Made by a program: the position numbers and the translations under genes
Shown here: piece by piece, positions 1 to 64,000 of the stretch
Layout of the letters: each line of letters begins with the position of its first letter
Position numbering within the stretch: the stretch's first letter is position 1
IMG/VR virus record: IMGVR_UViG_3300032265_003789
Location: 1-64,000 of that record
DNA from: a virus
DNA length: 64,000 bases
Direction: 5' to 3' (one strand)
The notes under the pieces: generated by a model
Databases searched by the model: none
The model's input: the letters and a program-made list of their open reading frames with translations, nothing else
Told to the model about the DNA's origin: nothing

Positions 1-3000
1 ATAGCGCAGATCGCTAATCCCCAAAAGTCAATAGGTTTGTTTGAACGCCTTGGCAATTATCTAGCAGACGGGCTAGGCACTGGCTTGGGCAAGGGACTAA
101 AAACCGTAGCCTCAATACAATTTGTATCAATATTGACTCAGCCGATTGTAATGGCAGGTGCGGCTATTGCGGGAGCTTTTGGCGCGATGGTTGGCGGCAG
201 CTTTGGCGCTGCGGTCAGTCTGGAAAAATTAAAAATCCAGCTTGAGGGAGTATACGGATCTAGCGCTAAAGCTTCCGAGCAATTTAAAGCTTTTGCTGCC
301 TCGGCTAAAAGCTACGGTGGAAACGCTCCCCAACTAGCGAGGTCTGCTGCTGAATTGAGATTGCAAACCGCTGGTACTTCTCTAGAGCCACAATCAGAAA
401 GAATTACCAGCGCTCTAGATAAAATTGGCGCAGCTAGAGGATTAGATAAAGAAAGCAGGCTGCAAGTTGCAGACCTTATTGAAAAGATTGCCGAAAACCC
501 CACACTAGAGAGTAGGGTAATTTCTAAAGCATTGCCTAAACTCTTACCAGGTGCTCTAGGTATAGCAGCTAAAGCGCAAGGCGTGAGTCAGGCTCAATTT
601 CTTGCTTTAGTCAAGTCGGGCAGTGTGAGCACTGAGCAATTCTTACCACAGTTTGCTAGGCAATCCGAATTAGAAGCCCAAGGCAATCTCGCAAATATTC
701 AATCTTCCCCACTAGCCCAGATTGATCAAGTTCAAAGCAAGTTCGCAGTATTTAGCCGTAACCTTGGCGCACCTGTATTAGCAGCAGTAGGAGCGCTGCT
801 GGCTCCAATTAACGCGCTATTGGATTTGAGCACGAAAACTAGCGGTGTATTCGAGACACTAGCTGGGATTATTGGAGGAAGACTAGTTCTATCTTTGCTG
901 CAATCCAATCCACTCATCATGTCGCTCCAAAGTGGATTTACTGGCTTGTTCGCTCAACTTACTAGCAATCCCATAGGCGCAGTCTCCACAGGATTTACTA
1001 ACCTAGCTGGCAGTTTAAAAACCGCAGGATTGGCTTTTGCTGAATTAGCAGTGCAAGCAGGTTTAGCTTTTGTGGCATTCAAAACTGTAGAAGCTGGCTA
1101 CCAAATCCTTTTTGCCCAAGATGATGAGATGAAAAAACGGGCAGAATATGCCCAAGGATTAACCCAAAAAGCCAGCGCCCAAGCCAACAAAACTGGAGAA
1201 GAATACAAACCCACTTTTACTGGAAACACTTATACAGACCTCCAGCAAAATCAAAAACAAATCACCAAAAATCTGTTAAGCAACTTCCTTAATCCCTTGA
1301 AAGCTGGAGAAAATATTTCTACGGTTTTCTCTTCTATTGGCAATTTAATCAATACTCCTAGCCAAGAGCGCGATGTTGCCAATGCCCAAAAATTCAATAC
1401 AGGGACGCAGGCTTTCCTCAATTCGCCAGAGTTTACTAAATATAGTAATGCCAGCTACATGGCGCAAAAATTCAAAGAGCTCCAAGATATCAGAGGAACA
1501 AGCGCCAATCTTCAAGCCCAAGCTGGATATGCCCAGCGCACCGGCAATTTTGATCAATATTCTAAGCTCAATAGCGCTCTAGGTACCAATCAAATCAAGG
1601 AGCAAGATTTCCTTAAAAAGAACTTTAACTTGGCTCAACTGACAACGCTCCAAAACAACCTTAAAAACCAAGCCACCGCCATAGACCAAAGCAAGCAAGA
1701 TGGCCCAATCAAAGCTGAAAATCTCAAGAAGGTAAATTCAGAATTGGCGCTGGTTGAAAAAACAATCAATAGTATCAACAAGCTTACTAACAACACCAAT
1801 ACTGAGTGGCTGGGACTAACCAATACAATCAATAAAGCTCAGCAATCTGTAGATAATATCAATTATTCCAACAGCAGGCAAACCCTTGCCAATCAAACTA
1901 ATGTTCTGCAAGGGCAAATCTCTGGACAATACAACTCTCAAGTAGCCGGACTCTATAGCGCTCAAGCTGAGCGCGGATTGCTGCAAAGTAAATCCGATGT
2001 GCTGCAGGCAAATCTTGAAAAATTAACCCAAGGATTGCAGGCAAGTTTGGCAGCCCGTGCTAGTGGCTCAAACCTTACTAATGCCCAAGAAATTGCTAGA
2101 CCTGAGCGCCTAGGCACAGATCTTCTATCTGGAATCCAATCGGGTAAATTATCCCCAGCTGCTATCAACAGTGAGCTAGAGAAAAACGGGCTTTCCTACA
2201 CTCCAGAGCAACAAAAATTACTCAAAACCGCAGCAGAGCTGGCACAATTCAAGGATCAATATCTAGAATCTCTCAAAGGAATCAAGGAGAAAGATTTACA
2301 GATTTTGCAGGTGCAGGCGGAAATCAACAAAGCAGCAATCCAAAGGCAAACAGCCTTGATTGAATCGCTTAACGCCATGGCGCAAGCTAGAGCTGATATT
2401 AACAAAACCTCTGCCCTATCTGGCTTGAATCAAGCGGTGGCTAATCGCTCTCTAGGTACAGTGCAATATGGAGTTCAATCAGCCCAGATCAATCAAGTAG
2501 CAGCCAATAGCAATCTCTCTAGTGCCACAACTTTTGTGCAATCTCTAGGGCAGGCTCTTGATAAATTTGACCCGGCTACTACCGAGAAATTTAAAGAGTT
2601 TATCGGTTTGCCAGCTTCTAGCAATCTCAAGAGCTCTCTAGCCAATACATCAAGGCAAGCTCTTGATCTCAGGTTGCAAAATCTGACCCCAGCTCAACAG
2701 CAGCAAATGGCAAACAATGGGCAGCTAAGCGGTTTAGCCTCTCGCGCGCAAGCATATACAGGTGCGAACGAATCCCAAAGACATGCTGGCTTACAATCTG
2801 CTGAAGCCAGTAAAGCGGTACTTGATTCACAGATGTCCGCGGCAGAAACCTTTATTTCAATTTCTAGGCAATTGCGCAATTTAGGCGAAAGCTTCCAAGG
2901 GTTCCAACGCGCTTTGACTAAAAATATACTAGATGCCCAAAACGCGCTTAAGGACGCGCAAAATGACTTGCAACTCAATCAGCTTAAAGGGCAATTGCAA

Positions 3001-5334
3001 AGCTTTATTATCCCTGGTAGCAACGGGCCATTTAGAGAATTATTCAAGATTATTACCGATTACGAAGCTGAGGTCAATTCAATCAGGTCTGGGCAAGGCA
3101 AGTTGCAATCCGACAAGCTCTCTATACAGGATCAGACAATTCAGCTAAGCCAGCAAATCAGAAACCTTGAAGAGCAAAGGCTAGATCTCTCTAGGCAATT
3201 AGTCAAAGACTTTGGCACTAATGCCGAAGCGATTATGTCTGCGTGGAAGAGCGCAACTACCAAGCTTACAGGTATCAATCAATACACAGATAAGATCCTT
3301 GAAACCTTTAAAGGAGTAGCAAACAAGCTCTCTGGTAAACCCACTACAGCTATTGATGCTAAAGCCAATACTGGCAACTTTACCGCAGTGGCTCCAACTA
3401 TGCCCAGCGCTCCAGTATTTGCCAAAGTGCCAGAGGAAAAGCAAGAAGGCACAATCGCGTACGCTCAATCTCCCTATGGTTACAACTTGCGAGATAACCG
3501 GGATATGATGGCGCCGGGCACTAGGGAATTTTTGTTTAATAAATACAGCAGCAATACCCCAGAATTAGCCAACAGCGACCAAAACCCAATAGAGCAAGGT
3601 GATTTTGAGCAAAGACCCAACTATCAATATGACGAGCAAACTCCCAATCTAGCGCCAGTTCAACCGGCAGCTCAAACCATAGCGGGTAATGCTCAAATAG
3701 TGCTAAATACCCCACAAGTGAACTTGCCAGCTAATAGCCAAATTAGCCAACTGCAAGGGCTCAAAATCCAAGCTAATGCTGTTCAGCAAAAAAACCAAGA
3801 ACAGCTAATGCAAAACGCTGGGGAAGGTTTGATCGATAAATTGCAAGGGTTTATCAACTCTCAAGGGAAAACCACAATACAGCAGCAAAGGCAGCTAGCC
3901 CCCGGTAGCAAGGAAGAAATAAATTATCAGCAAATGCTGGACAAATCAAGCGGGGTACTGACGTATCAAAATCAGATTACTGAAGCGGCCCGCTCTACTA
4001 GGCTGGAGTACGAACAGGCAGCCTACGCACTAGAAGATCAAAATAAGGAGCTCAAGCAACAAAGCGACGTGCTTTCTTCAAGGATTGAAGATCTAAACTC
4101 TAAATTATCAAAACGAGACCTATCAGATGAGCAGAGCCAAAAGCTAAAAGAAGCTCTGGCAATAGCTCAAAGCTCACAAGGACTGATGGTACAACAAATA
4201 GGGATCAACGATCAGCGTATTACTGGACTAAGAGGGGTTGAAGGTAACGCAACACAAACCGCCCAAGGTAGAAAGCAAGTTGAGGCTTATATTGAATCGA
4301 CTCAAGCTCTGGTAAATTTCCAAGTTCAATACGCTAAATTCAAATCTGATACAGGACAAGACCCTTTCGGCTCTATGGGAGAGCAGGCAGCTATACTCAC
4401 AGCCAAAATGGAGAATTTAAAACGCTCATTTGACTTAGAAGAATCTATAGCCAAGATGGGGGGAGAAGCTACTCTAGGAGTTGGCAAGATTGCCGAGCTC
4501 AGACAGCAGATGAATGAAATGAACGCTCAATCTTTAAAAGATGCCAAGATTGCTGGCAACAAGTACGCTAGCGGGTTCCAAACTGGATTGAAAGATATGT
4601 TTTCAGGATTGGCTCAAGACGTCGATGGCTATACTAAGCCACTAGAAATTGTGGCAAACGGTATTAGAAAAATGTTTTCGGGAGTGACGGATGAGATCAG
4701 TAATATGATGTCCAAATCCATTACAGAGTGGATATTTGGAGCTCAATCTGCTGTGGGGTCTTCAATACAAAATACAGCAGGGCTCAATACTTCTGGCATT
4801 TTTGCAGGTAACGGAGGATCAGGTATAGGCTCACTAATCGGCTCAGGTGCAAACCTGCTAAGCGGATTATTCGGAGGGATGGGCGGTGGTTTTAGCACTA
4901 GCGGGATCACCTCGTTGGGATTCTATCAAGGTGGACTAGTAGGCAACTATGCCAGCGGTGGCGCCATTGGCTCTCTAGGAGCTCAGGCTGCTCAAGCCCT
5001 CTTTGCCGAACAGAACGCGTCGGGCACCAAGCCAGTGTTGGCAGCGCTTACCCCTGGGGAATATGTGATTCCTAGAGACCAAGTAAATAGTATGCTCTCG
5101 GCAAATCCTAAACCCTACAGGCTCAATAACCTAGCGAACATGAGCGCCTATAGTGGGGTAGACACTGGCAACAGTGGATCTTCAGTGACCACAAATAACC
5201 GATCATACGCTGTGAGCAATAATTGGAATATCAATTACAACCCCAGCAATCCAAATAGCATGAGCGATTCGCAAGTACGAGCATACAACCAGATACAGAC
5301 CGAACGTACTGTGAAAAGATTTGGAGATGCGTAA
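1..5334 (+). CDS. Tail tape measure protein (5'-partial; frame open from position 1)
   Basis: Over 1765 aa, A/Q/L/S-rich helical composition. Tape-measure-like region near the N-end; C-terminal FYQGGLVG..YASGG..ALTPGEYVIP motif typical of TMPs. Confidence 0.9.
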   Translation: MAQIANPQKSIGLFERLGNYLADGLGTGLGKGLKTVASIQFVSILTQPIVMAGAAIAGAFGAMVGGSFGAAVSLEKLKIQLEGVYGSSAKASEQFKAFAASAKSYGGNAPQLARSAAELRLQTAGTSLEPQSERITSALDKIGAARGLDKESRLQVADLIEKIAENPTLESRVISKALPKLLPGALGIAAKAQGVSQAQFLALVKSGSVSTEQFLPQFARQSELEAQGNLANIQSSPLAQIDQVQSKFAVFSRNLGAPVLAAVGALLAPINALLDLSTKTSGVFETLAGIIGGRLVLSLLQSNPLIMSLQSGFTGLFAQLTSNPIGAVSTGFTNLAGSLKTAGLAFAELAVQAGLAFVAFKTVEAGYQILFAQDDEMKKRAEYAQGLTQKASAQANKTGEEYKPTFTGNTYTDLQQNQKQITKNLLSNFLNPLKAGENISTVFSSIGNLINTPSQERDVANAQKFNTGTQAFLNSPEFTKYSNASYMAQKFKELQDIRGTSANLQAQAGYAQRTGNFDQYSKLNSALGTNQIKEQDFLKKNFNLAQLTTLQNNLKNQATAIDQSKQDGPIKAENLKKVNSELALVEKTINSINKLTNNTNTEWLGLTNTINKAQQSVDNINYSNSRQTLANQTNVLQGQISGQYNSQVAGLYSAQAERGLLQSKSDVLQANLEKLTQGLQASLAARASGSNLTNAQEIARPERLGTDLLSGIQSGKLSPAAINSELEKNGLSYTPEQQKLLKTAAELAQFKDQYLESLKGIKEKDLQILQVQAEINKAAIQRQTALIESLNAMAQARADINKTSALSGLNQAVANRSLGTVQYGVQSAQINQVAANSNLSSATTFVQSLGQALDKFDPATTEKFKEFIGLPASSNLKSSLANTSRQALDLRLQNLTPAQQQQMANNGQLSGLASRAQAYTGANESQRHAGLQSAEASKAVLDSQMSAAETFISISRQLRNLGESFQGFQRALTKNILDAQNALKDAQNDLQLNQLKGQLQSFIIPGSNGPFRELFKIITDYEAEVNSIRSGQGKLQSDKLSIQDQTIQLSQQIRNLEEQRLDLSRQLVKDFGTNAEAIMSAWKSATTKLTGINQYTDKILETFKGVANKLSGKPTTAIDAKANTGNFTAVAPTMPSAPVFAKVPEEKQEGTIAYAQSPYGYNLRDNRDMMAPGTREFLFNKYSSNTPELANSDQNPIEQGDFEQRPNYQYDEQTPNLAPVQPAAQTIAGNAQIVLNTPQVNLPANSQISQLQGLKIQANAVQQKNQEQLMQNAGEGLIDKLQGFINSQGKTTIQQQRQLAPGSKEEINYQQMLDKSSGVLTYQNQITEAARSTRLEYEQAAYALEDQNKELKQQSDVLSSRIEDLNSKLSKRDLSDEQSQKLKEALAIAQSSQGLMVQQIGINDQRITGLRGVEGNATQTAQGRKQVEAYIESTQALVNFQVQYAKFKSDTGQDPFGSMGEQAAILTAKMENLKRSFDLEESIAKMGGEATLGVGKIAELRQQMNEMNAQSLKDAKIAGNKYASGFQTGLKDMFSGLAQDVDGYTKPLEIVANGIRKMFSGVTDEISNMMSKSITEWIFGAQSAVGSSIQNTAGLNTSGIFAGNGGSGIGSLIGSGANLLSGLFGGMGGGFSTSGITSLGFYQGGLVGNYASGGAIGSLGAQAAQALFAEQNASGTKPVLAALTPGEYVIPRDQVNSMLSANPKPYRLNNLANMSAYSGVDTGNSGSSVTTNNRSYAVSNNWNINYNPSNPNSMSDSQVRAYNQIQTERTVKRFGDA

Positions 5335-5339
5335 TACAA

Positions 5340-6116
5340 ATGGCAATGCAATCACCATATGTACCCTCGCGTCCCAATTATCAAAAAACACAAGCTTCCA
5401 AGCAAATGAGAAAAGAAGCTTTTCAAAAAATAGAGCACACAGAAATAAAAGCAAAGCTTAAAAAAACTAATCCGACTCCTTGTGAAATTCTTAATTATTG
5501 CTTAAAAGCAATCAATTTAAATTTTTCCAAATACCAGATTTATGAGATTCTAGACGGGATTCGGCAAGGACATAACCTTGAACCTTGGGATCTCGAGGAT
5601 GCTTTTGTGCAAATAACAAAATATACATATTGGGACGATTTTACCAATGCATTAAAAAATTTAAATGGAAATGTACCAGAAGAGAATGTACCAAACGTTG
5701 ACGCATCTGGTAGCGAAGGGGTACAAATTGAAACTATTGGATCTACCCCTGGCGTTCTCACACTCACTAGCGGTCGCGGTGTTGGTATTCCAATAGAAAT
5801 CAGACAAAACAAAATTATTAACTATCAACGACCAATGGAGATCAGGATTGCTGAAGAAGGTTTTGCCTCTATTGATGTTAATCTTACCGGTTCTTTTGAT
5901 TACCAAAAAACCTTGTCACAATGGGAGATTTCTAAACCTAGGGACATAGACATTGAAAGCAATGAAATTTCTAGTGCATTCCCAGATAAGTCTATTTGCA
6001 CTGTAATCAGAATTGCCGGTGATTTTATTTGGTTGGACTTTCCTGATTTTGAAGGAGATCCCACATTACATCACATAGCATATATTCCAGAAAAGAAACA
6101 ATTGTTAATATACTAA
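5340..6116 (+). CDS. Hypothetical protein containing a diverged copy of the major capsid C-terminal segment
   Basis: 258-aa ORF; 5715-5900 aligns to 20988-21200. Confidence 0.7.
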   Translation: MAMQSPYVPSRPNYQKTQASKQMRKEAFQKIEHTEIKAKLKKTNPTPCEILNYCLKAINLNFSKYQIYEILDGIRQGHNLEPWDLEDAFVQITKYTYWDDFTNALKNLNGNVPEENVPNVDASGSEGVQIETIGSTPGVLTLTSGRGVGIPIEIRQNKIINYQRPMEIRIAEEGFASIDVNLTGSFDYQKTLSQWEISKPRDIDIESNEISSAFPDKSICTVIRIAGDFIWLDFPDFEGDPTLHHIAYIPEKKQLLIY

Positions 6117-6142
6117 TACATTGTCTCTTTAGCACAAAAATT

Positions 6143-6616
6143 AATACACTAAGTATATTTGCCTACAAAACAAGATATATGGAAACCTGATAAATCCGGC
6201 TGCTGGCGACAGAATATCTTATATATCCTATTTCAATACGATTACCGGTACGACACTCGATACGATTATCAATACAATATCCATATGAAAACCTGATGAA
6301 TCCGACTGCTATCGACAGAATATCTTATATATTCCCTTGTCGGTACGATTACCGGTACGATAACCCGTACAAATACTCGTACAGTATATATACAAATTCC
6401 TGATATTTTCCGGCAAAATCGACAGAATATCTTATATATTTCCCGGGTATCCGTACGTTTATCAATACGATTACCGACACATATAAGTAAAATCTCAAAA
6501 TATCTAGAAATATATAAGAAAGTTTATAGAAAAATACCCAAAATTAGGTATAAATACCTATTGATCTTCTAGGAAATATATCCGATAATATATATATTAG
6601 CCCGATAAGGAGGTTC
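6143..6616 (+). repeat. 474-bp inverted repeat, copy A (partner 51860-52333; partial copy about 18299-18523)
   Basis: Direct reverse-complement match. Internal GACAGAATATCTTATATAT at 6208, 6314 and 6421, plus 12-bp TACGATTACCGG-like subunits. Confidence 0.95.
6545..6612 (+). promoter_or_regulatory. Sigma70-like promoter with upstream palindrome and RBS
   Basis: TAGGTATAAATACCTA (6545-6560), TTGATC-17-GATAAT, AAGGAGG. Repeated elsewhere in the window. Confidence 0.8.
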
Positions 6617-6621
6617 CGCTC

Positions 6622-6849
6622 ATGTCCTACTCAACTTTCGTTACTGCGTTCCGTTCCCACTACCTCGCTCTCGAGGTATCCCGCCCCGTTGCTTGCTTTT
6701 TTGTAGCCCAGGAGATCGCGGCTTTTGTTCAAGCCAACCGCATTTCCTACGCTCGTGCTCGCGCGTATTTCCAGCGCTTGGAGTTTGATGGACATATCCG
6801 TCTGATCGTCGTTCTCGGTGGCGTTGACACCATGTTCGAGTGGGTATAG
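6622..6849 (+). CDS. Small hypothetical protein in promoter/terminator cassette
   Basis: Strong RBS, own promoter and terminator. Confidence 0.8.
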   Translation: MSYSTFVTAFRSHYLALEVSRPVACFFVAQEIAAFVQANRISYARARAYFQRLEFDGHIRLIVVLGGVDTMFEWV

Positions 6850-6855
6850 TGCTCT

Positions 6856-6880
6856 CTCCCCCGAAAGGGGGTTTTTTTTT
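6856..6880 (+). terminator. Intrinsic terminator
   Basis: CCCCC-GAAA-GGGGG followed by poly-T; same element at about 18702 and 51691. Confidence 0.85.
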
Positions 6881-6889
6881 GTCCATTAA

Positions 6890-7552
6890 CTACCTCGTAT
6901 TGATAAACCAATACTGCATGTCACCCCCCCTTGGCTTCGTGCTGCGTACCTGCGTTTTTACTATAGGTGCGCCATGCCTAGCCAAAGTTTGTAAGGTATT
7001 TTGCACCAGTGAGTAGGAAACTTCCCTGCCATATCTCGCTTGGTATTTTTCCGCAATTACCTGTGAATGCCTCCCCTCTGGACTAAGCAGGCTATAGATT
7101 TCTAGCGCTTTCTGGGCAGAATATGCCAGCGCTTTTTTTATAGGTAGCAAATCTATCCCATCTCGCAGTAGCTCGGCTAATATCGCTATCCCTTCGCTCT
7201 GGGCAGATTCGCACAGGAGCGGATAGCTGCTGATTTTTCTTAGGTGCCAATAGCTTAGGTGTTTCGAGGGAAACCCGGATCGCTCTACCCTGCGCGATAT
7301 GGGAGCGCCTGCTCGAACCATGGCTATCAGAAGGCTAGATATCCTGTGAGCGTCTAGCGGCTCGCTATACCTACTTTGGTAAATTGTAAATAAGTCCGTG
7401 GTACTTTGCGGGTAGTCCGTAAGCAGATCATACAACCTCAAGCCATTGCGAGCAGGGGGAATCAATACCGCCTCGGGTAGCGCCATATTCTGTGAGATTA
7501 TCTGAGATACCGCACTAAATACCTCGGTGCGCGATTGTATTGATTTTGCCAT
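6890..7552 (-). CDS. Putative DNA-binding protein with two tandem wHTH-like repeats
   Basis: Internal duplication (LYDLLT..IYQSRY..LVRAGAPI-like / IYSLLS..KYQARY..LARHGAPI); paralog of 17386-17727. Confidence 0.5.
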   Translation of the reverse strand: MAKSIQSRTEVFSAVSQIISQNMALPEAVLIPPARNGLRLYDLLTDYPQSTTDLFTIYQSRYSEPLDAHRISSLLIAMVRAGAPISRRVERSGFPSKHLSYWHLRKISSYPLLCESAQSEGIAILAELLRDGIDLLPIKKALAYSAQKALEIYSLLSPEGRHSQVIAEKYQARYGREVSYSLVQNTLQTLARHGAPIVKTQVRSTKPRGGDMQYWFINTR

Positions 7553-7667
7553 TTGCCTGTTAGATTGAGTTTTCCAAAATTATACCCTAGGCTGAGAGCA
7601 CCTGCTATTTTGCCAATAAAAGCTATAGGGTACAATACTAGTAAACTTAACTATTGTTTTACTAAAT

Positions 7668-8090
7668 ATGTATTACATCGAAAAAATAACTTATTTTATT
7701 GAAGAAGCGGCAATTCCTACCTATATAGCAGCCGAGGAAAGAATCTGGGACACTTGGCTAATTCAACAACCAGGCGTAGTTCGCAAAGAGCTCTGGCTTG
7801 ACCCTGACCAGCCCAATATTCTAAAAGTCGTAGTCACTTGGTTTTCTATGGATTTTGCTAATGCATGTGATCAAAACGAGATAGCAAGATTAGAAGGGCA
7901 AATGGACGAAGCACTCGCTGGCTATACTTGCGTCAAAATGTCTACAGATTGTTATTTTAGTAAGACCTGTATCGAAAACAACATGATCGACAATGACGAA
8001 GATCAAGACGACGACGGGGCAACTGACAGCAAGGATTACGTGCCTAAAGACGATCAGCCGGCTATGGTAGGATTGCTAGATATGGTTTAG
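7668..8090 (+). CDS. TIGR03792-like cyanobacterial ABM-fold protein with acidic tail
   Basis: ERIWDTWL.QQPG...KELWLDP.QP....VVVTW motif. Confidence 0.65.
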   Translation: MYYIEKITYFIEEAAIPTYIAAEERIWDTWLIQQPGVVRKELWLDPDQPNILKVVVTWFSMDFANACDQNEIARLEGQMDEALAGYTCVKMSTDCYFSKTCIENNMIDNDEDQDDDGATDSKDYVPKDDQPAMVGLLDMV

Positions 8091-8232
8091 AAGCGGAGCT
8101 CCTAGGTTTTTCTAGGAGCTTTTTAGTAGCTTGACATTTTTAAAAAACTAGAGTAAGCTGATAGCAATAAAGGTTTTAGCCACTCGATACACAGGCTAGG
8201 ACAATTAATCGCTACAATAGGATATTCGCACC

Positions 8233-8538
8233 ATGGAACGCTTTATACTTCAAGTAATTTTGTTTTTAATGTTTTTGACTTTCTACAGCTACATGATCAG
8301 TGCCCCTAAAGCAACAGCTCAACCAGTTTGCACGGAGAGCGTCTATATTGCTCAAGCTAAGCCCAATACCGTCTTAATAAGGGAGCAGGTGCAAGCTAGC
8401 CAGCTTCCTACTAAAGTTTCCACTGCCTACCTAGCATCAAAACCACTTTGCACACCCAAACGGGGCAAAGGAAAGCAATCTATCTCGGGACTGATTCGAG
8501 AGGTCAACTCTGCCACTTTAGCTCCCATCTTTGAATAA
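8233..8538 (+). CDS. Hypothetical secreted/membrane protein
   Basis: N-terminal hydrophobic signal; TTGACA-17-TAAGCT promoter at 8131-8159. Confidence 0.6.
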   Translation: MERFILQVILFLMFLTFYSYMISAPKATAQPVCTESVYIAQAKPNTVLIREQVQASQLPTKVSTAYLASKPLCTPKRGKGKQSISGLIREVNSATLAPIFE

Positions 8539-8613
8539 AATGACAAAGCCACTGAGAGATATACCCGGTGGCTTAACCTAAAAAATCTGCAAGAACCTCT
8601 TTTCAGTATAACC

Positions 8614-8829
8614 CTATTGAGGCTTGCGTAATTCTTTTACTAAAGTGTGGAGAAAATCTACGCTCTCTGCAACCTTTGGATCGTTAATCAAACCAGCGTC
8701 GCTAACTGGCTTGAGAACGCTGATCACCTTGTCAATATGTCCTAAAGCCTCTTGAGTCCTGTGATCCTTGGTATCTACAGCGCTAGCGGTAATAGCCGCA
8801 CCTATTCCTAATAATTTCCAGAAATTCAT
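8614..8829 (-). CDS. Small hypothetical protein
   Basis: 71-aa ORF with hydrophobic N-terminus. Confidence 0.55.
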   Translation of the reverse strand: MNFWKLLGIGAAITASAVDTKDHRTQEALGHIDKVISVLKPVSDAGLINDPKVAESVDFLHTLVKELRKPQ

Positions 8830-8973
8830 ATTGTCGAAGGCTGGCAGCCAGCTAATCAGGTTATTCTTTTAGCGTACCATATAGGCTAATATCTTTTATT
8901 TTAAAAACCTATTGACTTTCTCTAGAATATTGGATAAGCTTAGGGAAGTTAAAAAATACAGGAGATACGACAA

Positions 8974-9486
8974 ATGACTGCTACTCAATTGAAAAACGTA
9001 ATCAAAAATCTAAAATATATACCCGTCGTTTATGGGAAGATAACTATTCAAGAGGCATCTGCGGATGTTTTAGAGCATAAATCAAAAATTAAAGAGTGGC
9101 ACGCAAGTTTCCCCACACCTCAATTAGACGATTTTGAAGAAGCAATAACTGTATTGCTTAAGTTAGATACTGAGGTAAACTCCTCAAGACTGTATCTCAA
9201 AATCACAGAGACAGCATACGGGGAAACTTATTGTTTGTTTGCTGACAATAATATTTTGTATTGGTCTCGGCAAATTGACAACGGGCAATTTGCTTACACT
9301 GAACAAGCTTTTGAGGCAGAGCGCAAGGCGAGAGGCTTAAGCTCCAAAAAGTGTAAATTTGTACAATTGTGGCCCGAACCGTGGGAACACGACAAAGTTG
9401 CTGAGTATACAACCAATCCTTTAGTAGAAGGGGAATGGGCGTTCAAGCCATTGCCTAATAATAAATCCAAATGGGTTCGAGTGTAA
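8974..9486 (+). CDS. Cassette ORF 1, hypothetical
   Basis: Promoter TTGACT-17-TAAGCT (8912-8940) and AGGAG RBS upstream. Confidence 0.8.
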   Translation: MTATQLKNVIKNLKYIPVVYGKITIQEASADVLEHKSKIKEWHASFPTPQLDDFEEAITVLLKLDTEVNSSRLYLKITETAYGETYCLFADNNILYWSRQIDNGQFAYTEQAFEAERKARGLSSKKCKFVQLWPEPWEHDKVAEYTTNPLVEGEWAFKPLPNNKSKWVRV

Positions 9487-9605
9487 CCCCCGAGGCTCGG
9501 TTGAGCCTCTTTTTTTTTGACCAAAACTTTTTTTAAAAACCTCTTGACTTTTCAGGCTATATACCCGATAATTAAGAAAGTTAAGAAATAAAGGAGATAC
9601 GACAA

Positions 9606-9992
9606 ATGACAACTTTCACTCACTACAGCCCTAACTACACTCAAAAAGACAAAGATTCCATCAAGTTGGCAGAAATCACTGATTGCACTGTCGAGCTAGT
9701 AGGCTCTCCCAAGCAAGTAGCTTGGGCTAAGCAAATCAAACAAAAATTATTTATCTCAATTGAGGTTTGTGCAAACACACAGACCCACACAGGCTCCACT
9801 TTTGGAGCGTTGCGCCTTGTCCAACGCGCTCTCTACTATGAAACTTCTGCTCAATTCTTTATTTTGCATCGCACCAAGCCCCTAAGCTGGTTTGAGTCGC
9901 ACTACGCCAAAAACCCTAAACAATATCCAGTTGAACGATTTGGGCCAATAGGCGCAGCCGAAGTGCGCAAATGGCTTAACGAAAATCCTTAA
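9606..9992 (+). CDS. Cassette ORF 2, hypothetical
   Basis: LVGSPKQVAWAKQIK motif, a type seen in phage/plasmid proteins; own promoter and RBS. Confidence 0.8.
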   Translation: MTTFTHYSPNYTQKDKDSIKLAEITDCTVELVGSPKQVAWAKQIKQKLFISIEVCANTQTHTGSTFGALRLVQRALYYETSAQFFILHRTKPLSWFESHYAKNPKQYPVERFGPIGAAEVRKWLNENP

Positions 9993-10113
9993 CACCTCCG
10001 AGGCTCAACCGAGCCTCTTTTTTTTTGCCCAAAAACTTTTTTCCAAAACCTATTGACTTTTCAGGGTATATACCCGATAATGAAGAAAGTTAAGAAATAC
10101 AGGAGATTCAATC

Positions 10114-10545
10114 ATGGAAACTAAAAAACATTTAATTAATGCAAACGTTTGGCTCGAATTGCAAAAACAAAATTTTATTTGTGCCCCAAACGAAGTTGAG
10201 TATTCCCTGCCTCCTCACGATGCCTTGCTTTTTGGAAAACACAAAGAAAATCAAAAAGCATACTACACTGCTCTCACTTGGGAAGGTGGCGGATTTTATC
10301 AACAAGGTGACTGGTTTTTATGTGATAATTGTTTTTTTTCTAGTTCATTTTTGGATATTGTGGAAGAATATAATACATTCGCATGTGAATTTGTAGGATA
10401 TCAACGCCTCCTACCATGCAGATTTTTTAGTCACACACTAGAAAACAAATTGACACAAAAACAACAAGACAAGTTAAACGAAGCTATCTCAGAGGGCAAG
10501 TTTCCTTCTCTCTCTGCCTATTTAGAGACGGAATTACTTAACTAA
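10114..10545 (+). CDS. Cassette ORF 3, hypothetical
   Basis: Own promoter, RBS and terminator; AT-rich. Confidence 0.8.
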   Translation: METKKHLINANVWLELQKQNFICAPNEVEYSLPPHDALLFGKHKENQKAYYTALTWEGGGFYQQGDWFLCDNCFFSSSFLDIVEEYNTFACEFVGYQRLLPCRFFSHTLENKLTQKQQDKLNEAISEGKFPSLSAYLETELLN

Positions 10546-10670
10546 CAAACACCCCCGAGGCTCAACCGAGCCTCTTTTTTTTTGCCCAAAAACTTTTTTT
10601 AAAAACCTATTGACTTTTCAGAGTATATACCCGACAATGAAGAAAGTTAAGAAATACAGGAGATTGAATC

Positions 10671-10970
10671 ATGACAACCGCTACTAAAACATATTTATCA
10701 GACAACCAAAAATTGGCAAATAAAGCTTTTATGCGCAATTGGAAAAAAACAGTGGGAGAGTTTTTGCCACTAATGGGGCTTAAAGGCACCACAGGTCGTT
10801 TTAAGCTAGTTTGCTTGAGTATTGATGAATATTACGTTCAATTAACCTTGAATGATTCGGGTAAGATTTGGAAAAGCAAAATATACAATAACCCAAGAGC
10901 TGCCGTTGACAAAGGCGTTACTCGGGCGATTCTGTTGCAAATGGTTGCTAGACGAAACGCAAATCCCTAA
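10671..10970 (+). CDS. Cassette ORF 4, hypothetical basic protein
   Basis: Own promoter and RBS; followed by the AGGACTC-GAAA-GAGTCCT-polyT terminator (about 10979-11001). Confidence 0.8.
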   Translation: MTTATKTYLSDNQKLANKAFMRNWKKTVGEFLPLMGLKGTTGRFKLVCLSIDEYYVQLTLNDSGKIWKSKIYNNPRAAVDKGVTRAILLQMVARRNANP

Positions 10971-11046
10971 ACCTGCCAAGGACTCGAAAGAGTCCTTTTT
11001 TGTTGCTTGATACAATAAGAAAATTAATCAAGACAACTCGCAAAAA

Positions 11047-11604
11047 ATGACTAAAATTATCTGCTTTGAGGGAATAGATGGAGTTGGGAAAACTACGCTG
11101 GCAATTAGGGTCTCTAGGGCTTGGAATGCCACTTATATTAAATGCCCTAGCGAGTATTACTACCTCAATAAAACCGATTGCGACTACACAAATGCCATGC
11201 TGCATATGGCAGATTTTTACGGGATTCAGGACAAGATAAGAGATTCTGAAAAAGTAGTATTGGATAGATATCTGCCAAGCCATCTAGCCTACGAAAAATT
11301 GAGCAACGCGCAGGTAAAAACCGACACTTGGATAAAACTAGCCACCGGGCTAATTGTGCCTGATATCACCTATTTCATGGCGATCTCGCCTGAAAAAGCT
11401 CAGCAGAGAATTATGGAGCGCGCGTGCTATAGAGGGGAACCCGTGCCCGAGATTGAGAGCCACGCTAACCAAGTAAAAGCCCTTGAAGCTTACGGTGAGG
11501 CTATAGCTAGCCTGCGACGGCTGGGTTGGAATTTCCAGACCTTGGATGCCAGCAAGTCCGTAACAGAGCTCATGGTACAGGATATGGAGCAATATTGTGT
11601 TTAG
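11047..11604 (+). CDS. tmk: Thymidylate (dTMP) kinase
   Basis: ICFEGIDGVGKTT P-loop, VVLDRY..S.LAY, PDITYF. Confidence 0.88.
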   Translation: MTKIICFEGIDGVGKTTLAIRVSRAWNATYIKCPSEYYYLNKTDCDYTNAMLHMADFYGIQDKIRDSEKVVLDRYLPSHLAYEKLSNAQVKTDTWIKLATGLIVPDITYFMAISPEKAQQRIMERACYRGEPVPEIESHANQVKALEAYGEAIASLRRLGWNFQTLDASKSVTELMVQDMEQYCV

Positions 11605-11992
11605 AAGGTTTGACGTCGCGGTGGTATATCCGCTAGGTACCAACGAAGCCCACAGCATACTAAATGACCCTAACTTGATTATTGATTTTTTGATCAATCA
11701 TCCAGAGGTACGCTATTTGCTATTGAATAAAACTTGTGATAATACTGAGCTTTTGAAGTTTTTTGATCAGGGTGTGCATGAATCTGTGGATGCTAGTGGG
11801 CTCCCAGTTTGGCGTATAGGAAAAAGGCGCAATCCTAGCAAAGTGACGCTTAGCGGTAACTTCACCCTAAATGACATGCAACTAGTAAGCTTGTTTGTCA
11901 AGCCAATACTTATAGAAAATTGCAACCTTGCCGAGGAAATAGATGATTTATATATCAAGCCGGCTTATAGATATAGAAAACCATCTAACTAG
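11597..11992 (+). CDS. Hypothetical protein
   Basis: 131-aa ORF overlapping the tmk stop. Confidence 0.55.
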   Translation: MFRRFDVAVVYPLGTNEAHSILNDPNLIIDFLINHPEVRYLLLNKTCDNTELLKFFDQGVHESVDASGLPVWRIGKRRNPSKVTLSGNFTLNDMQLVSLFVKPILIENCNLAEEIDDLYIKPAYRYRKPSN

Positions 11993-12042
11993 ATGTGCTT
12001 TGGAAGAACTGCAATAGGTTAATAAGTAATCAGTAGAAAAAT

Positions 12043-12738
12043 ATGATACCTCAAAAAAATTGGATTATCTGTGTTGAAGGTTGTGATCGCAGTGGCAAAA
12101 CTACTATTGCTAAATACATTGCAAAATTGTGGAAAGCTGAATATCTAGAATTTCCCTCACGTAAATATTATTTTTTAAAAACTAGCGACAGCGAACAAAA
12201 CAATTGTTATTTAATGGAAGATCTTTTAACAATCAATCAACGCTTAAAGGATTCGCAACGAGTGGTTATTGAGCGAGGGTTTTTGTTTTTTTGTGTGCAG
12301 CAATTTTTGCGTTCTTCCACAAATACGGACTGGGTAAACTTACGCAACATTAAAAAAACCTTGCGTACTCCTGATATTACTTTTTTATTGACAATACCCC
12401 CAGAAATTGGATATCAAAGAAAAAAAGAATTATCTGACTTTGTGCCAACATCAATTGATCCATTGTATGAACCGATGAGTTATGAGGAAAATCAAGTTTA
12501 TTTGGAAGAGTTTAAATTGTCTATTGCCCCAAAAGAAAAATATGGTTTTCACGCTCAAAAAAGTTTAGTGGGCTACCATCAAACAATGATAAATTTATTT
12601 GCTCAACCCGACACAATTTCTGGCAAAATCGATTGGAATATAACTCAAATAGATGGCAGTAATCATTTTTTTAAAAATTGTGACATTGTCTATCATCAAT
12701 TGTGCAAGCAATTTAATTATCCCCCTCACCTTACATGA
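12043..12738 (+). CDS. Second, divergent dTMP-kinase-like protein
   Basis: ICVEGCDRSGKTT, VVIERG (instead of DRY), PDITFLL; AT-rich paralog of 11047-11604. Confidence 0.75.
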   Translation: MIPQKNWIICVEGCDRSGKTTIAKYIAKLWKAEYLEFPSRKYYFLKTSDSEQNNCYLMEDLLTINQRLKDSQRVVIERGFLFFCVQQFLRSSTNTDWVNLRNIKKTLRTPDITFLLTIPPEIGYQRKKELSDFVPTSIDPLYEPMSYEENQVYLEEFKLSIAPKEKYGFHAQKSLVGYHQTMINLFAQPDTISGKIDWNITQIDGSNHFFKNCDIVYHQLCKQFNYPPHLT

Positions 12739-13197
12739 TTAGCTAGATGTGCCTTGGAAGAACTGCACGAATAGCCCCAGCTTTTGTCCCATCTGCAAAT
12801 CATAATTAAAAGCTTGGGCTGTGGGAGTGCTAAAAGCCCTCACGCTGGTTACCCTGCCTTGCTGCCCATTGATAATGGCTGTGATATCGCCTTGGGCTTG
12901 AATTGGCAGAGGGTATGTCTTGGGCTCTACTAGCCTGCCCTCAAAATACACGGTTTCAAGATCCGCACCTCGGCTCACATCAAAAGTGCCTCCGGGTATT
13001 GCCCTTTGCACAAGATACAGCGAGAGCGTAGTGGTTTGTATATCAGCGGATTCAACCACTGGGTTGCCATCAGCTTGGTAGATAATATCAATTGTGCCAG
13101 TATCTTTGGCATCTTTAAAAGTCAGGGTCGCATTAGGCAATTGATTGAGAATATCTCCCACAAATTGCGCTTCAGATTTGAGCGAAAAATCAAACAT
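12739..13197 (-). CDS. Putative head-tail joining protein
   Basis: NATLTF..GADLETVYFEGRLVEP resembles cyanobacterial prophage virion proteins; start moved to the MFDFS ATG. Confidence 0.4.
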   Translation of the reverse strand: MFDFSLKSEAQFVGDILNQLPNATLTFKDAKDTGTIDIIYQADGNPVVESADIQTTTLSLYLVQRAIPGGTFDVSRGADLETVYFEGRLVEPKTYPLPIQAQGDITAIINGQQGRVTSVRAFSTPTAQAFNYDLQMGQKLGLFVQFFQGTSS

Positions 13198-13468
13198 AAT
13201 AAATACCAGTAAAAATCTTGTGACGGCAATCCCAACCCACCGGTTCAAAGACCGGATATTGCCAGCTAATCTCGCTTATTGCTAGAGTTTGGCTATCTAG
13301 TTTGATTCCCTTAAAGCAAGCCATCAAACCCAATTTAAAAAAGATATTCTCTGGCAAAATATTAAACGCGCCATGGTAAATTTTGCTGCAACTTGCAATT
13401 TCAATAGTTTGATTTTGTAAATTAATATCTTTGATAGTACCGCTTAAAAATAGCATGATCTGCGCCAT
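13190..13468 (-). CDS. Hypothetical protein
   Basis: 92-aa ORF, co-oriented with neighbours. Confidence 0.5.
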   Translation of the reverse strand: MAQIMLFLSGTIKDINLQNQTIEIASCSKIYHGAFNILPENIFFKLGLMACFKGIKLDSQTLAISEISWQYPVFEPVGWDCRHKIFTGIYYV

Positions 13469-13503
13469 AACTTATTTCTAAATCCTACCAAAGATATTAT
13501 TAT

Positions 13504-14322
13504 TTAAAATTCGACTAAACCTTTAGCCTCTAAGCGTTTTAGCAAAGCTGCGCATCCCAATTGCTCATCTACAGCAGATGGGCTATAGCGTCCATCTTCT
13601 ACGTATTTGCCGCGGGAATACTGGTTAGTACCTGCCCAAACATATGGACTATTAATTTCTGGATGGTACTCCATATAGCCTGTGCCGTTGTAGCGCTCTA
13701 TTTTTTCTAAAGTATTGGCAATAGACCAATTGCGGTTATTGGCTATCCCGTTTTCTTGTAGAGCATCAATCGCGCTTTCGTACCACTTATAGGGAGGCTT
13801 GCCCCAAGTGGGTCTACCTGCTGGCACGTGGACTGTTCTAGCGCTGAGAGGATCCCCATTGTGCAGATGGCAGGTGAAATCACAATCGCTCTCTCTAGAG
13901 TGCAATACAGCTACCACGTACCAAGGCACTCTGGTTACCTTTTCGACCGCATCATAAAATCCTTTGTTGGGTATAAATTTACGGTTAATCACCCAGTCGC
14001 AATCATCAATCTTGTCGCTATTGACAGAGCAGGCATTCCACAAATTGGTATAGCCATCTGCTAGGGGGGAAACTACCCTAGGCTCGGCTTTTAAGAGTAA
14101 GTCAAGGCTACCTGGTCCGCATATATCAAAGCTTGCCTGGCAATGATCCAATTTAAAGTGCTTCCAAGCCTCTGCTGTATTGGTGCCGTAAACGCCATCT
14201 ACAGCATCAAAATAATAGTTTAAATTTTTGAGCTTTTGCTGGAGCTCAATCAAAAATTCATTATCAGCTTTGGGCAATGGAAAGGCTATCTTTTCAGCAA
14301 TTATTTGTGCAATAGTTGTCAT
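13504..14322 (-). CDS. Endolysin: peptidoglycan-binding domain plus lysozyme-family domain
   Basis: LQQKL..L.YY...VDGVYG.NT..A...F (PG_binding_1); VPWYVVAVLHSRES, HLHNGDPL, ERYNG.GY, SPYVWAGT. Confidence 0.88.
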   Translation of the reverse strand: MTTIAQIIAEKIAFPLPKADNEFLIELQQKLKNLNYYFDAVDGVYGTNTAEAWKHFKLDHCQASFDICGPGSLDLLLKAEPRVVSPLADGYTNLWNACSVNSDKIDDCDWVINRKFIPNKGFYDAVEKVTRVPWYVVAVLHSRESDCDFTCHLHNGDPLSARTVHVPAGRPTWGKPPYKWYESAIDALQENGIANNRNWSIANTLEKIERYNGTGYMEYHPEINSPYVWAGTNQYSRGKYVEDGRYSPSAVDEQLGCAALLKRLEAKGLVEF

Positions 14323-14392
14323 AGCAGTAAGTTATTACTAAAATTTAAATGTATGTATACTAATAATATTAATATATTTACTTTTTATTCCA

Positions 14393-14695
14393 GTGAACTA
14401 CGAATTCATTACCCTACTCCTTTCGATTCTAGGAGGTGGCTTTACTCTCAGTAATAGCTTATCCAAACAGATTGAACAGCAAAATATCCGAATTGAAAGG
14501 CTTTATGAAGTTTCGCAGCAAAACTGGAACGCTATTACGAAAATCACTAATTACCTAGAAGTGACTCAGGTTAAGCTTTCCGCGGTAGAAAAGGATATAT
14601 CTCAAATTGAAACTGACCTGCATTTTATTAAAGCCAATTCAAACGGGCATGAGCCTAGCGTGATTTACCCCAAAAACAATGATCCCTCAAGCTAA
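14393..14695 (+). CDS. Membrane-anchored coiled-coil protein (holin-like candidate)
   Basis: N-terminal TM helix then coiled coil; divergent from the endolysin. Confidence 0.4.
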   Translation: MNYEFITLLLSILGGGFTLSNSLSKQIEQQNIRIERLYEVSQQNWNAITKITNYLEVTQVKLSAVEKDISQIETDLHFIKANSNGHEPSVIYPKNNDPSS

Positions 14696-15953
14696 AAAAC
14701 AGCTAAGTATATTTGATGTCATGCCCACCGGCGCTCAGCCTCCGGTGCAAGGCTCCCAGCGTCCACTAAGCCAGATATACGCTAGTGTATTGAGGGCATA
14801 CGATACCGAGATCCCGGAATCTAGCGTAAGAGATCCCAACAAAGGCAAGGAGCTAATCGAGCTAGTAAATTGGTGCTACGAGGCTAGACACTGCCTAGCT
14901 GCTGCCATAGATGATACTTTCGCTAGTGCAGATGGCGATGACATGGGCTGGCAAATTGGCGAATTTATTGACCGCAACAAAACCGAAGCAATCAACCCAG
15001 AGACAAAAGCTATACTAAATGATTTAGTAAGTCGCAAAGAGTCAATTGACCAATGGGTCATCGGTGGCGACAAATTGGAAAAAGCCCAAAAGCAATTTTT
15101 AGGATATGGCGACAGCTTTTTAGAAATTGGGGTAGAGAAAGATGGGAGCACTTACGGGGTTTCTAACTTGCTGTATCTGCCTACTTGGGAGATTTTCAGG
15201 CGTGAATCAGACCAAGGAATTCTAGAGGGATTTGACCAGAGACGCTTTATGAGCTCGCGCGGTGCTGATGCGGAATTTGACGCTTGCCAGATAGTGCACC
15301 TGCGACACGATAGACAATTCCTTTATGGTCAATCAGTCTTTGCTCAATCGCTCCAAGCATGGGGTAATCTTAAGGCTGCTATTTTGGCTCTAGCGCAGGC
15401 TGCCACGGCTTTAGGTGTGAACCCAACTTTGCATATCTTACCCCCTGAGTTTGACGAGCAGGATCGCCAAATTTATATACAGAGTTACCAAAACCGCCAG
15501 CTAGATGGAATTATTACAGATTTGTTTTTATTCAATAATACAGAGCTTAAAAAGCTCCAAAGCGACTTTCCAAATCTAGGGAGCTTGATTGATACTTGCA
15601 ATTACTGGAAATATCAGATAATACCGGCTGGTTTTCCAGTGTGGTTTTTCCCTGGGCTAGATAATACCGGTGCTAGGGATATTGCCGGAGAGCCTGCTCG
15701 TAAGTATGGCAGGATGCGCCAATCTTGGTGCTCAATCCTATCCAAGGCGATCAAGCAGGTTTGCGATACTGAACTAGTATTGCGCAAGGGCTACGATTGG
15801 TATCTAGAAAATGGGCGCTACAGGATAGAGTGGCCCATCTGGGATATACAACAAACTGGATTAATTAACGAAGGAGCACAACCAAATGAGCAGCAATCCA
15901 ATATTGAACCAGCAGAGCAGCAACGAAGACGAAGGCTTGGACTCGTTTCATAA
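14679..15953 (+). CDS. Portal protein
   Basis: 424 aa; FLGYGDSFLEI, QIVHLRH...LYGQS motifs; precedes the head morphogenesis gene. Confidence 0.85.
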   Translation: MIPQAKKQLSIFDVMPTGAQPPVQGSQRPLSQIYASVLRAYDTEIPESSVRDPNKGKELIELVNWCYEARHCLAAAIDDTFASADGDDMGWQIGEFIDRNKTEAINPETKAILNDLVSRKESIDQWVIGGDKLEKAQKQFLGYGDSFLEIGVEKDGSTYGVSNLLYLPTWEIFRRESDQGILEGFDQRRFMSSRGADAEFDACQIVHLRHDRQFLYGQSVFAQSLQAWGNLKAAILALAQAATALGVNPTLHILPPEFDEQDRQIYIQSYQNRQLDGIITDLFLFNNTELKKLQSDFPNLGSLIDTCNYWKYQIIPAGFPVWFFPGLDNTGARDIAGEPARKYGRMRQSWCSILSKAIKQVCDTELVLRKGYDWYLENGRYRIEWPIWDIQQTGLINEGAQPNEQQSNIEPAEQQRRRRLGLVS

Positions 15954-16080
15954 TTTGAGCGCCAAATCTAAACTGACTCCAGATGTGATAGCCGAAGCGC
16001 TCAAAGCTTGGCAGCAACACGCTCCGGATGAATTTAAAAACCTTGTAGAAGCTGAGATTGAGGCAGATGGCAAGCCCTAA
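15886..16080 (+). CDS. Small hypothetical protein (start uncertain)
   Basis: Bridges portal and the next gene; IAEALKAWQQHAPDEFKNLVEAE. Confidence 0.5.
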   Translation: MSSNPILNQQSSNEDEGLDSFHNLSAKSKLTPDVIAEALKAWQQHAPDEFKNLVEAEIEADGKP

Positions 16081-16762
16081 CTTCTCTTTCAACAAACGCA
16101 CCCAGCGCTACCACTACACAGATGGCAACAAGAAAGGACAGTTTGTTGCTACCTCGAAAGTGCGAGATGCCACTCAGAATTTTATCGATAGCTACAAGGG
16201 TACTTTTGCCCAGATAAACCAAGATTTTAGCTCTGGCAAAATCCCTATTGCAGCCTGGGAAAACAAATTGGCAGATGCGATCAGGGAAGTCACAGTCTGT
16301 TCATACAAAGTTGCCAATCCCACCGCTACAGCTTCAGATTGGGCAAACGTAGGGCGCCATTTGCAAAAGCAATATACTTTCTTGCGCAATTTCACTCGAG
16401 AGGTACACGCTGGCAAGCTTTCAGACGCTCAAATTCAGGCTAGGGCTAATCAGTATTTACAAGCTGCCCATACTGTTTTCAATAATGCCACTAGGGACTC
16501 TTATGCAGACGCTGGATATAAGTGGGAGCGCAGGTTACTAAGCTCTAAAGAACCATGCTTTGATTGCCCAAAATACGCAGAGGCTGGCTGGCAACCGATG
16601 GGCTCCTTGCCAGCAGTTGGCGAGAAATGCGAGTGCCGCTCTCATTGCCGGTGCTACTTTGAATTTAGCCAGAGCTATACTATGCCTAAAGAACGTTTGC
16701 TCTATAATAGTTTAGATATACTTATAGAACAAATTTATGATAAATCCAGATACTTTAAATAA
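16067..16762 (+). CDS. Head morphogenesis / minor capsid protein (Mu gpF / SPP1 gp7-like)
   Basis: C-terminal CFDC...CECRSHCRC; position after portal. Confidence 0.75.
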   Translation: MASPNFSFNKRTQRYHYTDGNKKGQFVATSKVRDATQNFIDSYKGTFAQINQDFSSGKIPIAAWENKLADAIREVTVCSYKVANPTATASDWANVGRHLQKQYTFLRNFTREVHAGKLSDAQIQARANQYLQAAHTVFNNATRDSYADAGYKWERRLLSSKEPCFDCPKYAEAGWQPMGSLPAVGEKCECRSHCRCYFEFSQSYTMPKERLLYNSLDILIEQIYDKSRYFK

Positions 16763-17414
16763 AATTAATAGCTACAGGCCGCATGGCCACCCAGAATATA
16801 GCGATTCTGACGTGAGCACTTTTCACATTTTAGCCAGTAATAACCTCCTGCATTCAGATTTATTTCGCTGGGATTTGCCAAGCCTTAAGCAGATGGCCCG
16901 CACTTACCCTGGTAAACCCCTGATGCTGGATCATGATTGGGAGGATGTGCTTAAGCAATGCGGTTTTGTGTATGATGCTACCTTGCTGCATTATGCCAAT
17001 CCATCACCTGAGCTTAAAGAACATATGCTCTCTCACTCACCTAGACCTGAGATTGACAGCAAGACTCTAGAGCAAGAGGGACTGTATCAGTTAATGTGCC
17101 ACGTTGCTACAGAAACCTCTCACCCTATTACTAACGATCTGCACTACAACAGGAAAGTAAACGCTTCTATTGGTGGCTTTAGCACTGGAGAAACTTACTG
17201 CCCAATTTGTGATACAAGCTTTGAGGATGATAACTGTCCGCACTACTTGCCAGTAGGCAAGATCCACGGCAATGTAAAAGCTGAAAATATAGCTCCCTAT
17301 TGGATTCGTGGAGGCTACCTCAATACTGTGGAGCTCTCTCTGGTAATGGCAGGCAATTGCCCCAGCGCCAGAGTGCTCAATAGCTCTATTGCCCAGAAGA
17401 TGTGCCTGAGCTAG
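16737..17414 (+). CDS. Prohead protease-like protein
   Basis: GKPLMLDHDW, ASIGG, CPIC..CPH, ELSLV.AG. Confidence 0.7.
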   Translation: MINPDTLNKINSYRPHGHPEYSDSDVSTFHILASNNLLHSDLFRWDLPSLKQMARTYPGKPLMLDHDWEDVLKQCGFVYDATLLHYANPSPELKEHMLSHSPRPEIDSKTLEQEGLYQLMCHVATETSHPITNDLHYNRKVNASIGGFSTGETYCPICDTSFEDDNCPHYLPVGKIHGNVKAENIAPYWIRGGYLNTVELSLVMAGNCPSARVLNSSIAQKMCLS

Positions 17415-17727
17415 CAGCCCATAACTTCGGCTTGCCTCGCACTTGCTTTTCTTCACACTTGATAGCTACTCCATTGGCTTGGAGTATCCGCAAGTAGATA
17501 TGAATGTGCGAGATTTGACCTGGCAATGTCGCTAATCCTCTGGCTTGCTCAGTGCGCTTGGCAATTTCAGCGCTGGTAATAAAGTTTTCATCCAGTACTG
17601 ACCAATAACATATGGCTTTGTAGGTAGCCTGGTATATTGCTTTTTCTGGCACAATAAGCGCAATCCCTTGGTTGATAAGCTCGGCTGCTGCTGCAATTTG
17701 CAGCTCTTCTGATTGTGATAATCCCAT
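17386..17727 (-). CDS. Putative wHTH-like DNA-binding protein (single-domain paralog of 6890-7552)
   Basis: AELINQGIALI..KA...TYKAI.YWSVL aligns with AELLRDGIDLL..KA...AQKAL.IYSLL. Confidence 0.55.
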   Translation of the reverse strand: MGLSQSEELQIAAAAELINQGIALIVPEKAIYQATYKAICYWSVLDENFITSAEIAKRTEQARGLATLPGQISHIHIYLRILQANGVAIKCEEKQVRGKPKLWAASSGTSSGQ

Positions 17728-17784
17728 GTAATTTCTCCTTGTAGGTATTATAAAACCCCTCGCTAGTGGAGGGGTTTTTGGTAT

Positions 17785-18084
17785 TTAGTTGTAGATGGCG
17801 ATTTGAGCTTTAATCGATTCGATCTCTTCGTCTTTTACGACAAAAGCGTCAATCATTTCCGCTTTCCTAGGATCCAATTGTCTAGCGCGGGCTGCTGCAT
17901 GGTAGCTGAGGTGCCCTGCGACAACCTCGAGCGATTCGATGTGAATCTGCTTGAGGATGATGGGTCGAACTAGCCCTCCATGCTGCAAAATACTTTTGGC
18001 TAATTCCTCAATATCGGTTTTAGAAAACTCGGTAGCAGGAACAACGGAAAAAATGTCTTTGATATCGACAAGAGCGTAACGCAT
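17785..18084 (-). CDS. ParB/Srx-like N-terminal domain protein, cyanobacterial type
   Basis: IEELAKSILQHGGLVRPIIL..EVVAGHL.YHAAARA..LDPRKAEMI; own promoter and terminator. Confidence 0.75.
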   Translation of the reverse strand: MRYALVDIKDIFSVVPATEFSKTDIEELAKSILQHGGLVRPIILKQIHIESLEVVAGHLSYHAAARARQLDPRKAEMIDAFVVKDEEIESIKAQIAIYN

Positions 18085-18149
18085 GATGTGGTCTCCTAAT
18101 TGTTAAGGTACGGGCGCGGGTGGGGCGTGAGGCATTTCCTCTTTCACCT

Positions 18150-18523
18150 GTATATACATTATCGGATATATTTCCTAGAAGATCAATAGGTATTTATACC
18201 TAATTTTGAATATTTTTTTATAGGATATCTTATGTATTTTCAAATATTTTAAGATTTTGCTTATATATTGTAATGACTGTATTGGTACATAGCAACAGAT
18301 ATACAAAATCCTGATGAGTTTTAGCAAAATCGACAGAATATCTTATGTATTTTTCGGGTATCCGTACGTTTATCAATACAATTATCGCTATACATAAGTA
18401 AAATCGCAAAATATTCAAAAACATATAAGAAAGTTTATAGGAAAATACCCAAAATTAAGTATAAATACCTATTGATCTTTTAGGGAATATATCCGATAAT
18501 ATATATATTAGCCCGATAAGGAG
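18150..18523. promoter_or_regulatory. Divergent pair of palindrome-containing promoters with one repeat unit between them
   Basis: Palindromes at 18187-18202 (-) and 18456-18471 (+); about 18299-18523 matches the distal part of 6143-6616. Confidence 0.85.
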
Positions 18524-18531
18524 ATTGTCCC

Positions 18532-18693
18532 ATGTTTACCGCACCTGAAGAAATCCTAGACCTCGCTCAGCAAGAACAAGTAGCCCGCACTGCCCGTCGT
18601 CTCAAAGGCGAGCCCGAGCCACAAGCTCCTGACTTGGGTAGCGCCCAAGCTTCCATCAGGGAGCTCAAAGCCAGAGGGTGGTGGCCCCGCTAA
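18532..18693 (+). CDS. 53-aa micro-protein (MFTAPEEILD...RGWWPR), not in ORF track
   Basis: AAGGAG RBS, conserved promoter upstream, CCCCCGAAAGGGGG-polyT terminator downstream. Confidence 0.75.
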   Translation: MFTAPEEILDLAQQEQVARTARRLKGEPEPQAPDLGSAQASIRELKARGWWPR

Positions 18694-18728
18694 CCACCTC
18701 CTCCCCCGAAAGGGGGATTTTTTTTTGT

Positions 18729-19190
18729 CTATTTGGAAAAATACGGAGAAGATTCAATGTACCCCCAGACGTATGGGTAATGCTCTGCTATCTCCTGCTG
18801 TAGCAACTCTAGGAGCTCTCTGTTAAATTGTGCCAGCGCCGCGTCAATTTGCCTGCGGTATTCCCGCTTTAAATCTTGATGGAATCCGTTGCCGGCGAAG
18901 CGCTTATCCCAACTGCCTGTATCTATCGAGTACATTCTCTGGCAACCGCGCTGACTATGATCGCTCTTGACGTATACCAGAGCGCCATGAGCTCTAACTA
19001 GTGCTGATTGCAACTTGTTAATTGAGCTAAGGCTTTGCTCAAATCTGCTTTCCGGCACTCTAGTATCAGCCTGCCACAAAATCCTAGTAAGTAGCTGCTC
19101 TCTACGATTGAGCGCTCTAGATGGATGGGTTACTAGGGGAGCTATTAATATCAAATCGTCAAGGTCAGCCTTAAATAGTTCAATCGACAT
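18729..19190 (-). CDS. Hypothetical protein
   Basis: 153-aa ORF. Confidence 0.6.
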   Translation of the reverse strand: MSIELFKADLDDLILIAPLVTHPSRALNRREQLLTRILWQADTRVPESRFEQSLSSINKLQSALVRAHGALVYVKSDHSQRGCQRMYSIDTGSWDKRFAGNGFHQDLKREYRRQIDAALAQFNRELLELLQQEIAEHYPYVWGYIESSPYFSK

Positions 19191-19421
19191 GGTTTAGTTG
19201 TTCTCGTTGCAGTATTTCTAATTTAATAATAATTCTACCCCTAAAGTGCGCTCTAGGGGTTTTTCTGTTGCCGGCAAAACAACTGGCTTTTGTAAAAGAT
19301 TGCTAGGCAATAGCTCTAGTTGCTATTAGTAACTATATGCTTAGGTACGTATTAAATACAATTAATACGTATTTATGGTATAAATGTAGTTAGTAATAAT
19401 ATATCAACTGGAGTATATATA

Positions 19422-21263
19422 ATGCCTAGACGTTCCGTGCGCACGGAAGTTAGGGAAGAACTAAATTTCCCTAATGACCAGGTAAAAATTGTTAATACAA
19501 ACGATTTAGCCGATTCAATTAACAGCGTAAAAGCAGTTAAGCAGCAACAAGAAGAAGTCATCCCATCTGCACCTGCAATTAGCAACGCTGACCTTATCAA
19601 GCAGGCTATTGATGCTGCTACAGCAATTCAAGGAGAAAAGCTAGCAGTTGAGCTCAAAGCCAAAGAACTAGAAATTGAAAAAACCCTACAAGAGCGCGAC
19701 TTGGCTCATCAGCAAGAGCTCGAAAGCTACAAGGCGACCCTTGAAGCTTTGACTGCTAAAACCAGCGAACAAATCGAAAGTATTCAATCAGAACTTAAAC
19801 AAACCAATACAAAGCTTGAAGATGCCAAAGTTGCTGAAAAGCGCATGGCTGAAGTATTCAAACTACATGGTAAAGCAAACCCAGTGGTACAAACTAAGAC
19901 TCCCGCTTTGAACGTTCTGACCTCCACTACTTCTGATCGCATGGTTGGCGCCTTTGCTGAATTCCAGGCGATTAAACAGAAATCCCAGCAAGTCCTTAAG
20001 CAGTCCTCCAAAGGTACTGCTTACGTGATGGGTGACTTTAGAGAAGCTGATCGCTTTGTTACTGAAAACCGCAAAGCGGTAATCAAAGACCTTGAAGCTT
20101 TTGCTAAGAAAAACGGCATGCTCCAAGGGCTCAACCCAACTCCAGAAGCTATCAAGCAGGCAAGCACTCAGATTACTGATGTGCCCGGTGGCTTCCTTGA
20201 TACTCTAAGCTCTATTGTTCGTACCACTCACAGACCCGGCTTTGTCTTCTGGCAATTTGCCCAGACTGAGTTCAACTACCTCAAAGGTGAAGGCTCCAAC
20301 GTATTAGTTCAGCGCGCTGCTTACGCTGCTGCTTCTAACAACCCAGCCGATTGGGAATTAAGTGGCGGTGGTAGCTTTGTTGCAATTGACAATACCCTAC
20401 AGCAGATCACTACTGGTACTGTTCCTATCACCCTAAAAGAATACGGACTAGGTAAATCTGGCACAACCAATCAGCCAATCTCCCTACCTAGCTTTGTCAT
20501 GGCGTACTCCATGATTGATCTAGTATCTGTTCTAGAGCGCAACTTAGGACAAAACTACGCTTACTTTGAAGACCTCAAAATCAGATCTCTCTATGCTGGT
20601 ACTAGCGTTAGGCTCTATAACAATAACAGCTCTGTTGTCTCAGCAGGCTCTGGCGTATCCGCAGGTACAGCAACTAATCCTTCTGGAGTAATCACCAAAG
20701 AATTCTTGATTAACCTTTACGCCTATATGTTAGGTCGTCAGGTTGAGCGCTTTGCTGATGGCTGTTACGCGCTGGTACTGCATCCTACTGCTGCTAGCCA
20801 ATTCTTAAATTCCTTGGCCGCGCTTTACAGGTTTGTTACCAAAGACGATATTGAAGCGCTAACCACAATTCTCAACCCCGGTGTAATTCAACCAGAAAAC
20901 GGTTCTAGAGTTTCTGGCTATATCGGTACTTACTACAACTTCCATATCTTCCAATCCAACTCTTTTAGTGTTGGCGCGGCCGCAACTGAAGGAGTACAAA
21001 CTGAAACCATTGGATCTACCTCTGGCGTTCTCACTCGCACTAGCTACGCATTTGGTAATGCGGCGGTTGGTCGCGGTGTTGGTACTCCAATGGAAATCAG
21101 ACAGAACGAAATCACTAACTATCAACGTTTGAACTCCTATATCTGGAGATCTGAAGAAGGCTTTGCCCCTCTTGACGTTGATCCTACTGGTTACTCTGAT
21201 GCTTCTGCTGTTCCTCAACAGCTTCGAGTATTCCAAATTCGCTCTACTGATATCGCGGTATAA
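19422..21263 (+). CDS. Major capsid protein with N-terminal coiled-coil scaffold
   Basis: 613 aa; E/K/Q/A-rich N-terminal coil; ITLKEYG, YALVLHP, GYIGTYYNFHIFQSN HK97-fold-like motifs. Confidence 0.85.
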   Translation: MPRRSVRTEVREELNFPNDQVKIVNTNDLADSINSVKAVKQQQEEVIPSAPAISNADLIKQAIDAATAIQGEKLAVELKAKELEIEKTLQERDLAHQQELESYKATLEALTAKTSEQIESIQSELKQTNTKLEDAKVAEKRMAEVFKLHGKANPVVQTKTPALNVLTSTTSDRMVGAFAEFQAIKQKSQQVLKQSSKGTAYVMGDFREADRFVTENRKAVIKDLEAFAKKNGMLQGLNPTPEAIKQASTQITDVPGGFLDTLSSIVRTTHRPGFVFWQFAQTEFNYLKGEGSNVLVQRAAYAAASNNPADWELSGGGSFVAIDNTLQQITTGTVPITLKEYGLGKSGTTNQPISLPSFVMAYSMIDLVSVLERNLGQNYAYFEDLKIRSLYAGTSVRLYNNNSSVVSAGSGVSAGTATNPSGVITKEFLINLYAYMLGRQVERFADGCYALVLHPTAASQFLNSLAALYRFVTKDDIEALTTILNPGVIQPENGSRVSGYIGTYYNFHIFQSNSFSVGAAATEGVQTETIGSTSGVLTRTSYAFGNAAVGRGVGTPMEIRQNEITNYQRLNSYIWRSEEGFAPLDVDPTGYSDASAVPQQLRVFQIRSTDIAV

Positions 21264-21267
21264 ACCA

Positions 21268-21552
21268 ATGGCAGCAGTACCAAATCAAAACGGTACTACT
21301 AAAGTAGCTGAGGGGCTCAAGCAGCCCTCTGCTGCTCAAATAGTAACCGAGCAGATTAATTCTCCAGGCAAAACCAGTAAAGCCAAAAACTTACCAGAGT
21401 TTGTTGATTTTCGCAGTTCAGCAGATTATCAACTCTGGGTTGGCAACGGGCTCAAAGTCTGTGCCAAGTGTGGCTCTAAAAAAAGCAGTGATGGCTACGG
21501 CAACCTAGTTTGCCCTAACGAGCTGCCAGATTGCACATTTATCAAGGAGTAA
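21268..21552 (+). CDS. Small Cys-rich protein
   Basis: CAKCG...CPN..PDC; follows the capsid gene. Confidence 0.6.
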   Translation: MAAVPNQNGTTKVAEGLKQPSAAQIVTEQINSPGKTSKAKNLPEFVDFRSSADYQLWVGNGLKVCAKCGSKKSSDGYGNLVCPNELPDCTFIKE

Positions 21553-21556
21553 ATTT

Positions 21557-22270
21557 GTGGGGCTACTGACCGTAAACGATGCCCTAACTTTTGTACCTAG
21601 CTGGAGCTCTCTTGACGGGGCTCAGCTAGGCTCTTTAGTGAATCTGATTAACTATACTATTGAATCTCCATCAGGTGCCAATAGAGCTTTGGGTATCACT
21701 CAATATACCGAACTTAAACGTTTGACCCTCAAACTTCAAAATACCTTTCTAAGCTTTAGACCCCTAGTATTTAATCCCACAGTAGATCCCACCTCTCAAA
21801 TCAGCTTTACAGGCAACGATCTATATAAAGCTCATTTCCAAATCAGGATAGCCGACGCGCTCAACTACTATGGTCGGGCTGTACCTGTGCAACCTTGGCT
21901 TACAATTGACAACAAAAACATGGTGCAAGTTGATATCCATGGACAGTTATCTTTATTTTTAACTCAAGCTTATTTTTACAATTTCCCAGAATTTAGCCAG
22001 AGTATCCGGACTATCGCCACAGAAATCAGATGCCAATATTGGGCAGGACTAGACTTTACCAAAACCACTCCTGAGTTGACCAATCTTAAGATAGCCGCTT
22101 GTGAAATTGGCAAGTATCTCCAGAGCAAGCAATATTCTGGAGTATCAAGTATTCAAGGGCCTTTTGATGATCTTACAGTTGGCTTTAATAGCTCTGGAGC
22201 TTCTGCCTATAAAGTGCCAGATTATCTGCTTTTACCCTTTAGGAGATATAGAGCCAAAACGGTTTTTTAA
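21557..22270 (+). CDS. Head-tail connector (adaptor) protein
   Basis: IRCQYWAG...LKIAACEI...LLLPFRR, typical adaptor C-terminus; position after capsid. Confidence 0.7.
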   Translation: MGLLTVNDALTFVPSWSSLDGAQLGSLVNLINYTIESPSGANRALGITQYTELKRLTLKLQNTFLSFRPLVFNPTVDPTSQISFTGNDLYKAHFQIRIADALNYYGRAVPVQPWLTIDNKNMVQVDIHGQLSLFLTQAYFYNFPEFSQSIRTIATEIRCQYWAGLDFTKTTPELTNLKIAACEIGKYLQSKQYSGVSSIQGPFDDLTVGFNSSGASAYKVPDYLLLPFRRYRAKTVF

Positions 22271-22313
22271 TTGTTGCTAAAATCAGACAAGTAACAATCA
22301 ATACAAACCAAGT

Positions 22314-23792
22314 ATGACTCAATATATTTTAAATAATAATGTTCCGCTGGTTGACAAATCTCAAGAATTCAAAGAGCAGGTAATCAATAACGCCCTACTA
22401 GCTACTAGCTGTTTGACCCGTAGCGTGCTCACTAGGACTCTTGCCACCCCACCGGGCTCTCCAGCAGACGAATCTCTATATATAATTCCTGCCACGGGAT
22501 CCACTGGGGATTGGGCAAATAAAGCCAATCAATTAGTTTTGTATTATAATTCTCTGCCCTTGTACTTTCAGCCCTACGAGGGGCTAGTAGTTTTTGTAAT
22601 TGATGAGCAAGTATGGTACAACTACCATGGCAGCGCTTGGGAGCCAATCAATACGGGAGCTAGCGGTGGTAGCACCAATCCCTTAACTGCCCTTGGGGAT
22701 ATTTATGTGGGCAGAGCTAGTGGCGCTGCTTCAAGATTGCCAGTAGGAACTAATGGCTCTTTTCTCCAATCCGATAGCACTCAAACCCTAGGGTTGAAAT
22801 GGCAATCTATACCAACACTGCCGACAACTAGCCAAGCTCAAGCAGGGTTTTCTCCAGTAATCAACAGCGCAGGTACAGCTTACACCTTACAGCCGGGCTT
22901 ACCCTTGCCAGCTTTAGCCTCAGCCGGGTTTATCCCTGTGGTAAATGCCCAAGGCACAGCTTATACCTTACAGCAAGTTGGCTCAGGCAGTGGTAGCGGT
23001 GGCTCTACTACTACTTTTAGCAATACTCCCCCCAATAGTCCAACTCAAGGTACAAGCTGGTTTAGCCAGAGCACGAACAAACTTTATCTCTATCAAACTG
23101 ATTCACGCAGTTTATCAGCTTGGGTACCAGTTGGCACAGGAAACGGGCTATTTGCAGCCTATCCTCTAGAGCTCAATTTCAACGCGCTACCTCTAGCCAA
23201 TAGCGCCTTGGATCACTGGACGCTTGGGGATTCGCTTATCGATAATGTCGGAGTCACCCTTGGTACTACCGTCCATGTTGGCACAAGCTCTGGCGCATTC
23301 AATGGCAGGAGCTATATAGGTATCACTAGCGCAATAGGCGATGTGTTTGATTTTGGCTCTGGAGATTATACGGTCACCCTTTGGTTTAATCTGAGCGATT
23401 TTGATGCTAGTGGAAATGCAATCTTGTTCAGCAAGTGGCAAAACCCCGGGTATAGCTATATAGCGGGGGTTACAGCAAGTAGTGTAAACTTTAGTTCACA
23501 ATCAGCAACAGGCGCTTTAGATAGCGGTGTATCGGGCTCAGTGTCAATTAATACAGGCACTTGGTATCACTACGCTATATCCCGTCTGGCAGGTCAAAGG
23601 CGATTGTTCCTAAATGGCACTCTGCTGCAAACCACTACAGATTTTACGCAATATACCAGCAACGCGTCGCCTTTTGTCATTGGCGCCAATGGGGATGCTG
23701 GTATTGTCTGGAATATTTATGGATTTGTGGAGCAATTTAGGGTTTATCGCAAGGGGATCTATACTGCTAATTTCACGCCTCCCACTAGCTAG
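22314..23792 (+). CDS. Fibre/receptor-binding protein: DUF2793-like N-terminus plus LamG/ConA-like C-terminus
   Basis: INNAL...TLATPPGSPAD..YIIPATG.TGDWA; DFGSGDYTV.LWF, WYHYAISR..G..RLFLNG, YTANFTPP. Confidence 0.8.
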   Translation: MTQYILNNNVPLVDKSQEFKEQVINNALLATSCLTRSVLTRTLATPPGSPADESLYIIPATGSTGDWANKANQLVLYYNSLPLYFQPYEGLVVFVIDEQVWYNYHGSAWEPINTGASGGSTNPLTALGDIYVGRASGAASRLPVGTNGSFLQSDSTQTLGLKWQSIPTLPTTSQAQAGFSPVINSAGTAYTLQPGLPLPALASAGFIPVVNAQGTAYTLQQVGSGSGSGGSTTTFSNTPPNSPTQGTSWFSQSTNKLYLYQTDSRSLSAWVPVGTGNGLFAAYPLELNFNALPLANSALDHWTLGDSLIDNVGVTLGTTVHVGTSSGAFNGRSYIGITSAIGDVFDFGSGDYTVTLWFNLSDFDASGNAILFSKWQNPGYSYIAGVTASSVNFSSQSATGALDSGVSGSVSINTGTWYHYAISRLAGQRRLFLNGTLLQTTTDFTQYTSNASPFVIGANGDAGIVWNIYGFVEQFRVYRKGIYTANFTPPTS

Positions 23793-24172
23793 CTATAGTA
23801 AAGCGATAAGGAATCGGTAGGCTCTAAGTCAAAAGCTCCAGTCCAAATCAGTTGTGTTCCATTAATATAATATTGAGCGCCAAAGCCCTGTTGTTGCCCA
23901 TTTAAAAATAGCAGGGTCTCGGTGGGACGCACTGGAGGATGCCTCAGCGTAAATTGAGTCTGCCCCAGACTAGGATTAAAAATATCTAGATACTGGGATA
24001 TAACTTGGACTTGGTTTATCGTAAATCCGCTGGGGTTTACTAGGGCTGTAACCACCTGCTGAGCTTGAGGGGTGACTGTAACCACCTGCTGAGCTTGGGG
24101 AACAACAGTAACAACAGTGGGTGATCCAACTTGAATAGTATAATTGTCGCTCATTTTAACCGTTCCATCCAA
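23789..24172 (-). CDS. Putative virion appendage protein
   Basis: GQTQFTL...LFLNGQ.Q....YYING..L.W motif; PQAQQVVT repeat. Confidence 0.55.
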   Translation of the reverse strand: MDGTVKMSDNYTIQVGSPTVVTVVPQAQQVVTVTPQAQQVVTALVNPSGFTINQVQVISQYLDIFNPSLGQTQFTLRHPPVRPTETLLFLNGQQQGFGAQYYINGTQLIWTGAFDLEPTDSLSLYYS

Positions 24173-25091
24173 TTGTCCTATTTGGCTCAGTTACTCTTGG
24201 GCTCACCTCGACATAGCCTGAAGCAATCTTTGTATTTTTAAATAAAATGTGAGCATTATAAGAAATCAATGTTGATGAGTTTGCAGTCCTAGAGGTTTCT
24301 AATGCTGTTCCTGGTAACACCCTGATTGTGCCATCTTGATAATCAATATAACCAATGCCATAATTAACAAGTTGAGCAAAAGTCAAAGGATTTTGTTCAA
24401 GGTCTGCTGAATTTATTCCAGATAAAGAGCCAGCTATAACAGGAAGATTATCTTGATTAGTAACAATATTTCCTTGCTCATCGTAATTGAAATACCAAAG
24501 TGAGTTAATTTCAAGCAACGTTGGGGTGATTTTTTGCCCATCAAAGCGTTTCTGAATATTGGTATTAAGATCTACAATTGTTCCCTCTGGTGGGATTGTA
24601 TTTAGCTCCACGTAAGGTAAAAAATCACCCCAGCGAGTTGGGGTAGTAGGACGCGCTGTCAAGCTAACCCAAATATCGTACACGTAAATATTATTACCAG
24701 GAATAGGCGTTTCCTTGCTTGATTTCCTATTGTTAGTATGCGGCAAACTAGCGCTCTGGGTAGCGCTCAACGTGGGAATAATTGTAGTCAAATCACTGGT
24801 TGGATCATAAACAAAAGTTTCAAAATACCAATTAACCAAAGGGGGCTCATTTGGCTCTGAATCTGCATAGTTTTTTCTGATAGAGCCGTTGACTGTATAA
24901 GCATAAGTTTTAGCATTGCTACCAGCATTTAAAGGATTAAAGTTAGGATCAACTGTTGTCAAATCTTCGGGCTCTTGAATTACAATTTTGTTGTAATCTG
25001 CGCCTTGCTCTATTGATAAATCCACTGGGTTGCCATTGGCATCTAGCAGGTTTAAATTATCGGTTTTTGTCAGATGAAGTACTATACTCAT
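24156..25091 (-). CDS. Putative virion structural / baseplate-upper-like protein
   Basis: LSIEQGAD.., YVYDI, GYVEVSPRVT; ATG overlaps the upstream stop (ATGA). Confidence 0.55.
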   Translation of the reverse strand: MSIVLHLTKTDNLNLLDANGNPVDLSIEQGADYNKIVIQEPEDLTTVDPNFNPLNAGSNAKTYAYTVNGSIRKNYADSEPNEPPLVNWYFETFVYDPTSDLTTIIPTLSATQSASLPHTNNRKSSKETPIPGNNIYVYDIWVSLTARPTTPTRWGDFLPYVELNTIPPEGTIVDLNTNIQKRFDGQKITPTLLEINSLWYFNYDEQGNIVTNQDNLPVIAGSLSGINSADLEQNPLTFAQLVNYGIGYIDYQDGTIRVLPGTALETSRTANSSTLISYNAHILFKNTKIASGYVEVSPRVTEPNRTIGWNG

Positions 25092-25234
25092 TGGCTTACT
25101 CCTGTGGGCCAAAGTTGCCCAGTGGTGATTTGTGGACGAGCATTTAATTCATTCGTACTAGCAGTAATAGTATTTGCAGAAATTGAATAATTTTTTATTA
25201 ATACATTATTTAACCCAACGGTAAAATTTGCCAT
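25088..25234 (-). CDS. 48-aa protein (MANFTVGLNN...TGQLWPTGVSQ), not in ORF track
   Basis: Exactly fills the gap, translationally coupled on both sides. Confidence 0.65.
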   Translation of the reverse strand: MANFTVGLNNVLIKNYSISANTITASTNELNARPQITTGQLWPTGVSQ

Positions 25235-25235
25235 A

Positions 25236-26012
25236 TTAAGTGATCCTCACATAGAATCCTTGAGTTGCCGCAGTAGGCGAAATATATTTCCACACCTGCG
25301 ATCCACTAGTATAGGTATCGTTAAAACTTGCACTAGCAACCCTAAATCCAATATCGGTAGAGCTTAATCCCAATCCCTGAATTGAAAGTGGATAAGCAAT
25401 TACTGGAGTAGTATTATATACGGGCAACGATGCACTACCTAAAGAATAAGTGTATTGAGCATTGCCAGTTGCCCCTTGGCTGTTTCTAGTAGTTGGCGTA
25501 ATCGTGCCATTATTGAGAATTGCTTGAATTGAGGGCATTGTATTTTCAGATTGAAAAGCGTTGTTGCTGGTAGTGGCAATATAACCCAAAGCCAATACAC
25601 TTGTAAAAGCAGGATTGTATAAAGTAATTATTCCGTAACTTGTATTGTCAGTATAAGTACTATAGGATATTGTTGATCCCGGGACCCAATTTAAGTTTGA
25701 GGCAATTGTTCCAGAATTAGTCCCTGAACTAGTGCCTGTATTCCAAGTTTCGGAAATTGAAATATTGGCAAACCGTTGATAACCATCAATTTGAGTTGTA
25801 TTGATAGACAAATAAACTGTATTATACGATCCACTCCCAATTGGATTTGTAATAGCGTACACAAGTAAATTTGGACTGCTGCTTTGATAAAGCGTAATAT
25901 TTGTATTGGTGGCAGTGATTGCAGCAAAAGCCGCGGCAATTGCATTAAACGTATTTAGGGATGTAGTTCCAGTTGTGTAGTAGCTGTTTACTGTTGATGT
26001 AACTGCTGGCAT
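25236..26012 (-). CDS. Putative virion fibre/appendage protein
   Basis: T/S/N/G-rich beta composition, within the structural operon. Confidence 0.55.
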   Translation of the reverse strand: MPAVTSTVNSYYTTGTTSLNTFNAIAAAFAAITATNTNITLYQSSSPNLLVYAITNPIGSGSYNTVYLSINTTQIDGYQRFANISISETWNTGTSSGTNSGTIASNLNWVPGSTISYSTYTDNTSYGIITLYNPAFTSVLALGYIATTSNNAFQSENTMPSIQAILNNGTITPTTRNSQGATGNAQYTYSLGSASLPVYNTTPVIAYPLSIQGLGLSSTDIGFRVASASFNDTYTSGSQVWKYISPTAATQGFYVRIT

Positions 26013-26410
26013 TAGTTCTCCAATGAGTCAATATATGTGATCGTGATAGTTATTGTACCAGTGGCGCCATTATTGGTGATTGTGATTGGATAGCTAGTGG
26101 AAGCTGGGGTTTCTGCGTTTATCGGAAAAGGCACAGGATTAAAAATTACAAAAGTTTTGTTTATCTCAAAAATTACTCCAGTTCCGCTAGTAGCAAGAGT
26201 GCCAAGCGCTCTAGTACTATCGGCGCTTTGAGATGCTGTATTGTTGTAGAGCCTGACTCGGCATGTCGTAGAACAGCTAATTGAAAATAATGCGCAGGAT
26301 TTGGGTAGGGTGATTGTGCCAGAGAATGTGGACCCTGCCGTGATTGACTGGCTAATGGAGCTAGTTTTTTTGACAATTTCAATTTGTTTGGCTTGAATTA
26401 GTTTGACCAT
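26012..26410 (-). CDS. Putative virion appendage protein
   Basis: CRVRLY...SQSADSTR.....GTGVI motif found in phage tail proteins. Confidence 0.55.
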   Translation of the reverse strand: MVKLIQAKQIEIVKKTSSISQSITAGSTFSGTITLPKSCALFSISCSTTCRVRLYNNTASQSADSTRALGTLATSGTGVIFEINKTFVIFNPVPFPINAETPASTSYPITITNNGATGTITITITYIDSLEN

Positions 26411-26412
26411 TA

Positions 26413-27120
26413 TTAAGGATTGTATTCATAATTTGCGGTCACTGTATCGGTTGTTGTGATATTAAACCCGTTATTGGGGTTGATTGTGACTGCTTTATTG
26501 GTCACAGAAAATAGTGGAGCTGTATCAGTAGTTTGATAGGGAACTGTATTAACCCTAAATGTTACGCCATACAAGGGAGTATAGGTTAATTGCTGTGAGA
26601 TTGTATTAGTAGAAGCCACTGTGAGTACTTCTCTAATTGTGCGCACTTCCTTGACTACAGAGCTATCTAGTTCAACTACACCAACTCTGGTGAGCGCATC
26701 TGGAGGAAAAGTTGCTAGGCTAAAAACATAAATTATGTTTGTACCAATAGAAGTAGCAGAAGCAAAAGAATAAGCGGTTTCAGTACCAGAAACCAAGCTG
26801 TAAAAACTTAAAGTCCAAACGGGGCTAGAATAAGTTAATTTTCCGTAGACAAAATTACCAACTGAGTCTTTAAATTCGGATTTATCAGTCGCATCATAAA
26901 TCTGTAATCTGGTAGATCCAGTTTGAATTCCCTGCCCTTCATCGTAGGTTGTAAATTCCCGATAAGTGACGCTAGTGCCTCCTTTCCCTGCGGTATTACA
27001 AGCAGTAGAAAGAGCGCTAGTGATATTAGCTGAACTACCAGAAACACTTATCCCACTTAGGACAATATAAGCGTGAATAAAACCATCGAGTTGCTTGAGC
27101 GAAATTAAATTATTGGCCAT
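26413..27120 (-). CDS. Putative virion structural protein
   Basis: T/S-rich; VYGKLT...WTLSFY motif. Confidence 0.55.
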   Translation of the reverse strand: MANNLISLKQLDGFIHAYIVLSGISVSGSSANITSALSTACNTAGKGGTSVTYREFTTYDEGQGIQTGSTRLQIYDATDKSEFKDSVGNFVYGKLTYSSPVWTLSFYSLVSGTETAYSFASATSIGTNIIYVFSLATFPPDALTRVGVVELDSSVVKEVRTIREVLTVASTNTISQQLTYTPLYGVTFRVNTVPYQTTDTAPLFSVTNKAVTINPNNGFNITTTDTVTANYEYNP

Positions 27121-27144
27121 AATATTTTACGTATTTACTTAATT

Positions 27145-29853
27145 CTATACTACATTTAATTTTGGGCTATTGCCATCAGATACTCCCCAGCTATTAGGAT
27201 TATCTATAGCCTGATAGATAAAGGGATAGCTGCCACCGGAGGTAAAGAATTGATCGTAAGTCGCTTGACAGAAAGCTGTATTACGAGAATCTAAGTTGGC
27301 ATAATACCCTACGTTTGGCACATTGGAGCTGTAGCCAGATCCTCCCATATTGATTGTGTACGCATTTGCGCTGTTATTGGTAATATTCTGGTTAAAATCC
27401 CACCCTCCCTCGTAGCCTACTAAATCTCCTAAATTGTATTTATTAATCAAGGTTTTATCTGCTGGCACAGTACCAATCCCAGTGGCTGCATTGAAAGCAG
27501 CAATTAATTGAGGATTGCCAGCCTCAGCAAACATCGCGTTGACTGTTTGTATTCCTAAGCCAGTAAAATAAACAGCTTGAACCGAGGTATTAGTAAAGGT
27601 GACATTGTATTGATAATTGCTATTACCTGTATTAAAAGCTATAGTCCGGCAAAATTGCCAATCAGTGCGTTGTGGTGCGGTAGTACCGTTCCCTCCTTCA
27701 GAGAAAACTAACGGCTGACCATTATTAATAGCCGGCCCTCCATTTACTGGAGTAAGTGATACTGTTAAGCCAGCACCATAATCGCTTTGTGCTATTGCGG
27801 CAAGAAAAGTAATATCTGCCCAGCCACCGGTAAAAGTAATTGTCTGGGATACTTCCCCTCCTTGGTTTAATCGCAGGCAGTAATCCCCAGCGCTTGCACC
27901 TTGAATTTGCCCATCGCCTGATGCGGCTAGTCCAGTGATCGCCAAATCATAGGAAATGGTATTGCTAGTAACAGCAGTGATCGTCACAGCTCTAGGAGTT
28001 TTATTCCAAGTGTTAACAGGATCTAAATTACTATATCCCTCTAGAGCCACATATTGCACTATGACCTGATCTCCTACTACAAAAGAGTGCGGTTTTACCG
28101 TGGCCAGAGTAACTGTATTACCAGATTGACTAGCGCCATTTAGTGCAATAAAAGCCACCTCTCCTGGAATATCAGGTTTAGCGGATTTTGATACAAGGCT
28201 AGTGCTACCGCTAGTCGTCCATCCAGTTGTGTTGCCGTTGAAATTATTATTAATGAATTCCACTTGGCTGTAGCCTCCAACTAGTACGTCAACATACCAA
28301 CCACCGCCTCCGCCTGCAAAATAGTAGCGCACTGGATGAGCAGTGAAAGTGTCTTGTATGAACTTCAAACCTCGATCTGCTGTGGTACCACTATCGCCGT
28401 ACTGCCATTCTAATATTGGCTTAATTTGGGCAGTAGGATTAGAAGCCTCTATCGCGGTTTCACCAAAAGTTGATTTAAAAATATCTGATATTTGCTTGAG
28501 CCTGAGCGCTACCCAGACCGGCCCAATTGACCAACCAAAGCTCCCACCATCAACTTTACTAAACCAGCTTGGAGCAAACTTGGGATATAGTGGCGTGGTA
28601 TTAGAAGTAAACGTACTTTGAGCAAAATTGTCCGCTAGATGATTAGCGGCGATAAAAGCGCTCATCGCCTGCCCATCTAAATAGCCTTGATTGCCACCGC
28701 CTGGGTAAATTGAATCGCTTTGTATATTGTGGAGAAAATCATAATAAGCTCTTTGAGAAAGCTGGTTAGCCCAGCCAATATCTTGGTTGAAACTACTGCA
28801 AAAAGCGCTGTTCCAAAGCTCATTCCCATACTCAATATAGAGCTTACTAGTGTTATTAAGTGGAGCCCACAGCGGGTTAGTTTGAGTTGAATTATATGGG
28901 TCAGTTCCATCGCTACCGTACTTGAAGAGATTAGCTAGTTTCTGGAGATAATCAAGGCTAATCAGTATAGGAATATTTATATATAAATCAGTGTGGGATT
29001 GATTGGCTAGCGCTATCAATACTTCCCAAGGAATTTCAGTTTGTAAGCCAACAGTGTCGTTTTGAGTATAGATTGTTGTCGGGCCTTTACCTACTATTTG
29101 ATTTAGCGTAGAGTTGTTGCCCCAGCTCCAGCAATTTGGAGTAGTGCGATCACTCCAATCCGTGGTCAAATTGATATTAGTTGCCGCGCTATCCATGTGG
29201 CGAATTCCTGTTACCTTAGCGGCAATCCCTAGAGCTTTTTCGCTGAAGATTTGTCCTACAGGATGCGGACTGCCATCAGCTTTAGGCTGCATCAAATAGA
29301 TATTTTGCACACCGCCAGTGGTTTGCAAAAAGGCTATATAAAAAGGGCCACCCGGATTATTAAAAGTGAACCTCGCGGTGGTTTTGTTAGTAGCAGGATC
29401 GTAACCTTGACCTATCAATAAAGTGTTAGCTGGATTGCCAGAGAGATCAACCCCGGGCATTGACCAAGTGACGTTTTGATATCCAATAAATACTTGAGCT
29501 CTGCCAGTAAATTGCACTAAATAGGTGCCAGCTTTGCTGCTAGCAAAATAGATACTGGCATCAACTGTCGGATTGCCATTTACTATTTGATTGGCGCTTA
29601 GGGCTTGATTGTTGTTAGCCCCAGCGCCCCAAGGGTATGGCGTGATATTGATTAAATTGGCGTAAAGCTCAGGGCTTTTGGAAAAGTTGATGCCAAGCTT
29701 TCTTCTGTTGCTTGGTGGAGGTGTGGGGTTGTTATTTTGCAGATTGGTTAGGGTAAAGATTCCCGTGACGTTTGTTTTTATTTTGATTAGGTCTTTGGGG
29801 TCTATCGAAAATTGATATTTTCCGGGAGTTGGTTGAGTGATTTTTACAGCCAT
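27145..29853 (-). CDS. Large glycoside-hydrolase-like / polysaccharide-binding virion protein
   Basis: IRHMD..ATN, WSDR, IPWEVLIALAN...LYINIP, LYIEYGNELWN, LVGYEGG (TIM-barrel GH-like); start at MAVKIT. Confidence 0.65.
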   Translation of the reverse strand: MAVKITQPTPGKYQFSIDPKDLIKIKTNVTGIFTLTNLQNNNPTPPPSNRRKLGINFSKSPELYANLINITPYPWGAGANNNQALSANQIVNGNPTVDASIYFASSKAGTYLVQFTGRAQVFIGYQNVTWSMPGVDLSGNPANTLLIGQGYDPATNKTTARFTFNNPGGPFYIAFLQTTGGVQNIYLMQPKADGSPHPVGQIFSEKALGIAAKVTGIRHMDSAATNINLTTDWSDRTTPNCWSWGNNSTLNQIVGKGPTTIYTQNDTVGLQTEIPWEVLIALANQSHTDLYINIPILISLDYLQKLANLFKYGSDGTDPYNSTQTNPLWAPLNNTSKLYIEYGNELWNSAFCSSFNQDIGWANQLSQRAYYDFLHNIQSDSIYPGGGNQGYLDGQAMSAFIAANHLADNFAQSTFTSNTTPLYPKFAPSWFSKVDGGSFGWSIGPVWVALRLKQISDIFKSTFGETAIEASNPTAQIKPILEWQYGDSGTTADRGLKFIQDTFTAHPVRYYFAGGGGGWYVDVLVGGYSQVEFINNNFNGNTTGWTTSGSTSLVSKSAKPDIPGEVAFIALNGASQSGNTVTLATVKPHSFVVGDQVIVQYVALEGYSNLDPVNTWNKTPRAVTITAVTSNTISYDLAITGLAASGDGQIQGASAGDYCLRLNQGGEVSQTITFTGGWADITFLAAIAQSDYGAGLTVSLTPVNGGPAINNGQPLVFSEGGNGTTAPQRTDWQFCRTIAFNTGNSNYQYNVTFTNTSVQAVYFTGLGIQTVNAMFAEAGNPQLIAAFNAATGIGTVPADKTLINKYNLGDLVGYEGGWDFNQNITNNSANAYTINMGGSGYSSNVPNVGYYANLDSRNTAFCQATYDQFFTSGGSYPFIYQAIDNPNSWGVSDGNSPKLNVV

Positions 29854-29945
29854 AATAGTTACAATACATTTTGATATTTCTAGAATACCATTAGAGAAAA
29901 ATGGCAATTTGATACTATTAGTAAGACACAATTAAAACAAACAAT

Positions 29946-32822
29946 ATGACTCAAAGTTTACTTTGGCGTTTTTCCTACGGGCAAGGCAGTAGCTCTAGCG
30001 ATCCATATCCTCCACTAATTGGCGGTCAAGTTACTTTTACGACTAACAATATACTAATTAGTTCGGCAGTTGATCAGCTTGTTTTATCCGTAGTGCAAGG
30101 CTCTGCTAACTTGGGCCCGCATCCAGAGCATCGCTCAATTACCTACAACGATTTAAGCCAAGTTGTTAGTATTACCGTTCCCTACATAACCTCCGGTAAT
30201 TATCAATACAACTTTAACTACAACGCTGATAACCGGATTGAATCAATCCATTATCAAGACCCCACAATCTCTTCTGCTATTGCGCTTTGGTCTTTTACTT
30301 ACAGCTCAACAGGTAGAGTTCTCTCAATTCTCAATGAGGGTTCAAGCTACTATAGCTATACCCCTGGTACTTTTTACGATACTGACTCAAGCTACGTTCC
30401 TTCTTACCAGATACTTGCAGCCACAGGTACAGTTGAGGGGTATAGCGTAAATCTGCCTGCGACTTTCTGGGAAACGCTTGAAAATGGGCAGTCACAAATC
30501 CTAGGTAATATTCCCCAATCTGGCTTACCAAACTTTCCCTATTGGCAGGGCAACTCTTTTGAAAACTCCAACTTAAATCGGCTTTACCCTAATACGCCTC
30601 CAGTTTATTTCGCTGGCGGTACTACAGTAGCAGGGACAGTAATCCTATTAGATAAAGGAGACGGCAAACCGCATCCTGTGGGTTTGGGTTATCAAACAGG
30701 ATATCTGCCTACTGGAGAGCCAACTAAATATCTATATTTGCTATTTGGAGATTATGCCAACAACTACTCCTACAACGGGCAAAGTTGGGATGGCGTTGTT
30801 GTAAATAGAATCAACTTTACTGACAATTTCAATCTCACTTTACAGACCAATCAATATTTTAATCCTAGGATTTTCCCCCTGATAGAATCCACTGGCATTA
30901 ATACTACTATCAGCTTTTCTAATACTATTTTGATTAACAGCTCTGGCGCTGAACAAAGGCTGATCAAATGGCAAGATCCGCTAAGGTCTTTCAACCTCAC
31001 TAGAAAGATATTAAGCTTAGCTGAACTGCTTACAATACTGGAATTTTTCAAGACTAAATTAGGCTCTGACCTTGAATTTCTCTATCAAGATAGGAGCGAT
31101 TATATAGCCAGTAATGGACAAGGCATATTGTATCCTTTGCCCGACGGCAACAGGACTGAATTTCAATTGTGCAAGCTGTATGTCGCTGGAGATTGCGCTC
31201 ATTTTAGGGCGATCTCCAGACCTGAGACGGTGGTTTCTGTGCCAGGCTACAACGTAGCTGATTGTGTGATTGATTACAATACCGGAAAGATTGTCCTGCC
31301 TAGCGCTCCTGCCGCCTCAACTAACTATTTCGCGGTGGATTTCCGCTTCTATGTTCCAGTGATTTTTGATGGGGATGAACTGGACTATACGATTGCCGGC
31401 CCAGAGGTTTATCAAATCAATAAGCTAATACTAAAAGAGATTAAGGTAATTCCTTTTATTTACCCCAGAGATAGCTTGGTAGATAGCTCAAATTCTGGGC
31501 AAAATAAAGTAGTATTTCCCAATAATTTAAACTTCATTGCTAATAATCAAATTGCCACAAATTACGATACAGAAATTGTCACTCTCAGCAGCGGTTACAA
31601 TAAGCGCACTCCCAGAATCAGCCAGAGCTGGACAAAAACCACACTAGCTCAAAGGAGCACTTTTAGCCAATTACAATTAGAAACCCTGCTAGGATTCTGG
31701 CTTGCACATAAAGGCAATGGCGCGTACTTTTACTACAACAATTTTGGTGATTCCAATAATCAATATTTGGCTAGATTTTGGTCACAAGATTTGAATTATG
31801 TCCTGCAATCTACCAATAATATCTATCAAGTTGCTCCAGTGGAATTGCGCGTTTTCACCTTTGGAAATCCGATTAAAGATGCGCCAATTCAACAGCCAAC
31901 AGATATTCTCAGCACTCCACTGTTGACCCTAGCAAGGGTCTGTAATATCACTGTTCCCTTAATCGGAACAACTGAAGTACATGGCTTTACTACTTCAGAT
32001 CGTGATATCACAATTGATGGCGTGGTATACAAGGCCTCTACTGCTTTTGACCCCAGCGCTGTACAAAAGACTGTGGATATTTCGGTAGACAATCAAGAGA
32101 TTAAAACCATTATTCACAGCGAGATAACAGAAGCAGAGCTTGCCTCTGGCAAGTTTGATGAGGCGACTATCACTGTGGCAGTTGTGGACTACACTAACCC
32201 ACCGGTTCACTTGAGTGATTGCGTGATTGAACAAGAAGGATTTGTAGGAGAGATCACCTCCACAGATACCTATTTCAAGATGGAAAATTTAACCAAAGCT
32301 GCCAGCTTGCTTAGAAAAAACGTCTCAGTCAAAACGCAATTCTCATGCAGATATAATTTTTGTGATGTGCCGGCAAGACCCGATAGCCATTGCACTTTGA
32401 ATATTAATAATTTTCAATGGGACGCGCAAGTAATCCAAGGGGTAAGCGGTTTTAATAACAGGCGCCAATTTTTTATTCATTGCGATACAGCAATTACTAC
32501 TCACGTCCTATCCTATGGCTCAATTTACTTTTATAGCGGGGCAAATATTGGGTTAGAATATGGTATTTTTGATAACTATTATGATGTTGGTTTTATTGGT
32601 TCACAAACTCAGAGTGGGTTGTTAATTCTAGTAGTAAATAACGCGCTATTTTATGACCCGGCTGTAGGTGATACGATAAGGCTTAGAGGCGGTTGTAATA
32701 AGCGATTTGAAACTTGTAAAAACCTATACAATAACTATATTAATTTTGGCGGTGAACCTGCCCAAGGGCGCTTTATGCCCACCAATGATTTTTATAATTC
32801 ATCTACTGCTTCAATGGGGTAA
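29946..32822 (+). CDS. Tail-tip protein: DUF2460-like domains fused to DUF2163/BR0599-like hub
   Basis: SGAEQR..KW..P.R.F, DGNRTEFQL.K.Y, F.FYVPV.FD; GFTTSDRDI.IDG..Y; CRYNFCD..C; GCNKRFETC...YNN..NFGGEP. Confidence 0.85.
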   Translation: MTQSLLWRFSYGQGSSSSDPYPPLIGGQVTFTTNNILISSAVDQLVLSVVQGSANLGPHPEHRSITYNDLSQVVSITVPYITSGNYQYNFNYNADNRIESIHYQDPTISSAIALWSFTYSSTGRVLSILNEGSSYYSYTPGTFYDTDSSYVPSYQILAATGTVEGYSVNLPATFWETLENGQSQILGNIPQSGLPNFPYWQGNSFENSNLNRLYPNTPPVYFAGGTTVAGTVILLDKGDGKPHPVGLGYQTGYLPTGEPTKYLYLLFGDYANNYSYNGQSWDGVVVNRINFTDNFNLTLQTNQYFNPRIFPLIESTGINTTISFSNTILINSSGAEQRLIKWQDPLRSFNLTRKILSLAELLTILEFFKTKLGSDLEFLYQDRSDYIASNGQGILYPLPDGNRTEFQLCKLYVAGDCAHFRAISRPETVVSVPGYNVADCVIDYNTGKIVLPSAPAASTNYFAVDFRFYVPVIFDGDELDYTIAGPEVYQINKLILKEIKVIPFIYPRDSLVDSSNSGQNKVVFPNNLNFIANNQIATNYDTEIVTLSSGYNKRTPRISQSWTKTTLAQRSTFSQLQLETLLGFWLAHKGNGAYFYYNNFGDSNNQYLARFWSQDLNYVLQSTNNIYQVAPVELRVFTFGNPIKDAPIQQPTDILSTPLLTLARVCNITVPLIGTTEVHGFTTSDRDITIDGVVYKASTAFDPSAVQKTVDISVDNQEIKTIIHSEITEAELASGKFDEATITVAVVDYTNPPVHLSDCVIEQEGFVGEITSTDTYFKMENLTKAASLLRKNVSVKTQFSCRYNFCDVPARPDSHCTLNINNFQWDAQVIQGVSGFNNRRQFFIHCDTAITTHVLSYGSIYFYSGANIGLEYGIFDNYYDVGFIGSQTQSGLLILVVNNALFYDPAVGDTIRLRGGCNKRFETCKNLYNNYINFGGEPAQGRFMPTNDFYNSSTASMG

Positions 32823-32824
32823 CT

Positions 32825-33235
32825 ATGGCTTTATCTATTAGTGAAATAGCCAAACAGTGGCAAGGTACACCATGGAGACATAATCAATCCGTCAAGGGCG
32901 TTGGTTGCGATTGTGTGGGCTTTTTATTGGGAGTAGGCAAAGAATACGGAGTGGTTTCTCAAGATTATCAATTAGGTAATTATCACAGAATTCCTAGGTT
33001 TAATCAGATTGCTCAAACGCTTGATTCTTTGGCTCAATTTGTGCCAGTAGAGCAATACCAACCCGAAGATATTTTGCTATTTAAAATGGGTAATATTGCC
33101 GGGCACGTAGGCTTAGCGCTTGAGAATGAAATGCTTATCCATGCGGATTTAGAATGCGGTGTCCAGATAATACCAAATACTTTTTGGGTTCCTAAAATAT
33201 ACAAAATTTATAGAATATGTCAACAGCAATTGTAA
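32825..33235 (+). CDS. NlpC/P60 family tail peptidase
   Basis: WQGTPWRH..S.KGVGCDCVG, HVGL, LIHA. Confidence 0.9.
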   Translation: MALSISEIAKQWQGTPWRHNQSVKGVGCDCVGFLLGVGKEYGVVSQDYQLGNYHRIPRFNQIAQTLDSLAQFVPVEQYQPEDILLFKMGNIAGHVGLALENEMLIHADLECGVQIIPNTFWVPKIYKIYRICQQQL

Positions 33236-36033
33236 TCCCAGTTGTTACTTCTTTGGTAGGTAATTTAATAGCTAATTTACTAACTCCAATTCAAAATAAA
33301 AACAAGCTCGACCCATTGGCTTTGAGGGCTACCGCTGAATATGGGGCGCCAATTTCCCAAGCATATGGACACGTCCGAATTGACGGACTTTCTATGTTTT
33401 GGGGGCAAAATTTAATCCAAACAATAAATGGCGGTGGCAAGGGCTTTGGCGCTAGGACAAGGGATTACAAATACTATATGACCTGCGCTTATATGATCGG
33501 TGGAGAAATTAGCGATCTCAGGTGCGTTTGGTGTAATGGCGTACAAATCTACAGCAAAGAGACTGTTCAGAAAAAATCAGCTAATTTTGTCCGACATAGT
33601 GAGGTTTTTCTAGGGACTCTAAATCAGCCCATTTCCTCTGTAATTTCCTCTGTTGAGGGTAACGCGATCCCAGCTTTTAGAGGTAGATCCTACATTACTT
33701 TTAACCGTTATCCGCTTTCGGATTTTAATGGTTCTGGCTTTCCCAAGGTGGATGTACTTGTCTACGGCAAGGGAGGAGTCAATCCCACAATTAGGTCAAT
33801 AATCCAAGATATCTTTACTAGTGCGGGATTTGATACAAACAAGCTAGATTTATCAGATGTGCCAGCGGGTCAGCAGATTGAGGGATTGCTTTTTCAGCGC
33901 ACAGGCGAAACCTACGCTGATTATTTAAACGAGATTTGTAGATTATTTTTCTTGACTCACAGGGAGGAAAATGGCGTTTTAAAACTGCTCCAGAAAAACA
34001 GACCATCTGTATCGCTCAACCTAGCTTTAAATAATCTGGGCGCTCGCAATACCCCCGGCAAATCTCCAGACCTGTTCCAAGAGAAAATTCAACACAAGCG
34101 CGAGATGCCCTCCGAGGTGCAAATCAGCTTTAGAAACCTTGGGGATAACTATAGCCAGTGGGTTGTCACAGCAAGCGATCCTCTGGCTAAATCTAAAAAT
34201 CCACTCTCGATACAGACTAGGGCTTGGGCAAATCCCACCTTTATGGAGGGACTGGCAAATCGGATTATTGGCGAGGTAGCCTCACAGCGCAATACTTTTA
34301 GCGGGATAAGCCTGCTGCCCTGCTGGTATACCAAATTGCATTTAGGCGATGTCATCGAGCTCAACATAGGGCAAAGATCAGTGCAATTACAGCTTACTAA
34401 AAAGCTACTGAGCGCTGATTATCTTTGCCAGATTGAAGGCAATCAATATCTAAGTCCTATTGAGTGTGTTACTAAAAAAATCCATGTGTGGATCGCGGTT
34501 AGAAATATTAGTTGGATTTTTGCACAATCGGGATCAAATGGCGTGGCGTTTCCTCCAGGCGGTTTGGTTTTTTACACGCGAACAGTTGAGCCATTTGTGG
34601 GGTATGTTGATAATTTGCGAATAATTAATCAAGCAGTTCAACGAGGCGACGGGGTTGCTCGTCTTGTAATTGCTCCCGGTGGGGTTGGGTTTTCAGAAAA
34701 TCCGTTGGCTTTCCCTGGAGTACCAGATATACCAGAATTTCAAAATTCTGGCCCTGTGCCTATATATGGTCTTGACGGGTTTATAGGCGATCCCACAATC
34801 TATATTGATTATCCAGATGCTGCGATGCCAACTTCTTTAGGCGGTAGCTGGGGCTACAGTTCTCCAGCTTTTGATTGGGATCGTGGGGTGATTGTTGCCA
34901 CATCACAAATAAGCGATACCGTTGCATCGGGAAGTAATGCTTCTGACACAACGGTTTATGATTTCGGAAACGACAATAACTTTTACGCCATCTCACAAGT
35001 CGTTTCCAACTACACTCCCCAAGTTGCCAAGCCATATTCTAGAGTCAGCTCTTACACTGAGGGCATTTTGCATGTATTGGATATCCCTGTATTGAAAAAT
35101 TCAGATAATCCTCTAGGGATATATTTTGCGGTTGAGAGCGTTTCCAATTTCTCCACAGGCACAGTATTTGTCTCTACCGACAATGGGCTAACCTTCAATG
35201 GTTCAAGCACGGTCAAGGGCGCAAGCGCAGTCGGTATAGTCTACAGCTCCCCAATGCAAGCTGGCCCCACTGGAATAATTGACACTAATACAAAAATTGA
35301 TATTTACGCTCAAAATTCTATATTTGAATCAGTCACAGATGCTGCGTTTCTAGCAGGGGAAAATTTAATTTTAATTGGGCAAGAGATTATAGCCTTTAGA
35401 GATGTGCTGGTTAAACCAAATAATGTTTATCAAATCTCCCATTTAATCAGAGGGGCAAAAGGCACAGAAAGATTAACAGGAACTCACGTTTCAGGAGAGA
35501 GCGCCATACTTTTAAATAACGTTACGCAATTGGCAACCAAACAGGGAGATATTGGTAAAAACGTAGAGTTTAAAATTGTGCCTTATGACCAGACTGAACC
35601 AGATATTACAGATATTGTGACAGTCAACTACAAGGCTCAATCTGCCACGCCATACAACGTTACAGGCGTCAAGCAATCCCTAGCAGACAATGGCGATGTG
35701 AGTCTGTCTTGGTATAGGAGAACATATCAAAATGGAGAGCTATTGGATTATGTTGATATTGGGTTTGCTTCTGGGGAAATCAATACTTTCAAGATTGAAA
35801 TTTGGCAAGCTTTTAACAATAATCCAGTTTTAGTTAACACTCATTTTGCCAGTGGCAGTATTTTTTTATACACACAAGATCTGCAAAATATTGACGATAA
35901 TCTGGCTAATAATCTCTATGGTGGCAATGGCGGTAGTAAGTGGTTTAGGATATCGCAGCAAAGCTCAATAGTAGGCTACGGCCCATATACGCAAGTGCCA
36001 ATTATGAATATTTATTCAGGAACAATTTACTAA
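33217..36033 (+). CDS. Tail tip attachment / host-specificity protein (GTA g15/J-like)
   Basis: YGAPISQAYG.VR, PAFRGRSY..F..YPL.DF, EIIAF...YQISHLIRGAKGTE, LSWYRR. Confidence 0.85.
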   Translation: MSTAIVIPVVTSLVGNLIANLLTPIQNKNKLDPLALRATAEYGAPISQAYGHVRIDGLSMFWGQNLIQTINGGGKGFGARTRDYKYYMTCAYMIGGEISDLRCVWCNGVQIYSKETVQKKSANFVRHSEVFLGTLNQPISSVISSVEGNAIPAFRGRSYITFNRYPLSDFNGSGFPKVDVLVYGKGGVNPTIRSIIQDIFTSAGFDTNKLDLSDVPAGQQIEGLLFQRTGETYADYLNEICRLFFLTHREENGVLKLLQKNRPSVSLNLALNNLGARNTPGKSPDLFQEKIQHKREMPSEVQISFRNLGDNYSQWVVTASDPLAKSKNPLSIQTRAWANPTFMEGLANRIIGEVASQRNTFSGISLLPCWYTKLHLGDVIELNIGQRSVQLQLTKKLLSADYLCQIEGNQYLSPIECVTKKIHVWIAVRNISWIFAQSGSNGVAFPPGGLVFYTRTVEPFVGYVDNLRIINQAVQRGDGVARLVIAPGGVGFSENPLAFPGVPDIPEFQNSGPVPIYGLDGFIGDPTIYIDYPDAAMPTSLGGSWGYSSPAFDWDRGVIVATSQISDTVASGSNASDTTVYDFGNDNNFYAISQVVSNYTPQVAKPYSRVSSYTEGILHVLDIPVLKNSDNPLGIYFAVESVSNFSTGTVFVSTDNGLTFNGSSTVKGASAVGIVYSSPMQAGPTGIIDTNTKIDIYAQNSIFESVTDAAFLAGENLILIGQEIIAFRDVLVKPNNVYQISHLIRGAKGTERLTGTHVSGESAILLNNVTQLATKQGDIGKNVEFKIVPYDQTEPDITDIVTVNYKAQSATPYNVTGVKQSLADNGDVSLSWYRRTYQNGELLDYVDIGFASGEINTFKIEIWQAFNNNPVLVNTHFASGSIFLYTQDLQNIDDNLANNLYGGNGGSKWFRISQQSSIVGYGPYTQVPIMNIYSGTIY

Positions 36034-36356
36034 TGCCCAGCTCCCACTTAGAGGATTATTTTGAGCGCAGTTGGCAAGAGCTCTATCCAGAGATTGCCCT
36101 AGAGCGCGAGGTCAAGTCAATCCCCGGCAGAAGATTTAGACTTGATTTTGCCCACACCGCATCCAAAGTAGGGATAGAGATTGAAGGGCAAATCTGGCAC
36201 AAATCGAGGCACACTAGCGGCTCTGGCTTGCTCAAATCCTACGAGAAACACAACCTCAATTTAGTTCACGGCTGGAGAGTTTTTCAATTGGCAGAGGATA
36301 TGATCTGCCCAGATTGGCTCAATTTGATTGCTGATACAATTAAAGGCGCAGATTGA
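36033..36356 (+). CDS. Vsr/DUF559-like endonuclease
   Basis: RRFRLDFA....KVGIEIEG.IW...RH, EKHN....GWRVF. Confidence 0.8.
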   Translation: MPSSHLEDYFERSWQELYPEIALEREVKSIPGRRFRLDFAHTASKVGIEIEGQIWHKSRHTSGSGLLKSYEKHNLNLVHGWRVFQLAEDMICPDWLNLIADTIKGAD

Positions 36357-36725
36357 AACCCTTACCTAGTAATGCTTACAAATTTAGTTCCCGAAAAAGA
36401 TAAACAATCCAATTCTGTGCTAAGCCATTATCAATCAGATTTAGCAAAGGCTCTGGTTGAATTGCGACAAAAAGCAATCAAGCAAGATCTGCAGCTGTGG
36501 ACAATTGAGCAGATTAACCAAGAGCTGAGCTTACGCCGTGGCACAAAATAAGCAAAAAATACTGCTTAAAAACAAAGCAGGCGAGTTAATCGAAATCGAC
36601 ATCCAACTGGCTAAATTGGCAATGGCTCAAGCCCTAAAAACACTGAACGAATCAACCAAAACCCTTGCCTAGTAATGCTTACAAATTTAGTTACCGAAAG
36701 AAATAAACAATCCGATTCTGTGCTA
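36356..36725 (+). repeat. 67-bp direct repeat (36356-36422 / 36659-36725; 62/67 identical)
   Basis: AAACCCTT(A/G)CCTAGTAATGCTTACAAATTTAGTT...TTCTGTGCTA; gives the 59-aa ORF and Cas6 near-identical N-termini. Confidence 0.9.
36372..36551 (+). CDS. 59-aa hypothetical protein sharing its N-terminus with Cas6
   Basis: MLTNLVPEKDKQSNSVL...ELSLRRGTK. A second small ORF (36538-36672, 44 aa, GTG start) follows. Confidence 0.55.
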   Translation: MLTNLVPEKDKQSNSVLSHYQSDLAKALVELRQKAIKQDLQLWTIEQINQELSLRRGTK

Positions 36726-37373
36726 GAGCAATTTCTAGAATTAGAATTTAAAGTATCAGGCTCATCCTTGCCAGCAGACAACGGATTTTCTCTATATAGT
36801 GCAATCAAGGCAATTGCTGGCGATTTACCAGAGGATATGCTGCTTTGCTCAATTCCCGGCAAATCAGATCCTCCGGGACTAATTAAGATTAACGATGGCT
36901 CAAGGCTCAGGCTAAGGGCTAAAGGGAGCGACACTGCCTATTACCAACAGGCTTTAGCAGGTAAAATTCTAAATATCAGAAATCACCAAATCAAATTAAT
37001 TAATATCAGCTTGAAGGAGATAGAGCCAAAAAGCAAGTTGCAAGCTCGAATTGTGACTTTTAAATTGCTAGGGATCTGGGACTACGGCAATCCTCCGGTT
37101 GATAGATTTTGGCACATCTGCAATAAGGCGCTAGCGACAATTGGCGTTACCGCAAGATTGGATTTTACTAGGGTTAGTTCGCTCAAGATTCACGATAGGT
37201 CCGTCTTGGAATTTGGCGTGATTGCCTCTCGATTATCCGAGCAAGACTCAATAACCTTGCAGCAAAAGGGTTTAGGGGGAAGAAAACACTTTGGATCGGG
37301 ATGGTTTTTTAAATTTTCTCAAATTAGGTATAAATACCTATTGACCCCCAACGAAAAATCGCATAAGCTATAG
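36675..37373 (+). CDS. cas6: CRISPR endoribonuclease Cas6, MYXAN/Cmx6-like
   Basis: F.VSGSSLPADNGFSLYSAI, SRLRLR, LQARIVT.K, LSEQDSITLQQKGLGGRKHFGSGWF glycine-rich loop. Confidence 0.9.
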   Translation: MLTNLVTERNKQSDSVLEQFLELEFKVSGSSLPADNGFSLYSAIKAIAGDLPEDMLLCSIPGKSDPPGLIKINDGSRLRLRAKGSDTAYYQQALAGKILNIRNHQIKLINISLKEIEPKSKLQARIVTFKLLGIWDYGNPPVDRFWHICNKALATIGVTARLDFTRVSSLKIHDRSVLEFGVIASRLSEQDSITLQQKGLGGRKHFGSGWFFKFSQIRYKYLLTPNEKSHKL

Positions 37374-37400
37374 AAAGTTAAGAAATTAATCAATTAGGAG
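37325..37400 (+). promoter_or_regulatory. Palindrome-containing promoter overlapping the cas6 3' end
   Basis: TAGGTATAAATACCTA, TTGACC-17-TAAGCT, GAAAGTTAAGAAA, AGGAG. Confidence 0.8.
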
Positions 37401-37407
37401 ATACAAA

Positions 37408-37815
37408 ATGACACTTGCTACTACTTGCCTCAACGATCCCATCGAGACCAAATCTTTTGAAGGAGTTCAATTGAGAGGATCCTCTCAATTGCATCGCTTA
37501 GCCCAAGAAATTTGCAGCTTGTTTCAAGAAGAGGAAATGCAGGAAGAAGGATTAGATCCTTCGCACAAATCTCTGTACTATATCAAATCCGTTCCTCATG
37601 GAGAATCAACTACAATCATGTTTTGCGACGTTCGCACGAAAGCTGGTGTCACAGTGCGGTTAAAGGATCTGGCTACAGAAACAATACAGCACTTTGCATT
37701 TAGCGGAGGCAAAATATGCCTAGAAGTTGACACATTGCAAGCTCATGGTTTTGGAATTGTTGAAGCTAGTCTTGTCGGTCGGGAAAAAATGTCGCTTGCT
37801 GCTCTGACTTGCTAA
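37408..37815 (+). CDS. Hypothetical protein (self-contained cassette within the cas locus)
   Basis: Own promoter and RBS; GGGGCT..AGCCCC hairpin follows. Confidence 0.75.
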   Translation: MTLATTCLNDPIETKSFEGVQLRGSSQLHRLAQEICSLFQEEEMQEEGLDPSHKSLYYIKSVPHGESTTIMFCDVRTKAGVTVRLKDLATETIQHFAFSGGKICLEVDTLQAHGFGIVEASLVGREKMSLAALTC

Positions 37816-37853
37816 AAATATTAGGGGCTTGCAATAGCCCCAACAAAAAAAAG

Positions 37854-38504
37854 TTAGTCCATCTCTGCTTGCTTATTACAAGCGACGTGTGAAATCAATT
37901 CAAAAACTCTAGTCCCTCTAATTGGTGCTAGGACTTGTTCTGCTTTCCAGAATTCAGGATTGCTGTGAAGCTTGAGCAGATTTTGTGATTTGTAGTTTCC
38001 GCTGAGTATTTCTGTCTTCGTAAGCTCCAAGCCCATTAATAATTCAAATTGCTCTAGATTTTCTGTAAATTTAGCTCGATCAATTTCCAGTAAATCCAAT
38101 TCGAAAAGCACAGGGAATCTATCTTTTTCTTGAGCTTCTTGAGCTAGAAATAGGATATGCTTTTGCCCACTTTCAGCTATAGCAATTGTAAAAGGTGGCT
38201 CAGGTGGATTTATAAGCCACTGCCTGATTAGCGATCTATTGGGCAAAGTATGCACGCGATCACCTTCAAAAATTGGATAGGATTGCTGGTTGGAAAGCAG
38301 CCAGCTAAATGTGCGAGAAAATAAAAGCCCTTCCTTTTTTGTATTGGGATTGTAATACTTGACGCGCATGGGAATCACCCAAGCGCACCTATCGCACCAA
38401 AGCTTAGATTCTGGTACTTTGGCTCTAGAGTGAGCTGTAAAGGTATCTTTTAAACTTAGTGATTTAGTGGCTCCTTGAGCTCCACACAAATAACAGAAAT
38501 TCAT
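37854..38504 (-). CDS. csf1: Type IV CRISPR large subunit Csf1 (Cas8-like)
   Basis: CYLCG...CDRC zinc motif, LINPPEPPF.IAIAESGQKH; start at MNFCYL. Confidence 0.85.
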   Translation of the reverse strand: MNFCYLCGAQGATKSLSLKDTFTAHSRAKVPESKLWCDRCAWVIPMRVKYYNPNTKKEGLLFSRTFSWLLSNQQSYPIFEGDRVHTLPNRSLIRQWLINPPEPPFTIAIAESGQKHILFLAQEAQEKDRFPVLFELDLLEIDRAKFTENLEQFELLMGLELTKTEILSGNYKSQNLLKLHSNPEFWKAEQVLAPIRGTRVFELISHVACNKQAEMD

Positions 38505-38555
38505 ATTTTTAGTAATTGGTATATTGATATAAATCAATCAAACCATACTAGTAAT

Positions 38556-39071
38556 ATGCTTGGATTTGCTACAGACGATAGGATTACTTCACTAGCTGCT
38601 GCTTTAAGCTATTGGGTTTTTAGGTGCCGAGATACCAGTTCAGCAGCAAACGGGCTAAAAACCTGGGAGTACATGCAGTCTTCTATACAAAACGCTGCCA
38701 CACCTTCAAGAAGCCTTAGTGACTATTTAGTGAATCTTTCGCTCAAGCTTTCAGTCCCTACGCTCAAGCCCAATATCTGGCGCCAGATAGTTCAACCTAA
38801 TCAGGTTGTCCTAAGAGCTGCTATTTCAGAAGATGGCAGCTTGGGTGATTTGCAACAATTCAACAAAGATCAAGCTTTAGCCTATCAAGATTGGGAGCAA
38901 TTGATTCACCAATGGCGCATTGAGTACGGAATTACTGAAAGGCACGTTCTGAGGGTTTGCTTAAATAGACCTCAACTAGTAACTCTATACGTGAGGCTCA
39001 AGCACGAAGAAGAAAAGCTTAATTGGCAAAACAATACACAAGAAAATAAAGGAGACACTATCGATGTTTAG
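38556..39071 (+). CDS. cas11: Type IV-B small subunit (Cas11-like)
   Basis: Helical protein (W.Y.QSSIQNAA..SRSL.DYL..L..KL) immediately upstream of csf2, as in subtype IV-B. Confidence 0.6.
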   Translation: MLGFATDDRITSLAAALSYWVFRCRDTSSAANGLKTWEYMQSSIQNAATPSRSLSDYLVNLSLKLSVPTLKPNIWRQIVQPNQVVLRAAISEDGSLGDLQQFNKDQALAYQDWEQLIHQWRIEYGITERHVLRVCLNRPQLVTLYVRLKHEEEKLNWQNNTQENKGDTIDV

Positions 39072-40221
39072 TACTTACAATCCAGACAAACGCCATCGCA
39101 TTACTTTTCACCTTGTATTAGAAACTCTAGCTCCTTTGAGCCATATTGGGGAGACCGTGGGCAATCAAGCCAATTTGCGGACAGTAACCCTGACTGATAT
39201 TGAAGGTGAACCTACTCCTATATTCTGCCTATCCGGGAATTCATTGAGAAATAGAATATTGCGCAGAGTAGGGATTGACGATATGCTCTCTCGCCTAAAA
39301 ATCACAGTAAATCCACTTTTGCATCATGCACTTTTTTGTGGGGGCGCTCTTGATGGAGGCACTTCTAATAATCTTGAATTAGATAAAAAAATTAGGCAAT
39401 TCTTACCACCAATTTCTTTATTGGGCACAGCTAAACCTAAAGGGGTTTTTGGTGCTACTGATGCCCAAATGATTGGCGGTAGGCTCAATGTGGGTGATGC
39501 CGCGCTGGTCTGCTACGAAAGCGCATTAGCAATTTTTAATACTTTTAAGCCGGCTTTACCAGTTGAAGTAATTGAAGCTTTAACTCAAATTGAAAACGCC
39601 AAAAGGACTTTAGAAGCAGAACGAGTGCAGGCTTTTTTATCTGGCAAAGAATCTACTAATACAGGTTTAGATTACAAGGAAACCTTGAAGTATTGGCTGC
39701 CTTTTTTAGAGCAAAAGCTCAGACCCTACCCACACTGGCTTACCTATATACAAAAAACCAGACGCGATTCTCACCATGATCCCAATTTGGTAAAGCACCT
39801 TTTACCAGCAGCCGGCAAAGTTCAACAAACGCTTTTTGATTCTGGAGAAACTAAAAAGGAAAAACCCAAGAGTAATCAGATGATCATGGGTTCATGGTTA
39901 ATACAACAAGGCGCAACCTTGTATTCTCGGTGGGACGGATATATCACAGATGTCGAGGAAGGTTTTATTGCTCGGGCTATATTGGCTTGGGCAGATTCTC
40001 CTTACGTCGGTGGGCAAGCTAATACAGGCTGTGGTAAGGTTGCAGCTAAAATCTATTATTCCAGTGAGGGGGAAATAGGGGACTGGATGCTGGTACAAGA
40101 AGGCAAACATACCTTGACTGAGCGCTCAGCCAAACAACAGGCAAGATACGATCAATACCTTCACGAATACGAACAATATTTAGAACAAAATTCAAACGAA
40201 ATTGCAGGTATACTAGGATGA
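39064..40221 (+). CDS. csf2: Type IV backbone Csf2 (Cas7-like)
   Basis: TLAPLSH, P...SGNSLRNRILR, LFCGGAL, PPISLLG, MI.GRLNVG, VGGQ...GCG. Confidence 0.9.
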   Translation: MFSTYNPDKRHRITFHLVLETLAPLSHIGETVGNQANLRTVTLTDIEGEPTPIFCLSGNSLRNRILRRVGIDDMLSRLKITVNPLLHHALFCGGALDGGTSNNLELDKKIRQFLPPISLLGTAKPKGVFGATDAQMIGGRLNVGDAALVCYESALAIFNTFKPALPVEVIEALTQIENAKRTLEAERVQAFLSGKESTNTGLDYKETLKYWLPFLEQKLRPYPHWLTYIQKTRRDSHHDPNLVKHLLPAAGKVQQTLFDSGETKKEKPKSNQMIMGSWLIQQGATLYSRWDGYITDVEEGFIARAILAWADSPYVGGQANTGCGKVAAKIYYSSEGEIGDWMLVQEGKHTLTERSAKQQARYDQYLHEYEQYLEQNSNEIAGILG

Positions 40222-40898
40222 CTCCTTTACAAATTACAGCGCACCTTTCACGACCTTTAGCCACTACTGATAGCCTTTCTCCAGCGATTGAAGGATTGAT
40301 TGAATATAAGCTCAGAGAAGAACTAGGGCTACTAGATCCCAATCCACAAAAGCTTGAAGAAATAACACAGATAGATTTACCCCTACTAAAAAACAAATTG
40401 GGATTTTATCACTGTAGCTCTCCACACTATCTTTACAGCAAAGAAGAGCAAGTCAATTTTCGTAAGCGCTGGGATTATCAGGATAGGCACTTAGACTGGG
40501 GCAAAAAGAAAGCCAAGGTTGATACAAGTCAAGGGCAGTTCAAGTCTTACGATATGCCACTTTTTTTGCGTACGATTAGTAGAATTGACTGGTTCGTGGT
40601 AGGAGAGCAAGAGACAATTTTAAGATTACTCAAAAACGTAACTCACCTAGGCAAAAAACGCAGTCAAGGATATGGGTTGGTTACTAGCTGGACTGCTCAA
40701 GAAATTCCAGGGGATTGGTCAATAATTGGCCCAGACAACAGGCTTAGACGACCGGTTCCAGTAGAGCTATTTACTCCTAAGTTGCCTGAGCACAAACAAC
40801 TAGCAGCCTGGAAATTACCAAGCTGGCACCACGAATCTACTAGCCTTTGCTGGGTACCAAGCGTGAATATTAAGCAGGAGAATTGTCTTGCCTCTTAG
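40218..40898 (+). CDS. csf3: Type IV Csf3 (Cas5-like)
   Basis: PLQITAHL..P, VDT..G.FKSY..P, WFVVG...I..LL..VTHLGKKRSQGYG.V..W, RPVP. Confidence 0.88.
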   Translation: MTPLQITAHLSRPLATTDSLSPAIEGLIEYKLREELGLLDPNPQKLEEITQIDLPLLKNKLGFYHCSSPHYLYSKEEQVNFRKRWDYQDRHLDWGKKKAKVDTSQGQFKSYDMPLFLRTISRIDWFVVGEQETILRLLKNVTHLGKKRSQGYGLVTSWTAQEIPGDWSIIGPDNRLRRPVPVELFTPKLPEHKQLAAWKLPSWHHESTSLCWVPSVNIKQENCLAS

Positions 40899-41625
40899 CA
40901 AAGGCTCTGGCTTACAAATTCCTTGGCTCAAGCCCAAAATCAACAAGGCTCTAGATTTAATTAAGCAGTGGCTAGAGCTTTGTGATCATCAGGTTTATTG
41001 CGCGGTTTCGGGCGGTAAGGACAGCTTGGTTTTAAGCCATTTAGTGCAACAAGTATATCCAGATTGCCCAAACCTTTGGATTAATCAAGGCCCTTTGGCT
41101 GAATGGGATGATTGTATTGAATTGTTGTCAACTTTCAATAATTTGATTGAATTGTGTCCGAGAAGGTCTTTATTAAAGTTGTATTGTGATTACGGGCTTA
41201 ATTTTGATGGCACAATGCACACAAAATTAGACAAAATCATAAATCAAATTTTAATTTATGATCCACTTGATGAGTACATTGAGCAACATCAAATAAAAGG
41301 TTCTGCCGTAGGGATTAGATCTCAAGAATCAAAAGCAAGACTTTTAAATCTTGCCAGAAGAGGACTATTGTATCAAATGAAAGACAAATCTTGGAAGTGC
41401 TGCGCAATCGGAAAATGGACAACTCAAGATATTTGGAACTATATTGATCACCATAAATTGATCTATCCTGCAATTTATGATTTAGACAGGTATACAGTTA
41501 GAAACGGGCCGCCTAACGGAACTACCGGCGCCAATAGGGGGCGAATAACTTTTCTTAAACGACACTACCCTGAGCTCTATCATCAATTTATTCAAGCTTT
41601 TCCCGAAGTAAAAGACCACTGCTAA
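40888..41625 (+). CDS. cysH: CysH-like (PAPS reductase family) accessory protein of type IV-B
   Basis: AVSGGKDSLVL PP-loop, GIRSQESKAR, W...DIWNYI; directly after csf3. Confidence 0.85.
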   Translation: MPLSKGSGLQIPWLKPKINKALDLIKQWLELCDHQVYCAVSGGKDSLVLSHLVQQVYPDCPNLWINQGPLAEWDDCIELLSTFNNLIELCPRRSLLKLYCDYGLNFDGTMHTKLDKIINQILIYDPLDEYIEQHQIKGSAVGIRSQESKARLLNLARRGLLYQMKDKSWKCCAIGKWTTQDIWNYIDHHKLIYPAIYDLDRYTVRNGPPNGTTGANRGRITFLKRHYPELYHQFIQAFPEVKDHC

Positions 41626-41640
41626 AATATTTTCCCAAAT

Positions 41641-41711
41641 TAAGTATAAATACTTATTGACCCCTAATAGGAAATGGATTAAGCTATAAAAGTTAAGAAA
41701 TTAATTAGGAG
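41641..41711 (+). promoter_or_regulatory. Palindrome-containing promoter
   Basis: TAAGTATAAATACTTA, TTGACC-17-TAAGCT, AAAGTTAAGAAA, AGGAG. Confidence 0.8.
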
Positions 41712-41718
41712 ATACGAG

Positions 41719-41946
41719 ATGTCAATGGAATTATTTTTACGTGACGGCAAGTTGTATTACAGAACCGCTAAAGGGGACGTATTTGTCCTCAACGGACTAC
41801 GTAGCGAGATCATCAGAAACCCTTTCAATTATTTGGTTCACAGCGCAGTCTGTGACGCCACGGATACTTTCAACCTTATTGCCTCAAAAGAGGTAATCGC
41901 TGATCTAGTAGAATCTCTAGAAGCAGCCAGTGAAGTCGGATTTTAG
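41719..41946 (+). CDS. Small hypothetical protein
   Basis: RBS and promoter upstream. Confidence 0.75.
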   Translation: MSMELFLRDGKLYYRTAKGDVFVLNGLRSEIIRNPFNYLVHSAVCDATDTFNLIASKEVIADLVESLEAASEVGF

Positions 41947-41964
41947 CAGATTTAGGAGAAAATC

Positions 41965-42450
41965 ATGAAACCAATCAATACTACCGCCAGATTGTACTTT
42001 CAAATTGAAAACCTTGAATTGTCCGAGGTTGTGAGAATTTGCCAGCTAACTAAATGCTTAGAGGACAATCCCCTCCTAGGCTACCTTGCCAGAATTGGCA
42101 GTTTTGCCCCCACGTCTGTAGAAGACTGGTTGTCAATTGTCAACCTGTGTCAGAAAGAAATCCAAAGGGTTGGCTATGTTTTTAGCTCACTAGATACAAC
42201 AGTGGAGCTAAAAGATTTTGTAGATATAGCCAGCGATGGACACGCGGTTACAGGTCTAAGTTACGACCGTGGCAATTATCAAATTGTCATTACACACAAA
42301 TGGGATTCAACATCCCTGCGCTCTTGGGCAGTAGAATTTCATTGCAATGAGGTCACTTCGCAATTTGAGAATTTTAGATTTGAGGTGGCAGACGCCATCG
42401 CATCTCAAAGAGCAATCACTAGGAAGATCTCGCATCTGCTAGCTGCCTAG
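41965..42450 (+). CDS. Hypothetical protein
   Basis: AGGAG RBS. Confidence 0.7.
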   Translation: MKPINTTARLYFQIENLELSEVVRICQLTKCLEDNPLLGYLARIGSFAPTSVEDWLSIVNLCQKEIQRVGYVFSSLDTTVELKDFVDIASDGHAVTGLSYDRGNYQIVITHKWDSTSLRSWAVEFHCNEVTSQFENFRFEVADAIASQRAITRKISHLLAA

Positions 42451-42552
42451 TATAATAGAAGTTGACTTTAAGATTTGTACGATGTAGCCTTGGCAATTGC
42501 CAGGGCTATTGTTATTGATAAGATAAGTGTATTATTTATATTTTTAATACAT

Positions 42553-43329
42553 ATGGCTTTACGAGTTACCTTGAGCGAATCAGGTGATTATGCTCTCACA
42601 ATAGATGCTGCTGATTTGGAGCAAATAACATCTCAGGTCACTGGGATTTTTGATTTAAAATCTTTAAATGTTCCAGCCGCTAATCTAGCGGGAGATGCTC
42701 TCCCTCAATCGATTAATCAGCCTCTTAATGATTTTCAATATCGCTATACTCTTACGGTAGATACTTCAAATTTGCAGCAAATCCCACCTCAAGTTACTGC
42801 AATTCTAAATTTACAATCAAATAGTTCAACAGCTCCAGTTTTGCCAAAGCCAGTTCCTCTAGTTCTGCCTCGACTGCCTAGTCAGGCTCAAATCGATGCG
42901 CGTTTCAAGTACCTCAACAATACAATCAAACAACTTTTAAAATCCGAGTTAGGGCAGTACGAATTAGTCAAAGCAAGCAAGGTGATCAAGACATTGCCAG
43001 CGGTTTGGACTGAGCCACCTGTATTGCCAACAGAATACAGGATGAAAGAAAAATCTGGTATCGAGGTGATAATCTCCAGAGAAAGCGATCTTTCACAGCA
43101 ATCAGCCTTCAACAACGTATTGGAGCTCTACGAAAAATACACGCTGACACTGAGGCAATATGACACAGCAAAAACAACTCAACTTGCAGTGACTAAATTG
43201 CTCAACTCCAATCTTTTTGTGATTATTGATCAACCTAGGACTGTACCCTATACCCAGCTCAGCAGCGGTCTAGTCTACGAAACCACAACCGTCAAGATCA
43301 CCTCAGCTAGTTGGTATTTAAGGAGTTAA
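42553..43329 (+). CDS. Putative tail terminator/neck protein with two N-terminal repeats
   Basis: Directly upstream of the tail tube; LGQY...PAVW..PP...SGIEVII, Y.LTLRQYD. Confidence 0.5.
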   Translation: MALRVTLSESGDYALTIDAADLEQITSQVTGIFDLKSLNVPAANLAGDALPQSINQPLNDFQYRYTLTVDTSNLQQIPPQVTAILNLQSNSSTAPVLPKPVPLVLPRLPSQAQIDARFKYLNNTIKQLLKSELGQYELVKASKVIKTLPAVWTEPPVLPTEYRMKEKSGIEVIISRESDLSQQSAFNNVLELYEKYTLTLRQYDTAKTTQLAVTKLLNSNLFVIIDQPRTVPYTQLSSGLVYETTTVKITSASWYLRS

Positions 43330-43384
43330 TACAGCTATGTTAAAATACAAATAAACTTAATCGATTAAGGTATTTGTATTAAAT

Positions 43385-44332
43385 ATGGCAGTTTTAAATT
43401 ATTCACGTGTTGTCAACGACAAGACCTCATACACTCCAGGTCAAGACACTAAAATTTTAATTTCTCCCGCGTACGCGCGCGGTAGCGCTGTGCCCTTTGT
43501 CACAGTTTATTTAGCTGGTAACGCGACCCCTCAAGGTGCAAGTGCAACTGTTGAAGTAGTTGTTGCCAATGGTGTAATTGTTGACTTGACAATTACTAAT
43601 GGTGGAGAGGGTTACAACGATGGCGCGGTCATTTCTTTCTCTGGCTCAGGCAGTGGCGCTAGCGCTACTTTGATTGTTGAAGGCGGTGTGGTTACTGGCT
43701 ATAGTGACCTAATTGGTGGTATTGGCTATGGCGCAACTGGCACTACTGCTACAATTGTTGGTTTTACAAACGCTAGTGGGGCGATTACAGTTGGTACTCA
43801 AGAGCTGATTCTAGATGCTCCCTTGCCAGATCTCTATGAAGGTACTAGATTACCTTTTCTAGATAATGGCGTACTCAAACCAGTGTACGTCTCACAATTT
43901 ACCCCAGCAGGTAGCCAAGCTGTGCCAATTCTGCCTAGCAGATATAATATTGCTGTTAGCGCTCAAGCAAAGGTAAAAGCTTTTATCCCTCTGTTTAGTG
44001 CAAACCAAGTTAACCTTGATCAAAAAGCAGACGTGATTAAAGAGCTTAACTTCAGCGCTGGCTTGTTCTACCAAAAAGCGGTCACTGGAATTGACGGTAC
44101 AGCTTCAGCTCAAGGTACCCAGGTCTACGGAGACCCTGGGTTAAACGTACTTGAAAGAGCAAACCTTAACGCTCAGTTAGTATACGTGACCGTGCTCAAA
44201 GGCTCCCAGCGTGGCGGCGCATCTTTTGAAGCGATTGTTGCTGGCTTGCCTGAATCTGTACAAAGAAACGGGTTCTTCCAGCAAACAATCAATTTTGAGC
44301 CTAGTGGCGCTGTTGATAAATTTGATTATTAA
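43385..44332 (+). CDS. Major tail tube protein with inserted Gly-rich beta domain
   Basis: C-terminal tube-like pattern (YGDPG, FEAIV, QQTINF..SG); ITNGGEGY/SGSGASAT insert; followed by the chaperone pair. Confidence 0.7.
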   Translation: MAVLNYSRVVNDKTSYTPGQDTKILISPAYARGSAVPFVTVYLAGNATPQGASATVEVVVANGVIVDLTITNGGEGYNDGAVISFSGSGSGASATLIVEGGVVTGYSDLIGGIGYGATGTTATIVGFTNASGAITVGTQELILDAPLPDLYEGTRLPFLDNGVLKPVYVSQFTPAGSQAVPILPSRYNIAVSAQAKVKAFIPLFSANQVNLDQKADVIKELNFSAGLFYQKAVTGIDGTASAQGTQVYGDPGLNVLERANLNAQLVYVTVLKGSQRGGASFEAIVAGLPESVQRNGFFQQTINFEPSGAVDKFDY

Positions 44333-44588
44333 GCAGCAAAATCAATTTGAGATATTACGCTCTCACTGGAGTGAGGGCGATCTCATTTGGATAGCAAACG
44401 CTAGGAGATATAGGCAAAAACTCCTAGCTAATTTTTGCTATTTTGCCCCGACAATCAGGCAAAATATTTTGATTTTATATCCAGATGAGGCGAAATCCCA
44501 AAGTATTAAAATAGTAATACCGCGCGAGCTTTTGCATCAAAGTTCAGCGCGTTTACTCACCAATTTTGAACTATCAATCCAAACATGA
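44322..44588 (+). CDS. Hypothetical protein (start uncertain)
   Basis: Open frame between tube and chaperone; stop overlaps the next ATG. Confidence 0.45.
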   Translation: MIIKQQNQFEILRSHWSEGDLIWIANARRYRQKLLANFCYFAPTIRQNILILYPDEAKSQSIKIVIPRELLHQSSARLLTNFELSIQT

Positions 44589-45229
44589 CCTCATTACTTA
44601 GTAAATTCAAGCCCAGTATTTATTTTTTAGAAATCAAACCAGAGTGGATCGAATTTAGCTACAACTCTCCAGAATTCGACCTGCTCGATAAGATAGCCAG
44701 CCAAAATAAAGAAGGAACTATCGGGCTTAGCCTGCTCAAGCGCCATGGCATTCATCCCAGCGAGGATGAGGCAATTAAAGAAATTCACGAAGCTTATCTA
44801 GATTGTGCCAAGCAATATTTCAATACAATCAAGCTAATCTCTGAGAGCACAAGCTTAACCCCTAGCGAGGTCACATCTCGCACTTCACCTCAGCTTTTAG
44901 AGGAAATTGACGCGCTCTCTCTAGAGTCAGATAAAGCCAAACTTGCCCAGGCTAAAAGGGATTTAAAGCAAGAAAATGCGGCTATTGCCGAGCGACTAGC
45001 TCCCTATAATGAGCAATACAACCAAGTGCAAGCTGACTACAATACCAGCTTTGATAACTATTACGTGGCGCTCATATCCCTGTTTCTCTCTGGCAAAAGA
45101 CTAGAATCCAGTGTTGCTTTTACCAGCGAGAATGTGCGCAATCTCCACAGTGGCTTGCGCTCTGCCCTAGCAAATTTTGTGACTAACGAGATCAACGGCT
45201 GGAGCTCTAGTGAGGGGAAGCAGAACTGA
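44585..45229 (+). CDS. Tail assembly chaperone (G-like)
   Basis: Ends ..EGKQN with slippery GGGGAAG at 45214-45220. Confidence 0.65.
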   Translation: MTSLLSKFKPSIYFLEIKPEWIEFSYNSPEFDLLDKIASQNKEGTIGLSLLKRHGIHPSEDEAIKEIHEAYLDCAKQYFNTIKLISESTSLTPSEVTSRTSPQLLEEIDALSLESDKAKLAQAKRDLKQENAAIAERLAPYNEQYNQVQADYNTSFDNYYVALISLFLSGKRLESSVAFTSENVRNLHSGLRSALANFVTNEINGWSSSEGKQN

Positions 45230-45681
45230 GCGACAATCTAATCGAGGCTCAGATTGAATATTACAATCTGCCTCAGCCGGATTGGGAAGAGGTTTTTTAC
45301 CAGTGGATTGCCTATGGTTTGCCTCTAGATGATTTTTACAATATGCCCAAAAACCAGATTCTCAAGATTTGGCAAGGAGTAAAGAAAGTCAAAGCTGAGG
45401 AGATAAACGCTCAATCCCTAAGCGCGGCAAATTTGGCTTATATGGCGTACGAGTATATCAGGGATCACGAGAAATCTGCAGGCAAAGACCTACAAGATTT
45501 TCTACCTTTTGACCTGCGCTCAATAGAGCAGGCTGAATTAATAGATCCCAAGACGGCGCAAATAATCATCAAAGCTAGAGATAGCGGACTATTGCCACCA
45601 AGAATTTTTAAAGAGATTACTGGAGTAACAGAGCTACATGCGCAAATCGTTAAATTGGGAACCAAGTCAGAGCCTGATTGA
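45214..45681 (+). CDS. Tail assembly chaperone frameshift extension (T-like)
   Basis: The -1 frame opens exactly at the slippery site and continues into the 45319-45681 ORF. Confidence 0.65.
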   Translation, partial: GEAELSDNLIEAQIEYYNLPQPDWEEVFYQWIAYGLPLDDFYNMPKNQILKIWQGVKKVKAEEINAQSLSAANLAYMAYEYIRDHEKSAGKDLQDFLPFDLRSIEQAELIDPKTAQIIIKARDSGLLPPRIFKEITGVTELHAQIVKLGTKSEPD

Positions 45682-45922
45682 AGTTGATATCCACCAGGCT
45701 GCTAGAAGGCTAAACAAGATAATTTCAGACTGCATAGAGAACAACTGGGATTCCACCAAGCAAATTTATATAGACCGCCACAATATAATCAGATGGCTTT
45801 CAATCCCTGGCGAAGATTGTATCTGCCTAGGCTCAATCAAGGAGCTGCACAATAAAGCTCCCAAAGAGGATCCCTTTTGGTACTATGCCAATTTAATCAA
45901 ATCAAAGAAGCGATTGAGCTAG
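45638..45922 (+). CDS. Hypothetical protein
   Basis: 94-aa ORF. Confidence 0.45.
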   Translation: MRKSLNWEPSQSLIEVDIHQAARRLNKIISDCIENNWDSTKQIYIDRHNIIRWLSIPGEDCICLGSIKELHNKAPKEDPFWYYANLIKSKKRLS

Positions 45923-46219
45923 TAGTTCTCTAGCTTTATTGAGAAATATTTGAGCAATTATTGCTTGATTTTTGCCAGTGATTTCGGCATTTACAACTAT
46001 GCCTAGCAATAGATCAACTAGCTTATCTTGACCCTTGAGCTGTGGAGAATATGGGGTCAGATTATCGTCAATTCTATGATCTTCAAATTGCCCAATTAAC
46101 TGGTTGAACTGGGCAATATAACTAGCGTCAAACCTGTAATATTTGTCAATATAAACGCAATCAGCAATCCAACTGGAGAGAGCCGATTTTATTGTCGCCA
46201 GTGTTGTTAATGTCTGCAT
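45902..46219 (-). CDS. Hypothetical, paralog family member 1
   Basis: L..W.ADC N-terminal motif shared with neighbours. Confidence 0.6.
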   Translation of the reverse strand: MQTLTTLATIKSALSSWIADCVYIDKYYRFDASYIAQFNQLIGQFEDHRIDDNLTPYSPQLKGQDKLVDLLLGIVVNAEITGKNQAIIAQIFLNKARELLAQSLL

Positions 46220-46565
46220 GTATTGATTTTACAATACTGGAGATTTTGTCGTAATATTCTGCTTCAATGTAGTATTTGGAGGGATTAAAACTATTTGGAT
46301 CGCACGAGCTAGCATCATATAAAGCCTGCTCAAGCAGGATCAATAATTGGTCTGTCAAACTGCCTGACCAAAGCTCAACTTCTTTCCAGCGATCCAGTTC
46401 TTCAGTTAGATCAAACAAATAAACTGCGTGAAAAACATAGATTTTACTGACAATGAATTCGTCATCCTCCTCGTTTTCAAAGTACTCTATGTCTTGAAAA
46501 TCTTCTTGGCAATTCTTAAGCCAATCTTGGACAAGGTCTAATAATTGTTTTAGTGATTCTGTCAT
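46161..46565 (-). CDS. Hypothetical acidic protein, paralog family member 2
   Basis: LLDLVQDWLKNC; start at MTESLK. Confidence 0.6.
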   Translation of the reverse strand: MTESLKQLLDLVQDWLKNCQEDFQDIEYFENEEDDEFIVSKIYVFHAVYLFDLTEELDRWKEVELWSGSLTDQLLILLEQALYDASSCDPNSFNPSKYYIEAEYYDKISSIVKSIHADINNTGDNKIGSLQLDC

Positions 46566-46873
46566 ATCCTTTTTTGTATTGGTTTCGTAAATTTGACAAT
46601 GTCTTGGTAAATTTTGGGCTCTGTACAAACATGCAAAGGACTAGAATCTTCATACCAAGAAACGTCCAGCATTTGCTCTAAAGCTTTTAACAAAAAAAAC
46701 AAATGCCATTTGATATGATAGTCATCCCACAGTTTTAATTGATCGAATATTTGATCAGAATACTCCACTGGATAGATATAGTAGGGCAATTCTTGTTCAT
46801 TTTGAGGCTCTATAAGTTGACAATCTGCTAACCAGTTGTCGACTAGGGCTAATAATTCTTCTTCTGACGGCAT
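46562..46873 (-). CDS. Hypothetical, paralog family member 3
   Basis: LLALVDNWLADC. Confidence 0.6.
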   Translation of the reverse strand: MPSEEELLALVDNWLADCQLIEPQNEQELPYYIYPVEYSDQIFDQLKLWDDYHIKWHLFFLLKALEQMLDVSWYEDSSPLHVCTEPKIYQDIVKFTKPIQKRI

Positions 46874-46920
46874 AATTGTTTCTTATGTAGATAGCTGGGT
46901 GATTAGCCCAGTTTGTAAGG

Positions 46921-47328
46921 TTAATCAAAAGACCACAATGCAGTGGAGTCACCAAGTTGCTTAGGCCACCTATACCTTTCCTCAAGACTTAAAAGTTTTC
47001 CATCAACTAAAACCTTGGCTTTAAGTGCAGACAATACCATTTCATGGTATTGCACAGGAATAATACAAATCGAATCAGGATTGTACGCATCAAGTGCATT
47101 TTTAGCGTAGACAAATTTATCTACTAACCACAAAGCCTCTATTAATTCCTCATAATGCGGCAAATCATCATCAGAAAGCCCACAATGTTCCAAGAGAATT
47201 TGTTGAAATTTTTTCAACCAACTATAGGTAAATTTGCAAAAATCTCCTTCTATTTTGCGACTATTAGCCCATATAGAAGCTTCTAAAATCACTAAATTTT
47301 GCTTTGGTGATATGACATTTGATAACAT
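46921..47328 (-). CDS. Hypothetical, probable distant member of the same family
   Basis: YNPDSICII.VQYHEM resembles FNPSKYYIEAEYYDK; flanked by approximately 32-bp direct repeats. Confidence 0.55.
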   Translation of the reverse strand: MLSNVISPKQNLVILEASIWANSRKIEGDFCKFTYSWLKKFQQILLEHCGLSDDDLPHYEELIEALWLVDKFVYAKNALDAYNPDSICIIPVQYHEMVLSALKAKVLVDGKLLSLEERYRWPKQLGDSTALWSFD

Positions 47329-47387
47329 AAGCGATTCTCCTAAGATTGATAATTTTAGCTGGGTGATTAGCCCAGCTAATAAGGTTA

Positions 47388-48329
47388 TTAGAACGGCATC
47401 AAATCGGCATTTTTAGCATCAACAGTTTCTATTTCATCATCAACTGTATCAATAATAGCTTGAGCCTTTTTGCCACCGGGCAAGGCAAATTCCAAGTTGT
47501 CTTGGTGTAAATCCCTGAGTTGCTGTCCAAACTTTGTAGAAGCGCTAACCAACATAGACTCAATGCTCACCCCAAAATGCTTGACAGTTTTACCCTTGCT
47601 GTCAACCTCTTGAAATTTGCCCAGAGCAACGCTAGGAGTAGATAGTGTCTCAACAACAATCTGAGGACTGTTGGCGCCGGGCTTTTCCAAACCCAGTTTT
47701 AGGTCAATTACAATGCGAGCTCTGCCAGCCGGTGAGATTATAGAAGGCGGTTTTTTGATGCTCGCAAAATAGGACTTTTCAAAATTGACATAAGTATCTA
47801 CAATAGCTTGTCCAATTGCGTATCCTCCAGCGCCCTTTAATTTGAGTTGTAATGGTTTGCTGTGAAGAGTCTGATTTTTTTCATCAACAAACATCAAAAG
47901 GTAGCGCGTGATTGACCGCCAGCTTTTTTGATCATCGGAGCTGAGACCTTTAATTAATTCGTGGTAATTGGTTGATGCTGAATTGGCAGAATCTCCAAAA
48001 TACAGCCCTTCGTATCGCCAATTTTCATAAGAATTTTTTTTGTATGCTTCGGGACGTGAACGCTGAATTACAACAAACCTTGGCGATTTGGTTAGATACC
48101 CATGTGTTGGTTCATCGTCAACAAATTCTATATCAATATCATCCCAATTGTTATCAGGCTCAAATCCCACCTCAGTGGCTTGCTCTTGCGCTAGGAAAAA
48201 CCCCCAAGGTTTGTTGTCTTTTGCAATGTTTTTTAGTGAATCGTTTTTGACGTTCACTACCTGAACCCAAGGTCTTACCAATGGTTGCGCGATCTCGTTT
48301 TCGAATTCGTTGCTAAATGTGTTGCTCAT
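47388..48329 (-). CDS. Putative ssDNA-binding/recombination protein (DUF5895-like)
   Basis: RYLLMFVDEKNQ.LH.KPLQLKLKG motif; acidic C-terminus ending DLMPF; divergent from dnaN. Confidence 0.5.
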   Translation of the reverse strand: MSNTFSNEFENEIAQPLVRPWVQVVNVKNDSLKNIAKDNKPWGFFLAQEQATEVGFEPDNNWDDIDIEFVDDEPTHGYLTKSPRFVVIQRSRPEAYKKNSYENWRYEGLYFGDSANSASTNYHELIKGLSSDDQKSWRSITRYLLMFVDEKNQTLHSKPLQLKLKGAGGYAIGQAIVDTYVNFEKSYFASIKKPPSIISPAGRARIVIDLKLGLEKPGANSPQIVVETLSTPSVALGKFQEVDSKGKTVKHFGVSIESMLVSASTKFGQQLRDLHQDNLEFALPGGKKAQAIIDTVDDEIETVDAKNADLMPF

Positions 48330-48479
48330 GATTGTTACTCGTAATGTTAGTTTTACTCTGTTGAGTAATTTTGATTCTAAAGGGTTGCTATCTTCCTTGT
48401 CAATAGGTATATCGATCACTTGGCTAATCGCTGGCTTATTGTACAATCAAGGTAAATCAATCAACACAAATAATGTCTT

Positions 48480-49595
48480 ATGGAATTTATAACCACTAAA
48501 GCACTACTGTATCAGGCATTGAGCAAAGCTGCTGCCTTTGTTCCAGCCAATGCCAATCACCCAATTCTCAAAACAGTCCTAGTTGAAGCGAAGGACAAAC
48601 AAGTCAGCTTTACAGGGTTTGACCTGCAATCGGGATGCGTGGCACAATCTCAAGCCACTGTGGTTAAACCGGGCTCTGTAGCGATAAATAAGCAAATATT
48701 GAGCGATTTGATTAGCAGGCTATCTGGGGATATCAAATTCCATGTGGATGAGAATTTTCTAACGACAATCACAGCTTCTACCGGCAGCTATCAAATTGCT
48801 TCCGGCAATTACAAAGATTATATAAGCCTGCCTGTTATCACGCCAGAAATCAAATTTGATATAGATCCCAAGTTGCTCAAGCAATTTATAAAATTTACTG
48901 GTTCTTTCTATACTAATGAGTCAAGTAAGCAGATTCTCACTGGTGTTGATTTTAAATATTTACCTGAGCAGCAAAGCCTTGTAGCAGCCGCTACTGATAG
49001 TCACAAGTTGGCGGTGCAAGCAAGCAGTTGTGATTCTGGGGAAAAAGCTTTTGAGGTAGTGATACCAGGAGCTAGCTTGCAAAAAATCAACCGATTACTA
49101 GAAGGTTCGGTGGTTTCTCTGGAGATAGATTCGGCATGGCTGCGCCTAACCCTATCTTCTGGAGATATTGTGATTACTAGAAAACTTGAGGGAACATATC
49201 CTAAATATGAGTCCCTAGTGCCTAAAAAATTTGAATTAGAATTTACAATCAATCGCAAGGAGCTATTGAGCTCACTAGAGCGCGTGGCATTATTTTCTAA
49301 TAAAGATATAGTTCAATTTAGTATTAGCCACAAGGAATTAGAGCTCAGCGCAAAAAATGAAGTTAACTCCAGTCAAGAATTGATGTCAATTGAACCAGCT
49401 AGGGGTAATGGGCTTACTTCTTTGATTATTGCCTTCAATATTAAATATTTGATTGAGGCTATCCAATCTGTCAGCTCTGATTCAATACGGATTAAGTTGA
49501 ATCAGCCTACCAATCCAGTGATTATCACTCCAGAGCAAGAGGAAGAAAATACCAATTCCTTAATCCTAATCATGCCAGTACAAATTGTAAAATAA
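48480..49595 (+). CDS. dnaN: DNA polymerase III beta clamp
   Basis: HPILKTVL, QILTGV, AATDSHKLA, RKLEGTYPKY, IAFNIKYL, LIMPVQ. Confidence 0.95.
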   Translation: MEFITTKALLYQALSKAAAFVPANANHPILKTVLVEAKDKQVSFTGFDLQSGCVAQSQATVVKPGSVAINKQILSDLISRLSGDIKFHVDENFLTTITASTGSYQIASGNYKDYISLPVITPEIKFDIDPKLLKQFIKFTGSFYTNESSKQILTGVDFKYLPEQQSLVAAATDSHKLAVQASSCDSGEKAFEVVIPGASLQKINRLLEGSVVSLEIDSAWLRLTLSSGDIVITRKLEGTYPKYESLVPKKFELEFTINRKELLSSLERVALFSNKDIVQFSISHKELELSAKNEVNSSQELMSIEPARGNGLTSLIIAFNIKYLIEAIQSVSSDSIRIKLNQPTNPVIITPEQEEENTNSLILIMPVQIVK

Positions 49596-50275
49596 TGAGC
49601 AGATTACCTAAACCAGTAAAACGCAAGATTACCCCACCAGAGGATCATTTCTATCAGGCAATTGGCTTGATTCAAGGAGCAATTTCCTACAAAATAGAAC
49701 AAAAAGACGGCAAGGATGTCTGTTTGTTTTACCTGCTTCTTGATAAAAAATACAAATTGTTTCTTAAGAACAATTGCCAGTATATGCAATCAAAGCTGTT
49801 GGATTTCATGGCAAGCCAGCAAGATCCATACTATCTAAAGCAAACCCTACCAGTATGGCTCAAGGTCTATCCCCAATATCATCCAGTGCGCAAGGAATAT
49901 TATTTTAGATTGCTTTACTGGTATCCTACTCAGCCTCAAGAGCCAGATGGGTTTTTGCTTAAAGGAGTCTGGCAAAATGTGCCGATCCTCAAAGGAAATT
50001 ATTTTACAATTTACCGCAACGCTCAAGCTGAAGTTAAGCAGTTTTTTAAAAATAGTTACCTGCCAATTAGCTGGGATGAGCCAGCGTTTAGACCTAGCAA
50101 AAAGACCAAAATTAAAGCTAGCTTTACAGTAATCAAAGCTGATTTTGAGGATGGACAGTTGGTTCACAAAGCAACGGTTTCAACTCATGAGCAGTTGCCA
50201 GCAAGGAAAGTAAAAGCCAAGCGGCAAGCGGTCTCTAATAGTATGTCAAGCAAACCTAAGCTAGTTAGTGTATAA
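49595..50275 (+). CDS. Hypothetical basic protein, cyanobacterial mobile-element type
   Basis: YQAIGLIQG, LKVYP, F.LKGVWQ.VP motifs. Confidence 0.6.
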   Translation: MSRLPKPVKRKITPPEDHFYQAIGLIQGAISYKIEQKDGKDVCLFYLLLDKKYKLFLKNNCQYMQSKLLDFMASQQDPYYLKQTLPVWLKVYPQYHPVRKEYYFRLLYWYPTQPQEPDGFLLKGVWQNVPILKGNYFTIYRNAQAEVKQFFKNSYLPISWDEPAFRPSKKTKIKASFTVIKADFEDGQLVHKATVSTHEQLPARKVKAKRQAVSNSMSSKPKLVSV

Positions 50276-50457
50276 TTAATTTGGTGTTTGATTGGTATAA
50301 TCGAGCGATCTCCTATTATTTCAAGAACCCTCCAAAAACTACAAATTGGGGGGTTTTGTTTTTGCGATAAAATAAAACTTGGTATATACCTCCTGGGGTA
50401 TATCATCTTTTAAATAATGTTTTGAACCCTTTTGCCCAAGAGGGTTTTGTTTTAAAT

Positions 50458-50991
50458 ATGCTGCAAGTAATGGTTCTGGGCATTGGCACATCTGGCATTA
50501 ATTTAAATTCTCAATCTTTAGCCTGCGCTCAGGTAGATTTTGCTGGCGAGGATAAGGTATTTGAGGTAAAGAAATTTAAACGGTTGGCTAATCTCACTGA
50601 GCTAAATAAAGTTTTTATTGAGCCTATAGATATTGGTCTGTATCGTAAAATTAATATAGTATTTAAAAGCAAAAAAATAGCCAGCTTTTTTAAAGCAAAT
50701 TACCGGCAAGGTTTACCAGCAAATTGCCAAATTTTAAATCTAGAAGACAACAAAAATTACACTTTTGATCCTGCGGCTGCCTATGCTGTCTTAATTGAAT
50801 CGCTATCTTGCCAGTACCTCAAACTAGACAAGCTATCCAAGACCGACAAGGAAATTTTAGAACGAGCCATAGTCAACCAGTCTGACGCAATCACGCAATC
50901 TTTGATAGTTGCCACTGCTAGACCTCCACGAATATATGATTCGGCTGTAGAAAAACCTGTAAATACTCCTAAAATCAATGAGTATATCTAG
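50458..50991 (+). CDS. Hypothetical protein
   Basis: Open frame; ATG start at MLQVMV. Confidence 0.55.
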   Translation: MLQVMVLGIGTSGINLNSQSLACAQVDFAGEDKVFEVKKFKRLANLTELNKVFIEPIDIGLYRKINIVFKSKKIASFFKANYRQGLPANCQILNLEDNKNYTFDPAAAYAVLIESLSCQYLKLDKLSKTDKEILERAIVNQSDAITQSLIVATARPPRIYDSAVEKPVNTPKINEYI

Positions 50992-51244
50992 AGCGCAATG
51001 GCTGGCAACAGAGACGATTGAAGCGATAGCTCAAGATCTGCGCATTTGTATCAATCCTGATTTGTTTGAGCCTGTTGAGCCTCCAGAAGGGGCTATCTAC
51101 AGAGACAAAATCTATCAAAAATTCAACAGCCAAAAACAGCTAAATATTTTTAGGCAGGTCTACCCCAAAGACGCATTGCAGATGGCAGCCAAGCTTTTAA
51201 CAGATGATGAGAAAATCAAACTTAAGGAGCTACTGACAACGTGA
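50978..51244 (+). CDS. Hypothetical protein
   Basis: Coupled ORF. Confidence 0.55.
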   Translation: MSISRAQWLATETIEAIAQDLRICINPDLFEPVEPPEGAIYRDKIYQKFNSQKQLNIFRQVYPKDALQMAAKLLTDDEKIKLKELLTT

Positions 51245-51591
51245 TTAACTGGGAATTTGCAGAGAGCGTAATAGAGCAAAATTTTCAAGCTGTGGTGGAA
51301 TTGTTCGAGCAAGAGCAATTATCACAAATTGACCAGCAGAAGTGGGGATGGCCCAACGATACCCACAGGCGCAACAGCTCTATAGTAGGTTCACCCAGGG
51401 ATATAGTCGATACTGGAGAGCTGCGCGATAGCCTGAGCATCAATAGGGTATCTCCTACCGAGGTAGTCTATAGCTATCAGTGCGATCATGCGATCATAGT
51501 GCATGAGGGCGCGACACTGGCAAGCGGTACGGTAATTCCAGCGAGACCTTGGGTTGATGCTGCCGCTGCTGAGTTGCACAAAGTGCTTTAA
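51241..51591 (+). CDS. HK97 gp10-like neck/tail completion protein
   Basis: SPRDIVDTGELRDS, IVHEG, IPARPW. Confidence 0.75.
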   Translation: MINWEFAESVIEQNFQAVVELFEQEQLSQIDQQKWGWPNDTHRRNSSIVGSPRDIVDTGELRDSLSINRVSPTEVVYSYQCDHAIIVHEGATLASGTVIPARPWVDAAAAELHKVL

Positions 51592-51721
51592 TGACTTGTC
51601 GGTAAATCGCAAAAGGTATTGGTGCGCAACTATTAGCAGCACATATACTATTGCCCATAAAAAATCCAGTGGGTAGGAATGCTTATGGGCAAAAAAAATC
51701 CCCCTTTCGGGGGAGGGGTTA

Positions 51722-51856
51722 CTAAACTCCTCGAGCTGCGCGGATAGCCGCGCTACGAGCCAAAACAACATCAACATCATTGGGCTCATCGTTGTCAACG
51801 GTCATGACAATAGGAGCAACAACGGACTTAACAACGGACTTGGTGGACTGGGACAT
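51722..51856 (-). CDS. 44-aa micro-protein (MSQSTKSVVK...AIRAARGV), not in ORF track
   Basis: AAGGAGGT RBS, promoter from IR copy B, terminator at 51691-51716. Confidence 0.75.
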   Translation of the reverse strand: MSQSTKSVVKSVVAPIVMTVDNDEPNDVDVVLARSAAIRAARGV

Positions 51857-51859
51857 AAC

Positions 51860-52333
51860 GAACCTCCTTATCGGGCTAATATATATATTATCGGATATAT
51901 CCCTTAAGAGATCAATAGGTATTTATACCTAATTTTGGGTATTTTTTTATAAACTTTCTTATATATTTCTAGATATTTTGAGATTTTACTTATATGTGTC
52001 GGTAATCGTATTGATAAACGTACGGATACCCGAAAAATATATAAGATATTTTGTTGATTTTGCCAGAAATTATCAGGAATTTGTATATATACTGTACGGG
52101 TATTTGTACGGGTTATCGTACCGGTAATCGTACCGACAAGGGAATATATAAGATATTCTGTCGATAGCAGCCGGATTTATCAGGTTTCCGTATGGATATT
52201 GTATTGATAATCGTATCGAGTGTCGTACCGGGTATCGTATTGAAATAGGATATATAAGATATTCTGTCGCCAGCAGCCGAATTCATCAGGTTTTTGTATA
52301 TTTCGCTTTATAGGCAAATATACTTAGTGTATT
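51860..52333 (-). repeat. 474-bp inverted repeat, copy B
   Basis: Reverse complement of 6143-6616. Confidence 0.95.
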
Positions 52334-52461
52334 GATATCTGTACAATCTACTGTATGGATAATTGATCTGTAGTGCGCTTGTGTATAAGCACAAAAGAAC
52401 CCACCGTTTGCAGGTACCTATTGCGGCATAGCTGGGTGAGTTGTGTTGTGTATAGTATAGC

Positions 52462-53172
52462 TTAGTTCAGTTGAGCAAAAACACTGTGTATTGCATTTTC
52501 TAGTTCGTGACTGTCCTCGTAGCAGTTGATCGGTCGCATTTGCCCGTTGCAATATCTTTCCTCTCTGGTATATGGAAGTCCAGTGTCTTTTACTAATTTG
52601 CCAATCCGAACTCTTTGACTGTGATCCAATTTGTAGCCTAGCTCTTCTGCTTTTTGCACTACTCCTACTAATCTAGGTGCGGTGGCTATTTGCCCAAGGA
52701 TTTTAGTAGTAATCATTTCATCCCCAAGGCGATCTAGGAAAGCCTGCTTGAGGGCTGCTGGCATGGCAGTAGTGGTTATTACAGCCAGCGATTTGGCATA
52801 ATCCACTACGTCTCTTACCGGTGGCAGCTGCCTAGCGGGTTGACGCTCAACTTGATAGCCTCCAGTTTGACGGATTGAGGGGAGCACTACTGCGGTAATC
52901 CATTTCTTAAAGACTTTGGCTTCGGGTTTGCGAGATTTAAGGACAAGGCTGTACATGCCGGATTCGGAAATTATAGATATTTCTTGTGAGCCGCCAAGGG
53001 TGTCGGCATTAACGACCCCCTTTTCATCCTCATCTAATTTGTTGATTGCATCTCTAGGATTAGCTATTTCTAAAGCATTGCATACATCCTTGGCAACAAA
53101 CCAAGGTTGTCCTTCAATAGACACTGTGCGAACTTGATTGGAGTTAAAATCAAAAGCTGTAAGATTGCTCAT
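52462..53172 (-). CDS. BRO-N domain antirepressor-like protein
   Basis: QVRTV.IEGQPWFVAKDVC, ISESGMYSLVLKSRKPEAK.FKKWIT..VLPSIR.TG.Y. Confidence 0.92.
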   Translation of the reverse strand: MSNLTAFDFNSNQVRTVSIEGQPWFVAKDVCNALEIANPRDAINKLDEDEKGVVNADTLGGSQEISIISESGMYSLVLKSRKPEAKVFKKWITAVVLPSIRQTGGYQVERQPARQLPPVRDVVDYAKSLAVITTTAMPAALKQAFLDRLGDEMITTKILGQIATAPRLVGVVQKAEELGYKLDHSQRVRIGKLVKDTGLPYTREERYCNGQMRPINCYEDSHELENAIHSVFAQLN

Positions 53173-53243
53173 ATATGGTTGTCGATATGATTGATAACCT
53201 CAATAATATCAAGACCTAAAAACCCCAATTTTTACCAGAAATT

Positions 53244-54524
53244 ATGAAGATCACCAAAATAAATTTATCAAATTTTCGAGGAGTTGAATCTCTATCTTTA
53301 AAGCTTCATGAAAGATTAAATGTATTATTTGGGATGAATGGTACCGGAAAATCAACAATTTTCTATGCTGTTGCAATAATGCTTTCATGGACTATCCAAA
53401 GAATAAAATCTATCCAATCTAATGGAAAGGATATTCCACAACTTGATATTAAAAATGGATCTCATAGATCATCAATAGAGATATTTTGTAGTGATAACAA
53501 TAGGGAAATTTTTTGGAGGCGCACTAACCATTTAGAAGGATATGGTTTGTCAGAAGAGCGCAGTGATTTTACCCATTTAAACGAATATGTAAAACAAATT
53601 CAAGATGAAATAGCTGCACAAAAAGAAAAAATTAATTTACCTTTATTTGTTTATTATCCAGTTAATCGAGCAGTTTTAGATATTCCTTTACGAATTAAGT
53701 CTAAACATCAATTTGATTTACTTGCTGCTTATGAAGATGCATTAACAAGTGGAGCTAATTTTCGTACTTTTTTTGAATGGTTTAGAGACAGAGAGGATCG
53801 TGAAAATCAAAACAGAAAATATATAGATGCTTTAATAAAGCCAGAGGATTATGTTTTTCCCGATCCTCAGCTTGAAGCAGTACGTCAAGCATTGCAAGAA
53901 TTTTTACCTGAATTTAAAAATATAAATGTAATAAGAAATAATCCTCCTAGAATGGAAGTAACAAAAAATGGGGAAATATTGCGAATCGATCAACTTTCTG
54001 ATGGAGAAAAATGCTTGATTGCTATGATAAGTGATTTAGCTCGTAGATTAGCTATTGCCAATCCAAAACGAGACAATCCATTAGAAGGCGAAGGAATCGT
54101 ATTAATTGATGAAATAGAGCTACATCTTCATCCAAAATGGCAAAGAATGATCGTTCCTAAATTATTAGAAGTATTTCCTAATTGTCAATTTATTATTTCA
54201 ACTCATTCTCCAAACGTTATCACACATGTTAAACCTGAAAGTCTTTATTTACTTGAACAATCTCAAGGAAAGATAAACGTTAGTAAACCCCAAGAATCTT
54301 ATGGAAAGACTGTAGAAAGAATTCTTGAAGATCTTATGGGATTAACCACAACAAGACCTGATGAAGTAAATGTTAAACTTCGTGAAATATATGACAAAAT
54401 TCAACAAGGCAATCTTGATGAAGCTAAGCAAATGATAGACTCTATGAGAAAAATAATTGCCGAAGACCCTGAATTAGTTAAAGCAGAAGTTTTGATTAAG
54501 CGTAAAAAAATAATTGGCAAATGA
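53244..54524 (+). CDS. PtuA-like ABC/AAA_21 ATPase (Septu / retron type I-A effector family)
   Basis: NFRG, G.NGTGKST, FFEWF, LSDGEK, LIDEIELHLHPKWQR, QFIISTHSP. Confidence 0.85.
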   Translation: MKITKINLSNFRGVESLSLKLHERLNVLFGMNGTGKSTIFYAVAIMLSWTIQRIKSIQSNGKDIPQLDIKNGSHRSSIEIFCSDNNREIFWRRTNHLEGYGLSEERSDFTHLNEYVKQIQDEIAAQKEKINLPLFVYYPVNRAVLDIPLRIKSKHQFDLLAAYEDALTSGANFRTFFEWFRDREDRENQNRKYIDALIKPEDYVFPDPQLEAVRQALQEFLPEFKNINVIRNNPPRMEVTKNGEILRIDQLSDGEKCLIAMISDLARRLAIANPKRDNPLEGEGIVLIDEIELHLHPKWQRMIVPKLLEVFPNCQFIISTHSPNVITHVKPESLYLLEQSQGKINVSKPQESYGKTVERILEDLMGLTTTRPDEVNVKLREIYDKIQQGNLDEAKQMIDSMRKIIAEDPELVKAEVLIKRKKIIGK

Positions 54525-54629
54525 AGCATATTAGAAAAAACAAGAACCGGCATCTTTTTCAAACTGGAAATCTCAAGCTAACGATGATTGGAGACCAGCC
54601 TATGAAAATTTTCAAGGTGAAATCAAAAG
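54521..54629 (+). pseudogene. Frameshifted, truncated PtuB/TIGR02646-like HNH nuclease stub
   Basis: ATGA-coupled; MKHIRK-[frameshift]-QEPASFSNWKSQANDDWRPAYENFQGEIK, then runs into the direct repeat. Confidence 0.75.
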
Positions 54630-54714
54630 CTGTAAGATTGCTCATATATGGTTGTCGGTATGATTGATAACCTCAATAATATCAAGACCTAAAAACCCCA
54701 ATTTTTACCAGAAA

Positions 54715-56154
54715 TTACACAACAACTTGAGTTATTGACAGGGCAAAAGCTAAGCTCATAATGATATCATCGTGCCTGCCAGCGATGGCTTGAAGCTTCC
54801 CATCGGTATTTCTAAAGCTTAGGAATTCTTCTATCACAACCCGGTCATTGGGGATTATAAGTTGCGTTTTCTCCAGTATTAGCAGTAGCCTGTTGATAAA
54901 CACTGGCTTGGATACAGCAGTGGTTTTTACTGGTTCAATATTGGTATTAATATTAGATTTTGTAAGCTGTTCAAAGTAGATTTGACCGCCACTATTGACC
55001 TCAATCCCCACTGCTACGGGGTTATATTTTTGTATTAATTCTGTTAGCTGATAAATATGATAATCGTTAGTTTGCTTGCGTTTGCGATACATATCCACCA
55101 GATACAATTTATCCCCAGTGGATTTTAGGACAGTTGCCACGCAATAATCTAAGCCCAACAAACTAGTATCAATTCCGATATAGTAGGACGCGTCGGGGTC
55201 TACTTCTTTTTCCCAGTTACCTGTATTGACAGTGCGTATTAAGTCGTTACTAAATATGATAGATTCTGCGCTGGTAAACGACAAATTATATTCCTGCTCG
55301 ATTACTTCCATCGGAGCGCCATACTGCTTTTGTAAATCCTCCAGATAAGTAGCTTTTTTGAGCTTAAATTTAGGATGATCTAACCAGTGAAGGACAAATT
55401 TGCACCAATTGTTTTTATCAGTCCAGTATTGGCAGGGTACCACTTCCTCAGCTTTGATTTTCTCGCAAAGCTCCAATATGTCCACGTTATCGTTATTGTT
55501 AGCCAGTTTATCCCAATACCATCCCGACTGGCCGTTAGGGGTAGAGAGGATGATGATTTTAGCCCTATCGCCCATCATCGTGGTACAGGGGATGGACGCT
55601 TTGTAGATTTCCTCTATTTCCTCCACAAATGCCGATTCATCAAATAAAATGTCGGATACAGATTCTAGTCCCCTGGCGCCATTGGGAGTAGAGTTTCTAA
55701 AAAGGATTCTGCCACCGTTTTTAAATTCAATATCGGTCAGTGAATCGGTTTTAGTTTCGCAGTACTGATACAAAAACTCAATAGTCCGCCTAAGTCTTTT
55801 AGCGATATTACTGGTATCAGATTGGGATTTGGAAAATACTACTGCTAAATATCCAGGGTTACTTAAAGCCTTGAATAAAAAGTAATTGATAATCGTTTCA
55901 GTGATTCCTAGCTGCCGAGTTTTGGTAATTACTGTAGTAGGATGAGTCTCAATTTGCTGTATTAACCTGACTTGATACTCATAGGGATTAAAAAATATAA
56001 TCCCATCGCCAGAACGAATCTTGCAAATCTTGGCAAACTCTAGCCAAGTTGTGGGAATAGGTAGCAGGTGAGATTTGTTGGCTTGCGAGGGACTATTACG
56101 GTAAGTCCGCTCTAGATAGACCCGTTGTCCCCAGCTCTTAAGTGTTAGTTTCAC
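54715..56154 (-). CDS. terL: Terminase large subunit
   Basis: PYEYQ, KTRQLGIT, ILFDESAF, LSTPNG, EQEY, IGID, HDDIIMSLAFA. Confidence 0.93.
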   Translation of the reverse strand: MKLTLKSWGQRVYLERTYRNSPSQANKSHLLPIPTTWLEFAKICKIRSGDGIIFFNPYEYQVRLIQQIETHPTTVITKTRQLGITETIINYFLFKALSNPGYLAVVFSKSQSDTSNIAKRLRRTIEFLYQYCETKTDSLTDIEFKNGGRILFRNSTPNGARGLESVSDILFDESAFVEEIEEIYKASIPCTTMMGDRAKIIILSTPNGQSGWYWDKLANNNDNVDILELCEKIKAEEVVPCQYWTDKNNWCKFVLHWLDHPKFKLKKATYLEDLQKQYGAPMEVIEQEYNLSFTSAESIIFSNDLIRTVNTGNWEKEVDPDASYYIGIDTSLLGLDYCVATVLKSTGDKLYLVDMYRKRKQTNDYHIYQLTELIQKYNPVAVGIEVNSGGQIYFEQLTKSNINTNIEPVKTTAVSKPVFINRLLLILEKTQLIIPNDRVVIEEFLSFRNTDGKLQAIAGRHDDIIMSLAFALSITQVVV

Positions 56155-56704
56155 CGGCAGCCTTGAGTTGTTTTTCTTTTTCTGCTAACAGCTCTTTAAT
56201 ACCAGTGAGCTCAGCTAGCAGGTTGATAGCCAATTGGTTGTTTTCGGTCAGCGCTTGGGCTGCTTTGATACAATTTAGAGTGTCAATTGGACGCTTAAAG
56301 CCTAGAGGTGTGCCTCGATAAGCATTGTCAAATTGCTCGGCAAGATAGCCAACGCGCTCTGTATCAAGTTGGACTAGTTCTATTCGTTTTTTGATAATAT
56401 CGAAAATTAATGCTGATTCGCGCTCGACTATTTCAGCAGCCTGAGCCCGTTTGAAGTCAATAGCTCGTTGTCTCCACTGGTAATCAGTGCAAACTTTTAT
56501 CCATTCTCTAGGAATCTTTAGAGCGCTGAGAGAACTCGGCTTTTTGCCGGTAGATAGCAAATAATTATAGTAAGCGCTTTGGAGAGAGTCGCTCTCATCT
56601 ATTACCCCAGGCAGGTAATAGGCAATAAATTTTAAATACCAATCAAGTGGCTCCGTATCAAGCTGAGCCCAAGATTTAGTTTCTTCTGGTAGCTTAGAGA
56701 CCAT
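56138..56704 (-). CDS. Putative terminase small subunit
   Basis: Overlaps the terL start; W...YQWRQRA..F then coiled coil. Confidence 0.65.
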   Translation of the reverse strand: MVSKLPEETKSWAQLDTEPLDWYLKFIAYYLPGVIDESDSLQSAYYNYLLSTGKKPSSLSALKIPREWIKVCTDYQWRQRAIDFKRAQAAEIVERESALIFDIIKKRIELVQLDTERVGYLAEQFDNAYRGTPLGFKRPIDTLNCIKAAQALTENNQLAINLLAELTGIKELLAEKEKQLKAAGETNT

Positions 56705-56824
56705 CTTTGTAAAATAGTATTAAATATTATTAGTATACCTTGATTGAAAAATCTTTAAAATAGGTATTGACTTTCTGAAAAATATCGCATAAGCTAAGGA
56801 AAGTTAGAAACTAGGAGATTAGAA

Positions 56825-57721
56825 ATGAACATCAACGACTGTCACAAGATTGACCGTTACGGATACACTAGCTATTGGTATATCAAGCCCAATGCTCCAG
56901 AGAGGGTATTCTTAAAAGAAAAAATTGACGACAGAGAGGACTTCCACATTGTTGGAGAAATTGACGGATATTATGAATATCAAATTACCAATGATTTCAT
57001 AAACGCCGTTGGCGCATCTGGTGAGTACCTGATGACTGCTAATGGGGCTTTAGGATTTAATAGCATCTGGGATTACGATAACAGCAAAGAATTGTATTGG
57101 TGTGTTGACCTTTGTGAAAGTCCATATATTGTGATAAACAAAGTAGAACTAAAGCCCGAGCCATGGTGGGACGCTCAAGGCTACTACCAAGGACAGTGGA
57201 TTGCGGCATTTTGCCGTGAGTGGGATTTAGAGGATGATGAAGAGGAAGATGATATAAAACTAGGAGAAGATATTGTGGAAATGGAAATTGTAAAAACCGA
57301 GGAAATGCGTGGCGGCGACAGCTTGTTTTGGAATTGGGAGATTGGTAAAAAACCACGGTTGTTTTCGCTAACTCAACTCACCTATCCTTCTGAAATTGAT
57401 TGGGAATTTTCCACAATCCGCGAAGGAAGAGGTCAAGAACAAAAAATTTATAAAGCATTTGAATATGCTGTAACTTCAGAAATGTTAACTGCCTACGCAA
57501 GGGTAGATAAAAAGGTCACTACTCCTGCGGGTGACTTAACCTTTTATGTTGTTCGAGACAACGGGTCTAGATCTTTAGAAGATACCAACTTCTTCTACTG
57601 GGCAGTTGACCCAGATGGAAATGTATTGGGAACTTATTCCCGTTGGATAGGCGATAATGAAGACTTAAATTGGCGCGCCAGAATCACAAAACAATTCTGC
57701 TCAGAACCGGTTAATGTATAA
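56825..57721 (+). CDS. Hypothetical acidic protein with two repeats of a W/Y-rich domain
   Basis: YEYQIT..LYWCVD / FEYAVT..FYWAVD; family promoter TTGACT-17-TAAGCT from 56767. Confidence 0.75.
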   Translation: MNINDCHKIDRYGYTSYWYIKPNAPERVFLKEKIDDREDFHIVGEIDGYYEYQITNDFINAVGASGEYLMTANGALGFNSIWDYDNSKELYWCVDLCESPYIVINKVELKPEPWWDAQGYYQGQWIAAFCREWDLEDDEEEDDIKLGEDIVEMEIVKTEEMRGGDSLFWNWEIGKKPRLFSLTQLTYPSEIDWEFSTIREGRGQEQKIYKAFEYAVTSEMLTAYARVDKKVTTPAGDLTFYVVRDNGSRSLEDTNFFYWAVDPDGNVLGTYSRWIGDNEDLNWRARITKQFCSEPVNV

Positions 57722-57760
57722 TTAATCTGTTTTCAAAATATGTTTATGCCTCAATTTTTT

Positions 57761-58382
57761 TGGGGTTTTTTGCTGTTTAAGCGTATTGATAAAATTAAAC
57801 AGAATCAATCAAATTTGTGTAAATAAAATTCATAAAATGCAAGTCACCGTCTCCATGAAAACAAATGAATGGATTAAAATGCAAAAATCCGATAGGATTT
57901 GGTCTTGGGTAATTGGTAGCCAACCACGTTTGTACACATTAAATAAAATTAATTACCCAAGACAAGAATTAGAGCCGATAGGGTTTGGCGTAATACAAAT
58001 TGGAGATTTGCTTTATACGGCATTCAAATATGAAGTTACTCCAGAAATATTAAATCTTTATGCAATTCTAAAAAGCGTTGTCAACACACTAAAAGGAGAT
58101 GTCAAATTCTATACCACGTTACCAGAAGACCACAAAACATCCTTGGTGGGAAACAGAACATTTTATTGGTGGGCAGTCAATCCAATGGGTGAGGTTTTAG
58201 ATGTGTGTTTAGTTTGTGTTTACGATACTGAAGATAGAATCCGCTGGTGCAATCAAGTAATTCAAAACTTTGTGCATAATTAAAATTTATTGCTAACAAA
58301 ATATACTTACAACCCCAGTTTTCTGGGGTTTTTTGCTGTTTAAGCGTATTGATAAAATTAAACAGAATCAATCAAATTTGTG
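57761..58382 (+). repeat. Perfect 59-bp direct repeat (57761-57819 / 58324-58382)
   Basis: TGGGGTTTTTTGCTGTTTAAGCGTATTGATAAAATTAAACAGAATCAATCAAATTTGTG. Confidence 0.95.
57786..58283 (+). CDS. Single-domain paralog of 56825-57721 (true start probably 57837 or later)
   Basis: WSWVIGSQPRLYTL..INYP vs WNWEIGKKPRLFSL..LTYP; WWAVNP.G.VL. Confidence 0.7.
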   Translation: MIKLNRINQICVNKIHKMQVTVSMKTNEWIKMQKSDRIWSWVIGSQPRLYTLNKINYPRQELEPIGFGVIQIGDLLYTAFKYEVTPEILNLYAILKSVVNTLKGDVKFYTTLPEDHKTSLVGNRTFYWWAVNPMGEVLDVCLVCVYDTEDRIRWCNQVIQNFVHN

Positions 58383-58389
58383 GAGCGCT

Positions 58390-58887
58390 ATGGCACTTTC
58401 AATAGATTATTTGCGCTTGCCGCATTGCCCAGAAAATCAACTAATCAAGCACAATCCTACTGATGTCGGTTTTGATATTTACCTAACTCATGACACTTGG
58501 GTCTATCCATACAGCCAAATACCCTACGACAATGAGCGGGACGAGTATCGCGTATCATTGCAGCCTACTGGAGTGATATTAGCACCTTTAACTACTGATT
58601 ACTGGTTTGGGCTTTACCCTAGGAGCTCCACAATAAAAAAGGGAGTTGCGCTAGCTAATACAATAGGCATTATTGATCCCACTTATACTGGAGAGTTACT
58701 GCTGGCTTTATATAGTTTGCACAAGCCAATTCTGCTCAAAGCTGAAAAAGCTATAGCTCAACTAGTAATACATCACAACATCACTACAGAATTTAACCTA
58801 ATTGAAAATGACCCCAGATTTAACAAACGTGGCGGATTTGGATCAACAGATAGTAAATCAAACTTACCGACCGCTATACCAGGCTAA
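58390..58887 (+). CDS. dut: dUTPase (trimeric)
   Basis: DVGFDI, PTG, YPRSS, NTIGIIDPTYTGE, IAQL, RGGFGST. Confidence 0.92.
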   Translation: MALSIDYLRLPHCPENQLIKHNPTDVGFDIYLTHDTWVYPYSQIPYDNERDEYRVSLQPTGVILAPLTTDYWFGLYPRSSTIKKGVALANTIGIIDPTYTGELLLALYSLHKPILLKAEKAIAQLVIHHNITTEFNLIENDPRFNKRGGFGSTDSKSNLPTAIPG

Positions 58888-60307
58888 TCAGGTAATTTGC
58901 GGACATGGCTCTATTGTGATAGTAACTGGATGGACGCCAGCGGCAATAATAGCCAAGCAACTTGACCCGGACTATTACGCTGCTATTGGTAATTTGTATA
59001 GCCCTACTCGCGGTCTATCTCCACTATTGCGCAATATCTTAGCCAATCCGTATATCAACTGCATCACAGGCTTGAAATGCACCAAAGAAGACGATAATGC
59101 TGGCGGTGTTCAAGCTTTGAATGATTTTTTTGTTAAGGGTTTTGAGGAAGGATTTAGCGATCTTGGCAAGCCAGTATGGGTAGTAAATTCACAAATTCGG
59201 GCTTATATTGATATTGAAATCCCCGGAGAAGCTTTAGAAGATATCAGGCGAAATGTCCGTTGGGTACTTAATTACACTGTGGCAGATTGTGTTAGATTTG
59301 TATTTCTTAAAATATTTCAGGCTAAATCTCACTGGGCTTATCCTAGAGCGTATCCCGAGCCTGAGTTTGTTCCTAGTAAAGCTTTGCCAGCTTCTCCCTT
59401 TGCTCACAGGGTTGAGGCAAAAACCATAGCCAAAGCTTGGGTGAAAATTCTACACAGAATAACAACCTCTGGCATAATCAGGCAGAGTAGTTATGGGCTC
59501 TGGCAAGAGCTAATAGATTTGGTTGTAGTGATTACAGATGAGCCAGATGTTTTGGAGTTTACTAATTACTTGCCAATCACTCGAATGTTTTTCAAAAACT
59601 ACTTAGCTGAATTTTCAGACCCTGCCAATCTTGGGGATGTTAGCTATACCTACGGGCAAAGGATCCGCTCACATTTTGGCGTGGATCAGGTTGAGCAGGT
59701 GATTGAAAAATTAAACGCTGACGCCAAAAGTGGAGGAGATTTCAATTGCTCTAATGCTGTGATTTCCCTGTGGGATCCAAGCGTAGATGGCAAGCAAACC
59801 AAGAATACGCCTTGCTTAAATCACCTTTGGTTTAGAGTTGTCCAAGGCAGGTTAACTCTTATTGCCACATTTAGGAGCAATGATATGTACAGCGCTTGGG
59901 TAGCCAATACAATGGCGCTTAGATGCCTTCAGATTGAGGTAGCTAAAAGGCTTGATATATTGGCAGGTGAGCTAATCACAATTAGCCAGAGCGCACATAT
60001 TTATCAAGATGATTGGCACGATGCCCAAGCGATTGTAAAGCGGCAATACAGGAAATTATGCAAACCCAATTTTGCAGATCCCGTAGGCAGTTTTATTATT
60101 GAGCCTAATGTGCGGGAAATTGTTGTCCATCAAACCACTGCCGGCAATGGCGAACTTGTCAATACCTACCGAGGTAAATCACCACTGACGCTTGTTCGGG
60201 AGATAGCAGCAGATAACCCCACAATTGCTCCAGAACACTTAGGGTATCTAGGCATCGAGCTAGAAAAAGCTTATAGATTAGGCTACAAGTACAAACAGGA
60301 TAAATAA
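58808..60307 (+). CDS. thyA: Thymidylate synthase, cyanobacterial multidomain type (start uncertain)
   Basis: YTYGQRIR, PCLNH, FRSNDM..AW.AN, SQSAHIY; extra N-terminal (TGWTP..AIGNLYS) and C-terminal (DP.G.F, HLGYLG.EL) domains. Confidence 0.85.
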   Translation: MTPDLTNVADLDQQIVNQTYRPLYQANQVICGHGSIVIVTGWTPAAIIAKQLDPDYYAAIGNLYSPTRGLSPLLRNILANPYINCITGLKCTKEDDNAGGVQALNDFFVKGFEEGFSDLGKPVWVVNSQIRAYIDIEIPGEALEDIRRNVRWVLNYTVADCVRFVFLKIFQAKSHWAYPRAYPEPEFVPSKALPASPFAHRVEAKTIAKAWVKILHRITTSGIIRQSSYGLWQELIDLVVVITDEPDVLEFTNYLPITRMFFKNYLAEFSDPANLGDVSYTYGQRIRSHFGVDQVEQVIEKLNADAKSGGDFNCSNAVISLWDPSVDGKQTKNTPCLNHLWFRVVQGRLTLIATFRSNDMYSAWVANTMALRCLQIEVAKRLDILAGELITISQSAHIYQDDWHDAQAIVKRQYRKLCKPNFADPVGSFIIEPNVREIVVHQTTAGNGELVNTYRGKSPLTLVREIAADNPTIAPEHLGYLGIELEKAYRLGYKYKQDK

Positions 60308-60315
60308 AGGAACAT

Positions 60316-60705
60316 ATGTTAAACGAAAAATATATAACAATAATTATTAAAACTAATTTAAATTATGAAGATATTGAATTAAAACAAAGTCAATTTATAA
60401 AAAATTTAAGTTATATTATTGGCAGCGTTGATATTAATAAGCTTACCGCTTGTAATCATAAAAACTGCATATCTTGGGTATTTACTATACCTTTAACTGC
60501 TGCAATGAGACTTTTTCAATCTGAACATCTTAAAAACTTTGGGAAAAAACCAGAGTCTAGGACAGTTCATGTTATGAATTTTTTTATAGATAATTTTAAA
60601 ATAAATTTTATTAATTGTGCTAGGCATCCTAAAGAAGTTTTCTTAACAACTGAAAGTGTAATTGAATATTTTACAAAATTAAAAATTAAATTATCTGACA
60701 TCTAG
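60316..60705 (+). CDS. Hypothetical, very AT-rich
   Basis: AAGGA RBS, 129 aa. Confidence 0.5.
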   Translation: MLNEKYITIIIKTNLNYEDIELKQSQFIKNLSYIIGSVDINKLTACNHKNCISWVFTIPLTAAMRLFQSEHLKNFGKKPESRTVHVMNFFIDNFKINFINCARHPKEVFLTTESVIEYFTKLKIKLSDI

Positions 60706-60879
60706 TCCACGCTTAAATCGCAATCTGCGAAGTAAATCGCCTTTAAAAGCTTGAGGCTCAGATTCTACTAAGCGATAAAACATAATCTTGTTATCATCTG
60801 GTTCAAATTGTAAAATTAAATTAATAACTTCTAATACTTCCGTCCAGATAACAATTTTTATATCCTTTAGGCTATTCAA
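60691..60879 (-). CDS. Small hypothetical protein
   Basis: Coupled to the upstream nuclease gene. Confidence 0.45.
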   Translation of the reverse strand: MNSLKDIKIVIWTEVLEVINLILQFEPDDNKIMFYRLVESEPQAFKGDLLRRLRFKRGLDVR

Positions 60880-61516
60880 AGCTTACCTGAGCCTCGGGTA
60901 TTAGCTTGCTTTTCTTATCACAAAACGAAGCCACTGCGCAATATTTGCACTCTTGGCAAGAAGGGCTAGCTGGAGGCAATTCGGACTGCGTCGCAGTTTT
61001 TAGCAGCCTAGTAACAAAACCTTTCCAGTCGGTAGAAATAGAATCTGGATAGACCTCAAAACTATGGTCAGGATAGACTACTAGTCCGCTTGGTATAGTT
61101 TTAATTCCGTGAAGCGCCACAGTAGGAATTGTGCACATATACAATTGCACTTGTGCTATATCCTTGGCTCTGGGTTTACCAGTTTTTATATCTAGCACCA
61201 AATATTTGTCAAACATTTTGGCTACAATATCTGGTTTGCAGGCAAGAATGACCCCAGCTTCAGTGTTGACTCTGTACTCGTTTTCATGCTCCCTAAAAAC
61301 GTCGTAGCCTTGCTCTGTAAGTTCACGCGCGCTCTGGTCAAGCAGAGTATTATGTTTGATTTTGTAAGCTTCCAAATTAAAATCTGATTGACGCTTGGGG
61401 AGGAAATAGTTTGATTTTAGGTGCATTGCCAACTGGCATTGATTATCTCCAGCTAGATATCCGCTAATCCAACTGGGGTGAATAAAAGGATATTGACGTT
61501 TAGGTATATTTTGCAT
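60872..61516 (-). CDS. Cas4-like PD-(D/E)xK exonuclease
   Basis: N-terminal Cys, KPDIV, LDIKTG, Q..LY, C-terminal C..C.....C (Fe-S staple pattern). Confidence 0.8.
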   Translation of the reverse strand: MQNIPKRQYPFIHPSWISGYLAGDNQCQLAMHLKSNYFLPKRQSDFNLEAYKIKHNTLLDQSARELTEQGYDVFREHENEYRVNTEAGVILACKPDIVAKMFDKYLVLDIKTGKPRAKDIAQVQLYMCTIPTVALHGIKTIPSGLVVYPDHSFEVYPDSISTDWKGFVTRLLKTATQSELPPASPSCQECKYCAVASFCDKKSKLIPEAQVSFE

Positions 61517-61732
61517 CTACAGCTTATCTAAAGCCTCCAGCCATTTTTCTATATTTATCTGAAGCTTTTTATCACTGATTTGTCGCCAATGCTCACCGCG
61601 CTTGAAGGGGCTTTGTCCTGGAAAGTTTTTGGCTTTACGAATTTGCAAGTAGAATAGATGCTGCTTGATCCCTGATAATTGCGCAGCAGTCGCCACGTCG
61701 ACCCACTGTACTTGTATTGTAAAACTTTTCAT
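61517..61732 (-). CDS. Excisionase-like HTH protein
   Basis: WVDVATAAQLSG...FKRGEHWR...QINIEKW; divergent from integrase. Confidence 0.7.
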   Translation of the reverse strand: MKSFTIQVQWVDVATAAQLSGIKQHLFYLQIRKAKNFPGQSPFKRGEHWRQISDKKLQINIEKWLEALDKL

Positions 61733-61789
61733 TTATTGGTGTATTTAATTGATATCCTAAAAAATATCACAATCAAAAAACCGCAAAAA

Positions 61790-62899
61790 ATGGACAAAAA
61801 GCTGACAGAGGAATTGACAAAAATTAACCTGCGATTAAGCAAAATCAAATTAAGAATTAAAAATAATCGAGTATATCTGAGGGGCACTTTACCGCCTAAA
61901 CCCAATGAGGGAGTATTACCTCGACAATATGAGCTAAGCACTGGTTTAGCTGCCAACCCACAGGGATTAAAAATAGCTCTAGCTAGAGCTCAAGAGATTG
62001 AATCAAGATTAGTGCTCAATCAATTTAGCTGGGGTGATTACCTGCAAAACGGCATCCTAGGCACTAAGCCGGCGTCACAGTGGATTGCAGAATTTGAAGA
62101 GCATTACTGGCTTACTCACCAGAAAACCACCAAAAGAAAATATGTTTTTGATGTGCATTGGGGCAACGCATTTAGTCGACTTGCTCCAGATGAGCCACTA
62201 AGCGAAAAAGCCATAATTCCAATTATTAGCGCGTATTCGGTAGATAGTCCCCGTCGCGATATGCTGCTAAATTACTATATTCAATTGTTCAAATTTGCTG
62301 GCATAGCAAACACTTTACACCAATTAAAAGTAAGTTGGAAAGTGAAAATCAAACGAGAACTTCCCAGTGATTTAGAACTAATTGATTTTGTCGATTCAGT
62401 CAATCCGGATTACAGGTGGATTTTTGGCACACTTGCAGCCTATGGTTTACGCAGTCATGAGTTAATAGAATTAGATCTTTCCAGAGCGCATATAGAGCCT
62501 TATGTTGTGAAGGTAAGCGACAATACAAAAACTGGCGCTCGGTTAGTTTATCCTGTACCTGGGGATTGGGTAAATCGCTGGAAATTATACGAAAAGCATG
62601 ACCCGATATACAAAACACGATTTATTAACTACGATTACGGCACTAGAATATACAAACTCTTTCTAAGAGAAACAAAACGACTTAAAATAAGGACAATGAG
62701 TCCATATCATTTTAGAGACGCGTATGCAGTGCGTTGCTCTTTATTGGGAGTAGATGCCGCTATTGCCTCAAAGTGGATGGGGCACAGCTTAAAAATTCAC
62801 TGGGAATCCTATTTAAAATTCTTTGATGAAAATCATCATAATCAAGCTTGGATGGAGATGAACAAAAATATTAAATCAAAATCTAAAAAGGGGCTTTAA
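61790..62899 (+). CDS. int: Tyrosine integrase, cyanobacterial type
   Basis: YLRGTLPPKP arm-binding domain; YGLRSHE, KTG, YHFR, WMGHS, catalytic Tyr (WESY). Confidence 0.92.
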   Translation: MDKKLTEELTKINLRLSKIKLRIKNNRVYLRGTLPPKPNEGVLPRQYELSTGLAANPQGLKIALARAQEIESRLVLNQFSWGDYLQNGILGTKPASQWIAEFEEHYWLTHQKTTKRKYVFDVHWGNAFSRLAPDEPLSEKAIIPIISAYSVDSPRRDMLLNYYIQLFKFAGIANTLHQLKVSWKVKIKRELPSDLELIDFVDSVNPDYRWIFGTLAAYGLRSHELIELDLSRAHIEPYVVKVSDNTKTGARLVYPVPGDWVNRWKLYEKHDPIYKTRFINYDYGTRIYKLFLRETKRLKIRTMSPYHFRDAYAVRCSLLGVDAAIASKWMGHSLKIHWESYLKFFDENHHNQAWMEMNKNIKSKSKKGL

Positions 62900-62957
62900 T
62901 ACCAGCCCCAACATCAATCAAAACAACCAAACAAATTTACTATAACACGAGTAAACT

Positions 62958-63227
62958 TATTGATTTTTTGATTGATTCCACAGCAAGTTGATTGATTTTG
63001 AAAAAAATAGAGTTAGGGGAGGTTTAGGGAAGATAATTTTAAAAGCGTTGATTTGTAAGGGTTTGATGTGGTTGTCTTAATTTACTCACAATTCATCAAC
63101 AAAACATCTTCAACCTTCCCTAATCCGTTGAAACCTAGCTGGAAAGCTTATTTTGGTATTGACACAATTTTGTCTAATGCTCAAAATATCAATCCATTTA
63201 ATTTAGTTTAGGGAAGTTTTAGGGAAA
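62958..63227. other. Probable attP
   Basis: Arm-type repeats TTAGGG(G/A)A at 63013, 63024, 63115 (inverted), 63208 and 63219, downstream of int; TTGAT repeats at 62958-63000. Confidence 0.6.
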
Positions 63228-63529
63228 TGTTTGCAATCAAATTAGAACACGTGATCACAGGTGCAACTATCTGGGTTGAAGTAACTCAAGAGGAAGAAAT
63301 GCTCATAGCAATAGAGCGACCTAAACAAGAATATCAAATCATAGAGCATACGTTCCCAGTGATAATTGATGCTCACGAAGATTTTGCAACTTTAGTAGCA
63401 ATTGATAGGGAAGTCGATATTTGGGGTGGCGACGCGTTTCGATCTGCTGCTCTCCTGTGCAATAGGAATCTGGAGGCAACACTAGAGCTATTGGAGTTCA
63501 GGCAAGCTTTGCTAAATAAAGCTTGTTAA
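63227..63529 (+). CDS. Acidic protein, possibly a truncated ArdA-like antirestriction protein
   Basis: W.EV...EE..I.....EYQIIEH.FP.II..HED...L pattern; weak. Confidence 0.35.
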   Translation: MFAIKLEHVITGATIWVEVTQEEEMLIAIERPKQEYQIIEHTFPVIIDAHEDFATLVAIDREVDIWGGDAFRSAALLCNRNLEATLELLEFRQALLNKAC

Positions 63530-63894
63530 CCGCCAATTTCTGGTGGTTGCGAACCTAAAAAGGACTCTAGTAAGCTAGGGTCTTTTTTTATTACTTGATC
63601 GAATTTGTCCAGTTGGGATAACCACTCTCCAAAAAAAGCGATCCTCATCTCCCAAGGAAGCGCAGTTAGGATTTTATCCAATTGGGTAGTCTTAATCTCG
63701 GTAAGCTTGGCTTTCTTGAGCATCGAGATTAGATTGGCGCTTTGTCTGCTGGCATCTGCTATCTGCTTGCCAGAAAAGTAAGTGCAGTGATTCAGCTGAC
63801 TGCCCAAAATAACTGCTGAATTAGGATGCCCACCGTTGTCTTGGAAAAACCCCACTTGCTGACTAAAGTTTTTGACTTCAATTTGATTGAGCAT
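63526..63894 (-). CDS. Hypothetical protein
   Basis: Open frame; start at MLNQIE. Confidence 0.55.
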   Translation of the reverse strand: MLNQIEVKNFSQQVGFFQDNGGHPNSAVILGSQLNHCTYFSGKQIADASRQSANLISMLKKAKLTEIKTTQLDKILTALPWEMRIAFFGEWLSQLDKFDQVIKKDPSLLESFLGSQPPEIGG

Positions 63895-64000
63895 GATTAT
63901 TCTCCTATTTGTTGCCGTAATTACAATTTTAATTACTTTTGTTTGGCTGTGAAACAAATTGTCTCACAGTCCAATTTTGTTTTAGACTAATCTATACATA

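Follow-up and report, generated by a model that had tools for sequence, protein, structure and literature searches.

An intact type IV-B CRISPR effector module with a type I-MYXAN-family Cas6 on an array-less uncultured tailed phage

The 64,000-nt window analysed here, by which we mean the whole stretch of DNA under study, is part of a viral record of 79,733 bp and contains, at 36675-41625, a compact set of CRISPR-associated genes downstream of tail genes (29946-36033). The record also encodes TerL, a sliding clamp, thymidylate synthase, ribonucleotide reductase, PhoH and an integrase; it belongs to an uncultured tailed phage (~80 kb) that most likely infects a filamentous cyanobacterium. Six genes that an earlier, sequence-only reading had named at this locus (cas6, csf1, cas11, csf2, csf3 and a cysH-like gene) were confirmed in place by HMMs and, for Cas11, by fold (Table 1). 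That reading had missed that csf1 is inverted, lying on the minus strand and convergent with orf135, and had overlooked both orf135 itself and the direct-repeat pairs.

Table 1. Genes and other features of the phage type IV-B locus, in window coordinates
Feature	Position	Strand	Evidence or remark
Direct repeat copy 1 (67 nt)	36356-36422	+	93% identical to 36659-36725
orf59	36372-36551	+	N-terminus duplicates Cas6 N-terminal extension
Direct repeat copy 2, overlaps cas6 start	36659-36725	+	pairs with 36356-36422
cas6 (Cas6/Cmx6, type I-MYXAN family)	36675-37373	+	PF09559 E 1e-39; TIGR02807; PADLOC Cas6 4e-42
orf135, ORFan in variable slot between cas6 and csf1	37408-37815	+	no family match
GC-rich hairpin and T-run, csf1 terminator	37824-37841	-	between convergent orf135 and csf1
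csf1 (type IV Cas8-like large subunit)	37854-38504	-	TIGR03114 2.7e-11; PADLOC Csf1_0_IV 6e-28
Divergent intergenic region csf1/cas11, 51 nt	38505-38555	.	presumed promoters
cas11 (type IV small subunit)	38556-39071	+	Cas11_2_IV 1e-13; fold match 7jhy_h
csf2 (type IV Cas7 backbone subunit)	39064-40221	+	Csf2_0_IV 2e-38
csf3 (type IV Cas5)	40218-40898	+	Csf3_0_IV 3e-45
CysH-like PP-loop enzyme (CasCysH type)	40888-41625	+	PF01507 3e-14; SGGKDS loop
Duplicate of cas6 3' end and downstream ribosome-binding region	41629-41724	+	copy of 37313-37413; rearrangement scar

The locus is a genuine and intact type IV-B effector module, with the features of that subtype present: Csf1, Cas11, Csf2 (Cas7), Csf3 (Cas5) and an adjoining CysH-like PP-loop enzyme. 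Type IV HMMs gave full-length matches for all five subunits (near full length for Csf1_0_IV, Csf2_0_IV and Csf3_0_IV), Cas6 likewise matched its models over the full length, and the TIGRFAM Csf models scored only below their cutoffs, marking the sequences as distant. By HMM profile, the large subunit is Csf1 and not a Cas10-like protein with an HD domain; it has an N-terminal CxxC...CxxC zinc-finger motif, and a C-terminal clamp-binding motif is absent. Csf2 has at least 262 homologs, and its profile matched solved chains of IV-C Cas7c (4e-7), IV-B Csf2 (7jhy_e, 3e-5) and IV-A Csf2 (2e-4). Sequence profiles of Cas11 and Csf1 found nothing among PDB sequences, nor did Foldseek return a match for the predicted Cas11 model (pLDDT 81); a wider structural search with that model gave the IV-B Cas11 chain 7jhy_h as the best fold match (Z 8.5, rmsd 3.1 Å over 117 residues; next match Z 4.7). 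In the CysH-like protein, SGGKDS is invariant across its subfamily, which shows no conservation of the C-terminal Cys; CasCysH has been described as having a PP-loop and no catalytic Cys (PMC8175902). Because the presence of Cas6 is atypical for IV-B, we file the locus as a variant of that subtype.

All seven module ORFs are intact, and dN/dS values of 0.03-0.11 against the nearest relative for csf1, csf2, csf3 and cas6 (0.11 for cas6 against L003) point to purifying selection on the module genes; cas11 gave 0.41, at very low divergence. Two direct-repeat pairs flank parts of the module and mark internal rearrangement. Copy 1 of the 67-nt pair comprises a ribosome-binding region and the first ~17 codons, and here forms the start of orf59; the N-terminal extension of Cas6 arose by this kind of local duplication. 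The orf59 product, which is 83% identical at the amino acid level in relatives L002/L003, had no family match in a profile search. Profile searches likewise assigned orf135 to no family, a protein atlas gave no informative match for it, and only three homologs (87-94% identity) were found among 5.8 billion proteins. No consensus promoter was called in the region between csf1 and cas11. The module recurs in a metagenome-only cyanophage family represented by 54 related viral loci, with the IV-B core present in 14 of the 14 long records examined. Csf2 had no match in GenBank phages, and one of 401 cyanobacterial genomes contained it, in a MAG where the contig concerned was phage-like.

Cas6 scored 106.2 bits against TIGR02807 (cas6_cmx6), above the cutoff of 98.85, and its profile matched the solved Cas6 of a type I-B CAST (PDB 8fcj_B) with an E-value of 3e-41. 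Its C-terminal G-rich loop (GLGGRKHFGSGWF) is intact, and the GLGG..G.G pattern is conserved in the alignment. From Cas6 architecture, the His of the N-terminal 'ADH' motif is a candidate catalytic residue; host Cas6 proteins have His at this place in 18 of 18 cases, whereas the phage protein has Asn. We dropped the interpretation of this change as a loss of activity, since the solved 8fcj_B carries Asn at the same position, which leaves the substitution ambiguous.

The phage is without an array, adaptation genes, or a helicase or nuclease partner. TRF, repeat finding and k-mer diagonals revealed no CRISPR-type array, whether in the window or across the entire 79,733-bp record, and searches of the 79.7-kb record, positive in control genomes, found no Cas1, Cas2, Cas12/TnpB TNB domain, or DinG-type (Helicase_C_2) or UvrD/RecD-type (UvrD_C_2) helicase domain. 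The absence of an array and of cas1/cas2, noted earlier for the 64 kb, therefore extends to the full record, and HMMs and array searches together bear out the description of a IV-B-type core plus a type I-MYXAN-family Cas6 on an array-less phage. Array-like 50-nt repeats at 6177-6439 and 52037-52299 were rejected as parts of an inverted duplication of ~480 nt, which sits upstream of small outward-reading ORFs and in which the intervals between the repeats are built of 12-mers. Array repeats of related phages gave chance matches only (≤15 nt) in the record, and of 88 spacer-like intervals in eight I-MYXAN arrays from hosts, none matched the phage sequences compared over its full length.

Members of the same Cas6 family were found in 45 of the 401 cyanobacterial genomes. 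Host cas6 adjoined an array of 36-37-nt repeats and cas-sized ORFs in all eight genomes whose context was read, and one such operon, typed by HMM, contained cas3, cas8a1, cas7, cas5, cas4/cas1 and cas2 of type I-MYXAN; the host I-MYXAN repeat has an 8-bp hairpin near its 3' end. In the Cas6 tree, phage lineages are interspersed among Cas6 proteins of complete cyanobacterial I-MYXAN operons, which supports the earlier idea that Cas6 was recruited by the module, and the AU test rejected monophyly of the phage Cas6 proteins (p = 1e-4). In a Csf2-monophyletic group comprising this phage and L002-L006, Cas6 falls into two different host-related clades (p = 4e-4), indicating exchange of Cas6 within one Csf2 clade, a split that would be expected if matching the host repeat type matters. 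The Cas6 of this phage shares no more than 43% identity with any cellular Cas6, and its branch in the tree is long, so that its placement could suffer long-branch effects; identity and branch length together advise caution as to whether it recognises present-day host repeats.

We propose, with a probability of roughly 35%, that Cas6 takes up host I-MYXAN pre-crRNA and supplies it to a Csf complex devoid of a nuclease. The phage Cas6 would bind, and probably cleave, the repeat hairpin of the host pre-crRNA, and would remain attached to the 3' hairpin, like Cas6 in class 1 complexes. It could then nucleate, on crRNAs of host origin, a filament of Csf2 and Cas11 with Csf3 and Csf1 as caps. Diverting guides in this way from host Cascade-Cas3 would amount to anti-CRISPR activity by crRNA capture; the phage may also, or instead, use host spacer memory against competing elements. 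The CysH-like enzyme would work on whatever the complex binds. That phage IV-B complexes with a host-type Cas6 are, as a class, crRNA-capture machines that blunt host immunity or turn its spacer memory on rival phages is a slightly more doubtful proposition. A precedent exists in type IV-A variants that recruited Cas6e/Cas6f from co-resident type I systems (PMC7038947). Against capture, the RNA bound by the solved IV-B complex was heterogeneous and did not consist of the co-expressed type I-E crRNAs (PMC7937560, PMC8175902).

Cas6 might instead process a non-array RNA of the phage, either a lone hairpin or a segment of some transcript, into a dedicated guide or scaffold for the Csf proteins. 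We regard this as unlikely, even though non-CRISPR RNA does support assembly of IV-B complexes (PMC7937560), one viral IV-B locus is known to have a mini-array of two repeats (PMC10541130), and the distance of this Cas6 from cellular ones means that its specificity may have shifted. A fuzzy search with the conserved 3' half of the I-MYXAN repeat found no unit in the 79.7-kb record or in the related sequences compared; repeat-like matches in relatives L020 and L054 were rejected, both being a coding gene junction. The locus has almost no non-coding space, a GC-rich inverted repeat, read as a terminator, lies in the sole non-coding stretch that relatives conserve, and an Rfam search returned nothing.

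Less likely again is that Cas6 constitutes separate cargo, one that might bind or cut host pre-crRNA on its own and that occupies the same variable hot spot as the IV-B genes but does not cooperate with them. Cas6 is optional, occurring in ~40% of loci and absent from ~60% of related core-intact records; many relatives, including the complete genomes G017, G020, G038 and G043, keep the core without any Cas6, which implies that core function does not need it. The gene occupies four different positions among loci that carry it, the adjoining slot holds unrelated cargo (orf135 here, other ORFs in L003), and in G044 it lies ~54 kb from the csf genes. In relatives, the linkage of cas6 to csf genes is real where cas6 occurs (inside or beside them in 21/22 cas6-positive loci) and not universal, given this unlinked case and the many cores without cas6. 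Against independence, however, cas6 when present lies in the midst of csf genes, its reading frame overlapping or abutting its neighbours', and does so in several arrangements independent of one another, such as between csf2 and csf3 in L004 or between csf3 and cysH in L032-L036. In addition, G019 and G045 retain a vestigial cas6 fragment between cysH and csf1, and within one Csf2 clade cas6 has been replaced by another lineage rather than simply lost.

It is improbable that the ~4% of the genome missing from the assembly conceals an ordinary array served by Cas6. Arrays are a frequent cause of breaks in assemblies, and the record is linear, begins within a truncated gene and has a completeness rating of 96%; furthermore, relatives G001, G002 and G005 have arrays elsewhere in their genomes. 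Yet no array is present in cas6-positive G003 (complete, with terminal repeats) or G004 (95% complete), and arrays occur in 3/8 cas6-positive versus 3/5 cas6-negative long records, indicating no association between cas6 and arrays. Those of the relatives abut Cas12-like, TnpB-like or IscB-like genes, their repeats are by eye unlike I-MYXAN repeats, and no Cas12/TnpB is encoded in the present record; given these neighbours and the lack of co-variation with cas6, we rejected the relatives' arrays as Cas6 substrates. A canonical array elsewhere on the phage had been held to count against the sequence-only reading: this record contains none, while some relatives do have arrays, beside class-2-like nucleases. 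Finally, decay of the module into a functionless remnant is very hard to credit, for despite internal rearrangement scars and the want of array, nuclease or helicase, its ORFs are intact and under strong purifying selection and its core is kept in every long record.

To our knowledge, the RNA partner and function of the CRISPR-Cas subtype IV-B are still unknown. The locus provides a natural handle on the RNA source, combining a conserved core with repeated uptake of host-type Cas6 in some lineages; complete genomes of Cas6-bearing lineages have no array of their own, their cellular Cas6 counterparts have a well-defined repeat, and a concrete candidate RNA, the host I-MYXAN crRNA, can be named. 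If the capture reading is true, it would for the first time define an RNA source and a biological role for the subtype; if it fails, the family still gives matched Cas6-positive and Cas6-negative IV-B loci to compare.

Among known systems, the locus resembles the IV-B complex of a Mycobacterium sp. JS623 plasmid (PDB 7JHY; PMC7937560, PMC8175902) in its five-gene core on a mobile element, its Cas11 fold, its CysH-like PP-loop enzyme without a conserved catalytic Cys, and its lack of array, adaptation module, helicase and nuclease. It differs in the presence of Cas6, the inversion of csf1, its distant sequences, and a cyanophage rather than an actinobacterial plasmid as carrier. The earlier claim of an undescribed system was overstated, as Pinilla-Redondo et al. 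2020 (PMC7038947) already list 12 instances of IV-B with Cas6 as rare exceptions, which our locus matches, as they are described there, in pairing a IV-B core with Cas6. As in subtype IV-A (Csf1-3, Cas6/Csf5, DinG and an array), a type IV backbone has its own Cas6 recruited from type I; unlike IV-A, DinG and array are absent here, and Cas11 and a CysH-like gene are present. The phage Cas6 shares family and G-rich loop with cyanobacterial I-MYXAN (I-B) Cas6/Cmx6 and with the I-B CAST Cas6 (8FCJ chain B), but in contrast to host I-MYXAN Cas6, from which it differs in sequence (≤43% identity) and by its duplication-derived N-terminal extension, it is not encoded beside cas3, cas8a1, cas7, cas5 or an array. 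The IV-B locus of the Fuxiviridae (Bathyarchaeia virus; PMC10541130) has a two-repeat mini-array, and the text of its paper mentions no Cas6, where ours has Cas6 and no array; both are virus-encoded modules, and that of the Fuxiviridae has been proposed to serve counter-defence or conflict between mobile elements (PMC10541130).

Seven ORFs lie within the interval flagged by the sequence-only reading, and they include an intact type IV-B gene set accompanied by a Cas6 (see table). The window covers bases 1-64000 of an IMG/VR record of 79,733 bp rated 96% complete. PADLOC type IV models covered Csf1, Cas11, Csf2, Csf3 and Cas6 over nearly their full length, and the AlphaFold model of the Cas11 candidate (pLDDT 81, with 14 family members as input) had a single outstanding structural match, namely Cas11 in the solved IV-B complex (chain 7jhy_h; Z 8.5, rmsd 3.1 Å over 117 residues; next match Z 4.7). 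The Csf2 family profile matched solved Cas7 proteins from three type IV subtypes (IV-C, IV-B and IV-A), and the CysH-like protein, which has an SGGKDS PP-loop and lacks a conserved cysteine at its C-terminus, fits the description of CasCysH as a PP-loop enzyme without that cysteine (PMC8175902). Pfam/NCBIfam, PADLOC models and the Cas11 structure match therefore bear out the IV-B-type gene content with Cas6 first proposed for this interval; the proposed anatomy needed correction, as csf1 is inverted and orf135 had been overlooked.

Features of the window phage and of related loci (window positions unless a locus, L, or longer relative record, G, is named)
Feature	Position	Strand	Assignment or context
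Giant ORF	1-5334		>=1777 aa; runs off contig start; no Pfam match
~480-nt region, copy 1	6150-6620	minus	inverted relative to copy 2, 45 kb apart
Tail genes	29946-36033		directly upstream of module
orf107	36033-36356		PHROG 503, unknown function; between tail J-like gene and module
67-nt direct repeat	36356-36422; 36659-36725		93% identical; duplicates cas6 start
cas6	36675-37373	+	PF09559 1e-39; TIGR02807 cas6_cmx6 above curated cutoff; PADLOC Cas6 4e-42
~100-nt repeat	37313-37413; 41629-41724		cas6 3' end and downstream ribosome-binding region; second copy just past cysH
orf135	37408-37815	+	between cas6 and csf1
Terminator hairpin	37824-37841		meeting point of convergent csf1 and orf135
csf1	37854-38504	minus	PADLOC type IV Csf1 6e-28; TIGRFAM Csf1 sub-threshold
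cas11	38556-39071	+	PADLOC type IV Cas11 1e-13; structural match 7jhy_h
csf2	39064-40221	+	PADLOC type IV Csf2 2e-38; TIGRFAM Csf2 sub-threshold
csf3	40218-40898	+	PADLOC type IV Csf3 3e-45; TIGRFAM Csf3 sub-threshold
cysH-like	40888-41625	+	PAPS-reductase fold (Pfam/NCBIfam)
Sliding clamp	48480-49595		
~480-nt region, copy 2	51860-52340	plus	
Contig end	79.0-79.7 kb of record		AT-rich, non-coding
cysH-like, nearest relatives	L002:11825-12550; L003:7720-8445		
csf1 and csf2 of G003	9998-10732; 58221-59432		unlinked, csf1 intact
37-nt-repeat arrays, long	L039:16339-19280; L044:14188-19080; L049:17722-21070		directly downstream of Cas12-like gene, few kb from IV-B genes
TnpB-like, 467 aa	L059:17193-19184 (G002)		adjoins five-repeat array; G002 complete, cas6-positive
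IscB-like, 457 aa	L074:2100-5420 (G001, 42.1-45.4 kb)		RRXRR + HNH; CRISPR-like arrays of 36-nt repeats on both sides
Type I-E-like Cas7	L068:2917-4170 (G005)		Cas_CT1975, 5e-69; ~2 kb from one of two arrays
Short arrays, hairpin repeats	L068:6066-6430; 14560-15010 (G005)		G005 57% GC, also IV-B genes and cas6

No CRISPR-type array was found in the window or in the remainder of the record, and Cas1, Cas2, the Cas12/TnpB TNB domain and DinG-type and UvrD/RecD-type helicase domains were likewise not found there, control genomes being positive in each search. The absence of array, cas1 and cas2 reported for 64 kb thus extends to the whole record, and no I-MYXAN-like repeat unit that might serve as a phage-encoded Cas6 substrate was found in it. 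Rfam returned no matches in the record, and the only non-coding element conserved with relatives was one terminator-like stretch.

Elsewhere the record encodes TerL, sliding clamp, thymidylate synthase, ribonucleotide reductase, PhoH, primase-polymerase and integrase. By TerL, the nearest cultured relatives are siphophages of Nodularia (42% identity) and phages of Cylindrospermopsis (34%), and some Csf2 homologs fell in MAG bins of Pseudanabaena, Dolichospermum and Spirulinaceae; from both, the host is most likely a cyanobacterium, and probably a filamentous one. Upstream of the module, orf107 stays beside the tail gene in related loci L002 and L003 (96%) and L004 (64%). Since the giant ORF runs off the contig start and the contig end is non-coding, the missing ~4% of the genome probably holds that gene's 5' end. 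Each copy of the ~480-nt duplication carries three 50-nt repeats with a period of 106-107 nt and 12-mer clusters between them (GTACGG / ATCGTA-type). Downstream of each copy is a small ORF reading outward, and the two ORFs share their ribosome-binding region. The duplication resembles iterons or an operator (an origin or early promoter) and not CRISPR.

The module belongs to a conserved family. For Csf2, metagenome data yielded at least 262 homologs and IMG/VR 54 loci, GenBank phages gave no match, and of the 401 cyanobacterial genomes sampled only one had a match, on a contig of a MAG that looks phage-like. Gene maps built by iterative HMM searches identified a universal core of cas11, csf2, csf3 and cysH, usually with csf1 adjacent: among 14 long records, retrieved in full or almost in full, csf1, csf2 and cysH occurred in all 14 and cas11 in 13, the exception (G001) being a contig that begins at csf2. 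In G003 and G004, of one cas6-positive clade, csf1 is intact and tens of kb from the other IV-B genes. cas6 itself is optional (22/58 loci, 17/43 whole records); it is not present in the complete genomes G017, G020, G038 and G043, and G019 and G045 retain a 33-residue vestige of it in the cysH/csf1 gap. Where present it takes four arrangements among the csf genes, namely upstream (as in the window phage), in the csf2/csf3 gap, in the csf3/cysH gap or after cysH, and only in G044 does it lie far from them. Linkage to csf genes thus holds for cas6 where it occurs, G044 apart, and many core-bearing relatives lack cas6. Against the nearest relative, dN/dS was 0.11 for cas6 and 0.03-0.09 for csf1, csf2 and csf3, values indicative of purifying selection on all four. 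In an alignment, Csf1 of L045, L050, L029, L052 and L042 ends in QLSLF / QLLLF / QLSLW, a sliding-clamp-binding consensus; the window Csf1 is without this tail, though the phage has its own clamp gene.

Two pairs of direct repeats, read as scars of rearrangement, lie at the module's borders and around cas6. The copies of the ~100-nt repeat, together with the placement of cas6 after cysH in several relatives, make it likely that the ancestral order was cysH-cas6 and that cas6 later moved to the module front. The cysH-like gene is 51% identical to its nearest relatives in L002 and L003, where the flanking csf1, cas11, csf2 and csf3 are 98-99% identical, a disparity that indicates an allele swap by recombination. 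Two CysH forms occur in the family, one with SWGKDS and one with SGGKDS, the latter carrying an insert of ~30 residues that the former lacks.

Cas6 is of host-type ancestry. Profile homologs occurred in 45/401 cyanobacterial genomes, and in all eight whose context was read an array with repeats of 36-37 nt adjoined cas6, separated from it by cas-sized ORFs; one host operon typed by HMM (cas6, cas3, cas8a1, cas7, cas5, cas4/cas1, cas2) was type I-MYXAN throughout. The host I-MYXAN repeat has a predicted 8-bp hairpin near its 3' end, and among solved proteins the Cas6 from a cyanobacterial type I-B CAST Cascade comes closest (8fcj_B, 3e-41). With 17 phage and 18 cellular proteins in a maximum-likelihood tree, a single phage clade was rejected (AU p = 1e-4), phage Cas6 falling among cellular sequences as the earlier suggestion of recruitment would have it; the window Cas6 grouped with those of L003 and L004 inside a fully supported clade with 10 cellular sequences. 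L005 and L006 belong to the window's Csf2 clade, yet their Cas6 groups in another of the cellular clades (AU p = 4e-4, for a grouping picked after the first tree was seen). This non-monophyly and mismatch indicate that Cas6 passed between hosts and phages on more than one occasion and that one phage lineage had its Cas6 replaced. As a caveat to these placements, the window Cas6 has a long branch and only 36-43% identity to cellular proteins. It has Asn where host Cas6 proteins have an invariant His; the solved CAST Cas6 carries the same Asn, and the bearing of this change on activity is ambiguous.

Could arrays carried by such phages account for Cas6? In the relatives examined, arrays adjoin other effector genes, including a Cas12-like protein of 622-627 aa (Cas12f1-like TNB and OrfB_IS605 domains) in L039, L040, L044 and L049. 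Some spacers of the IscB-like unit in G001, a provirus-flagged record, are unusually short, and the unit adjoins TerL. Arrays were found in three of eight cas6-positive long records vs three of five cas6-negative ones, with none in the cas6-positive G003 (complete) and G004 (95% complete), and their repeats, read by eye, are unlike I-MYXAN repeats. Because the arrays sit beside other effectors, show no association with cas6 and have dissimilar repeats, they do not explain Cas6.

We tentatively propose that the hairpins of host I-MYXAN repeats are recognised by phage Cas6, which would then seed a nuclease-less Csf complex around crRNAs of the host, so that guides may be drained from host Cascade-Cas3 or host spacers reused against competitors, with the CysH-like enzyme possibly acting on the bound nucleic acid. 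We give this mechanism a probability of roughly 0.35. Against such capture of host crRNAs, many relatives carry the IV-B core and no Cas6, the RNA bound by the solved IV-B complex was heterogeneous despite co-expressed type I-E crRNAs (PMC7937560, PMC8175902), and the window Cas6 is considerably diverged from cellular ones.

Compared with known systems, the window locus matches subtype IV-B in all defining features apart from the lack of Cas6, and is a variant of IV-B. It had been put forward as a candidate for an undescribed system; a passage in PMC7038947 already mentions IV-B loci with Cas6 as rare exceptions (12 instances). A mini-array accompanies a viral IV-B locus described earlier (PMC10541130), and no publication on a cyanophage IV-B locus with Cas6 was found in the literature searched. 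The present analysis adds a family-wide picture of the IV-B module in these phages, in which Cas6 and arrays are not associated across relatives, together with a corrected locus anatomy and evidence that Cas6 was repeatedly exchanged with I-MYXAN systems of hosts.
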